A stretch of 64,000 bases of DNA from Chiloscyllium plagiosum (lineage: Eukaryota): contig NC_057758.1 of assembly GCF_004010195.1 (NCBI RefSeq), positions 4,516,793-4,580,792 on the forward strand, written 5' to 3'. The translations under genes were made by a program, and so were the position numbers. The notes beneath the pieces are model-generated. The model worked only from the letters and a program-made list of their open reading frames with translations, was not told the origin of the DNA and made no database searches. Position 1 is the stretch's first letter. Every line of letters begins with the position of its first letter. Positions 1-64,000 of this stretch are shown piece after piece.

Positions 1-3000
1 AACCATCACGTCCCGACATACCTCCCACTGTACAGTAACCATCACGTCCCGACATACCTCCCACTGTACAGTAACCATCACGTCCCGACATACCTCCCAC
101 TGTACAGTAACCATCACGTCCCGACATACCTCCCACTGTACAGTAACCATCACGTCCCGACATACCTCCCACTGTACAGAAAGCACCACGGCCCGACATA
201 CCTCCCACTGTACAGTAACCATCACGTCCCGACATATCTCCCACTGCACAGTAACCACCACGGCCAAACATACCTCCCACTGTATAGTAACCGTCACGGC
301 CCGATATATCTCCTACTGAACAGTAACCATCAAGACCCGACATACCTCCCACTGTCCAATAACCATCACACCCCGACATAGCTCTCACCGTAAAGTAACC
401 ATCACGACCCGACATACTTCCCACTGTACAGTAACCATCACATCCCGACATACCTCCCACTGTACAGTAACCATCACGGCCCGACATACCTCTGACTGTA
501 CAGTAACCACCACGGTCCGACATACCTCCCGCTGGACAGTAACCACCATGGCCTGACATACCTCCCTCTGTAGAGTAACCATCACGTCCCGACATACTTC
601 CCACAGTACAGAAACCATCACGTCCCGACATACCTACTACTGTACAGTAACCATCACGGCACGACATACCTCCCAATGTACAGTAACCACCACGGTCCGA
701 CATACCACCGGTTTTCATTTAGCACCACGGCACGACATACCTCCCACTGTACAGTAACCATCACGTCCCGACATACCTCCCACTGTACAGTAACCATCAC
801 GGCCCGACATACCTCCCGGTGTACAGTGACCACCACGGCCCGACATACTTCCCACTGAACAGTAACCACCACGGCCAAACATACCTCCCACTGTATAGTA
901 ACCATCAAGGCCCGACATACCTCCCACTGTGCAGTAAGTATCACGGCCCGGCATACCTCTCATTGTACAGGAACCATCACGGTCCGACATACCTCCCACT
1001 GTACAGTAACCGTCACGGCCCGACATACCTCCCGCTGTACAGTAACCACCACGGCTCGACTTAGGGCCCACTGTACCGGAACCATCACGTGTCGACATAC
1101 CTATCACAGTACAGTAACCACCACGGTCCGTCATACCTCCCAATGTACAGTAACCATCACGGCCCGACATCCCTCCCACTGCACAATAACCTTCACTCTC
1201 CGACATACCTCCCACTGTACAGAAAACATCACGTCTCGACATACCTCTCACAGTACAGTAACCACCACGGTCCGTCATACCTCCCGCTGTACTGTAACCA
1301 TCACGGCCCGACAAACCTCCGACTGTACAGTAACCACCACGGCCCGTCATACCTCCCACTGTACAGTAACCACAACGGCCCGACATACTTGCCACAGTAC
1401 AGTAATCATCACGCCCCGATATACCTCCCACTGTACAGTGACCATCACGGCCCGACATATCTCCCACTGTACAGTAACCATCACGTCCCGACATACCTCC
1501 CACAGTACAGCAACCATCACGGCCCGACATACCTCGCACTGTACAGTAAGAATCACGGCCGACATACCTCCCACTGTACAGTTACCATCACGGCCCGACA
1601 TACCTCCCACTGTATAGTAACCATCACGGCACGACATACCTCCCACTGTACAGTAACTACCACGGCCCGACATACCTCCCACTGTCCAATAACCATCACA
1701 CCCCGACATATCTCTCACCGTAAAGTAACCATCACGACCCGACATACCTTCCACTGTACAGTAACAATCACGGTCCGACACACCTCCCACTGTCCAGTAA
1801 CCATCAAGGCCCGACATACCTCTTACTGTACAGTAACCACCACGGTCCGACATACCTCCCGCTGGACAGTAACCACCACGGTCCGACATACCACCGGTTT
1901 TCATTTAGCACCACGGCCCTACATACCTCCAACTGTACAGTAACCATCACATCCCGACATACCTCCCACTGTACAGTAACCATCACGGCCCGACATACCT
2001 CCCGGTGTACAGTAACCACCACGGCCCGACATACCTCCCACTGTACAGTAACCATCACGTCCCGACATACCTCCCACTGAACAGTAACCACCACGGCCAA
2101 ACATACCTCCCACTGTATAGTAAACATCAAGGCCCGATATACCTCCCGGTGTACAGTAACCACCACGGTCCGACATACCTCCCACTGTACAGTAACCACC
2201 ACGGTCCGACATACCACCGGTTTTCATTTAGCACCACGGCCCGACATACCTGCCACTGTACAATAACCATCACGGCCCGACATACCTCCCGGTGTACAGT
2301 AACCACCACGGCCCGACATATCTCCCACTGTACAGTAACCATCACGTCCCGACATATCTCACACTGAACAGTAACCACCACGGCCAAACATACCTCCCAC
2401 TGTATAGTCACCATCAAGGCCCGACATACCTCCCACTGTAAAGTAAGTATCACGGCCCGGCATACCTCCCAATGTACAGGAACCATCACGGTCCGCAATA
2501 CCTCCCACTGTACAGTAACCGTCACGGCCCGACATACCTGCCACTGTGCAGTCACCATCACGTCCCGACATAGCTCCCACAGTGCAGTAACCATCTCGGC
2601 CAGACAGACTTCCCACTGTACAGTAACCATCACGCCCCGACATACCTCCCACTGTTCAGTAAGCATCACGGCCCGACCTACCTCCCAGTGTACAGGAACC
2701 ATCACGTCTCGATATACCTCTCATAGTACAGTATCGACCACGGTCCGACATACCTTCCGCTGTACAGTAACCACCACGGCTCGACTTAGGGCCCACTGTA
2801 CCGGAACCATCACGTGTCGACATACCTCTCACAGTACAGTAACCACCACGGTCCGTCATACCTCCCGCTGTACAGTAACCATCACGGCCCGACATACCTC
2901 CCGCTGTACAGTAACCACCACGGCCCGTCATATCTCCCACTGTACAGTAACCACCACGGCCCTACATAGCTCCCACTGTACAGGAACCATCACGTCCCGA

Positions 3001-6000
3001 CATACTTCCCACAGTACAGTAATCATCACGCCCCGACATACCTCCCACTGTACAGGAACCACCACGGTCTGACATACCTCCCGGTGTAAAGAAACCATCA
3101 CGGCCCGACATATCTCCCACTGTACAGTGACAATCACGGCGAACATACCTCCCACTGTACAGTAACCATCACGGCCCGGCATACCTCCCACAGTACAATA
3201 ACCATCACGGTCCGAAAAATCTCCCACTGAACCGTAACCATCACGGCCCGACATACCTCCCACTGTCCAATACCCATCACACCGCGATATATCTCTCACT
3301 GTAAAGTAACCATCACGACCCGACATACCTCCCACTGTACAGTAACCATCACGTCCCGACATACTTCCCACAGGACAGAAACCATCACGTTCCGACATAC
3401 CTCCCACTGTACAGTAACCACCACGGTCCGACATGCCTCCCGCTGGACAGTAACCACCATGGCCCGACATACCTCCCTCGGTACAGTAACCATCACATCC
3501 CGACATACTTCCCACAGTACAGAAACCATCACGTCCCGACATACCTACTACTGTACAGTAACCATCACGGCACGACATACCTCCCACTGTACAGTAACCA
3601 TCACGTCCCGACATACCTCCCACTGTACAGTAACCATCACGGCCCGACACACCTCCCGGTGTACAGTGACCACCACGGCCCGACATACCTCCCACTGTAC
3701 AGTAACCATCAGTCCCGACATATCTCCCACTGAACAGTAACCAAAACGGCCAAACATACCTCCCACTGTCTAGTCACCGTCACGGCCCGACATATCTCCC
3801 ACTGAACAGTAACCATCAAGGCCCGACAAACCTCCCACTGTACAGTACGTATCACGGCCCGGCATACCTCCCACTGTACAGGAACCATCACGGCCCGACA
3901 TACCTGCCACTGTGCAGTAACCATACAGTCTCGACATACCTCTCACAGTAAAGTAACGACCACGGTCCGACATACCTTCCGCTGTACAGTAACCACCACG
4001 GCTCGACTTAGAGCCCACTGTACCGGAACCATCACGTCTCGACATACCTCTCACAGTACAGTAACCACCACGGTCCGTCATACCTCCCGCTGTACAGTAA
4101 CCATCACGGCCCAACATACCTCCCGCTGTACAGTAACCACCACGGCCCGTCATACCTCCCACTGTACAGTAACCATCACGTCCCGACATACTTCCCACAG
4201 TACAGTAATCATCACGCCCCGACATACCTCCCACTGTACAGTAACCATCACGGCACGACATGCCTCCCACTGTACAGGAACCACCACGGTCCGACATACC
4301 TCCCGGTGTAAAGTAACCACCACGGCACGACATACCTCCCACTGTATTGTAACCATCACGTCCCGACATACCTTCCACGGTACAGTAACCATCACGGCCC
4401 GACATACCTCCCACTGTACAGTAACCACCATGGTCCGACATACCACTGGTTTTCATTCAGCACCACGGCCCGACATACCTCCCACTGAACAGTAACTATC
4501 ACGTCCCGACATACCTCCCACTGTACAGTAACCATCACGGCCCGACATACCTCCCACTGTACGGTAACCACCATGGTCCGACATACCACCGGTTTTCATT
4601 CAGCACCACGGCCCGACATACCTCCCACTGTACAGTAACCATCACGGCCCAACATACCTCCCGGTTTACAGAAACCACCACGGCCCGACATACCTCCCAC
4701 TGTTCAGTAACCATCACGTCCCGACATATCTCCCACTGAACAGTAACCACCACAGCCAAACATACCTCCCACTGAACAGTCACCATCAAGGCCCGACATA
4801 CCTCCCACTGTACAGGAACCATCACGTCCCTACATACCTCCCACTGCACAGTAACTATCACCGCCCGGCATACCTGCCACTGTGCAGTCACCATCACGTC
4901 CCGACATACCTTCCACTGTGCAGTAACCATCAAGGCACGGCATACCTCCAACTGTACAGTAACAACCACGGCCCTACATACCTCCCGGTGTACAGTAACT
5001 ACCACGGACCGGCATACCTTCCTCTGTACAGTAACCATCACGTCCCGACATAACTCCCACAGTACAGTAACCATCACGGCCAGACATATCTCCCACTGAA
5101 CAGTAACCATCAAGGCCAAACATACCTCCTACTGAACAGTAACTATCACGGCCCGGCATATCTCCCACTATACAGTAACCATCACGGCCCTACATCCCTC
5201 TCACTGTCCAGTAACAATCACCGCCAAACATACCTCCCACTGTACAGTAACCGTCCCGGCCCGACATACCTCCCGCTGTGCAGTAACCATCACACCATGA
5301 TATACCTCCCACTGTACAGTAACCATTACGGCCTGGCATACCTCCCACTGTACAGTAACCATCACGGCCCTACTTACCTCCCACTGTACCATTACCATCA
5401 CGGCCCTACTTACCTCCCACTGTACTGTGACCATTTCAGCCCGACATATCTCCCACTGTACAGTAACCAACACGGCCCGACATACCTCCCACTGTACAGT
5501 AACCATCACACCTCGTCATATCTCCCACTGTACAGTAACAATCACGCCCCGACATACCTCCAACTGTGCATTAAACGTCAAGGAACGAAACACCGACCAC
5601 TCGACAGTAATCATCACGGTCCGAGATACCTCCCACTCCACAGAAACCACCACTGCCCGATAAACATCCCAATGTGCATTAACCATCACAGCCTGACATT
5701 CCTCCCACTGTATAGTAACCATCATGGACCGACATACCTCCCACTGCACAGTAACAATTTCAGCCCGTCATACCCCCCAATGTACAGTCACCATCACGAC
5801 CCGACATACCTCCCACTGTACAGTAACCATCAAGGCCCGACGTACCTCCCACTATATAGTGACCATCACGGCCCGACATACCTCCCACTGTACAGTAACC
5901 GCCACGGTCCTACATACCACCCGCTGTACAGTACCCATCACGGTCCAACATACCTCCCACTGTACAGTAACCATCACAGCGCGACATACCTCCCACTCCA

Positions 6001-9000
6001 CAGTAACCATCACAGCCTGACATACCTACAATGTACAGTAACCATCATGGACCGACATACCTCCCACTGTACAGTAACCATCACAGCCCGTCACAACCCC
6101 CACCGTTCAGTAACCATCACGGCCGATATACCTCTCACTATACGGTAACCCATCACGGCTCGACATTCCTCCCACTGTACAGTAAACATCACTGCCTGAC
6201 ATACCTGCCACTGTACAGTAACCGCTACGTCCCGACATACCTCTCACAGTACAGTAACCACCACGGTCCGACATACCTCCCGCTGTACAGTACCACCACG
6301 GCCAGACATATCGCCCACTGTACAGGAACCATCGCATCCCGACGTACCTCCCACAGTTCAGTAACCATCACGGCCCGACATACCTCATCTGTACATTAAC
6401 AATAATGGCCCGACATACCTCCCACTGTACAGTAACCATCACGGCCCGACATACCTCTCACTGTACACTAACCATCACGGTCCGACATACCTCCCACTGT
6501 ACAGTAGCCACCATGACCCGACATACCTCCTACTGTACAGTAACCATCACGTCCCGACATACTTCCCACAGTACAGAAACCATCACGTCCCGACATACCT
6601 CCTACTGTACAGGAACCATCACGGCCCTACATACCTCCCAATATACAGTAACCACCACGGCCCGACATACCTCCCGGTGTACAGTAAGCACCGCGGCCCG
6701 ACATACCTCCCACTGTACAGTAACCATCACGACCCGACATTCCTCCCGGTGTACAGTAACCACCACGGCCCGACATAAATCCCACTGTATGGTAACCGTC
6801 ACGTCCCGACATATCGCCCACAGAACAGTAACCATTAAGGCCCGACATACCTCCCACTGTACAGTAACTATCACGGCCCGGCATACCTCCCATTGTACAG
6901 TAACAATCACGGCCCTACATACCTCCCACTGTACAGTAACCATCACCGCCCGGCATAACTCACAATGTCCAGTAACCATCCTGGCTCGACACACCTCCCA
7001 CTGTACAGTAACCGTCACAGCCCGACATACCTCCCACTGTGCAGTAACCATCACATCCCGACATACCCCCCACAGTGCAGTAAGCATCAGGGCCCGATAT
7101 ACTTCCCACTGCACAGTAACCATCGCGTCCCGACATACCTCCCACTGTTCAGTAACCATCACGGCCCGAGTTACCTCCCACAGTACAGTAACCATCACGC
7201 CTCACATACATCTCACAGTACAGTAAACACCACGGTCCGACATACCTCCCGCTGTACAGTAACCACCACGGCCCGACATACCTCCCACTGTACAGGAACC
7301 ATCACGTCCCGACATACTTCCCACAGTACAGTAATCATCACGCCCCGACATACCTCCCACTGTACAGTAACCATCACGGCCCGACATATCTCCCACTGTA
7401 CAGTAACCATCACGGCCCGACATACCTCCCCCTGTACAGTAACCACCACGGTCCGACATACCTCCCGCTGTACAGGAACCACCACAGCCCGTCATACCTC
7501 CCACTGTACAGTATCCATCACACCCCGACATATCTCCCACTGTACAGTAACCATCACGACTAGACATAACTCCCACTGTACAGTAACCATCACGGCCCGA
7601 CATACCTCGCAGTGTACAGTAACCATCATGGCCCGACATACCTCCCACTGTTCAGTAACCATCACGGCCTGACATACCTCCCACTGTACAGTAACCATCA
7701 CGTCTCGATATACCTCTCACAGTAAAGTAACGACCACGGTCCGACATACCTCCCACAGTACAGTAACCACCACGGCTCAACTTAGGGCCCACAGTGCCGG
7801 AACCATCACGGCCCGACATTACTCCCGCTGTACAGTAAACACCACGGCCCGTCATACCTCCCACTGTACAGTTACCACCACGGCTCGACATAGCTCCCAC
7901 TGTACAGGAACCATCACGTCCCGACATACCTCCCACTGTACAGTAACCATCACGGCCCGACATACCTCCCACTGAACCGTAACCATCACGGCCCGACATA
8001 CCTGCCACTGTCCAATAACCATCACACCGCGATATATCTCTCACTGTAAAGTAACCATCACGAACCGACATACCTCCCACTGTACAGTAACATCACGGCC
8101 CGACATACCTCCCACTGTACAGTAACCATCACGGCCCGACATACCTCTCACTGTACAGTAACCATCACGCCCCGACAAACTCCCACTGTACAGTAACCGT
8201 CAAGCAACGACACACCGACCAGTCGACAGTAACCATCACGGTCCAACATACCTCCCACTGTACAGTAACCATCACAGCCCGTCATACACCCACTGCACAG
8301 TAACCATCACGACTCGACATACCTCCCACTGTACAGTAAACATCACGGCCCGACATACCTCTCACTGTACAGTAACCATCACGCCCCGACAACCTCCCAC
8401 TGTACAGTAACCGTCAAGGAACGACACACCGACCAGTCGACAGTAACCATCACGGTCCAACATACCTCCCACTGTACAGTAAACATCACGGCCCGACATA
8501 CCTCCCAATGTACAATAACCATCACAGCCTGACATACCTCCCACTGTACAGTATACGTCACGGTCCGACATACCGCGCACTGTTCAGTAACCATCACAGC
8601 CCGTCATACCCCGTACTGTACAGTAAACATCGCATCCATACATACCTCCCAATGTATAATAACCATCACTTCCTGACATACCTCCCACTGTACAGTAACC
8701 ACCACGGTCTGCCATACCTGCCGCTGTACAGTAACCACCACGGCCTGATATATATCTGCCACTCTGTAGTAAACATCACGTCCCGACATACCTCCCACGT
8801 TCAGTCACCATCACGGCTCGACATACCTCCCACTGTACAGTTACCATCACGTCCCGACATATCTCTCACAGTACAGTAACGACCACAGTCCGACATACCT
8901 CCCGCTGTACGGTAACTACCACGGCCAGACATATCGCCCACTGTACAGTAACCATCGCATCCCGACATACCTCCCACAGTTCAGTAACAATCACGGCCCG

Positions 9001-11997
9001 ACATACCTCCCACTGTACAGAAACCATCACGTCCCGACATACCTCCTACTGTACAGTAAACATCACGGCCCGACATACCTACCACTGTACATTAACCACC
9101 ACGGTCCGATATACCTCCCGGTGTACAGTAAGCACCACGGCCCGACATACCTCCCACTGTACAGTAACCACCACGGTCCGACATACCTCCCGCTGTACAG
9201 TAACCATCACACACCGACATACCTCCCACTCTACAGTAAACACCAGGACTCGACATACCTCCCAATTTACAGTAACCATCACGGCCCTACTTAGCTCCTA
9301 CTGTACACTAACCATCACTCCCCGACATATCTCCCACTGTACAGTAACCATCACGACCAGACATACCACCGACTGTACAGTAACCATGACGGCCTGACAT
9401 ACCCCGCCACTGTCCAGTATCCATCAGGGCCCGACATACCTCCCAATGAACAGTAACCACCACGGCCAAACATACCTCCCACTGTATAGTAACCGTCACG
9501 GCCCGACATATCTCCCACTGAACAGTAACCACCACGGCCAAACATACCTACCACTGTATAGTAAACGTCACGGCCCGAAATATCTCCCACTGAACAGTAA
9601 CCATCAAGGCCCGACATACCTCCCACTGTACAGTAAGTATCACGGCCCGGCATACCTCCCACTGTACAGGAACCATCACGGCCCTACATACCTCACACTG
9701 TACAGTAACCATCACCGCCCGGCATAACTCCCACAGTACAGTAACCATCACGCCTCGACACACCTCCCACTGTACAGTAACCATCACGGCCCAACATACC
9801 TCCCGGTTCACAGAAACCACCACGGCCCGACATACCTCCCACTGTTCAGTAAGTATCACGGCCCGGCATACCTCCTACTGTACAGGAACCATCACGGCCC
9901 GACATACCTCCCACTGTACAGTAACCGTCACGGCCCGACATACCTGCCACTGTGCTGTAACCATCACGTCCCGACATAGCTCCCACTGTACAGTAACCAT
10001 CACGACCAGACATACCTCCCACTGTACAGTAACCATCACGGCCCGACATACCTCGCAGTGTACAGTAACCATCATGGCCCGACATACCTCCCACTGTTCA
10101 GTAACCATCACGGCCCGACATATCTCCCACTGTGCAGTAACCGTCACGGCCCGACATAACTCCCACTGTACAGAAACCGTCACGGCCCGACATTCCTCCC
10201 ACTGTACAGTAACTATCACACCCCGACATATCTCCCACTGTACAGTAACCATCCAGACCAGACATACCTCCCACTGTACAGTAACCATCACGGCCTGACA
10301 TACCCAGCCACTGTCCAGTATCCATCACGGCCCGACATACCTCGCAGTGTACAGTAACCATCACGGCCCGACATACCTCCCACTGTACAGGAGCCATCAC
10401 GTCTCGACATACCTCTCACAGTACAGTAACCACCACGGTCCGACATACCTCCCGCTGTGCAGTAACCACCACGGCCCGACTTAGGGCCCACTGTACAGGA
10501 ACCATCACGTATCGACATACCTCTCACAGTACAGTAACCACCACGGTCCGNNNNNNNNNNNNNNNNNNNNNNNNNNNNNACATACCTCCCACTGTACAGT
10601 AACCATCACCGCCCGGCATAACTCCCACTGTCCAGTAACCATCCTGGCTCGACACACCTCCCACTGTACAGTAACCGTCACAGCCCGACATACATCCCAC
10701 TGTGCAGTTACCATCACATCCCGACATACCCCCCACAGTGCAGTAAGCATCAGGGCCCGATATACTTCCCACTGCACAGTAACCATCGCGTCCCGACATA
10801 CATCCCACTGTTCAGTAACCATCACGGCCCGACTTACCTCCCACAGTACAGTAACCATCACGTCTCGACATACATCTCACAGTACAGTAAACACCACGGT
10901 CCTACATACCTCCCGCTGTACAGTAACCACCACGGCCCGACATAGCGCCCCCTGTACAGTAACCATCACGTCCCGACATACCTCCACACAGTACAGTAAC
11001 CATCACTGCCCGACATACCTCCCACTGTACAGTAACCATCACGGCCCGACATATCTCCCAATGTACAGTAACCATCACGGCCCGACATACCTCCCACTGT
11101 ACAGTAACCACCACGGTCCGACACACCTCCCGCTGTACAGGAACCACCACAGCCCGTCATACCTCCCACTGTACAGTCCCCACCACGATCCGACATACCT
11201 CCCGCGGTACAGTAACCACCACGGCCCGATACAGCTCCCACTGTACAGGAACCATCACGTCCCGACATACTTCCCACTGTACCGTAATCATCATGTCCCG
11301 ACATACCTCCTACTGTATCGTAACCATCACGGCCCGACATACTTCCCACAGTATAGTAATCATCATATCCCGACATACCTCCTACTGTATCGTAACCATC
11401 ACGGCACGACATATCTCCCACTGTACAGTAACCATCACGTCCCAACATACCTCCCACAGTACAGTAACCATCACGGCCCGACATACCTCCCACTGTACAG
11501 GAACAATCACGGTCGACATACGTCCCACTGCACAGTAACAATCACGGCCCGGCATACCTCCCACTGTGTAGTAACCGTCACGTCCCGATATACCTCCCAC
11601 AGTACAGTAACCATCACGTCCCGACATACCTCCCACTGTACCGTAACCATCACGGCCCGACAATACTCCCACTGTCCAATAATCATCACACCCCGACATG
11701 CACCCCATTCTGCAGTAAACATCACGACTCGATATACATCCCACTGTACAGTAACCATCACGGCCCTCCTTACCTCCCAGTGTACTGTAACCATCACTAC
11801 CCGATATACCTCCCAGTGTACAGTAACCATCACGGCCCGACATACCTCCCACTGTACAGTAACCGCCACGGTCCTACATACCTCCCGCTGTACAGTACCT
11901 ATCACGGTCCAACATACCTCCCACTGTACAGTAACCATCACAGCGCGACATACCTCCCACTCCACAGTAACCATCACAGCCTGACGTACCTACAATG
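1..11997. repeat. 36-bp tandem satellite/minisatellite array (~330 units)
   Basis: Consensus AACCATCACG(G/T)CCCGACATACCTCCCACTGTACAGT restarts at 1, 37, 73, 109 and so on, and carries the 10-bp palindrome ACTGTACAGT. The + strand is C-rich. The 12-aa periodic ORFs (YSNHHGPTYLPL, TVTITARHTSHC, GGMSGRDGYCTV) are translations of the unit. There is a small gap at 10551-10579. Confidence 0.97.
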
Positions 11998-12497
11998 NNN
12001 NNNNNNNNNNNNNNNNNNNNNNNNNNNNNNNNNNNNNNNNNNNNNNNNNNNNNNNNNNNNNNNNNNNNNNNNNNNNNNNNNNNNNNNNNNNNNNNNNNNN
12101 NNNNNNNNNNNNNNNNNNNNNNNNNNNNNNNNNNNNNNNNNNNNNNNNNNNNNNNNNNNNNNNNNNNNNNNNNNNNNNNNNNNNNNNNNNNNNNNNNNNN
12201 NNNNNNNNNNNNNNNNNNNNNNNNNNNNNNNNNNNNNNNNNNNNNNNNNNNNNNNNNNNNNNNNNNNNNNNNNNNNNNNNNNNNNNNNNNNNNNNNNNNN
12301 NNNNNNNNNNNNNNNNNNNNNNNNNNNNNNNNNNNNNNNNNNNNNNNNNNNNNNNNNNNNNNNNNNNNNNNNNNNNNNNNNNNNNNNNNNNNNNNNNNNN
12401 NNNNNNNNNNNNNNNNNNNNNNNNNNNNNNNNNNNNNNNNNNNNNNNNNNNNNNNNNNNNNNNNNNNNNNNNNNNNNNNNNNNNNNNNNNNNNNNNN
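11998..12497. other. Assembly gap of exactly 500 N (probably unsized scaffolding gap)
   Basis: Run of 500 N, and 63498-63997 is also exactly 500 N. Other gaps: 26922-27471, 41100-41412, 42930-43845, 46234-47087, 51662-52177. Confidence 0.95.
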
Positions 12498-13809
12498 CAT
12501 TATACAGGGAACTTAAGTCTAACCTTGTAAACACAACCTACGTCACTTTTTGGTCGATTATCGGTAACTTGAACTGCTCAAGATGATTCGACATATTGTA
12601 CTGCAAAGTGTGAAATTCAAAGACAACATGTTTCTTACTGGTGTGCATACAATTCACGTTGGTAGTAGCGAAATATCCAAATGCAGTTATCAAAAACGCT
12701 TACTTTCGTTATAGTTGACCAATTTCATTGTATGGATTATTCTGCCCCCGACCTCCACTTTTAAGTTCGGAGATCAATGCAAAATGTAATGATCTCATGT
12801 CCTTTGCTTACCCTGATCTGAGCTTCGTCATCCACGTCTCCTCATCACAAATATCACATAAATCCCGCTGTGATTTCTTGATCGTGCGTGAACAAGATTG
12901 TAGTTTCCTTCATCCTCTCATTTGCATTTGTTTATTTTCTTTACTGTTTACTCCGCTGTGCAACTCAGTCAAAGTGCTGTTCCACACCAAATGCAGCAAA
13001 TCACTTAACTGGTTTTCAAATTATGCAGTGACTCACGCAGCCTGCTGTGCATCACTGACAAAGTAACATTATAACATTTCAAACAGATTGGTCATGATGG
13101 GGAGTCTTCCTTCAAGTATCTCACAGCTAGCTATGTATTCCAGCACAGCTACAACTCGAGACTCTATCCGAAAATGCAGAAACTCGCCAAGGTTTACCTT
13201 CTGCACAAAGGCAAATCCAAGATAGCCGACAGTGCAATCAAGCAGCAAGTGCTCAGAAATAATCTGATCAGTAACGCCCCCTTTGGGTTCCACCAAGACA
13301 AATCTGTTCTTAACCTCACTGCAACGTTCGTTGAAACATGGACAAAGGAACGAAATTCTAGTGGTGATGTGACATCAGTCCTTGTCATCAAGGCCGCATG
13401 GAACTAGGTGTGGTATCAAGGAGCTGTATTATAACTGGAATCAATGTTTATCAGGGATTAAATATCCAGTGCTTGAAGCCATATCTGGCACAGAAGATTA
13501 TAGTCATGCTGGCGCTCTGTCATCCCACCTCCACGTTATTTCTTACGAAATTCCACAGAGAAGCGTCCTCTGCCAAACAACATTCAGTTGCTTCATCAGT
13601 GGCCTTCCCTTCATCACTAGATCTGAAGTGAGGATGTTCACTGTTGTAGGCACAATGTTCAACACAATTCACGAGTTCACAGAAACTGACACAGTCCATG
13701 CTGAAGTGTAAGGGGACCTGGGCAATAACGAGGCATGGGCTGAAAACTCACAGGCAATATTTGCGCAATGCAAATGCGAGGCTCTGACGATCAGTGTCAA
13801 AATGTTCGG

Positions 13810-15345
13810 GGTTGGTAAAACAGCCATCAGGGAGCATCCAGGAGTGGGAGAGTCGAAGTTCCAAGCATATTCTCTTCATCAGGAATGTGAGGAGACCCAA
13901 GGGAGCTGAGAGATCAATGGTTGGGGGTGCACTGGATGTGAAGTAGCTGGGAATGCAATAGGTAATAGAAGCTTGCGGCGTGATTGTGTAAGATTCGAGT
14001 GGTGGGTAGACTAGGTGGAATGGAAGGAAGATGTACAGGCAGGACAGTCCAAGAAGGTGGCACGAATTTATTGGGCTGAATTTGGGATGAGGTGGGTGAG
14101 GACAGAATAAGAAACTGGTGAAATCGACGTCCATCCCACGTAGTTGGAAAGTCCAAAGGTGGACCGTGAGTATGTTTTCCTCCAGTCGGCGGATGGCTGG
14201 AATCTGGCACAGGAGGTGGCCAGGGACTTGCATGTCCTTGGCATGGTGGAAGATGGAGTTGTTTCTTACATGCCTCTCACCGATCTTCTCTGAAACGTTC
14301 CACAAGTTGCTGTTCTATCTCCACGATGTTGAGAACACATTGGGAGCAACGAACACAATAGATAACGCGTATTTCGGTCCAGGAAATATTGTGTCACATA
14401 TGGAAGGATCGGTTGTGGCCTTCGACGGGTGTGCGAGTAAAGGTGTGGGCAAAGGTTTACACATCTTGCGGTGGCATGAGAACGTGCTGAGAATGAAGGA
14501 TGAATTGGTGGGGGACATGGACACAACAAGGGACTTGTGGAGCAAATAGTCTGTGTGGAACACAGAAAAGGGGGGGAGTAAAATATATCGCTGGTGGTTG
14601 TGTCAGATTGTAGGTGGCAGAAATGGCGGAGGATGACACGTTGTAATTGAAGGTTGGTGGCTGCAAAGTGATGACGGAAGGGAGGGGGCAGCGATTCTGT
14701 CCTTAATGCGATTGGAGGAATGGGGTACAAGGGCGGAGTTGTGCGGTGTGGAGGAGATGTGATGAATGGGAATGTTGACAATTTAAGGAGGAAAATTGCA
14801 TTCCTTGAAGAAGGAGTCCATCTGAAACTATGGTCGAATTGGTCGTCTTGGGAGCAGATAATTTGGAGGTGGCTGAATTGCGAGTCAAGGATAACGTTTT
14901 GAAAGGAGGTGTAATCGATGTAGCTTTGGGAGTCTGTGGGTTTGAAGTCGATGTCCGTGTTGAGTCAGTCGCCATTAACTTGGACTGGACAGGTCCAGGC
15001 AGGGTTAGGAGGTGTTCTAAATGAATGAGGTAAACTTGAGATGAGGGTGGAAGTTGTTCGTGAGATGATGCAGTGTCCACCACCTCTGAACTTGAGATAA
15101 GGGTGGAAGTTGTTCGTGAGATGATGCAGTGTCAACCACCTCTGATAGCGCAGGCTGGCGCTAATGCAGTTATCAATGTAGTGGAGGAAATGTTTGTGAA
15201 CAGTGATGGTGTTGCCGAGGAAGATGGACTGCTCCACATCCACGATGAGGAGGGAGAAATAGCTTAGGCCCAAGCGGGTGCTCACCGCGACCGCTTTCGT
15301 CGAGAGGAAATGGGAGAATTCGAAGGAGTAATTGTTGAGGATATA
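13810..15345 (-). mobile_element. Penelope-like retroelement remnant (RT to C-terminal GIY-YIG region)
   Basis: Minus-strand LNNYSFEFSHFLSTKAVAVSTRLGLSY...HYIDNCI (YIDDCIG in copy B), and the C-terminal RRLEENILTVHLWTFQLRGMDVDFTSF. The terminus near 13810-13890 has a decayed hammerhead-like motif. Confidence 0.75.
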
Positions 15346-15798
15346 ATCATCATCCATATGAGTCAATCTGAACACTATCGTAGACATTCATGGTTTTGCC
15401 ATCACTGAGGTGTCCATGTAACCACCCTGGAGGTTACCACTGTCCACAAACTCATGTGAACAAATCACAGAAAACCAGTGACTGCAAGCTAAGGTCAGAC
15501 ACTATGAATATTGCGACGTGGAACTCACCTTCTGACTCCCCAAACCTATCCAACGTCTAAAACTTACAAGCCATGAATGTAATGGAATACTCCCCAATAC
15601 TTTGGATTAATGCAGTCCATCAACATTCAAGAAGAATGGCCACATACTTGACAGGGTAATCATTTGATTTGCACTCCATTAACAATACTCGACTCCCTGC
15701 ACTAGCGACTGTATATAGTTTGTAAAATGCACAGCAGCAATGAACCAGAGATCCTCAGAGAGGGCTTTTCCTACCCTCAGCTACTTGTATTCGAATAT

Positions 15799-16135
15799 GG
15801 GGGGCACAGTGGTTAGCACTGCTGCCTCACAGCGCCAGAGACCCGGGTTCAATTCCCGCATCAGGCGACTGTCTGTGTGGCGTTTGCACGTTCACGCCGT
15901 GTCTGCGTGGGTTTCCTCCGGGTGCTCCGGTTTCCTCCACAGTCCAAAGATGTGCAGGTCAGGTGAATTGGCCATGCTAAATTGCCCGTAGTGTTAGAAA
16001 AGGGGTAAATGTATGGGTGGGTTACGCTTCGGTGGGTCGGTGTGGACTTGTTGGGCCGAAGGGCCTGTTTCCACACTGTAATGTAATAAAAAAAGTAATC
16101 TAATGTAATCTAATCTAATCTAATCTAATCTAATA
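15799..16135 (+). mobile_element. tRNA-derived V-SINE (HE1-like), full length
   Basis: Head GGCACAGTGGTTAGCACTGCTGCCTCACAGCGCCAGAGACCCGGGTTCAATTCC with A-/B-box-like motifs, V-domain-like GGGTTTCCTCCGGGTGCTCCGGTTTCCTCC, LINE-like 3' end GGGCCGAAGGGCCTGTTTCCACACTGTA, and a (TAATC)n tail. Confidence 0.88.
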
Positions 16136-16330
16136 ATTAATGACACGAGAGCAGCTACTTTGGATCACCAACAACTTCCAGTTTCCCTCGAAGCCACTTG
16201 CCATAATGACTTGGAAATATTTTGCTGTTCCTTCACTGTTGCTGAATGGACATGCTGGAATTCCCTCCCTTACCTCCGTATGGGTCAGACCAAAACAGTT
16301 GGAAAGGTTCAATAAGTTATCTTTCCACAA

Positions 16331-16440
16331 CAATTGCCCGTAGTGTTAGGTAAGGGGTAAATGTAGGGGTATGGGTGGGTGGCGGGTCGGTGTGGACTTG
16401 TTGGGCCGAAGGGCCTGTTTCCACACTGTAAGTAATCTAA
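16331..16440 (+). mobile_element. 5'-truncated HE1-like SINE
   Basis: AATTGCCCGTAGTGTTAGG...GGGCCTGTTTCCACACTGTAAGTAATCT repeats the 3' part of the SINE at 15799. Copies at 40611-40720 and 44533-44642. Confidence 0.85.
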
Positions 16441-16764
16441 AAAAACCGAACGAACAAGTTGACTAGTCAACGATGGCCACATCCCACAGATGAATTTTAT
16501 AAAATACCAAGCCGTGTCGAAATCCGAACTCGTTATACTCTAGATATTTGTACAAAAATCGTTGGAGGCCGGGCGAGCAGTCGCAATTCTAAATTCAGTA
16601 AAATGTCGACTCCTTTGTTCCATTGATTTCAAATCTGCGGTGCCTTAAGATGATGTTATATGGTGATATGAACAAAACGAGCAATCATTTGCACAACTTA
16701 AAGTTTGAATGTCGTCTCAGTCAATCGAACAGCATTGACATGGGGCACTATCGATTTCAACTGG

Positions 16765-16978
16765 GAGAAAGTAGAGGAATGCAGATGCTGGAGATCAGAA
16801 TGGACAGATTGGTGCCGAAAACGCATAGCAGATCAGGCAGCAGACAAAAAGCAGCAGAATCCAATTTTCAGTCAAACGCCTTTCCTGATGATCCGCAGTC
16901 TTGATGAAGGGTTTTACCCGAAACCTCAATTCTCCTGCTCCTCGGATGCTGCCTAATGTACTGTGTGTTTCCAGCATT
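16765..16978. mobile_element. Inverted pair of Penelope-type terminal repeats
   Basis: Left arm GCAGATGCTGGAGATCAGA...TCAGGCAGCA... faces right arm TTGATGAAGGGTTTTACCCGAAAC...GGATGCTGCCT...TTTCCAGCA. Copies at ~44967-45180 and, partially, 41033-41099. Confidence 0.6.
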
Positions 16979-17544
16979 AGTCAATCGGCTATCGATTTCA
17001 GATGTACTTTCGACCTGTACAGGTGGTCAAGATGTATCAACCCAGTGTCAAACTTTTCAGGAAGTCCACATAAATGTGTTAAGAGGTGGATTGTCTTGAA
17101 TAAGAGGACAAAGCTTTGGAATTCACAAAAGTTATCGAAATCTACCTTTAACTGTGATTGCCCAGAGCAGAAGAAAGGACACGGTGGTTTGAATGATGTA
17201 ATCATGATTCTCCAGGCATCATATTGTGATGTTGCAGCTTTTCGTTACTCTTCAGAATATTCATCAGTAGAGAACATTGATAGGCTACACTACTGTCGAA
17301 TTCATTTCCAGCTGAGTAAGTCTAATCTGTGCTATTCATGGGACTCAACGCATTTGTGGACGGGTCATACATTATTTGATCACAAGATGAGACATATAAT
17401 ATTTTTGGAAGAGGGAACAGATGTTCAACGTCACATTACCTCGATTTGTTCATATCGGTTGGAAAGTCATAATCTGACTGGCTTCCTTTCACAAAATGCT
17501 TATTTTTAGAAATCGTTATATATAACTTCGATCGTTGCAATACA

Positions 17545-19325
17545 CAATAGACAATAGGTGCAGGAGCAGGCCATTCTGCCCTTCGAGCCTGCACCACCAC
17601 TCATTATGATCATGGCTGATCATCCTCAATCAGTATCCTGTTCCTGCCTTATCTCCATAACCCTTGATTCCACTATCATTGAGAGCTCTCTCCAATTCGT
17701 TCTTAAACAAATCCAGAGACTGGGCCTCCAATTCCTTCTGGGGCAGAGCATTCCACACAGTCACCACTCTCTGGGTGAAGAAGTTTCTACTCATCTCTGT
17801 CCTAAATGGCCTTCCCCCTTATTTTTAAGCTGTGTCCTCTTGTTCGGGACTCACCCATCAACGGAAACATGTTTCCTGACTCCAGAGTGTCCAATCCTTT
17901 AATAATCTTATATGTCTCAATCAGATCCACTCTCATTCGTCGAAACCCAAGGGTGTACAAGCCCAGTCCTCCAATTTTTCAACATAAGATAGTCACGCCA
18001 TTCCAGGAATTGACATCATGAACCAACGCTGCACTCCTCAATAGTCAGAATGTCTTTCCTCAAATTTGGAGACCAGAACTGCACACAATATTCCAGGTGC
18101 GGTCTCACCAGGGCCCTGTACAGCTGCAGAAGAACGTCTTTACTTCGATACTCAATCCCTCTTGTTATGAAGGCCAGCATGCTATTAGCTTTCTTCCCTA
18201 CCTTCTGTACCTGCATGCTTACCTTCATTGAATGGTGTACAAGAACAACCAGATCTCTTTGTCATGCCCCTTTACCTAACCTGACTGCTTTTAGGTAGTA
18301 ATCTGCTTTCCTGTTCTTACCACCAAAGTGGATAACCATAAATTTATCCACACTAAACTGCATCTGCCATGCATCTGTCCACGAACCTAACCTGTCCATG
18401 TCACCCTGTAATCTCCTAAAATCCTCCTCACATTTCACCCTGACACCCAGCTTTGTATCATCAGAAAATTTGCTAATGTTACTATTAATACCATCTTCTA
18501 TATCATTAATGCATATTGTAATAAGCTGTTGTCCCAGCACTGATCCCTGCGGTACCGCACTGGTCACCGCCTGCCATTCCAAAAGGGAGCCGTTTATCAC
18601 TACTCTTTGCTTCCTGTCCAGCCAACCAATTTTCAATCCAAGTCAGTACTTTGCCCCCAATTCCATGCACCCTAATTTTGCTCACTAACCTCCTACGTGG
18701 GACTTCATCAAAGGCTTTCTGAAAGTCCAGGTACACCACATCCACTGGATCTCCCTTGTCCATCTTCAGTGTTACATCCTCAAAGAATTCCAGAAGATTA
18801 GTCAAGCATGATTTCCCCTTCATAAATCAATGCTGACTCTGATATATCCTGTTACTGCTCGCCAGATGTGTCGTAATTTCATCCTTTATAATTGGCTCCA
18901 GCATCTTTCCCAGCACTGAGGTCAGCCTAACTGGTCTATAATTTCCTGATTTCTCTCTCGCTCCTTTCTTAAAAAAGTGGTACAACATTAGACACCCTCC
19001 AATCCACAGGAACCGATCCCGAATCTATCGAACTCTGGAAAATAATCACCAACGCATCCACAATTTCTAGAGCCACCTCCTTCAGTACCCTGGGATGCAG
19101 ACCATCAGGCCTCGGGGACTTATCAGCCTTCAGATCTAACAGTCTCTCCAACACCAATTCCTGGCAAATATAAATTCCCTTCAGTTCAGGACCTTCAGCC
19201 ACTGTTACCTCTGGGAGATTGCTTGTGTCTTCCCCAGTGGGCAGAGATCTGAAGTACCAATTCAATTCTTCTGCCATTTCTTTGTTCCCCGTAATATATT
19301 CCCCGGTTTCTGTCTGCAAGTTCAA
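17545..19325 (-). mobile_element. 5'-truncated CR1 LINE (ORF2 RT and 3' UTR), relatively young
   Basis: Minus-strand KSPRPDGLHPRVLKE, KGKSCLTNLLEFFEDVT...VYLDFQKAFD, VPQGSVLG...KFSDDTKLG and LYRALVRPHLEYCVQFWSP, with frameshifts. Paralogous pieces at 41413-42929, 45755-46233 and 47088-47286. Confidence 0.93.
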
Positions 19326-20041
19326 CTAATGTTTTCAGCGAGTCCCTATCTCGCATTCATATATTCCCGTTGACATATTCCATGCAGTTTCTTAAATTAT
19401 TCAATATTATTTCAAACATTGAATGATTTACCGGATGAATTACATGTTCCACCAAATACATTGGAGGGAATATTATTCAGTGCTGTATTTTATACCTTGA
19501 CCTCTTCAGGCTGTGATTATCACTGATGAACATTTACAAATCTGTTCCGCACAATTACTATAGAAGGTTCGACGTCTGTGCCCAATGCTCCAGTTTTTAG
19601 TGTCATTAGTTACTGCAGACATTCCGCGACTGTTACACAAATCGGTTGTATATCTTCTAAAATGCACAAATCATCCTGCTCCAATCGACATTGGGGAGCA
19701 AGTGGTTAACTGAACCTGTTTGTTCTGAGACTAATTAATGTTAGCTTATTTTGCTCATTACCATATTCAAGGCTTTATCGTCAGCCGCCAAGAATGTGAA
19801 AAACACACGGTAGGCTTCTGACTTTCTATTAATAGCGTATTTCCCTCAATCTACGACCAATTTCGAGCAAACTGGGAACTGTGAATCCAAAAAGAAGAAG
19901 AGGCCATTCGGAGTGAAGTTTGAATCCTCCACCAATTGAACAATACCTAATGCAACAGATATAAATATTTTCATAATAGATGAGAAGCGGCATTTGAATG
20001 TGACAGAAGTGGATGATACTCCATGAAGAGTGATTTGGGAG

Positions 20042-20231
20042 ATGATCACAACGGATCTCAATATGACAACCTTAAGTCAGAATGTGATAATCATCAACAG
20101 GAGCTTATACTATGCAGTTCACGTACTTTCCACACGTTATGACAAACTAGCAATAAATTGGCGAGTATATTACAGTCTTCGAATTATACAAGCAGGATAT
20201 TATCCAATGCTGGCAATTGTTGGTCTCCCTG
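20042..20231 (+). pseudogene. GPR139-like GPCR copy A, coding exon 1 (intact exon 1a)
   Basis: ATG at 20042 gives MITTDLNMTTLSQNVIIINRSL...IIQAGYYPMLAIVGLP, with N-glycosylation sequons (NMT, NRS) and the start of TM1. Canonical donor G|GTGAGT at 20231/20232, phase 1. Confidence 0.85.
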
Positions 20232-21477
20232 GTGAGTCAATTTATCTGTTTTCCTTTATCTCTTAAGTCTGTGAGACGTTTATATCTACAAAACATTAGA
20301 AATCTGAGCAGGTCAAGTTCAATGGTTTCAATCTAGTTTTAAAATGCTCCTCGCTGGAGACAGTCTGAACTGCACATGAATCAATATTCTAGCATAAACC
20401 CTCAATGCATTAGACTTGTTCATCCAGATATTTCTAACCAATCTGCTTAAATATGTCATTCTCTATCTCTCAAGGAGTTAGGATTTGAATGCGTGTGTTC
20501 TGGCTCCGATGTTGGAATCTAACTGTACATCACAGGAGACATGATCGGATATCCATTTCAACAAAAACTTCGCGCATTCACTCTCGAATGATATACCACA
20601 CATTCAAATCTCAATTATTCCATGCACATCTGCGGACGTCATCTGGCAAAGCAATTGAACATCACTAATATTTAACCATAGTTTTCCCCGTTCGAGTTCT
20701 CAATTTAAAATCTAACCAGCTCGTATATATTGCATCTCTCCAAAGTAACATCCCGAAATAAATCAATCAACACCTCACAGTAGGTCAGACATTTTATCAT
20801 GTTTTTGTTTATTTTGCGAATTTTCATTTGACTCAAAAAATCTGCTATTCCTCCCTTCGCTGATCATGTCATTGCCGAACTGATTTGAACATTTATCTTA
20901 AGGCAGAATGTTTGTAAAGTATAGGCAACATCGTATGAATGAAGACTTATATGGATTGAGTCAGTGGTTGCACTTTTAAAATGCAATCTTCACACTGTCC
21001 CAGTCATAGTGCAGTGTAAAGATTGGATCCTTGTACATGACAAATGTATCACACAAATCATTATTGTACTTATGTAATTGTGAAATTTCATGCCATCAAC
21101 CCGGCGCCTAACTCTCGGTAGTGTCAATCCTCTAATAATTTGTTCAGCCTCCAAAATTTTCCATATGCCCCTAATTTGTCTTGCTGAACCTATTTGTAAT
21201 AGTGCTCTATATTTTGCGCTGACCATAATTTTAGTGAATGGAACAACTACTGAATGCAATGCTGTCCAGGTCAGAAACTGGGAGTTGGTCCAGGTTGCCC
21301 AGGCAGCCGCTGCCACAGATGTTGTTGTGCTGTGGACAACACGATTCATCCCTGTCAATGTTACTTGTTTTATTCGAATATTTTCGATGATATTATTCTA
21401 ATTGCTTATGTATGATGTTTTGGACTCGAGGGTACTGAGGATTTCGGAAGAATACTCCAATTTAAGTTAAAACCTTG

Positions 21478-21915
21478 GAACATAGAACATAGAACATTAG
21501 AGCGCAATACAGGTCCTCCAACCATCGATTTTGCGCCGACCCGTGGAAACAATCTGAAGCCTATCTATCCTACACGGTTCAATTTTCCTCCATATGTTTA
21601 TCCAATGACAACTTAAATGCCCTTAAAGGTATCGAATCTAATACAGTTGCAGGCTAGAGGTTCCACACCTCTACTTGAGTAAAGAAACTATCTCTGACAT
21701 CCGTCCTGCATCTACCATCTCTCAATTTAATGCTATGTCCCCTCGTGCTAGCCATAACCATCCACGGAAATCTCTCATTTTTACCCAATCTCACCCTCTG
21801 ATTATCTTGTACGTCTCAGGCAAGTCACCTCTCAACCTTCTCTCTCATGAAAACAAAATCAAGTCTCTCAGCCTTTCATCACAAGACCTTTCATCCATAC
21901 CATGCAACAGCCAAA
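21478..21915 (-). mobile_element. CR1 3'-end fragment
   Basis: Begins with CATAGAACATAGAAC, the reverse complement of a CR1-type tail. The duplicate at ~24108-24545 translates as TRGHSIKL...RDSFFTQVEVWNLLP, the CR1 ORF2 C-terminus. Confidence 0.8.
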
Positions 21916-22688
21916 GAAAACCCCTCTGAACCCTTTTTTGTTGCAAACCATGATTTCGTTTTAGATCAATCACAGGAATTCGACAATTTAATGGTTTTAT
22001 CGGTATTTTTTGTTCATCTCTGGTTACCCTTGAGAATGTGTGCAGATGATTGTGTCGACAATGCACACTGCTCCTGTTCAACTATGGTATTCTAGGATGT
22101 GTACGATCGTAGATTTGTTGTCAATCAAGCTGGATGCTTTGTCCTGGATAGCGGCAAGCTTCTTGAATGCTGTAGCTAGTCATTTGAAAAAGAAATGATA
22201 GTCAGAGGTGTGAAACAAACACAGGTAATTTTGGAGAAATTGAAACCTCACTGAGCAGATAAAGGAAGAGATCACATTTCTGGTGATGTGAGCCTTATTC
22301 AGAATGACTCACACTGTCTCATCATACTCCTGACGTATCCCTTGCCGACGGATGAACGACGTTGTGGGAATGCAAACAGTAGGATTCTTAGCTTGTGACT
22401 TGCTCCCGAAGCGCCTACTTGCCAATGACTATTTCCGTCAGTATCTGGTCAATGGCATCCACCAGGATTTTGGTAGCAAGGGTTTCAGTGCTTGTGACTT
22501 CAGCAAATATCAACGGACACTGGTTATGTTGTCTCCTGTTGGTGAGAATCGGAGCTGGTCATTTGTGTGGCAGATAAGTTATTATTTACAACGTATTAGA
22601 TTCAGCACATTGATTTGCCAGGTCTTGGCGCACTTGGCAATGGAATAGTGCATGGCTGCAGACTGAACTTTATTGATTGTTTGGGGAG

Positions 22689-22877
22689 ATGATCACAACG
22701 GATCTCAATATGACAACCTTAAGTCAGAATGTGATAATCATCAACAGGAGCTTCTACTATGCAGTTCACGTACTTTCCACACGTTATGACAAACTAGCAA
22801 TAAATTGGCGAGTATATTACAGTCTTCGAATATACAAGCAGGATATTATCCAATGCTGGCAATTGTTGGTGTCCCTG
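22689..22877 (+). pseudogene. Duplicated exon 1 (1b) of the GPR139-like gene, frameshifted
   Basis: Near-identical to 20042-20231, but CGAATATAC instead of CGAATTATAC (1-bp deletion) and donor GTGACT instead of GTGAGT. Confidence 0.85.
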
Positions 22878-25319
22878 GTGACTCAATTTATCTGTTTTCC
22901 TTTATTTCTTAAGTCTGTGAGACGTTTATATCTGCAAAACATTAGAAATCTGAGCAGGTCAAGTTCAATGGTTTCAATCTAGTTTTAAAATGCTCCTCGC
23001 TGGTGACAGTCTGAACTGCACATGAATCAATATTCTAGCATAAACCCTCAATGCATTAGACATGTTCATCCAGATATTTCTAACCAATCTGCTTAAATAT
23101 GTCATTCTGTACCTCTCAAGGAGTTAGGATTTGAATGCGTGTGTTCTGGCTCCGATGTTGGAATCTAACTGTACATCACAGGAGACATGATCCGATATCC
23201 ATTTCGCCCATTCCCTCTCGAATGATATACCACACATTCAGATCTCATTTATTCCATGCGCATCTGCGGACGTAATCTGGCAAAGCAATTGAACATAACT
23301 AATATTTAACCATATTTTTCCCCGTTCGAGTTCGCAATTTAAAATATAACCAGTTCGTGTATATTGCATCTCTCCAAAGTAACATCCCGAAATAAATCAA
23401 TCAACACCTCACAGTAGGTCAGACATTTTATCATGTTTTTGTTTATTTTGCGAATTTTCATTTGACTCCAAAAATCTGCTATTCCTCCCTTCCCTCATCA
23501 TGTCATTGCCAAACTGATTTGAACATTTATCTTAAGACAGAATGTTTGTAACGTATAGGCAACATCGTATGAATGAAGACTTATACGGATTGACTCAGTG
23601 GTTGCAGTTTTAAAATGCAATCTTCACACTGTCCCAATCATAGTGCAGTGTAAGGATTGGATCCGTGTACATGACAAATGTATCACACAAATCATTATTG
23701 TACTTATGTAATTGTGAAATTTCATGCCATCACCCGGCACCTAACTCTTGGTAGTCTCAATCCTCTAATAATTTGTTCAGCCGCCAAAAATTTCCATATG
23801 CCCCTAATTTGTCTTGCTTAACCTATTTGTAATAGTGCTCTATATTTTGCGCTGACCATAATTTTAGTGAATGCAACAACTGCTGAATGCAATGTCAGGT
23901 CAGAAACTGGGAGATGGTCCAGGTTGCCCAGGCAGCCGCTGCCACAGATGTTGTTGTGCTGTGGACAGCACGATTCATCCCTGTCAATGTTGCTTGTTTT
24001 ATTCAAATATTTTCGATGGTATTATTGAAATTGCTTATGTATGATGTTCTGGACTCGAGAGTACTGAGGATTTCGGAGGAATACTCCAATTTAAGTTAAA
24101 ACCTTGGAACATTGAACATAGAACATTAGAGTGCAATACAGGTCCTCCAACCATCGATTTTGCGCCAACCCGTGGAAACAATCTGAAGCCTATCTATCCT
24201 ACACGGTTCCATTTTCCTCCATATGTTTATCCAATGACAACTTAAATGCCCTGAAAGGTATCGAATCTAATACAGTTGCAGGCAGGAGGTTCCACACCTC
24301 TACTTGAGTAAAGAAACTATCTCTGACATCCGTCCTGCATCTACCATCTCTCAATTTAATGCTATGTCCCCTCGTGCTAGCCATTACCATCCAAGGAAAT
24401 CTCTCATTTTGGCCCTATCTCACCCTCTGATTATCTTGTCCGTCTCAGACAAGTCACCTCTAAACCTTTTTCTCTCTCATGAAAACAGCCTCTCAAGTCT
24501 CTCAGCCTTTCATCACAAGACCTTTCATCCATACCACGCAACAGCCAAAGAAATCCCCTCTGAACCCTTTTTTGTTGCAAACCATGATTTCATTTTAGTT
24601 CAATCAAAGGAATTCGACAATTTAATGGTTTTATCGGTATTTTTGTTCATCTCTGGTTACCCTTGAGAATGTGTGCAGATGATTGTGTCGACGATGCACA
24701 CTGCTCCTGTTCAACAATGGTATTCTAGGATGTGTACGTTCGTAGATTTGTTGTCAATCAAGCTGGATGCTTTGTCCTGGATAGCGGCAAGTTTCTTGAA
24801 TACTGTAGCTAGTCATTTGAAAAAGAAATGATAGTCAGAGGTCTGAAACAAACACAGGTAATTTTGGAGAAATTGAAAACTCAGTGAGCAGATAAAGGAA
24901 GAGATTGCATTTCTGGTGATGTGAGCCTTATTCAGAATGACTCACACTGTCTCATCATACTCTTGACGCATCCCTTGCCGACGGATGAACGACGTTGTGG
25001 AAATGCAAACAGGAAGCAGCTCGCTGTAGGATTCTTAGCTTGTGACTTGCTCCCGAAGCGCCTGCTTGCAAATGGCAATTTCCGTCAGTATCTGGTCAAT
25101 GCCATCCACCAGGATTTTGGTAGCAAGGGATTCAATGCATGTGACTTCAGCAAATATCAACGGACACTGGTTATGTTGTCTCCTGTTGGTGAGAATCGGA
25201 GCTGGTCATTTGTGTGGCAGATAAGTTATTATTTACAACGTATTAGATTCAGCACATTGATTTGCCAGGTCTTGGCGCACTTGGCCATGGAATAGTGCAT
25301 GGCTGCAGACTGAACTTTA

Positions 25320-26505
25320 TTGATTGTTTGTTTGATTTATTGTTGTCACGTACACTGAAATACAGGGAATAGTGTTATTTTGATTTGTATACAACAATAA
25401 ATGCATGAAGGGCCCAGAATTGTGTGCAGAATATCCCAGTGACAGCAAATGCACAGAAAGCGTGGGATCAGAATTAATTTTTTTTGGAGGGGGGATGCGA
25501 TTAATTAAGAATTTCGAATTCAGCGCGGAAAATTTATTCTTAAACATGTTCGTACATGTATTCAACCTTGCTATCTTCTGCCCGACAGAACGGTATGGAA
25601 GTGAGGAAAAGCGGGATGGGATGGGAGTTTGATTATGTCCCTTACTTTCCCGAAGGAACAGGAAGTACAAATGGAGTTTGTGGAGGGAGGACTGGTTTGC
25701 TGGATGACCTTGGTATTGTTCGGAATATTCTTGTGGTGCTGGGAAGACCAGTGGCCAAGCCATGCTGTGAAGCATCGAGGTAGAATTCTTTAAATGGTGG
25801 GTCTATAATAATACACGGGTAACAACCGTGTATTTCGTGAACCTTCTGAGGAAGTAGCGACGTTGTTGTGCATTCGTGACCGTCGCATAGACTTGGATGA
25901 CCAAGGCCTGTTTCTTAGTGTAATCACTCACAGAATCTTGACATTCTCGACCATCTTCAACTTTGCACCACTGATGTAGACAAATGCACGCCCCCTAGTC
26001 CGTTTCCTGAAGTCAATGGCCACTTTTTTTTCATTTTACTGTCATTAATGGAGCAATCGTTGTATTTACATCACGTCACTAAGCACTTAATTTCTTTCTT
26101 GTCTTCTGTATCAGCGTTGTTTGAGAGTAGATCGACAGCGGTGGAGTCGTCAGCAAACCTGTAAATGGAGATTTTTGGAATTTGTCCACACACCTCTGAA
26201 TGCCCGAGGAATATAGTCAAATGCTAGTTTCGCAGTTTTGCAGAGCAACGGTGTGAGATTATGGTGGAGGACGTGCCGTCATCTCTTCTGTTCTATCCGT
26301 TAGAAAGTTAAGGTTTTAGTTACAGCCGGTGGATCTGTGACCTCCTGGTTGAATGTAGAGATGTGTTGGTTTCGAATTATAATGTTGAAGGCAGAAATGT
26401 CATTCAACAATACTATTTTGATGTGGATATGCTTGTTATCCAGATAATCCAGGGATTTGCGTAGGGCCAGAGAAATGGAGTGTATTCTGCACCTGAAGTC
26501 ACCAA
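25320..26505 (-). mobile_element. Rex/Babar-type LINE, 3' half
   Basis: Minus-strand SISLALRKSLDYLDNKH...SAFNII, IYRFADDST (~26140-26166), and TVTKAQQHLYFLRR in copy B (ORF 50340). Copy at ~50020-51214. Confidence 0.8.
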
Positions 26506-27471
26506 AGTAAAAAAGAATATTACAGCACAGGAACAGACCCTCCAACGTTCAACCTACGCCCATGCAGATCTTCTATCTAAACCTATCGCCTGCTTTCTAA
26601 GGATCTATATCCCTCTGCTCCTTGCTCATTCATGTCTCTGTCTCGATACAAAATAAATGACGTCATCGTGCCCGCTCTAACATCTCCGCTGGCAACGCCT
26701 TCCAGGCATCCACCACCCTCTGCAGAAAGATCTTTTCACGCATATCTTCCTGAAATTAATCCCTTCTCACCTTGAAGTCGTGACGACTAGTGTTTGAGTC
26801 CCCCAATCTCGGTAGGACGCTTGTTGCTCTCCATCCTACCGATATTTCTCATGATTTTATAGGCCTCAGTCAGGTCTTCCTCAACCTCTGTCTTCCTAAG
26901 GAAAGTTCTCCTAATCTTCTCNNNNNNNNNNNNNNNNNNNNNNNNNNNNNNNNNNNNNNNNNNNNNNNNNNNNNNNNNNNNNNNNNNNNNNNNNNNNNNN
27001 NNNNNNNNNNNNNNNNNNNNNNNNNNNNNNNNNNNNNNNNNNNNNNNNNNNNNNNNNNNNNNNNNNNNNNNNNNNNNNNNNNNNNNNNNNNNNNNNNNNN
27101 NNNNNNNNNNNNNNNNNNNNNNNNNNNNNNNNNNNNNNNNNNNNNNNNNNNNNNNNNNNNNNNNNNNNNNNNNNNNNNNNNNNNNNNNNNNNNNNNNNNN
27201 NNNNNNNNNNNNNNNNNNNNNNNNNNNNNNNNNNNNNNNNNNNNNNNNNNNNNNNNNNNNNNNNNNNNNNNNNNNNNNNNNNNNNNNNNNNNNNNNNNNN
27301 NNNNNNNNNNNNNNNNNNNNNNNNNNNNNNNNNNNNNNNNNNNNNNNNNNNNNNNNNNNNNNNNNNNNNNNNNNNNNNNNNNNNNNNNNNNNNNNNNNNN
27401 NNNNNNNNNNNNNNNNNNNNNNNNNNNNNNNNNNNNNNNNNNNNNNNNNNNNNNNNNNNNNNNNNNNNNNN

Positions 27472-27712
27472 CCTGCAATCTTCTTCCCGACCTCTCCGCC
27501 CCCCCCCCAGTCTGACCTATCACCCTCACCTTGTCCTCTTTCCACCTATCACATTTCCGGCGCCCCTCCCCCAAGTCCCTCCTCCCTATCTTTTATCTTA
27601 GCCTGCTGGACCAACTTTCCTCATTCCTGAAGAAGGGCTAATGCCCGAAACGTCGATTCTCCTGTTCCCTAGATGCTGCCTGACCTGCTGCGCTTTTCCA
27701 GCAACACATTTC
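27472..27712 (+). mobile_element. Penelope-type terminal fragment inserted in CR1
   Basis: C/T-rich tract, then ATTCCTGAAGAAGGGCTAATGCCCGAAACGTCGATTCTCCTG...GATGCTGCCTGACCTGCTGCGCTTTTCCAGCA. Homologous in reverse orientation to 13810-14000. The 5' part lies in a gap. Confidence 0.75.
27623..27658 (+). ncRNA. Putative minimal type-I hammerhead ribozyme
   Basis: AUUC-CUGAAGA-A-GGGC-UAAU-GCCC-GAAA-CG-UC^GAUU: CUGANGA core (27627-27633), perfect 4-bp stem II, GAAA, minimal stem III, predicted cleavage after 27654, and a short imperfect stem I. Confidence 0.6.
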
Positions 27713-30700
27713 CATCACCAATCTTAGTCTCACCTGCAAACTTGTTACTCAGACCAACTATACTTTCCTGCACATCATTTATATGTATCACAAACAATAG
27801 TGGCCCAGCGCGAATCCTTGTGAAACTCCCTTCTACTATTACTCTCAGTATCCTATTGCCCAACTAGTTCTTTATCCATTTAGCTAATACACCCGAGGAT
27901 CTCATCTGACCTCTCTTTCTTCCACAACTGACCATGGGGAAACTTATCAAATGCCTTACTGAAGTTGATGACGATAATGTTTACAACACTTCATTCATCA
28001 ATCAACTTTGTCACTTCCTCAACAAATTCTCTTAAATTGGTAAGACATGATCTTCCCCGCATAAAACGATGTTGTCTTTCACTGATAAACCCATTTTCTT
28101 CCAACTGTAAATCTTTCCTACTCACAGTATCTTCTCCAGCATCTTCACTGTCACTGGCATCAGGCTGTAGTGACCTGCATTATCCCTTCTACGCATCTTC
28201 AACAAGAGGACAACATTAACATTTCTCCAGTCCTCCGGTACCTCACACTTTTTCAAGAATGATAGTAATGTATCTGATAAGGCTCTCGCTATTTTCCCTC
28301 TCAGTTCCCTCTGTAACTGAGCAGAGATCCTGTTCAGTCTTGGGAGGTTGTCTACCTTTATGCTTTGAGAATACCCAACACTTCCTCGTTCCTTATGTTG
28401 ACATGACCTGGAACATTCAACGATCATTCTCTCTCCTCAACATCCGTCATGTACCTTCCCTCGGTGAATGCCAATGCAAACTCCTCATTAAGATTCTCAT
28501 CCATTTTCTTTGACCACACGTGTAAATTTCCTTCTTTGTCTTTTAGTGGGCTAACCCTTTCACTATTTACTCTCTTGTTCCTTATATATGAATAAAAGGC
28601 CTTTGGATTTTCGTTCACGTGTTAGCCAAAGATATTTCATGATTCTTATTTGCACTCATAATTTCTCCTTTCAGATTAATCCGACCTTCGCCGTGTTCGT
28701 CCAAATTTCTGTCTGTTTTCAGTCGCCTCGACCTTATGTATGCTTTCTTCTTCCTCTGAGTTACTGTCACAATTTGACTTGTGATCTATGGCTCACTAAT
28801 ATTGCCCTTTCTAGTCCTTATTTCCACAGGGCGGTGTCTGTCCTGTACGCTAAGGAACACTGTTTGAAAGCCTCTCACATATCCAAAATGATTTACCTTC
28901 AAATAACTGCACCAATTCAACATTCCCCAGCTCCTGCTGAGTTTTGGTACACGTGGCCTTCTCCTAACTTAGCACTCTTCCTTCAGGACAAACCTTGTCT
29001 TTATCCATTATTATTAAAAACAGAAACATTATGGAATTGAGTCACTATTCCCAAAGTAACCCCCAGTGAAATTTCAACCAGCTGGCTGTACACATTCCCC
29101 AACACCGCTACAGTATGGCCCCTCCTCGAGCTGGACTATACATGTACTGTTCGAGAAGGTTTTCCTGGACGCTCCTTAAAAATTCTGCTCCAGCTCGAAC
29201 TATAAAATTAAGTGAATCCCAGTTAATGCTGTGAAAATTATTGTCTCTAATCACTGTTGTCCGCTTGCTCCTTCAGCTTTGAATAATCTGTTTACATATT
29301 TGTACCACAATCTTACCCTCACTGTTGGGAAGCCTGTACGATTGCTGCAATATTGTTTTCGCTCACTTCTTATTTCTGAGCTCTGCACATATTGCTACAA
29401 TTCTGGATTCCTCAAAGGTACCCTTCTTCAGCACAGGTGTAGCGTCCACTGTGACCAGTAATGCAACTCCTTCACCCCGTTTAAATCAGTCTCTATCCCA
29501 CCTGAAACATTTGTATCCTAGGATATTTAGTTGCCAATCATGCCCTTCCACCAACTAATTCTCAGTAATAGTAAAAATATCATACTCCTGAATAAACAAA
29601 CACTAAGTTCATCTGCCTTACCAATTGCACTTCTCGCCTTAAATCAAAAGCACCTCAGACCACGGGTCCGAATGCGTTCAACGTCTACTCAATGCTTACA
29701 CGTTTAATTCGTCACGTTTACTTCATGATTTAATACCTTGCAGGCTTTATTTTCTACCTTCTTCCTGTCCAGTCACCTCCTCATTTGGTTGCCATGCCCC
29801 GTCACATGAGTTTAACACCTCCCCAACAGCGTTAGCAAAAGCACGCCCAAGGACATTGGTTACAGTTCTGCCCAGGTGCAGACCATACAACTTACAATTA
29901 TGCCACCGCATCCAGAACCGGTCCCAATGTCCCTCTTCCTCCTACACTATCTCTCTCGCCACACATTCATCATGCCTATTGTTTCATTTCATCTCTGACT
30001 AGCACATAGCCATTCTGAGATGACTGGTTCTGAGGTCCTACTTTTTAACTTAGTTCCAAATTCCGTAAGAAATGTATCTACGACCTCATCCCTTACTTTA
30101 CCTACATCACTGGTGTCAATATCTACCATGGTAGCTGGCTGTTTATCCTCCCTTTCAGAAAGATCTGCAGCTGATCTGAGACATCCCTGACCCGTTCATT
30201 GAAAGGCGAGATCCCTTTTCGCAGTCTCTTTATCGAACACAGGAAAGCCTATGTATTTCCCTTGCAATGGATATCCCGATGACTACAGCTCCCCCACTCT
30301 TTGCTCACCTTTCTGTTCAGCAAAGCTGCTGAGACATCTCACCCAACAGTATCCAAAGCGGTATAGCAGATTTAGAGGTAGATGGCCGCAGGGGACACAC
30401 GCTATGCCTTCTTGCTCTTCCTCTGTCTTTTGGGCATCAATACCCTTTATCTCTCAGCAATCCTAATCTGCGGTGGAACCAACTTGCTAAATGTGCTATC
30501 CACGTCCTCCTCAATATTGCAAATGCTCTGAAGTGAGTCCATCAACAGCTCCACAATCGTCTTGTGGTCTGACAAGAGCACAGTTGTACACAAGTCCTTT
30601 ACCTGAAGGACTCAGGAATATCAGCTGCGTCTTTGATCTTTCACATTGACCACGAGGAGCATAACACGGGGCTGAAATTTACTGCTATTTTTAATCGTAA

Positions 30701-30939
30701 GCTTAACTTGGTGCTACTATTATATAAAACAATAGATAAATGTTAAAAAAAACACAAGTTAGAATCATACGACATCATAGGAAAGAGAAAAGACTTACCT
30801 TATGAACACATCGCAGAGTTCTCTTCTCTGTCTCAAGATGAGGGTGGGTGGGAAAAACTACACCTGTAGTGTCCATGGTTCAGTCAATGCCGAATTGCGT
30901 CATGTCACTCCGATTTACAAAGTGCTGTTCGTCGGCTCC

Positions 30940-32530
30940 CATTGAGCTCCCACTGCTACTGAAAATGGAGGCCGTTGACGCTGGCGGTAAGTCCTTTCAG
31001 ACGGTTCACTCCGCACTCTTGTTGCTGCTGAAAATGAACTCTGCTGACTCGGATAAGTCCTTCCAAACAAAAACTTATCTGCTCGGCAACCTCCTGGTCC
31101 TCGTCCTCAGCATTCCAGTTGCTGCTAAAAATTGGAGACTGCTATCTGTGGGCGACACAATGGCTCAGTGGTTAGCTCTGCTCCCTCACAGCGCAAGGGG
31201 TCCACGATCAGTTCCCGCCTCAGGCAACTGTCTGTGTGGATTTTGCATATTCGTGGGCACTGGGTACTCTGGTTTCTTCCCACAGCCCAAAGATGTGCAG
31301 TTTCGGTGAAATGGTCATGCTAAATTACTCAAAGTGTAAGGTGTAGGGGAATGGCCCTTGGTGGGTTGCTCTTCTGAGGGTCAACGTGTGACCTTCTGGG
31401 CCAAAGGACCTGTTTCCACACTGTAGGTAATCTGATTGGTCCTTTTCGAAGTAGGTTTACCTGACCGGCATTCCACTGATATACAATCTCACAGCTGCCG
31501 CTGCTGCTAAAAGTGTAGGTCACTTACCTTCGTGGTAACACCTTTTAAAGGGAAACTTACATTCCCAGCAGTCACCTGGCCATGGCTCTCTCTGCTTCAG
31601 CTTTTGATGAAGCTGTAGGACGCTGAACCTAGAGGTACCTTCGAGGAAAATTTACATTCCCAGCAGCCCCCTGTCTTTGCTCGCACCCTAACAGCTGCTG
31701 CTGTAACTGGAGGCTGCTGACACTTGAAGTAAGTCTTTTAGTGAGAAATTTACATTCCCAGCAGCCCCCGGTCATTGCTCCCACCCCAACAGCTGCTGCT
31801 GTAACTGGGGGCTGCTGACACTTGAGGTAAGTCTTTTAGTGAGAAATGTACATTCCCAGCAGCGCCCGGCCCTCGCTCTCATCTCTCCCGCTGCTGCTGA
31901 AAATGGAGGCCTCAAAATCTCGTGGAATGTTCTGTTGGAAGGAAACTTTCTTTCGCACAATGCCCTGGTCCTCCAACATACCGCTCCCGTTGCTGCTGAA
32001 AATGCAGGCCGCTGAATCTCGAGGTAAATACTTTTAGAGGTAAACTTTCATTCCTAGCCATACCCTGGTCCTCGATTTTATCCGTCCTGCAGTTGTTGAA
32101 AATGGAGTGAGTCGACTCTTGAGGTAAGTCCTTTCAGACTGAGACTTCCTTCCTGACAACCCCCTGGTCATCCTTCTCACCAGTCCCTCTGCTGCTGGAA
32201 ATGGAGGGCGATGACTCTCTAGGTCAGACATTTCAGAGGGAACGTTGCCTTCCCAGCAGCCCCGGTCCTAGTTCTCAACTCTCTGCCCGCAACTGAAAAT
32301 AGAGTCTGCTGAATCTCCTGTTAAGTCCTTTCAGTGGATAATTGACCTTTTAGTTCCCCCGGTTCTCACCCTCATAGGTCCCGCTCCTGCTGATAATCGA
32401 CAGCGTTGACTCTCGAGATAAGTCCTTTTTGAGGGCAGTTTCCGTCCCAGCAGCCCTCCGGTGCTTGCACTCACCGCTCCCGCTGCTGCTGAAAGTGGAA
32501 GATGCTGACTCTCGAGGTATGTCTTTTTCA
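30940..32530. repeat. Diverged ~98-bp tandem monomer array (~14 units) at the CR1 5' end
   Basis: The GCTGCTGAAAATGGAGGC-like motif recurs near 31701, 31799, 31897, 31996, 32096, 32195, 32293, 32390 and 32489, with further copies near 30959-31125 and 31507-31606. Paralog at ~54410-55997. Confidence 0.85.
31150..31432 (+). mobile_element. HE1-like SINE inserted in the monomer array
   Basis: GGCGACACAATGGCTCAGTGGTTAGC...GGACCTGTTTCCACACTGTAGGTAATCT, with an internal deletion. Copy at ~54620-54902. Confidence 0.85.
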
Positions 32531-33360
32531 GCACATGTCAAACATTCAAGGTAATTTGGTGGGCTGATGTTGGTCAGAATCATGATGAACCCGTCGAAGC
32601 GCTTTCAAATTCCGGAAGTGAGCGGCACCGGGAGGTAGTGTGAAAGGCAAGCTACATGATTTTCCGTTTCCAACAGGTTTGTAGTCGTCTTCTTGAAGTA
32701 GGTGGGGACTTATGATCGTAAAAAGGAGAGGTTAAAGAGGTCTGTGAATATTCCCACAAGGTCGTCAGGAAAGGATCTGAGTGCCTGGCTGTGGATTCCA
32801 TTCAGGCCAGTCGATGTCTGTGAGTCCTCTCTTAAGAAGATCGATCTAACCTTTGCGTAGCCCCCGGTTCTCACCCTCATAGGTCCCGCTCCTGCTGATA
32901 ATCGACAGCGTTGACTCTCGAGATAAGTCCTTTTTGAGGGCAGTTTCCGTCCCAGCAGCCCTCTGTTGCACTCACCCCTCCCGCTGCTGCTGAAAGTGGA
33001 AGATGCTGACTCTCAAGGTATGTCTTTTTCAGCGAATGTCAAACATTCAAGGTAATTTGGTGGGCTGATGTTGGTCAGAATCATGATGAACCCGTCGAAG
33101 CGCTTTCAAATTCCGGAAGTGAGCGGCACCGGGAGGTAGTGTGAAAGGCAAGCGACATGATTTCCCGTTTGCAACAGGTTTGTAGTCGTCTTCTCGAAGT
33201 AGGTGGGGACTTATGATCATGAAAAGGAGAGGTTAAAGAGGTCTGTGAATATTCCCCCAGGTCGTCAGGAAAGGATCTGAGTGCCTGGCTGTGGATTCCA
33301 TTCAGGCCAGTCGATGTCTGTGAGTCCTCTCTTAAGAAGATTGATCTAACATTTGCGGTA
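32350..33360 (+). repeat. ~505-bp tandem duplication (copy A only)
   Basis: CCCCCGGTTCTCACCCTCATAGG occurs at 32356 and 32861, but only once in copy B (~55828). Confidence 0.92.
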
Positions 33361-35000
33361 GGAATCATGGTTGCATTGCAGTCCAGGCTGCTGTGATAAC
33401 AAACTTACAATACTTTGAACTCGTTGTGTTGTGATGTACTCTTGCCCGCGATTCTGTTCAACTTCTTTTGATAGTCTTTGTGTGAAAGTCTTGCCATAAA
33501 TGACGGTGCCCGAGTCAAACTTTGTTTCGTGTTGCCTCTTGCCATCTCCGATGGACTTATGAAGGGCTTACTTGGATTTTCAGTGGATTTCAAAGTTGCT
33601 CGACCTGATCACATTTGATTTGGAATTCAGCGAGGACAGCAACTCCAATTTCTTCCATATTTCCCACATGGTGAAAATTCAGATTACTAACATCAGTACA
33701 CAGTTTTTTTTACACTAATGGCGTCCGTAACGGTAATGGCGTGTTTGCTTAGGTTCAGCACTGAGTGCTTCAATACAGCAAAGTCCACTGATTCTAAGCA
33801 GTCCCGTAATCGCCATCCATTGCCCAGATCAATATTGCACGACTTTCTATATTAGATCCTCATGCGCCAATTCCTTCTTGTCAGCTGGTGATAGGAGTCG
33901 GGGTGGGTTCTGTTGAGCTGGACACAGCCCTGCGATCGAATGCTCAAAAATGCAAACTGCGAATGGGCTGTTAACCGAGAATTGGTGGTTTTATATCTAC
34001 GGTCATGGAAGTTCCTACCTCTGGTGGATCACGAAACATATTGGTAACCCATGTTTAAGGTGCGCCTGATTGAAGTCACCAACAAATAAAACAAAGACCT
34101 CTAAGTATTCTGTCTCAAGATTGTTTGTAACACTGTATGCTTCGTCAAGTGAATTATTCAGTTCAACTCATGTAGGGTGTAGCAGTGATGGCAATTTACC
34201 GTAATATATTATAGCTTGAGGGAGCAGTAATTCGCCAGCATCGCCACGCCTGAGCACTCGAATGATGAGAAGGCATAAGCAACTGGCCGATGTATTACCA
34301 AACAACATCGATCCCTCCATTCAATAAACTGAGAATCCCTCAGGTCGTAATGCCTCGTCAGGTGCAACAGGCATGTCTCTGGAAAACAGAGTGTACAGCA
34401 GTCTCTAACTTCCCTTTGGGAGATGTGTCGAGCTTTCAGGCTGTGTTCATCTTGTGTTCACGATTTTGTATGCTTCCCTGGTGTATATTCAGCCAGGGGG
34501 ATTTGAACCCTCAATATTGAAATCTTACCGGAAGCATCTCCTACGTTTCCTGAATGACAGTTGCTCGTAATCAAACCCGGATGTGCTTGAGTGAAGTCTG
34601 CTCGTCTGGGAGGTAAGTGAAGGGGTCCGGGGACCATTCATGGTCTTGAGCATTCGAGACTGTATTGGGGTACTTTCAGTCAGGCATTCCACGATGTCGG
34701 GTGACAGTATTTCATGTTGCCGTGATGGTTGTGCTTTGGTGCCGTGTTTCTGTGACATCGGACCTGCCACTGTAGCCAGGTTTGGTAGTTCCAATGTGCT
34801 CTTGAGTGCAAGTCTCATGCACGATTCTCTACGATGTCTTGCCCTCGTCTGATCAGCTTGGTATCATTCACCATGGGCTCCGTTCTTTGTCCCAGGCTAA
34901 ATGTAACTAAACTCTGGATTTCCACGAGTACGGCAGGTTTGCAGGAAGATGATAGGCAGTTAATTACCCTGGGCTTCAGATTGCAGAGAGATGGGAAATA
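32530..35000 (-). mobile_element. Rex/Babar-type LINE, 5' half (endonuclease and N-terminal RT)
   Basis: Minus-strand VRSIFLR...TGLNGIHSQALRSFPDDL, KKLNRIAGKSTSQHNEF, RLRDCLESVDF (~33785-33815) and LFVGDFNQAHL (~34055-34087). The 5' boundary is approximate. Copy at ~55998-57970. Confidence 0.72.
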
Positions 35001-35832
35001 AAGCAAAAACAAAGCATTTGTCGCGCATTCCATGCTGATGGGGTCAGGTAAGTATATGAAAGTATCCTTCAATGAGTGTTGTAAACGTGAGTGTTTCAAT
35101 ATGTCGAAGTGTGTTGTTGGTGCCCACTACAGACAGAGTTGGCCGAAGACCCTTTTCTAAGTTGTCACTCTTTTTGGCACAGTGACTCAGAACTGGCAGA
35201 AAATTATGTTCAGTCATTATCTATTGGACCACACTGTCAATCGCATGTTCCAGTATATTCCAACTATATATTCCAAACAAGTTAATGTCGGCAAAATCTT
35301 TGCTTCCCATGCAATATCGTAAGTTGGCTACCACCAATGTGGGCATTGATCTACTTTAGTTCATGAAAAAAAAACAATGGCTTTTTCATGGAAGGTATAT
35401 CCTTGTTTCAGACGTTTACATTTTATACTGATTTTGAAAATTCATCTCCTCCAAGGTCGCCATCACGGGAGCTATTTGCTGACCACTGTTTCGGGGCACC
35501 GGCACTCCCATTTTCTTTTCTGATCCATTTAACATTGATGATGATATATTAAATTTGAAACCTGGAGATGTGGTTCGTTTAAAAACCATCATGAGGAGGA
35601 GGGAGGAATGCTAAATGACTCAATGTCTACTTCAAAAATGTCGGTTTGCCTCGGTTTTAAAAAGCAAATCAGTTTTGCACCCCAACATCCTTCTTTAAAA
35701 TAAAGAAACCTTAATTTGAATAATTTTACGGCACCACATGGAAGAGTTGCATTTGTAGAGAGTCCAAGAAATAATAATTCAAAGTTGATGCAAACATTGT
35801 TTTCACCCTCTGCGTTTACGTTCCACTAACAG

Positions 35833-36832
35833 TTAACATACTGCCTGTTGTGATTCTGCGTCGTCAACAATGTGGTCTCTCCAAATGTACCACACGATAC
35901 ATGGCGGCCATGGTGGTGACGGACCTACTTGTCATGATCTTCGACCTGATACTAAGATTCTACTTGTCGATCACAATCATTTTTATTTCCTGCGGCACAT
36001 CCCAGTGTGCAATCTACATGCAGCAGTGTTCAATTCAGCCACAGATGCATCTGTCTGGTTTACTGTCACTTTTACTTTTGACCGATTTGTGACCATCTCT
36101 TCCATGAAATGGAGACGTACGTATTGCGCTGTAAAGATGGCAGATTTAATTCTTGGGACACTTGGAATACTGTGCTGTTTAAAAAACTTCAGCTGGTATT
36201 TTATGCTGACTGGTTCCTACCGATTGTGGAACATCCCGTGGTTTTGTGTCATGGCAAAGGAAGTTCGATTCTCTCTGTTCTGGACAGCGGTAGAGTTCTT
36301 GCATCATGTTCTATCGCTGGTCGTTCCATTCGTTCTTATTGTGCTGCTGAATGTTTTCACTATCAGACAGGTGTTAGTGAGCAACCGAAAACGCAAAAGG
36401 CTCCGGGCTCATAGAATTTGGAATAGTGGTGGACATTCCAAGGGAGAGAGTCGGAGGAAATCTGTTATCTTCCTGTTTGTTATCTCGGGAAATTTCGTCC
36501 TGTCACGTGCGTTGATGACCTTGTTTTGTTTGTGGAAACGGATTTCTAGCTTCGGTTATAAGATAATATCATTACCTTATTTTCTTCTTGAACTGAGCTT
36601 CATTCTGCAAATCTCAGGCTGCTGCACAAACACTTGTGTTTATGCTATTATTCAATCAAAGTGCAATTTTTTGCCAAATCGTTCCAAAGAGCAGAACAAC
36701 TGCATCTACATGACATTTGTTCAGACGTTCATGAAGATTGCTCACCACATCCAACTGTATCATCGTTGTTCAAATACTTATACTCATATTTCCTTAATAA
36801 ATAAGAAAAATATGTTTGGCTCATCAAATTAA
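35833..36832 (+). pseudogene. GPR139-like class A GPCR copy A, exon 2 (4-bp frameshift, chimeric C-terminus)
   Basis: Acceptor TTCCACTAACAG| at 35832. Splicing to exon 1a gives ...VGLP-V-NILPVVILRRQQCGLSKCTTRYMAAMVVTDLL. Later motifs are TDASVWFTVTFTFDRF (TM3), PFVLIVLLN (TM5), ESRRKSVIFLF (TM6) and CCTNTCVY (TM7). A 4-bp deletion near 35957 (CACA present in copy B) shifts the frame. Confidence 0.88.
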
Positions 36833-38154
36833 ATTGACAGCATTATACAGGGAACTTAAGTCTAACCTTGTAAACACAACCTATGTCACTTTTTGGTCGA
36901 TTATCGGTAACTTGAATTGCTCAAGATGATTCGACGTCATGTACTGCAAAGTGTGAAATTCAAAGACAACATGTTTATTACTGGTGTGCATACAATTCAC
37001 GTAGGTAGTAGCGAAATATCCAAATGCAGTTATCAAAAAAGCTTACTTTCGTTATAGTTGACCAATTTCATTGTATGGATTATTCTGCCCCCGACCTCCA
37101 CTTTTAAGTTCGGAGATCAATGCAAAATGTAATGATCTCATGCCCTTTGCTTACCCTGATCTGAGCTTCGTCATCCACGTCTCCTCATCACAAATATCAT
37201 ATAAATCCCGCTGTGATTTCTTGTTCGTGAGTGAACAAGATTGTAGTTCCCTTTATCCTCTCATTTGCATTCGTGTATTTTCTTTACTGTTTACTCCACT
37301 GTGCAACTCAGTCAAAGTGCTGTTCCACACCAAATGCAGCAAATCACTTAACTGGTTTTCAAATTATGTAGTGACTCACGCAGCCTGCTGTGCATCACTG
37401 ACAAAGTAACATTAAAACATTTCAAACAGATTGGTCATGATGGGGAGTCTTCCCTCAAGTATCTCACAGCTAGCTATGTATTCCAGCACAGCTCCAACTC
37501 GAGACTCTATCCGAAAATGCAGAAACTCGCCAAGGTTTACCTTCTGCACAAAGGCAAATCCAAGATAGCCGACAGTGCAATCAAGCAGCAAGTGCTCAGA
37601 AATAATCTGATTAGTAACGCCCCCTTTGGGTTCCACCAAGACAAATCTGTTCTTAACCTCACTGCAACTTTCGTTGAATCATGGACAAAGGAACGAAATT
37701 CTAGTGGTGATGTGACATCAGTCCTTGTCATCAAGGCCGCATGGAACTAGGTGTGGTATCAAGGAGCTGTATTATAACTGGAATCAATGTTTATCAGGGA
37801 TTAAATATCCAGTGCTTGAAGCCATATCTGGCACAGAAGATTATAGTCATGCTGGCGCTCTGTCATCCCACCTCCACGTTATTTCTTACGAAATTCCACA
37901 GAGAAGCGTCCTCTGCCAAACAACATTCAGTTGCTTCATCAGTGGCCTTCCCTTTATCACTAGATCCGAAGTGAGGATGTTCACTGTTGTAGGCACAATG
38001 TTCAACACAATTCACGAGTTCACATATACTGACACAGTCCATGCTGAAATGTAAGGGGACCTGGGCAATAACGAGGGATGGGCTGACAACTGACAGGCAA
38101 TATTTGCGCAATGCAAATGCGAGGCTCTGACGATCAGTGTCAAAATGTTCGGGG

Positions 38155-39635
38155 TTGGTAAAACAGCCATCAGGCAGCATCCAGGAGTGGGAGAGTCGAA
38201 GTTCCAAGCATATTTTCTTCATCAGGAATGTGAGGAGACCCAAGGGAGCTGAGAGATCAATGGTTGGGGGTGCACTGGATGTGAAGTAGCTGGGAATGCA
38301 ATAGGTAATAGAAGCTTGCGGCGTGATTGTGTAAGATTCGAGTGGTGGGTAGACTAGGTGGAATGGAAGGAAGATGTACAGGCAGGACAGTCCAAGAAGG
38401 TGGCACGAATTTATTGGGCTGAATTTGGGATGAGGTGGGTGAGGACAGAATAAGAAACTGGTGAAATCGACGTCCATCCCACGTAGTTGGAAAGTCCAAA
38501 GGTGGACCGTGAGTATGTTTTCCTCCAGTCGGCGGATGGCTGGAATCTGGCACAGGAGGTGGCCAGGGACTTGCATGTGCTTGCCATGGTGGAAGATGGA
38601 GTTGTTTCTTACATGCCTCTCACCGATCTTCTCTGAAACGTTCCACAAGTTGCTGTTCTATCTCCACGATGTTGAGAACACATTGGGAGCAACGGACACA
38701 ATAGATAGCGCGTATTTCGGTTCAGGAAATACTGTGTCACATATGGAAGGATCGTTTGTGGCCTTCGACGGGTGTGCGAGTAAAAGGTGTGGGCACAGGT
38801 TTACACATCTTGCGGTGGCATGAGAACGTGCTGAGAATGAAGGATGAATTGGTGGGGGACATGTACACAACAAGGGACTTGTGGAGCAAATAGTCTGTGT
38901 GGAACACAGAAAAGGGGGGGAGTAAAATATATCGCTGGTGGTTGTGTCAGATTGTAGGTGGCAGAAATGGCGGAGGATGACACGTTGTAATTGAAGGTTG
39001 GTGGCTGCAAAGTGATGACGGAAGGGAGGGGGCAGCGATTCTGTCCTTAATGCGATTGGAGGAATGGGGTACAAGGACGTAGTTATGCGGTGTGGAGGAG
39101 ATGTGATGAATGGGAATGTTGACAATTAAAGGAGGGAAATTGCATTCCTTTAAGAAGGAGTCCATCTGAAACTATGGTCGAATTGGTCCTCTTGGGAGCA
39201 GACAATTTGGAGGTGGCCGAATTGCGAGTCAAGGATAACGTTTTGAAAGGAGGTGTAATCGATGTAGCTTTGGGAGTCTGTGGGTTTGAAGTAGATGTCC
39301 GTGTTGAGTCAGTCGCCATTAACGTGGACTGGACAGGTCCAGGCAGGGTTAGGCGGTGTTCTAAATGAATGAGGTGAACTTGAGATAAGGGTGGAAGTTG
39401 TTCGTGAGATGTTGCAGTGTCAACCACCTCGTGATAGCGCAGGCTGGCGCCAATGCAGTCATCAATGTAGAGGAGGAAATGTTTGTGAATAGTGATGGTG
39501 TTGCTGAGGAAGATGGACTGCTCCACATACACGATGAGGAGGGAGAAATAGCTTAGGCCCAAGCAGGTGCTCACCGCGACCGCTTTCGTCGAGAGGAAAT
39601 GGGAGAATTCGAAGGAGGAATTGTTGAGGATATAA
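38155..39635 (-). mobile_element. Penelope-like retroelement remnant, copy B
   Basis: ORF 39083-39676 has FLLYIDDCIGAS (RT YxDD); paralog of 13810-15345. Confidence 0.75.
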
Positions 39636-40087
39636 TCATCATCCATATGTGTCAATCTGAACACTATCGTAGACATTCATGGTTTTGCCATCACTGAGGT
39701 GTCCATGTAACCACAATGAGGTTACCACTGTCCACAAACTCATGTGAACAAATCACAGAAAGCCAGTGACTGCAAGCTAAGGTCAGAGACTATGAATATT
39801 GCGACGTAGAACTCACCTTCTGACTCCCCAAACCTATCCAACGTCTAAAACTTACAAGCCATGAATGTGATGGAATACTCCCCAATACTTTGGATTAATG
39901 CAGTCCAAACAACATTCAAGATGAATGGCCACATACTTGACAGGGTAATCATTTGATTTGCACTCCATTAACAATACTCGACTCCCTGCACCAGCGACTG
40001 TATACAGTTTGCAAAATGCACAGCAGCAATGAACCAGAGATCCTTAGAGAGGGCTTTTCCTACCCTCAGCTACTTGTATTCGAATGT

Positions 40088-40415
40088 GGGGGGCACAGTG
40101 GTTAGCACTGCTGCCTCACAGCGCCAGAGACCCGGGTTCAATTCCCGCATCAGGCGACTGTCTGTGTGGCGTTTGCACGTTCTCGCCGTGACTGCATGGG
40201 TTTCCTCCGGGTCCTCCGGTTTTCTCCACAGTCCAAAGATGTGCAGGTCAGGTGAATTGGCCATGCTAAATTGCCCGTAGTGTTAGGAAAGGGGTAAATG
40301 TATGGGTGGGTTACGCTTTGGCGGGTCGGTGTGGACTTGTTGGGCCGAAGGGCCTGTTTCCACACTGTAATGTAATAAAAAAAGTAATCTAATGTAATCT
40401 AATCTAATCGAATAA
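40088..40415 (+). mobile_element. HE1-like SINE (copy B)
   Basis: Paralog of 15799-16135. Confidence 0.88.
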
Positions 40416-41412
40416 TTAATGACACGGGAGCAGCTGCTTTGGATAACCAACAACTTCCAGTTTCCGTCGAAGCCACTTGCCATAATGACTTGGAAATATT
40501 TCGCTGTTCCTTCACTGTTGCTGAATGGACATGCTGGAATTCCCTCCCTTACCTCCGTATGGGTCAGACCAAAACAGTTGGAAAGGTTCAATAAGTTATC
40601 TTTCCACCACAATTGCCCGTAGTGTTAGGTAAGGGGTAAATGTAGGGGTATGGGTGGGTGGCGGGTCGGTGTGGACTTGTTGGGCCGAAGGGCCTGTTTC
40701 CACACTGTAAGTAATCTAAAAAAACCTAACAAACAAGTTGGCTAGTCAACGATGGCCACATCCCACAGATGAATTTTATAAAATCCGAAATCCGAACTCG
40801 TTATACTCTAGATATTTGTACAAAATTCGTTGGAGGCCGGGCGAGCAGTCGCAATTCTAAATTCAGTAAAATGTCGACTCCTTTGTTCCATTGATTTCAA
40901 ATCTGCGGTGCCTTAAGATGATGTTATATGGTGATATGAACAAAACGAGCAATCATTTGCACAACTTAAAGTTTGAATGTCGTCTCAGTCAATCGAACAG
41001 CATTGACATGGGGCACTATTGATTTCAACTGGGAGAAAGTAGAGGAATGCAGATGCGGGAGATCAGAATGGACAGATTGGTGCCGAAAACGCATAGCAGN
41101 NNNNNNNNNNNNNNNNNNNNNNNNNNNNNNNNNNNNNNNNNNNNNNNNNNNNNNNNNNNNNNNNNNNNNNNNNNNNNNNNNNNNNNNNNNNNNNNNNNNN
41201 NNNNNNNNNNNNNNNNNNNNNNNNNNNNNNNNNNNNNNNNNNNNNNNNNNNNNNNNNNNNNNNNNNNNNNNNNNNNNNNNNNNNNNNNNNNNNNNNNNNN
41301 NNNNNNNNNNNNNNNNNNNNNNNNNNNNNNNNNNNNNNNNNNNNNNNNNNNNNNNNNNNNNNNNNNNNNNNNNNNNNNNNNNNNNNNNNNNNNNNNNNNN
41401 NNNNNNNNNNNN

Positions 41413-42929
41413 TTCGAGCCTGCACCACCACTCATTATGATCATGGCTGATCATCATCAATCAGTATCCTGTTCCTGCCTTATCTCCATAACCCTTGATT
41501 CCACTATCATTGAGAGCACTCTCCAATTCTTTCTTAAACAAATCCAGAGACTGGGCCTCCATTGCCTTCTGGGGCAGAGCATTCCACACAGTCACCACTC
41601 TCTGGGTGAAGAAGTTTCTCCGCATCTCTGTCCTAAATGACCTTCCCCCTTCTTTTTAAGCTGTGTCCTCTTGTTCGGGACTCACCCATCAACGGAAACA
41701 TGTTTCCTGACTCCAGAGTGTCCAATCCTTTAATAATCTTATATGTCTCAATCAGATCCCCTCTCATTCGTCGAAACTCAAGGGTGTACAAGCCAAGTCC
41801 TCCAATTTTTCAACATAAGATAGTCACGCTATTCCAGGAATTGACCTCATGAACCAACGCTGTACTCCTCAATAGTCAGAATGTATTTCCTCAAATTCGG
41901 AGACCAGAACTGCACACAATATTCCAGATGCGGTCTCACCATGGGCCATTTACAGCTACAGAAGAACCTCTTTACTTCTATACTCAATCCCTCTTGTTAA
42001 GAAGGCCAGCATGCTATTAGCTTTCTTCCCTACCTGCTGTACCTGCATGCTTGCCTTCATTGAATGGTGTACTAGAACAACCAGATCTCTTTGTCGTGCC
42101 CCTTTACATAACTTGACTGCTTTTAGGTAGTAATCTGCTTTCCTGTTCTTGCCACCAAAGTGGATAACCATAAATTTATCCACACTAAACTGCATCTGCC
42201 ATGCATCTCTCCACTAACCTAACCTGTCCATGTCACCCTGTAATCTCCTAACATCCTCCTCACATTTCACCCTGACACCCAGCTTTGTATCATCAGAAAA
42301 TTTGCTAATGTTACTATTAATACCATCTTCTATATCATTAATGCATATTGTAATAAGCTGTTGCCCCAGCACTGATCCCTGCGGTACCGCACTGGTCACC
42401 GCCTGCCATTCCAAAAGGGAGCCGTATATCACTACTCTTTGCTTCTTGTCCAGCCAACCAATTTTCAATCCAAGTCAGTACTTAGCCCCCAATACCATGC
42501 ACCCTAATTTTGCTCACTAATCTCCTATGTGGGATTTCATCAAAGGCTTTCTGAAAGTCCAGGTACACCACATCCACTGGATCTCCCTTGTCCATCTTCA
42601 GAGTTACATCCTCAAAGAATTCCAGAAGATTAATCAAGCGTGATTTCCCCTTCATAAATCCATGCTGACTCTGATATATCCTGTTACTGCTAGCCAGATG
42701 TGTCGTAATTTCATCCTTTATAATTGGCTCCAGCATCTTTCCCAACACTGAGGTCAGCCTAACTGGTCTATAATTTCCTGCTTTCTCTCTCGCTCCTTTC
42801 TTAAAAAAGTGGTACAACATTAGCCACCCTCCAATCCACAGGAACCGATCCCGAATCTATCGAACTCTGGAAAATAATCACCAGCGCATCCACGATTTCT
42901 CGAGCCACCTCCTTCAGTACCCTGGGATG
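41413..42929 (-). mobile_element. CR1 LINE RT fragment (copy B)
   Basis: GNYRPVRLTSVLGKMLE...QHGFMKGKS...YLDFQKAFD and VPQGSVLG motifs. Confidence 0.92.
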
Positions 42930-43845
42930 NNNNNNNNNNNNNNNNNNNNNNNNNNNNNNNNNNNNNNNNNNNNNNNNNNNNNNNNNNNNNNNNNNNNNNN
43001 NNNNNNNNNNNNNNNNNNNNNNNNNNNNNNNNNNNNNNNNNNNNNNNNNNNNNNNNNNNNNNNNNNNNNNNNNNNNNNNNNNNNNNNNNNNNNNNNNNNN
43101 NNNNNNNNNNNNNNNNNNNNNNNNNNNNNNNNNNNNNNNNNNNNNNNNNNNNNNNNNNNNNNNNNNNNNNNNNNNNNNNNNNNNNNNNNNNNNNNNNNNN
43201 NNNNNNNNNNNNNNNNNNNNNNNNNNNNNNNNNNNNNNNNNNNNNNNNNNNNNNNNNNNNNNNNNNNNNNNNNNNNNNNNNNNNNNNNNNNNNNNNNNNN
43301 NNNNNNNNNNNNNNNNNNNNNNNNNNNNNNNNNNNNNNNNNNNNNNNNNNNNNNNNNNNNNNNNNNNNNNNNNNNNNNNNNNNNNNNNNNNNNNNNNNNN
43401 NNNNNNNNNNNNNNNNNNNNNNNNNNNNNNNNNNNNNNNNNNNNNNNNNNNNNNNNNNNNNNNNNNNNNNNNNNNNNNNNNNNNNNNNNNNNNNNNNNNN
43501 NNNNNNNNNNNNNNNNNNNNNNNNNNNNNNNNNNNNNNNNNNNNNNNNNNNNNNNNNNNNNNNNNNNNNNNNNNNNNNNNNNNNNNNNNNNNNNNNNNNN
43601 NNNNNNNNNNNNNNNNNNNNNNNNNNNNNNNNNNNNNNNNNNNNNNNNNNNNNNNNNNNNNNNNNNNNNNNNNNNNNNNNNNNNNNNNNNNNNNNNNNNN
43701 NNNNNNNNNNNNNNNNNNNNNNNNNNNNNNNNNNNNNNNNNNNNNNNNNNNNNNNNNNNNNNNNNNNNNNNNNNNNNNNNNNNNNNNNNNNNNNNNNNNN
43801 NNNNNNNNNNNNNNNNNNNNNNNNNNNNNNNNNNNNNNNNNNNNN

Positions 43846-46233
43846 GAATGGCCACATACTTGACAGGGTAATCATTTGATTTGCACTCCATTAACAATAC
43901 TCGACTCCCTGCACCAGCGACTGTATACAGTTTGCAAAATGCACAGCAGCAATGAACCAGAGATCCTTAGAGAGGGCTTTTCCTACCCTCAGCTACTTGT
44001 ATTCGAATGTGGGGGGCACAGTGGTTAGCACTGCTGCCTCACAGCGCCAGAGACCCGGGTTCAATTCCCGCATCAGGCGACTGTCTGTGTGGCGTTTGCA
44101 CGTTCTCGCCGTGACTGCATGGGTTTCCTCCGGGTCCTCCGGTTTTCTCCACAGTCCAAAGATGTGCAGGTCAGGTGAATTGGCCATGCTAAATTGCCCG
44201 TAGTGTTAGGAAAGGGGTAAATGTATGGGTGGGTTACGCTTTGGCGGGTCGGTGTGGACTTGTTGGGCCGAAGGGCCTGTTTCCACACTGTAATGTAATA
44301 AAAAAAGTAATCTAATGTAATCTAATCTAATCGAATAATTAATGACACGGGAGCAGCTGCTTTGGATAACCAACAACTTCCAGTTTCCGTCGAAGCCACT
44401 TGCCATAATGACTTGGAAATATTTCGCTGTTCCTTCACTGTTGCTGAATGGACATGCTGGAATTCCCTCCCTTACGTCCGTATGGGTCAGACCAAAACAG
44501 TTGGAAAGGTTCAATAAGTTATCTTTCCACCACAATTGCCCGTAGTGTTAGGTAAGGGGTAAATGCAGGGGAATGGGTGGGTGGCGGGTCGGTGTGGACT
44601 TGTTGGGCCGAAGGGCCTGTTTCCACACTGTAAGTAATCTAAAAAAACCTAACAAACAAGTTGGCTCGTCAACGATGGCCACATCCCACAGATGAATTTT
44701 ATAAAATACCAAGCTGTGTCGAAATCCGAACTCGTTATACTCTAGATATTTGTACAAAATTCGTTGGAGGCCGGGCGAGCAGTCGCAATTCTAAATTCAG
44801 TAAAATGTCGACACCTTTATTCCATTGATTTCACAGCTGCGGTGCCTTAAGATGATGTTATATGGTGATATGAACAAAACGAGCAATCATTTGCACAACT
44901 TAACGTTTGAATGTCGTCTCAGTCAATCGAACAGCATTGACATGGGGCACTATCGATTTCAACTGGGAGAAAGTAGAGGAACGCAGATGCTGGAGATCAG
45001 AATGGACAGATTGGTGCCGAAAACGCATAGCAGATCAGGCAGCAGACAAAAAGCAGCAGAATCCAAATTTTAGTCAAACGCCTTTCCTGATGATCCGCAG
45101 TCTTGATTAAGGGTTTTACCCGAAATGTCAATTCTCCTGCTCCTCGGATGCTGCCTAATCTACTGTGCATTTCCAGCACCAGTAAATCGGCTATCGATTT
45201 CATATGTACTCTCGACCTGTACAGGTGGTCAAGATGTATCAACCCAGTGTCAAACTTTTCAGGAAGTCCACATAAATGTGTTAAGAGGTGGATTGTCTTG
45301 AATAAGAGGACAAAGCTTTGGAATTCACAAAAGTTATCGAAATCTACCTTTAACTGTGATTGTCCAGAGCAGAAGAAAGGACACGATGGATTGAATGATG
45401 TAATCATGGTTCTCGAGGCATCATATTGTGATGTTGCAGCTTTTCGTTACTCTTCAGAATATTCATCGATAGAGAACATTGATAGGCTACACTACTGTCG
45501 AATTCATTTCAAGCTGAGTAAGTCTAATCTGTGCTATTCACGGAGCTCAACGCATTTGTGGACGGGTCATACATTATTTGACCACAAGATGAGACATATA
45601 ATATTTTTGGAAGAGGGAACAGATGTTCAACGTCACATTACCTCGATTTGTTCATATCGGTTGTAAAGTCATGATCTGACTGGTTGCCTTTCACAAAATG
45701 CTTATTTTTAGAATTCGTTATATATAACTTCGATCGTTGCGATACACAATAGACAATTGGTGCAGGAGTAGGCCATTCTGCCCTTCGAGCCTGCACCACC
45801 ACTCATTATGATCATGGCTGATCATCATCAATCAGTATCCTGTTCCTGCCTTATCTCCATAACCCTTGATTCCACTATCATTGAGAGCACTCTCCAATTC
45901 TTTCTTAAACAAATCCAGAGACTGGGCCTCCATTGCCTTCTGGGGCAGAGCATTCCACACAGTCACCACTCTCTGGGTGAAGTAGTTTCTCCTCATCTCT
46001 GTCCTAAATGACCTTCCCCCTTATTTTTAAGCTGTGTCCTCTTGTTCGGGACTCACCCATCAACGGAAACATGTTTCCTGACTCCAGAGTGTCCAATCCT
46101 TTAATAATCTTATATGTCTCAATCAGATCCCCTCTCATTCGTCGAAACTCAAGGGTGTACAAGCCAAGTCCTCCAATTTTTCAACATTAGATAGTCACGC
46201 CATTCCAGGAATTGACCTCATGAACCAACGCTG
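43846..46233 (+). repeat. Third partial copy of the duplication unit, bounded by gaps
   Basis: Starts GAATGGCCACATACTTGACAGGG (same as 39923 and 15635) and re-runs SINE, truncated SINE, Penelope ends and the CR1 3' end. Confidence 0.9.
44011..44338 (+). mobile_element. HE1-like SINE (third partial copy)
   Basis: Essentially identical to 40088-40415. Confidence 0.88.
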
Positions 46234-48001
46234 NNNNNNNNNNNNNNNNNNNNNNNNNNNNNNNNNNNNNNNNNNNNNNNNNNNNNNNNNNNNNNNNNNN
46301 NNNNNNNNNNNNNNNNNNNNNNNNNNNNNNNNNNNNNNNNNNNNNNNNNNNNNNNNNNNNNNNNNNNNNNNNNNNNNNNNNNNNNNNNNNNNNNNNNNNN
46401 NNNNNNNNNNNNNNNNNNNNNNNNNNNNNNNNNNNNNNNNNNNNNNNNNNNNNNNNNNNNNNNNNNNNNNNNNNNNNNNNNNNNNNNNNNNNNNNNNNNN
46501 NNNNNNNNNNNNNNNNNNNNNNNNNNNNNNNNNNNNNNNNNNNNNNNNNNNNNNNNNNNNNNNNNNNNNNNNNNNNNNNNNNNNNNNNNNNNNNNNNNNN
46601 NNNNNNNNNNNNNNNNNNNNNNNNNNNNNNNNNNNNNNNNNNNNNNNNNNNNNNNNNNNNNNNNNNNNNNNNNNNNNNNNNNNNNNNNNNNNNNNNNNNN
46701 NNNNNNNNNNNNNNNNNNNNNNNNNNNNNNNNNNNNNNNNNNNNNNNNNNNNNNNNNNNNNNNNNNNNNNNNNNNNNNNNNNNNNNNNNNNNNNNNNNNN
46801 NNNNNNNNNNNNNNNNNNNNNNNNNNNNNNNNNNNNNNNNNNNNNNNNNNNNNNNNNNNNNNNNNNNNNNNNNNNNNNNNNNNNNNNNNNNNNNNNNNNN
46901 NNNNNNNNNNNNNNNNNNNNNNNNNNNNNNNNNNNNNNNNNNNNNNNNNNNNNNNNNNNNNNNNNNNNNNNNNNNNNNNNNNNNNNNNNNNNNNNNNNNN
47001 NNNNNNNNNNNNNNNNNNNNNNNNNNNNNNNNNNNNNNNNNNNNNNNNNNNNNNNNNNNNNNNNNNNNNNNNNNNNNNNNNNNNNNNCCTTCAGATCTAA
47101 CAGTCTCTCCAACACCAATTCCTGGCAAATATAAATTCCCTTTAGTTCAGGACCTTCAGCCACTGTTACCTCTGGGAGATTGTTTGTGTCTTCTCTAGTG
47201 GGCAGAGATCTGAAGTACCAATTCAACTCTTCTGCCATTTCTTTGTTCCCCGTAATATATTCCCCGGTTTCTGTCTGCAAGTTCAACTAATGTTTTCAGC
47301 GAGTCCCAATCTCGCATTCATATATTCCCGTTGACATATTCCATGCAGTTTATTAAAGTATTCAATATTATTTCAAACATTGAATGATTTACCGGATGAA
47401 TTACATGTTCTACCAAATACATTGGAGGGAATATTATTCAGTGCTGTATTTTATACCTTGACCTCGTCAGGCTGTGATTATCACTGATGAACATTTACAA
47501 ATCTGTTCCGCACAATTCCTATGGAAGGTTCGACGTCTGTGCCCAATGCCCCAGTTTTTAGTGTCATTAGTTACTGCAGACATTTCGCGACTGTTACACA
47601 AATCGGTTGTATATCTTCTGAAATGCACAAATCATCCTGCTCCAATCGACATTGGGGAGCAAGTGGTTAACTGAACCTGTTTGTTCAGAGACTAATTAAT
47701 GTTAGCTTATTTTGCTCATTACCATATTCAAGGCTTTATCGTCAGCCGCCAAGAATGTGAAAACACACGGGAGGCTTCTGACTTTCTATTAATAGCGTAT
47801 TTTCCTCAATGTACGACCAATTTCGAGCAAACAGGGAACTGTGAATCGAAAAAGAAGAAGAGGCCATTCGGAGTGAAGTTTGAATCCGCCACCAATTAAA
47901 CAATACCTAATGCAACAGGTATAAATATTTTCATAATAGATGAGAAGCGGCATTTGAATGTGACAGAAGTGGATGATACTTCATGAAGAGTGATTTGGGA
48001 G

Positions 48002-48190
48002 ATGATCACAACGGATCTCAATATGACAACCTTAAGTCAGAATGTGATAATCATCAACAGGAGCTTCTACTATGCAGTTCACGTACTTTCCACACGTTAT
48101 GACAAACTAGCAATAAATTGGCGAGTATATTACAGTCTTCGAATATACAAGCAGGATATTATCCAATGCTGGCAATTGTTGGTGTCCCTG
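48002..48190 (+). pseudogene. GPR139-like GPCR copy B, exon 1 (frameshifted)
   Basis: Same exon, carrying the same 1-bp deletion and GTGACT donor as exon 1b. Confidence 0.85.
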
Positions 48191-49073
48191 GTGACTCAAT
48201 TTATCTGTTTTCCTTTATTACTTAAGTCTGTGAGACGCTTATATCTGCAAAACATTAGAAATCTGAGCAGGTCAAGTTCAATGGTTTCAATCTAGTTTTA
48301 AAATGCTCCTCGCTGGTGACAAACTGAACTGCACATGAATCAATATTCTAGCATAAACTCTCAATGCATTAGACTTGTTCATCCAGATATTTCTAACCAA
48401 TCTGCTTAAATATGTCATTCTGTACCTCTCAAGGAGTTAGGATTTGAATGCGTGTGTTCTGGCTCCGATGTTGGAATCTAACTGTACATCACAGGAGACA
48501 TGATCCGATATCAATTTCAACAACAACTTCGCCCATTCCCTCTCGAATGATATACCACACATTCAGATCTCATTTATTCCATGCACATCTGCGGACGTAA
48601 TCTGGCAAAGCAATTGAACATAACTAATATTTAACCATAGTTTTCCCCGTTCGAGTTCTAAATTTAAAATCTAACCAGTTCGTGTATATTGCATCTCTCC
48701 AAAGTAACATCCCGAAATAAATCAATCAACACCTCACAGTAGGACAGACATTTTATCATGTTTTTGTTTATTTTGCGAATTTTCATTTGACTCCAAAAAT
48801 CTGCTATTCCTCCCTTCCGTCATCATGTCATTGCCAAACTGATTTGAACATTTATCTTAAGACAGAATGTTTGTAAAGTATAGGCAACATCGTATGAATG
48901 AAGACTTATATGGATTGACTCAGTGATTGCAGTTTTAAAATGCAATCTTCACACTGTCACAATCATAGTGCAGTGTAAAGATTGGATCCTTGTACATGAC
49001 AAATGTATCACACAAATCATTATTTTACTTATGTAATTGTGAAATTTCATGCCATCAACCCGGCGCCTAACTC

Positions 49074-49387
49074 TCCGAAATCCTCAATACCCTCGAGTCC
49101 AGAACATCATACATAAGCAATTAGAATAATACCATCGAAAATATTTGAATAAAACAAGTAACATTGACAGGGATGAATCGTGCTGTCCACAGCACAACAA
49201 CATCTGTGGCAGCGACTGCCTGGGCAACCTGGACCATCTTCCAGTTTCTGACCTGGACAGCATTGCATTCAGTAGTTGTTGCATTCACTAAAATTATGGT
49301 CAGCGCAAAATATAGAGCACTATTACAAATAGGTTAAGCAAGACAAATTAGGGGCATATGAAAAATTCTGGCGGCTGAACAAATTAT
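49074..49387 (-). other. 314-bp inversion relative to copy A
   Basis: Reverse complement of 21135-21448. ORF 49084-49284(-) recapitulates + strand sequence of copy A. Confidence 0.92.
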
Positions 49388-52300
49388 GTCGACGATGCAC
49401 ACTGCTCCTGTTCAACAATGGTATTCTAGGATATGTACGTTCGTAGATTTGTTGTCAATCAAGCTGGATGCTTTGTCCTGGATAGCGGCAAGCTTCTTGA
49501 ATACTGTAGCTAGTCATTTGAAAAAGAAATGATAGTCAGAGGTCTGAAACAAACACAGGTAATTTTGGAGAAATTGAAACCTCAGTGAGCAGATAAAGGA
49601 AGAGATCGCATTTCTGGTGATGTGAGCCTTGTTCAGAATGACTCACACTGTCTCATCATACTCTTGACGTATCCCTTGCCGACGGATGAACGACGTTGTG
49701 GGAATGCAAACAGAAAGCATCTCGCTGTAGGATTCTTAGCTTGTGACTTGCTCCCGAAGCGCCTACTTGCAAATGGCTATTTCCGTCAGTATCTGGTCAA
49801 TGGCATCCACCAGGATTTTGGTAGCAAGAGATTCAGTGCTTGTGACTTCAGCAAGTATCAACGAAGACTGGCTATGTTGTCTCCTGTTGGTGAGAATCGG
49901 AGCTGGTCATTTGTGTGGCAGATAAGTTATTATTTACAACGTATTAGATTCAGCACATTGATTTGCCAGGTCTTGGCGCACTTGGCCATGGAATAGTGCA
50001 TGGCTGCAGACTGAAGTTTATTGATTGTTTGATTGATTTATTGTTGTCACGTACACTGAGATACAGGGAACAGTGTTATTTTGATTGGTATACAACAATA
50101 AATGCATGAAAGGCCCAGAATTGTGTGCAGAATATCCCAGTGACAGCAAATGCACTAAAGCGTGGGATCAGAATTATTATTTTGGAGGGGGGATGCGATT
50201 AATTAAGAAGTTCGAATTCAGCGAGGAAATTTTATTCTTAAAAATATTCGTACATGTATTCAACCTTGCTATCTTCTGCCCGACAGAACGGTATGGAAGT
50301 GAGAAAAAGCGGGATGGGATGGGAGTTTGATTATGTCCCTTACTTTCCAGAAGGAACAGGAAGTACAAATGGAGTTTGTGGAGGGAGGGCTGGTTTGCTG
50401 GATGACCTTGGTATTGTTCGGAATATTCTTGTGGTGCTGGGAAGACTAGTGGCCAAGCCATGCTGTGAAGCATCGAGGTAGAATTCTTTAAATGGTGCGA
50501 CTATAATAATACACGGGTAAGAACCCGTGTATTTCGTGAACCTTCTGAGGAAGTAGAGATGTTGTTGTGCTTTCGTGACCGTCGCATAGACTTGGATGAC
50601 CGAGGACTGTTTCTTAGTATAATCACTCACAGAATCTTGACATTCTCGACCATCTTCAACTTTGCACCACTGATGTAGACAAATGCACGCCCCCTAGTCC
50701 GTTTCCTGAAGTCAATGGCCACTTTTTTTTTCATTTTACTCTCATTAATGGAGCAATCGTTGTATTTACATCACGTCACTAAGCACTTAATTTCTTTCTT
50801 TTCTTCTGTATCAGCGTTGTTTGAGAGTAGATCTACAGCGGTGGAGTCGTCAGCAAACCTGTAAATGGAGATTTTTGGAATTTGTCCACACATCTCTGAA
50901 TGCCCGAGGAATATAGTCAAATGTTAGTTTCGTAGTTTTGCAGAGCAACGGTGTGAGATTATGGTGGAGGACGTGCCGTCATCTCTTCTTCCTGTCTGTT
51001 CTATCCGTTAGAAAGTTAAGGTTTTAGTTACAGCCGGTTGATCTGTGACCTCCTGGCTGAATGTAGAGATGTGTTGGTTTCGAATTATAATGTTGAAGGC
51101 AGAAATGTCGTTCAAGAATACTATTTTGATGTGGATATGCTTGTTATCCAGATAATCCAGGGATTTGCGTAGGGCCAGAGAAATGGAGTGTATTCTGCAC
51201 CTGAAGTCACCAAAGAACAAATAATATTACAGCACAGGAACAGACCCTCCAACGTTCAACCTACACCCATGCAGATCTTCTATCTAAACCTATCGCCTGC
51301 TTTCTAAGGATCTATATCCCTCGGCTCCTTGCTCATTCATGTATCTGTCTCGATACAAAATAAATGACGTCATCGTGCCCGCTTTAACTTCTCCACTGGC
51401 AACGCCTTCCAGGCATCCATCACCCTCTGCAGAAAGATCTTTCCACGCATATCTTCCTGAAATTAATCCCTTCTCACCTTCAAGCCGTCACGACTAGTGT
51501 TTGAGTCCCCCAATCTCGGTAGGACGCTTGTTGCTCTCCATCCTACCGATATTTCTCATGATTTTATAGGCCTCAGTCAGGTCTTCCTCAACCTCTGTCT
51601 TCCTAAGGAAAGTTCTCCTAATCTTCTCAAACTCTCTTCATAATTGGCACTCCCCAAAACANNNNNNNNNNNNNNNNNNNNNNNNNNNNNNNNNNNNNNN
51701 NNNNNNNNNNNNNNNNNNNNNNNNNNNNNNNNNNNNNNNNNNNNNNNNNNNNNNNNNNNNNNNNNNNNNNNNNNNNNNNNNNNNNNNNNNNNNNNNNNNN
51801 NNNNNNNNNNNNNNNNNNNNNNNNNNNNNNNNNNNNNNNNNNNNNNNNNNNNNNNNNNNNNNNNNNNNNNNNNNNNNNNNNNNNNNNNNNNNNNNNNNNN
51901 NNNNNNNNNNNNNNNNNNNNNNNNNNNNNNNNNNNNNNNNNNNNNNNNNNNNNNNNNNNNNNNNNNNNNNNNNNNNNNNNNNNNNNNNNNNNNNNNNNNN
52001 NNNNNNNNNNNNNNNNNNNNNNNNNNNNNNNNNNNNNNNNNNNNNNNNNNNNNNNNNNNNNNNNNNNNNNNNNNNNNNNNNNNNNNNNNNNNNNNNNNNN
52101 NNNNNNNNNNNNNNNNNNNNNNNNNNNNNNNNNNNNNNNNNNNNNNNNNNNNNNNNNNNNNNNNNNNNNNNNNNNNNTTCAGTCGCCTCGACCTTCTGTA
52201 TGCTTTCTTCTTCCTCTGAGTTACTGTCACAATTTGACTTGTGATCTATGGCTCACTAATATTGCCCTTTCTATTCCTCATTTTCACAGGGCCGTGTCTG

Positions 52301-55300
52301 TCCTGTACGCTAAGGAACACTGTTTGAAAGCCTCTCACATATCCAAAATGATTTACCTTCAAACAACTGCACTAATTCAACATTCCCCAGCTCCTGCTGA
52401 GTTTTGGTACACTTGGCCTTCTCCTAACCTAGCACTCTTCCTTCAGGACAAATCTTGTCTTTATCCATTATTATTAAAAAAGAAACATTATGGAATTGAG
52501 TCACTCTTCCCAAAGTAACCCCCAGTGAAATTTCAACCAGCTGGCTGTACACATGCCCCAACACCAGCTACAGTGTGGCCCCTCCTCGAGCTGGACTATA
52601 CATGTACTGTTCTAGAAAGTTCTCCTGGACGCTCCTAAAAAATTCTGCTCCAGCTCGAACTATAAAATTAAGTGAATCCCAGTTAATGCTGTGAAAATTA
52701 TTGTCTCTAATCACTGTTGTCCGCTTGCTCCTACAGCTTTGAATAATCTGTTTACATATTTGTACCACAATCTTACCCTCACTGTTGGGAAGCCTGAAGT
52801 ATTGCTGCAATATTGTTTTCATTCACTTCTTATTTCTGCGCTTTGCACATATTGTTACAATTCTGGATTCCTCAAAGGTACCCTTCTTCAGCACAGGTGT
52901 AGCGTCCACTGTGACCAGTAATGCAACTCCTTCACCCCGTTCAAATCAGTCTCTACCCCACCTGAAACATCTGTATCCTCGGATATTTAGTTGCCAATCA
53001 TGCCCTTCCACCAATTAATTAACAGTAATAGTAAAATGATAATACTCCTGGGTAGTAAACAAACAGTAAGTTCATCTGCCTTACCTATTGCACTTCTCGC
53101 CTTAAATCAAAAGCACCTCAGACAACGGGTCCGAATGCGTTCAACGTCTACTCAATGCTTACACGTTTAATTCGTCACGTTTACTTCATGATTTAATACC
53201 TTGCAGGCTTTATTTTCTACCTTCTTCATGTCCAGTCACCTCCCCATTTGGTTGCCATGCCCCGTCAATGAGTGTAACACCTCCGCAACAGCGTTAGCAA
53301 AAGCACCCCCAAGGACATTGGTGACAGTTCTGCCCAGGTGTAGACCATACAACTTACAATTATGCCACCGCATCCAGAACCGGTCCCAATGTCCCTCTTC
53401 CTCCTACACTATCTCTCTGGCCACACATTCATCATGCCTATTGTTTCATTTAATCTCTGACTAGCACGTAGCCATTCTGAGATGACTGGTTCTGAGGTCC
53501 TACTTTTTAACTTCGTTCCAAATTCCGTAGGAAATGTATCTACGACCACATCCCTTACTTTACCTACATCACTGGTGTCAATATCTACCATGGTAGCTGG
53601 CTGTTTATCCTCCCTTTCAGAAAGATCTGCAGCTGATCTGAGACATCCCTGTCCCGTTGATTGAAAGGTGAGATCCCTTTTTGCAGTCTCTTTATCGAAC
53701 ACAGGAAAGCCTATGTATTTCCCTTGCAATAGATATCCCGATGACTATAGCTCCCCCACTCTTTTCTCACCCTTCTGTTCAGCAAAGCTGCTGAGACATC
53801 TCACCCAACAGTATCCAAAGCGGTATAGCAGATTTAGAGACAGATGGCCGCAGGGGACACACGCTATGCCTTCTTGCTCTTCCTCTGTCTTTTGGGCACC
53901 AATTACCTTTATCTCTCAGCAATCCTAATCTGCGGTGGAATCAACTTGCTAAATGTGCTATCCACGTCCTCCTCAATATTGCAAATGCTCTGAAGTGAGT
54001 CCATCAACAGCTCCAGAATCGTCTTGTGATCTGACAAGAGCACAGTTGTACACAAGTCCTTTACCTGAAGGAGTCAGGAATATCAGCTGCGACTTTAAGC
54101 TTTCACATTGACCACGAGGATCATAACACGGGGCTGAAATTTACTGCTATTTTTAATCGTAAGCTTAACTTAGTGCTACTATTATATAAAACAATAGATA
54201 AATGTTAAAAAAAAAACAAAAAACAAGTTAGAATCATACGACAACATAGGAAAGAGAAAAGACTTACCTTATGAACACATCGCAGAGTTCTCTTCTCTGT
54301 CTCGAGATGAGGGTGGGTGGGAAAATATACACCTGTAGTGTCCATGGTTCAGTCAATGCCGAATTGCGTCATGTCACTCCGATTAACAAAGTGCTGTTCG
54401 TCGGCTCCCATTGAGCTCCCACTGCTACTGAAAATGGAGGCCGTTGACGCTGGCGGTAAGTCCTTTCAGACGGTTCACTCCGCACTCTTGTTGCTGCTGA
54501 AAATGAACTCTGCTGACTCGGATAAGTCCTTCCAAACAAAAACTTATCTGCTCGGCAGCCTCCTGGTCCTCGTTCTCAGCATTCCAGTTGCTGCTGAAAA
54601 TTGGAGACTGCTATCTGTGGGCGACACAATGGCTAAGTGGTTAGCTCTGCTCCCGCACAGCGCAAGGGGTCCACGATCAGTTCTCGCCTCAGGCAACTGT
54701 CTGTGTGGATTTTGCATATTTGTGGGCACTGGTACTCTGGTTTCTTCCCACAGCCCAAAGATGTGCAGTTTAGGTGAAATGGTCATGCTAAATTACCCAA
54801 AGTGTTAGGTGTAGGGGAATGGCCCTTGGTGGGTTGCTCTTCTGAGGGTCAACGTGTGACCTTTTGGGCCAAAGGACCTGTTTCCACACTGTAGGTAATC
54901 TGATAAATCCTTTTCGAAGTAGGTCTACCTTACCGGCATTCCACTGATATACAATCTCACAGCTGCCGCTGCTGCTAAAACTTTAGGTCACTTACCTTCG
55001 TGGTAACACCTTTTAAAGGGAAACTTACATTCCCAGCAGTCACCTGGCCATGGCTCTCTCTGCTTCAGCTTTTGGTGAAGCTGTAGGACGCTGAATCTAG
55101 AGGTAACTTCGAGGAAAATTTACATTCCCAGCAGCCCCCTGTCTTTGCTCGCACCCCAACAGCTGCTGCTATAACTGGAGACTGCTGACACTTGAAGTAA
55201 GTCTTTTAGTGAGAAATTTACATTCCCAGCAGCCCCCGGTCATTGCTCGCACCCCAACAGCTGCTGCTGTAACTGGAGGCTGCTGACACTTGAGCTAAGT

Positions 55301-58300
55301 CTTTTCGTGAGAAATTTACATTCCCAGCAGCGCCCGGCCCTCGCTCTCATCTCTCCCGCTGCTGCTGAAAATGGAGGCCTCAAAATCTCGTGGAATTTCC
55401 TTCTGTTGGAAGGAAACTTCCTTTTGCACAATGCCCTGGTCCTCCAACATACCTCTTCCGTTGCTGCTGAAAATGCAGGCCGCTGAATCTCGAGGTAAAT
55501 ACTTTTAGAGGTAAACTTTCGTTCCTAGCCATACCCTGGTCCTCGATTTTACCCGTCCTGCAGTTATTGAAAATGGAGTGAGTCGACTCTTGAGGTAAGT
55601 CCTTTCAGACTGAGACTTCCTTCCTGACAGCCCCCTGGTCATCCTTCTCACCATTCCCTCTGCTGCTGGAAATGGAGGGCGATGACTCTCTATGTCAGAC
55701 ATTTCAGAGGGAACGTTGCCTTCCCAGCAGTCCCGGTCCTAGTTCTCAACTCTCTGCCCGCAACTGAAAATAGAGTCTGCTGAATCCCCTGTTAAGTCCT
55801 TTCAGTGGATAATTGACATTTTGGTAGCCCCCGGTTCTCACCCTCATAGGTCCCGCTCCAGCTGATAATCGACAGCGTTGACTCTCGAGATAAGTCCTTT
55901 TTGAGGGCAGTTTCCGTCCCAGCAGCCCTCTGGTGCTTGCACTCACCGCTCCCGCTGCTGCTGAAAGTGGAAGATGCTGACTCTCGAGGTATGTCTTTTT
56001 CAGCGCATGTCAAACATTCAAGGTAATTTGGTGGGCTGATGTTGGTCAGAATCATGATGAACCCGTCGAAGCGCTTTCAAATTCCGGAAGTGAGCGGCAC
56101 CGGGAGTTAGTGTGAAAGGCAAGCTACATGATTTTCCGTTTCCAACAGGTTTGTAGTCGTCTTCTTGAAGTAGGGGGGACTTATGATCATGAAAAGGAGG
56201 GGTTAAAGAGGTCTGTGAATATTCCCACAAGGTCGTCAGGAAAGGATCTGAGTGCCTGGCTGTGGATTCCATTCAGGCCAGTCGATGTCTGTGAGTCCTC
56301 TCTTAAGAAGATCGATCTAACATTTGCGGTAGGAATCATGGTTGCATTGCAGTCCAGGCTGCTGTGATAACAAACTTAGAATACTTTGAACTCATTGTGT
56401 TGTGATGTACTCTTGCCCGCGATTCTGTTCAACTTCTTTTGATAGTCTTTGTGTGAAAGTCTTGCCATAAATGACGGTGCCCGCGTCAAACTTTGTTTCG
56501 TGTTGCCTCTTGCCATCTCCGATGGACTTATGAAGGGCTTACTTGGATTTTCAGTGGAGATCAAAGTTGCTCGACCTGATCACAGTTGATTTGGAATTCA
56601 GCGAGGACAGCAACTCCAATTTCTTCCATATTTCCCACATGGTGAAAATTCAGATTACTAACATCAGTTTTTTTTTTACACTAATGGCGTCCGTAACGGC
56701 AATGGCGTGTTTGATGAGGTTCGGCACTGAGTGCTTGAATACAGCAAAGTCAACTGATTCTAAGCAGTCCCGTAATCGCCATCCATTGCCCAGATCAATA
56801 TTGCACTACTTTCTAGATTAGATCCTCATGCGCCAACTCCTTCTTGTCAGCTGGTGATAGGGGTGGGGGTGGGTTATGTTGAGCTGGACACAGCCCTGCG
56901 ATCGAATGCTCAAAAATGCAAACTGCGAATGGGCTGTTAACCGAGAATTGATGGTGGTATATCTACGGTCATGGAAGTTCCTACCTCTGGTGGATCACGA
57001 GACATATTTGTAACCCATGTTTAAGGTGTGCCTGATTGAAGTCACCAACAAAGAAAACAAAGATCTCTAAGTATTCTGTCTCAAGATTGTTTGTAACACT
57101 GTATGCTTCATCAAGTGAATTATTCAGTTCAACTCATGGAGGGTGCAGCAGTGATGGCAGTTTACCGTAATATATTATAGCTTCAGGGAGCAGTAATTCG
57201 CCAGCATCGCCACGCCTGAGCATTCGAATGATGAGAAGGCATAAGCAACTGGCCGATGTATTACCAAACAACATCGATCCCTCAATTCAATAAACTGAGA
57301 ATCCCTCAGGTCGTAATGCCTCGTCAGGTGCAACAGGAATGAGGCATGTCTCTGGAAAACAGAGTGTACAGCAGTCTCTAACTTCCCTTTGGGAGATGTG
57401 TCGAGCTTTCAGGTTGTGTTCATCTTGTGTTCACGATTTTGTATGCTTCCCTGGTGTATATTCAGGCAGGAGGATTTGAACCCTCATAGTTTATATCTTA
57501 CTGGAAGCATCTCCTACGTTTCCTGAATGACAGTTGCTCGTAATCGAACCCGGATGTGCTTGAGTGAAGTCTGCTCGTCTGGGAGGCAAGTGATGGGGTC
57601 CGGGGACCATTCATGGTCTTGAGCATTCGAGACTGTATTGGGGTACTTTCAGTCGGGCATTCCACGATGTCGGGTGACAGTATTTCATGTTGCCGTGTTG
57701 GTTGTGCTTTGGTGCCGTGTTTCTGTGAGATCGGACCTGCCACTGTAGCCAAGTTTGGTAGTTCCAATGTGCTCTTGAGTGCAAGTCTCATGCACTATTC
57801 TCTACGATGTCTTGCCCTCGTCTGGTCAGCTTGGTATCATTCACCGTGGGCTCAGTTCTTTGTCCCAGGCTAAATGTAACTCAGCTCTGGATTTCCACGA
57901 GTAAGGCAGGTTTGCAGGAAGATGATAGGCCTTTAATTACCCTGGGCTTCAGATTGCAGAGAGCTGGGAAAAAAAGCAAAAACAAAGCATTTGTCACGCA
58001 TTCCATGCTGATGGGGTCAGGTAAGTATATGAAAGTATCCTTCAATGAGTGTTGTAAACTTGAGTGTTTCAATAGGTCGAAGTGTGTTGTTGGTGCCCAC
58101 TACAGATACAGTTGGCCGAAGACCCTTTTCTAAGTTGTCACTCTTTTTGGCACAGTGACTCAGAACTGGCAGGAAATTATGTTCAGTCATTATCTATTGG
58201 ACCACACTGTCAATCGCATGTTCCAGTATATTCTAACTATATATTCCAAACAAGTTAATGTCGGCAAAATCTTTGCTTCCCATGCAATATTGTAAGTTGG

Positions 58301-58804
58301 CTACCACCAATGTGGGCATTGATCTACTTTAGTTCATGAAAAAAATCAATGGCTTTTTCATAGAAGGTATATGATTGTTTCAGACGTTTACATTGTATAC
58401 TGATTTTGAAAATTCATCTCCTCCAAGATCGCCATCACGGGAGCTATTTGCTGACCACTGTTTCAGGGCATCGGCACTCCCATTTTCTTTTCTGATCCAT
58501 TTAACATTGATGATGATATATTAAATTTGAAACCTGGAGATGTGATTCGTTTAAAAACCATCATGAGGAGGAGGGAGGAATGCTAAATGACTCAATGTGT
58601 ACTTCAAAAATGACGGTTTTCCTCGGTTTTAAAAAGCAAATCAGTTTTGCACCCCAACATCCTTCTTTAAAATAAAGAAACTTTAATTTGAATAATTTTA
58701 CGGCACTACATGGAAGAGTTGCATTTGTGGAGAGTCCAAGAAATGATAATTCAAAGTTGATGCAAACCTTGTTTTCACCCTCTGCGTTTACTTTCCACTA
58801 ACAG

Positions 58805-59706
58805 TTAACATACTGACTGTTGTGATTCTGCGTCGTCAACAATGTGGTCTCTCCAAATGTACCACACGATACATGGTGGCCATGGTGGTGACGGACCTAC
58901 TTGTCATGATCTTCGACCTGATACTAAGACACATTCTACTTGTCTATCACAATCATTTTCATTTCCTGTGGCACATCCCAGTGTGCACTTTACATGCAGC
59001 AGTGTTAAATTCAGCCACAGATGCATCTGTCTGGTTTACTGTCGCTTTTACTTTTGACCGATTTGTGACCATCTCTTCCATGAAATGGAGACGTACGTAT
59101 TGCACTGTAAAGATGGAGATTTAATTCTTGGGACACTTAGAATACTGTGCTGTTTAAAAAACGTCAGCTGGTATTTTATGCTGACTGGTTCCTACCGATT
59201 GTGGAACACCCCGTGGTTTTGTGTCATGGCAAAGGAAGTTCGATTCTCTCTGTTCTGAACAGCGGTAGAGTTCTTGCATCATGTTCTATCGCTGGTAGTT
59301 CCATTCGTTCTTATTGTGCGGCTGAATGTTTTCACTACCAAACAGGTGTTAGTGAGCAACCGAAAACGCAAAAGGCTCCAGGCTCTTAGAATTTGGAAGA
59401 GTGATGGACATTCCAAAGGAGAGAGTCGGAGGAAATCTGTTATCTTCCTGTTTGTTATCTCGGGAACTTTCGTCCTGGCACGAGCGTTGATGACCTTGTT
59501 TTTGTTTGTGGAAACGGATTTCTAGCTTCGGTTATAAGATAATATCATTACCTTATTTTCTTCTTGAACTGAGCTTCATTCTGCAAATCTCAGGCTGCTG
59601 CACAAACACTTGTGTTTATGCTGTTATTCAATCAAAGTTTAGAGAGCATTAGAAGAATATGCTTAAATATCCCTTTTCTACACTTTTTCAATTAATTCGA
59701 CGATGA
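58805..59706 (+). pseudogene. GPR139-like GPCR copy B, exon 2 (multiple lesions, native C-tail)
   Basis: Acceptor at 58804, and the frame is open through FTFDRF. Lesions are a 1-bp deletion near 59116, TGG>TGA at 59256-59258, +1 T near 59500 and TAG at 59650-59652. The tail YAVIQSKFREH*KNMLKYPFSTLFQLIRR ends at TGA 59704-59706. Confidence 0.88.
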
Positions 59707-59934
59707 AAATAACTGAAGCATTGGAAGTTTAGAATTAATTTTCATTTCACTCCGCACTGTGAGGTACTGAATATGAGGTACGGCGTTATCTCCACATAGT
59801 TAGCCAAAATATTCCTGATGATTATCAGCAAATCGGGGTGACTTTGGGGTTTCATTGCCGAAGTCACCAAGTCTTGTACTGAGGACTATTCCTTTGATAA
59901 CCATGCTGACAATGTTTATTTAGCCTGCGTTTCT

Positions 59935-60095
59935 TCAGCATACAGTTACAACGTTTAAACTATATTTGAATAAGTACTTGAACAGGGAAGGTTGAAAATA
60001 TTGGGAGTGGAGCTGGTGGGTGGGACGAGTTAAGTTTGGAATTTTGTTCGGCATTGACCAGTTGAACAAAATGATATATTTCCGTGCTATCTGAC
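59935..60095 (+). mobile_element. Degenerate CR1 3'-end fragment
   Basis: TACAGTTACAACGTTTAAA...GGGTGGGACGAGTTAAGTTTGG...TTTCCGTGCTAT resembles CR1 3' UTRs. Confidence 0.45.
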
Positions 60096-62207
60096 TTTAT
60101 TGCTGGATGATAAGGTGCAGTGACGTCAGAGGGACAGATGTGAGATATTGTTTTGCTTGTCTGAGAACATTAATAAAATGCACGCACCCGATAAAGTGCA
60201 CCAGAATTTGCATGAGCTGTGGTGAGCCCTCGCTAACGGCGATGTCCTGTTAAACAAGACAACAAAATCGGTACGGGTGACCTAAGTATGAATTCAGAAT
60301 CCGACCGCATTCAGATGAAACGATTTTTATCAGCCTGTTGAACCAATGCTGGTGTCGGATGGGGAGATACGTCCTGAAGGGTTCCTCGAGTTTGTTTTCT
60401 TTCCACTTCTTTGTCGAAGTCGGCACATTTTATATAAGAAATACATTTGCTTTCTGTTACCTTTATTGCAAGTACAATCGTTACACTTCCTGTAAAAGAA
60501 ATGGATCATTTTCTGCCCTTCCATGAGGAATGATATTGATATCATTTCTCCCTGCTTTCTGTTATCAATTGTTTTGAATTAGTCTCGTCTACTTCTATCA
60601 ATGAAGACAATTTTCGCGATTTATAGTTCAATTTAATCTCCCTGGAAACATAATGTTTTTTTTTTAATTAGTGATTTTGTGATCATCCACTGACACCAAA
60701 GCCAGAAACTACATGAAACTTGCATCGAAATGATCATCAGTTAAATTCAACATAGCTTGATGAACTGAGCATTCTACGTTATTTTTGTTAATGGCCAAAG
60801 CACTTCATACTCCATGAGCTGTAATCTCAATCTGGCATACCAAACTAATTAATTTGTATGCAGGAATCACCCACTATCCCAAATTAGAGCGTTCCAGTGA
60901 ACTTTCCACGAGCAGAAATGGTGTAGAGCGCAGAAGCGTTAATTGAGTCAGGATAAATTCCGCGTTTTTGATTTGTTTTAGTTAGGGAAAACTGTTATGA
61001 ATGTCGATCTTCCAGAAAAGTAAAGTGGTGTGAAGAGAACTTTAGAAAAGCAGGGTTACTTGTACAGATAAACCCTTCTGTCTTTTTACTCTCTTCCTTA
61101 TCTAAGTGACATGTTAAATGTAATACTTCACAAATTTGCTTTTCTGACAAAAAAGACTCACAACACACTTTTCGAGATTAATCTGCATCTGCTCTGATAT
61201 CCAACTGGTATTCTTAAACTCCCTGCAGGTATTTCACACAGATTTCCATTTTTCCATCTTGTCAAGTTTTCAGATAGGTCTCTGGATAATTATATTCAAA
61301 CGTCAATATATCTCAGAGCCCTCATGAATCCTCTCTGTTTCTTCTTCGAAAAAAATCAATCATGTTCGTGAGACATTATTCTTCACCCCCAGAGCTATGC
61401 TGATAATCACCAAATCAGTACTTGTCTTTCCAAATACGCGTACGTCCTGTCATTCGGAATTCCTTGCAACAATGTGCTCGGCATCATAATTAACGTAATC
61501 AGTCATTGCATATCTTTAGATCGTTCATACTCTTCTAATTTTCTATTCACGTTGATTCAGGTATTTTCACCCACATACCCAACTGTAACGTACGTTCTTT
61601 TCCAGCTTTATTTTCAATATCAGTTTCAGTTAAGACATAACTTAAACAGCATTGCTGTTATGATTCATCCGCCTCCACACTCCCTCCTTTCGAAGTCATC
61701 CTTTTTGAGTAGTTTGCCGAGTACTGAGTTTGAAGTCAATGGGCCTGGCTTTGCCTGACCAACACCATATTGACTTTTGGACCAGATTCTGCAGAGTCCG
61801 CATCAAGCCCTTGAGACATTACATTCATGGAGAGGAATTTCTGGTCTGAATTGTACTGATGAAATAACCAGAGGTGTTATGTAAAACTTCGATGGGCTTC
61901 AATTAAAATAGAATTATTGCGTATAGTTCATCATCGAACTTTCTTACCTGTTTTCATTGTGTTTGAGGTAATTTATCTGGACCCAACATATAATGATGTC
62001 GCACAGTTTCATTTCGTCAATATCTGCAAATGTTGTTTCCCGTGTATGTTTTGTCTCACAGTTACGCTGCTCTTAAATGCCTCAATCAAATTGGGTTCAT
62101 CTGTTCAAGCCTAACCACACGGAAAAGCCTTTTCAATATTTTCATTCTGGTTCCTTTTTCTGACTATTGCTCGTTCCAAATATACTGTTTTATATTTCCC
62201 TTCCATT

Positions 62208-62485
62208 CGGTGGAACGGTGGCTTCGTTGTTGCCCAGCGTGACAGAGCCAGAGAACAATGATCCATTTCAGGGTCGGGCGACTTTGTGTGTGATGTTTAC
62301 TCATTCACCTTGTGTCTACATTAGTTTCCTCCCACAGTCCAAAGATATTGAGTTTATGAGGATTGGCCATAAGAATGCTGTGTGGCAATAATCCTCTTGT
62401 GTGTAACAGTGAGTGGGATACTCTTCAGGACTGTCGTATGGACTTGATGGGCCGAATACCTTTCTACCACGTTGAAGATATTCTG
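62208..62485 (+). mobile_element. Highly diverged HE1/V-SINE
   Basis: GGTTTC-like TTTCCTCCCACAGTCCAAAGAT...GATTGGCCAT...GGACTTGATGGGCCGAA matches the SINE body at 15930-16060. Confidence 0.65.
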
Positions 62486-62593
62486 TGATGCGCGACAAAT
62501 TTCCATGGCACTTCAATTGTCTCAGAGTTATTTTGAATTCTCTACCTGGCTCAGTGATCTCGTATTCACGCGCACATAGACGCACAAGGTTAA

Positions 62594-62703
62594 TTTAAAA
62601 TCAGCAATAACAACAATTATACATATTATCCGTCGGGGTTTGAATGTTTAAAATCAGCAATAACAACAATTATACATATTATCCGTCGGGGTTTGAATGT
62701 TAA
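62594..62703. repeat. 53-bp perfect tandem duplication
   Basis: TTTAAAATCAGCAATAACAACAATTATACATATTATCCGTCGGGGTTTGAATG occurs at 62594 and 62647. Confidence 0.93.
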
Positions 62704-64000
62704 GTGACAGTGCAAGCAACGTCTTCAAGATATAAACGGTAAACCAAGAAGACACGAACTTGAACGATTTCTACATGTTGCAACTTCCCGAACTAAAGTA
62801 GTTTTTCTGACAAAATAGTTCAGAAGAAATGCTGAACGCACATCTGGACAGAATGTATGGGAGACATTCAGAAGTACTTTTCTCCAAACGTCTGTTCGCT
62901 GTAGCTTGTGTGATAATTTAACGAGAAAAACCCGTTTTTGTGAGTGTTTATTAAGCAAATTGATAAGGAGAAAGGGACAAAGGCAGAAATATGGAGTTTC
63001 GCAAGGGGTCATCCATGTCAGACGGGCTCAATGGGATGAATGGCCGAGAATTGTCCTCTGCTCTTGTGTCATTGCCATGTCCTTTTATCACGACCTGTGA
63101 TACACTGTGAGACGAGAATGTTTTGTCAAAATACAGTGTTCATTGATGCAGTGCACTTTGTAGAAAAATACTCCTGCTTGCAAATTGCATTCCAATGTGT
63201 TTTACCTGGAACAGTCATAGGTTATGCGAGCCCAGGAGAGTTAGGAGTTCAGTAAATAGTTCTCTGAATTTCTTTTGAGATCTCCTCTGTGGATGTCTTT
63301 CCCTCTTGCATCTGAGAATTTGTCTTTCCCTTAACCATTTTTTTCTGGACGTGTATTTATTGAATGTTATTCTATTAGAATAATTAATTCGCAATAGCTA
63401 CTGTATCGGGTCAGTTAAGGTTTCCAATAGGTTATTGTAAATTCTGACTTCATTTATACTGTTTCGACTGCAGTGCTGAAGTAAGTTCTCTCTTGCTNNN
63501 NNNNNNNNNNNNNNNNNNNNNNNNNNNNNNNNNNNNNNNNNNNNNNNNNNNNNNNNNNNNNNNNNNNNNNNNNNNNNNNNNNNNNNNNNNNNNNNNNNNN
63601 NNNNNNNNNNNNNNNNNNNNNNNNNNNNNNNNNNNNNNNNNNNNNNNNNNNNNNNNNNNNNNNNNNNNNNNNNNNNNNNNNNNNNNNNNNNNNNNNNNNN
63701 NNNNNNNNNNNNNNNNNNNNNNNNNNNNNNNNNNNNNNNNNNNNNNNNNNNNNNNNNNNNNNNNNNNNNNNNNNNNNNNNNNNNNNNNNNNNNNNNNNNN
63801 NNNNNNNNNNNNNNNNNNNNNNNNNNNNNNNNNNNNNNNNNNNNNNNNNNNNNNNNNNNNNNNNNNNNNNNNNNNNNNNNNNNNNNNNNNNNNNNNNNNN
63901 NNNNNNNNNNNNNNNNNNNNNNNNNNNNNNNNNNNNNNNNNNNNNNNNNNNNNNNNNNNNNNNNNNNNNNNNNNNNNNNNNNNNNNNNNNNNNNNNNAGT

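Follow-up and report, generated by a model that had tools for sequence, protein, structure and literature searches.

The window analysed here is a 64,000-nucleotide stretch of the Chiloscyllium plagiosum genome. On its forward strand lies a two-exon G-protein coupled receptor (GPCR) sequence, hereafter copy A. Coding exon 1 (20042..20231) encodes the N-terminus and the first half of TM1; as an earlier note on this DNA had proposed, it starts with the ATG at 20042, stays open up to G20231 and is followed by GTGAGT, which provides the GT donor. The acceptor CTAACAG stands directly before 35833, the first position of exon 2 (35833..36662), which runs from the second half of TM1 to the start of helix 8 and has W6.48 replaced by R. 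The phase-1 join reads ...YYPMLAIVGLP-V-NILPVVILRRQQCGLSKC, also as proposed. It is not a product of chance, because the exon 1 frame is matched (tblastn) by 69 of the 120 best homologues among 558 family matches, and paralogues do not rely on a different first exon. Homologue models lacking exon 1, which are protein models rather than genomic DNA, break just before N1.50, at the same point as the copy A intron. This intron (20232..35832), put at 15.6 kb, is 15,601 bp long, of which 550 are the Ns of a gap (26922-27471); a 98-bp minisatellite and a tandem duplication of 2.65 kb also lie within it. The gene is hidden from the list of open reading frames only in part. The earlier note had called it invisible there, yet exon 2 is listed under the standard code as a 331-aa stop-to-stop ORF (35837-36832) that matches 7tm_1 with an E value of 1.4e-8. 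The assignment to class A GPCRs holds: ORF 35840-36829 scores 35 bits on 7tm_1 (cutoff 30.5), and six out of six intact homologues score 61-73 bits.

The intact receptor that had been proposed for 20042..36832 is not borne out. Four bases are missing after 35956 relative to a second copy in the window (copy C, below), at a site where 109 of the best 120 of the 558 homologues carry an LRHIP-type motif. This deletion shifts the frame, and the spliced product consequently ends at 149 aa with a premature TGA at 36090. We rejected a rescue from a downstream ATG: the earliest in-frame ATGs after the deletion are found from 36104 onward, past TM3, with the loss of three helices. The DRF (36080-36088) and TNTCVY (36626-36643) motifs are both present as described, but in a frame that differs from that of the exon join. 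We also rejected them as special features of this gene, as they are typical of the family (DRF in 108 and TNT[CA]IY in 98 of the same best 120 of 558). At its other end, copy A meets a tandem-duplication junction (36662/36663) and loses the rest of helix 8, which at this place has the form QxxFRxQ in 111 of these 120 homologues. The gene end at 36832 is really a read-through into unrelated DNA past this junction: positions 36663..36832 on the forward strand form 56 non-homologous codons and are not receptor sequence. Copy A breaks 42 of the 149 conserved columns that it covers (28%), against a median of 2.5% and a maximum of 10.8% in the homologues.

The duplication explains the layout of the window, which comprises two head-to-tail units on the forward strand of ~23-24 kb each, about 3% apart. 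The true start of unit 1 (12498..36662) lies inside a 500-N gap before 12498; unit 2 (36663..59638) is 2.4-3.3% diverged from it and includes four N gaps. The window holds eight N gaps in total. Further copies of exon 1 (22689 and 48002) had been overlooked, as had another exon 2 (58805), all of them on the forward strand. Copy B is an extra exon 1 (22689..22877) inside the copy A intron, part of a tandem duplication (20028-22683 / 22675-25330), and has a 1-bp deletion near 22832. The exon 1 of copy C (48002..48190) bears the same deletion, and its exon 2 (58805..59706), which keeps the native 3' end, has a 1-bp deletion near 59116, a TGA at 59256, a 1-bp insertion at 59499 and a TAG at 59650, in helix 8, i.e. 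five lesions in all for this copy. A TATA-like box (TATAAATA, 19960..19967, forward strand) is located 82 bp 5' of the exon-1 ATG of copy A and also precedes copy C (47920), with none before copy B; it may act as a promoter element. A search of 12498-20100 for a 26-bp satellite 5' of this element found none. No lesion is common to copies A and C, so the gene from which both derive was probably still open.

Copies A and C diverged neutrally in exon 2, like the intron. Of the changes, 23 are nonsynonymous, one of them creating a stop, and 4 are synonymous. The resulting pN/pS of 1.76 does not depart from neutrality (p=0.37) but does depart from an omega of 0.25 (p=2e-5). The substitution rate is the same in the exon (3.26%) and in the intron (3.24%), and indels occur at 3.6/kb in the former and 2.2-2.7/kb in the latter. 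Hence, we see no purifying selection on exon 2 since the duplication.

The earlier note had placed the gene in a large family expanded in elasmobranchs, which our search confirms: 119 of the best 120 of the 558 matches are named elasmobranch proteins (from genera including Heterodontus, Heptranchias, Scyliorhinus, Chiloscyllium, Rhincodon and Rhinoraja), and two shark species contribute 57 and 47 distinct 90%-clusters to these 120. The best matches do not fall in an unrelated GPCR family, and the family seems not to be single-copy, as judged indirectly and with two copies in the window. We found no description of this expansion in the literature searched, which largely excludes subscription journals. 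The sources name 114 of the best 120 matches GPR139, and copy A is 48-54% identical over exon 2 to the elasmobranch proteins annotated as 'probable G-protein coupled receptor 139' (NCBI/UniRef), with which it has the motifs CGLSKC, FTFDRF and TNTxIY in common. It nests within elasmobranch proteins in a quick tree, in a 13-row clade with a support of 100. What sets copy A apart from these relatives is its frameshift and truncation, the R at 6.48, the loss of the DPEM motif from ICL3 and a long branch (0.86). Most of this branch is older than the duplication, so its length is by itself no proof of decay. Across intact family members, the cytoplasmic faces are conserved and the N-terminus, ECL2 and ECL3 vary. 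The predicted structure of one of them, P0027 (pLDDT 63), shows seven long helices and helix 8, and all 50 matches listed by Foldseek with this model are class A GPCRs.

The description of the family as an expansion of GPR139-like genes stands in part: it belongs to the GPR139/GPR142/GPR210 supergroup, but an expansion of GPR139 itself is not supported. The family profile gives 169 bits to a salamander protein, 159 to one from coelacanth, 106.5 to one from amphioxus and only 58.5 to human GPR139. The latter is the best sequence match among solved structures (E 5.6e-15), reached only with the family profile, as the fragment from the window has no phmmer match to solved structures at E 0.01. GPR139 structures (PDB 7vug and 9m42) rank 41st and 48th in Foldseek, with 23-25% identity, so we rejected GPR139 as a singled-out fold match. 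We also rejected a set of GPR139 orthologues, given the 58.5 bits and this identity, when 70% would be expected even in zebrafish. GPR139 has two exons (PMC7318219), like the shark family, and is highly conserved (70% between human and zebrafish), unlike it. Human GPR139 and the shark family both lack a proline at 7.50, and intact shark members keep the H5.43 and W6.48 of GPR139. However, in the alignment GPR139 has DRY, R6.51 and N7x38 and lacks C3.25, whereas the shark family has DRF, L or F at 6.51, F at 7x38 and an invariant C3.25.

By profile score and tree, the closest relatives outside the chondrichthyans are coelacanth and teleost proteins and an amphibian clade (the P0233 group). Both of these groups, amphibian and fish/coelacanth, seem to be conserved and present in few copies, with mean column identities of 80% and 55% for the two, unlike the shark family. 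A motif search of the 411 proteins collected revealed neither a true GPR139 nor a true GPR142. The quick tree, made with no bootstrap and lacking both, places the shark family as sister to the amphibian clade with a support of 99; hhalign puts the fish/coelacanth clade slightly nearer (E 2.7e-41, vs 7e-38 for the amphibian clade), so this sister-group placement is tentative. Searches for true GPR139 or GPR142 returned nine amphioxus-type proteins and one unnamed protein with an amphioxus query, and none by motif in the best 120 of the mixed-profile matches. Three sets of GPR210, orphan receptors of coelacanth, gar and teleosts, have been placed beside GPR139/GPR142 in a paper that neither includes the word 'shark' nor describes an expansion (Rinne et al. 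2019, PMC6504862). The coelacanth and teleost relatives other than GPR139 may be GPR210. Another study makes the protostome supergroup of MIP, proctolin, RGWamide, FMRFamide and myosuppressin receptors the sister of the deuterostome GPR139/142 (Thiel et al. 2021, PMC8557429). The protostome receptors have known amidated peptide ligands, and 'FMRFamide receptor-like' clusters lie near the shark family by Atlas features (0.97-0.98).

A chemosensory or nutrient-sensing role had been suggested for the family. In the published GPR139 model, R6.51 and N7x38 contact the Trp/Phe backbone, and N271A cut the potency of both amino acids (PMC5430874). Among the best 120 of the 558 shark-family matches, R6.51 and N7x38 occur in none, so Trp/Phe nutrient sensing is unsupported. 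The family retains the aromatic portion of the pocket (Y/F3.33 in 114, H5.43 in 119 and W6.48 in 119 of 120), and the pocket of intact members has D3.37, H5.43, W6.48 and E7x35. Intact members might signal through G proteins, with varied basic or aromatic peptides or amines as ligands instead of the free Trp or Phe bound by GPR139; we give this about an even chance. A working aromatic-amino-acid or nutrient sensor of the GPR139 type at this locus is very improbable and already contradicted in this assembly. It would fit the retained aromatic residues, the best match among solved structures and the name borne by most relatives, but the locus is frameshifted and truncated, the two polar residues are absent from the family, and copy A, where 3.33 is N and 6.48 is R, keeps only the histidine of F3.33/H5.43/W6.48/R6.51/N7x38.

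The contigs of other sequencing runs bear on two further readings, since assembly errors, or private or polymorphic variation, may account for the lesions of copy A, and an intact allele may exist elsewhere. The 4-bp deletion is absent from all contigs listed for the DNA runs X1, X2 and X9: at 35960, the depth in these runs consists entirely of matches to contigs carrying the four extra bases, with ACAC at 35956 in X1 and X9. A-type and C-type alleles both occur in X1 contigs, including the extra T of copy C at 36523, and the A/C differences are thus real variants. The main path of X1 mixes A and C alleles, as expected of an ancestral allele, in contigs that are short and not phaseable. These observations fit a polymorphic pseudogene, broken in this haplotype only and elsewhere open, unduplicated or with a new 56-residue tail, as do the lack of lesions common to A and C, the tail that stays open for 56 codons past the junction (chance about 0.03) and AATAAA/ATTAAA after it, at 36796 and 36828. 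We nevertheless hold this to be unlikely, as both copies have R at 6.48 (W in 119 of the 120 homologues), their divergence is neutral and no RNA read reaches an identity of at least 95% in 12,955,460 records (~2% of one single-cell run, exon 2 and flanks only), where the two matching reads are both below 95%. Quite unlikely is an assembly artefact, in which two haplotypes or unlinked paralogues were placed one after the other in the scaffold, so that a single intact gene was wrongly given the junction and the deletion. The eight N gaps could point to it, together with near-identical blocks that lie out of order in unit 2 (39923-41099 vs 43846-45033, 1.1% apart); in X1, only upstream-copy alleles are seen at 36917-37275 (7/8 checked), and none of the contig pieces listed from the DNA runs bridges 36662/36663. 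Yet no N gap interrupts the sequence around the junction (27472-41099), its two sides have no long stretch in common, copy C is broken too despite its native 3' end, and over 4.1 kb the units differ by 134 substitutions and 9 indel events. The usual error pattern of long reads is not mostly substitutions. In X1, 114 out of 171 contig pieces are less than 95% alike and pile up on the conserved TM3, from which no copy number can be derived; this suggests many paralogues in the genome.

We therefore regard copy A as probably an unprocessed pseudogene, born of a tandem duplication in an elasmobranch family that originated from a paralogue within the GPR139/GPR142/GPR210 supergroup. The ancestor would be a paralogue which persists in amphibians as a conserved gene (support of 99 in a tree that omits GPR139). 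Within a fast-evolving branch, a single two-exon gene was duplicated head-to-tail with ~23-24 kb of surroundings, and the breakpoint at the start of helix 8 left the upstream copy without its C-terminus from birth. Both copies then drifted neutrally, gaining separate frameshifts and stops in this assembly. The birth-and-death turnover that had been suggested is seen directly in the window, as tandem copies and their decay. OR, TAAR, V2R, FPR and MRGPR are birth-and-death GPCR families with unprocessed pseudogenes; these resemble copy A in their tandem segmental duplication, truncated duplicates and neutral decay, but belong to other receptor lineages.

The copy A locus itself is an ordinary dead duplicate, and the family is of more interest. 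The automatic GPR139 label misleads, given that an amphibian clade and a clade conserved from fish to reptiles stand closest to the family. Rather unlikely is the idea that sharks and rays possess a chemosensory repertoire hundreds strong, which would offset their tiny OR, ORA and TAAR sets. It would have arisen from a peptide-receptor paralogue resembling GPR210, retained by amphibians as a conserved gene, and be concealed by that label; the locus would then be a fast branch with its unusual R6.48, open in other individuals and caught at duplication and loss. The low-copy relatives in Xenopus and teleosts offer a direct route to the ligand.

The two exons, splice sites and phase-1 join of the receptor gene described in the earlier note (hereafter copy A) can be read in the sequence as it claimed. 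On the forward strand, exon 1 extends from the ATG at 20042 to G20231, directly followed by GTGAGT, and exon 2 starts at 35833, directly preceded by CTAACAG; the intron has 15,601 bases, including a 550-N gap, and a TATA-like box lies at 19960. The join reflects real homology, because exon 1 in the join frame is matched by 69 of 120 homologous proteins and database models lacking it start diverging just before the TM1 asparagine. The human GPR139 intron presumably interrupts the same codon as that of the shark family.

However, an intact receptor gene at 20042–36832, as had been proposed, is contradicted in this assembly. A deletion of four bases after 35956, relative to exon 2 of a second copy (copy C), breaks the spliced frame, which meets a TGA at 36090 and stops after 149 residues; an LRHIP-type motif spans this site in 109/120 homologues. 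Receptor homology ends at 36662, after QSK, because copy A is truncated by a duplication junction (36662/36663), and the next 56 codons are unrelated DNA. The QxxFRxQ helix 8 continues in 111/120 homologues, most of which end 27–28 residues past the TM7 tyrosine. The reported DRF (36080) and TNTCVY (36626) are both present, but in a different frame from the splice join, within a 331-aa ORF (35837–36832) that matches 7tm_1. This ORF is in the standard-code list, so the exon-2 part of the gene was not missing from the ORF track, as had been stated. DRF (108/120) and TNTCIY or TNTAIY (98/120) are the family norm.

The window starts with a 36-bp satellite (1–11991, ~334 copies, 80% matches) that has a strong GC skew (about −0.47) and is the source of dozens of spurious repeat ORFs. 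A 500-N gap follows, and then a head-to-tail duplication whose units (unit 1, 12498–36662; unit 2, 36663–59638) differ by 2.4–3.3% and carry copies A and C, respectively. Copy C, which has retained its native 3′ end, bears five lesions. Its exon 1 (48002) lacks one base; its exon 2 (58805) has a 1-bp deletion, a TGA and a 1-bp insertion, and its helix 8 is interrupted by a TAG. A third exon 1 (copy B, 22689), inside a 2.65-kb tandem duplication within the intron, also has the exon-1 deletion of copy C. Copies B and C differ by 2.3%, and either of them differs from A by 3.5%, a pattern that hints at conversion or unequal crossover. Near the edge of the 2.65-kb duplication, a 330-bp segment is inverted between units (21120–21448 versus 49074–49403). 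Both introns contain a 98-bp minisatellite (31648–31910 and 55116–55378), and both units have, 5′ of exon 1, a frameshifted LINE reverse-transcriptase remnant on the reverse strand (RVT_1, E 6e-7; 18262–18826 and 41800–42900). Two pairs of blocks (39923–41099/43846–45033 and 41413–41862/45784–46233) differ by about 1%, lie out of order and stop at N gaps; they may represent a third copy, the other haplotype or mis-scaffolding.

We interpret the locus as a pair of pseudogenes, which is new. Of the differences between copies A and C in exon 2, 23 are nonsynonymous and 4 synonymous, a pN/pS of 1.76 that is compatible with neutrality (p=0.37) and departs from omega 0.25 (p=2e-5). The substitution rate is that of the intron (3.26% versus 3.24%), and the indel rate is no lower. 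Copy A departs from consensus at 42 of 149 covered columns at least 90% conserved (homologues: median 2.5%, maximum 10.8%), and W6.48 is R in both copies. Since A and C share no lesion, their common ancestor was probably open, and the long branch of copy A (0.86) would thus mostly reflect a fast-evolving lineage rather than decay.

Other individuals provide evidence in both directions. We compared positions 35600–37400 with contigs of three DNA runs (X1, X2, X9), which give presence, not absence, and whose results concern the listed pieces only, and with one single-cell RNA run. The depth at 35960, 16 in X1 and 24.2 in X9, stems entirely from contigs that contain the four bases, whereas X2 has only a more distant paralogue there. 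No listed piece of the three runs bridges 36662/36663. Past 36662, X2 and X9 have normal helix-8 sequence, and the match of one X1 contig begins exactly at 36663; at 7 of the 8 sites checked, this contig has the allele of the upstream unit. These observations count against copy A being a pseudogene. Conversely, alleles of both types, A and C, occur in X1, among them the extra T of C; the copies thus differ by real variants, in line with pseudogenes. The part of the RNA run that was covered (~2%) yielded 2 reads, each <95% alike, and is uninformative on copy A.

Of 964 candidate proteins, 558 matched exon 2 with E ≤1e-10. The best 120 serve throughout as homologues; 119 of them are named proteins of elasmobranchs (57 from Heterodontus, 47 from Heptranchias and 15 from others), and the label GPR139 is attached to 114. 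A 44-sequence profile identified 135 representatives (50% clustering, E up to 1e-30). Among the 30 looked up, 24 are from sharks or rays and none from chimaera; the other six, chosen at the low-scoring end, are from a salamander, a coelacanth, two teleosts, amphioxus and one unnamed source. The suggested shark expansion is real and large, but an origin from GPR139 itself is not supported. The predicted model of an intact member has the seven-helix class A fold (pLDDT 63). The N-terminus, ECL2 and ECL3 are variable (1.6–2.4 bits), whereas TM3 and TM7 are conserved (0.25–0.36). LINE pieces are fused to the receptor in some database gene models, and in one cluster (P0182) bamboo-shark models attach a coiled-coil/RING-type N-terminus to a family receptor, probably through an annotation fusion with a neighbouring TRIM-like gene.

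Human GPR139 is the best solved-structure sequence match of the family profile (E 5.6e-15, 58.5 bits), which scores 169 bits with the salamander relative (P0233), 159 with the coelacanth (P0238), 143 with a teleost (P0246) and 106.5 with amphioxus (P0260). By their sequences, these relatives do not appear to be GPR139 either: against it, the coelacanth protein scores 70 bits and the profiles of the two clades that these relatives represent (see below) 68.5 and 93.5. In a quick IQ-TREE analysis (SH-aLRT only) of 53 rows, comprising copy A and 52 proteins hand-picked from 411, with no true GPR139 or GPR142 among them, copy A falls within a shark-and-skate subfamily (100). This subfamily is part of a chondrichthyan clade (92) whose sister is an amphibian clade (99). 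A separate conserved clade (99) gathers coelacanth, teleosts, amphibians, reptiles and three sharks. Profile–profile comparisons do not tell these two candidate sisters apart (amphibian 7e-38, conserved 2.7e-41). The P0233 group, a candidate sister of the shark expansion, is conserved, labelled GPR139 and amphibian-only among the matches (frogs, salamanders, a caecilian), but <30% identical to the coelacanth relative. The P0238 group, labelled GPR139 or GPR142, is conserved across sharks, sturgeon, teleosts, coelacanth, amphibians, turtles and squamates, with no bird or mammal among 120 listed matches, and has an ERF motif and R at 6.51. It is probably one of the GPR210 sets that Rinne et al. 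2019 (PMC6504862) named next to GPR139/142 for coelacanth, gar and fishes. According to Thiel et al. 2021 (PMC8557429), the sister group of GPR139/142 consists of protostome receptors for W/Y/F-amide peptides, and a review gives human GPR139 two exons (PMC7318219).

Family proteins are already in the NCBI annotation, under the misleading name GPR139. Searches of the open-access literature listed no paper on this expansion, and term searches of the accessible text of the whale shark, catshark and zebra shark genome papers returned no mention of the family. The placement of its nearest kin among amphibian and GPR210-like receptors, not GPR139, would be new. Overall, the earlier account was partly borne out, in observation as in interpretation.

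Its suggestion of a possible nutrient-sensing role, if understood as a GPR139-like response to aromatic amino acids, fits poorly with the binding pocket. The Trp/Phe site of GPR139 comprises hydrophobic F109, H187 and W241 and polar N271 and R244, according to Nohr et al. 2017 (PMC5430874), and an offset of 212 places all five on the solved chain. The hydrophobic set is kept (Y/F 114/120, H 119/120, W 119/120), but each polar residue is found in 0/120 homologues; the family has D3.37 (120/120) and E7x35 (113/120). This pocket suggests that the ligand may be a basic or aromatic peptide or amine, differing between paralogues. The signal might be microbial (immune), internal or external (chemosensory), the last being only slightly less probable than the other two.
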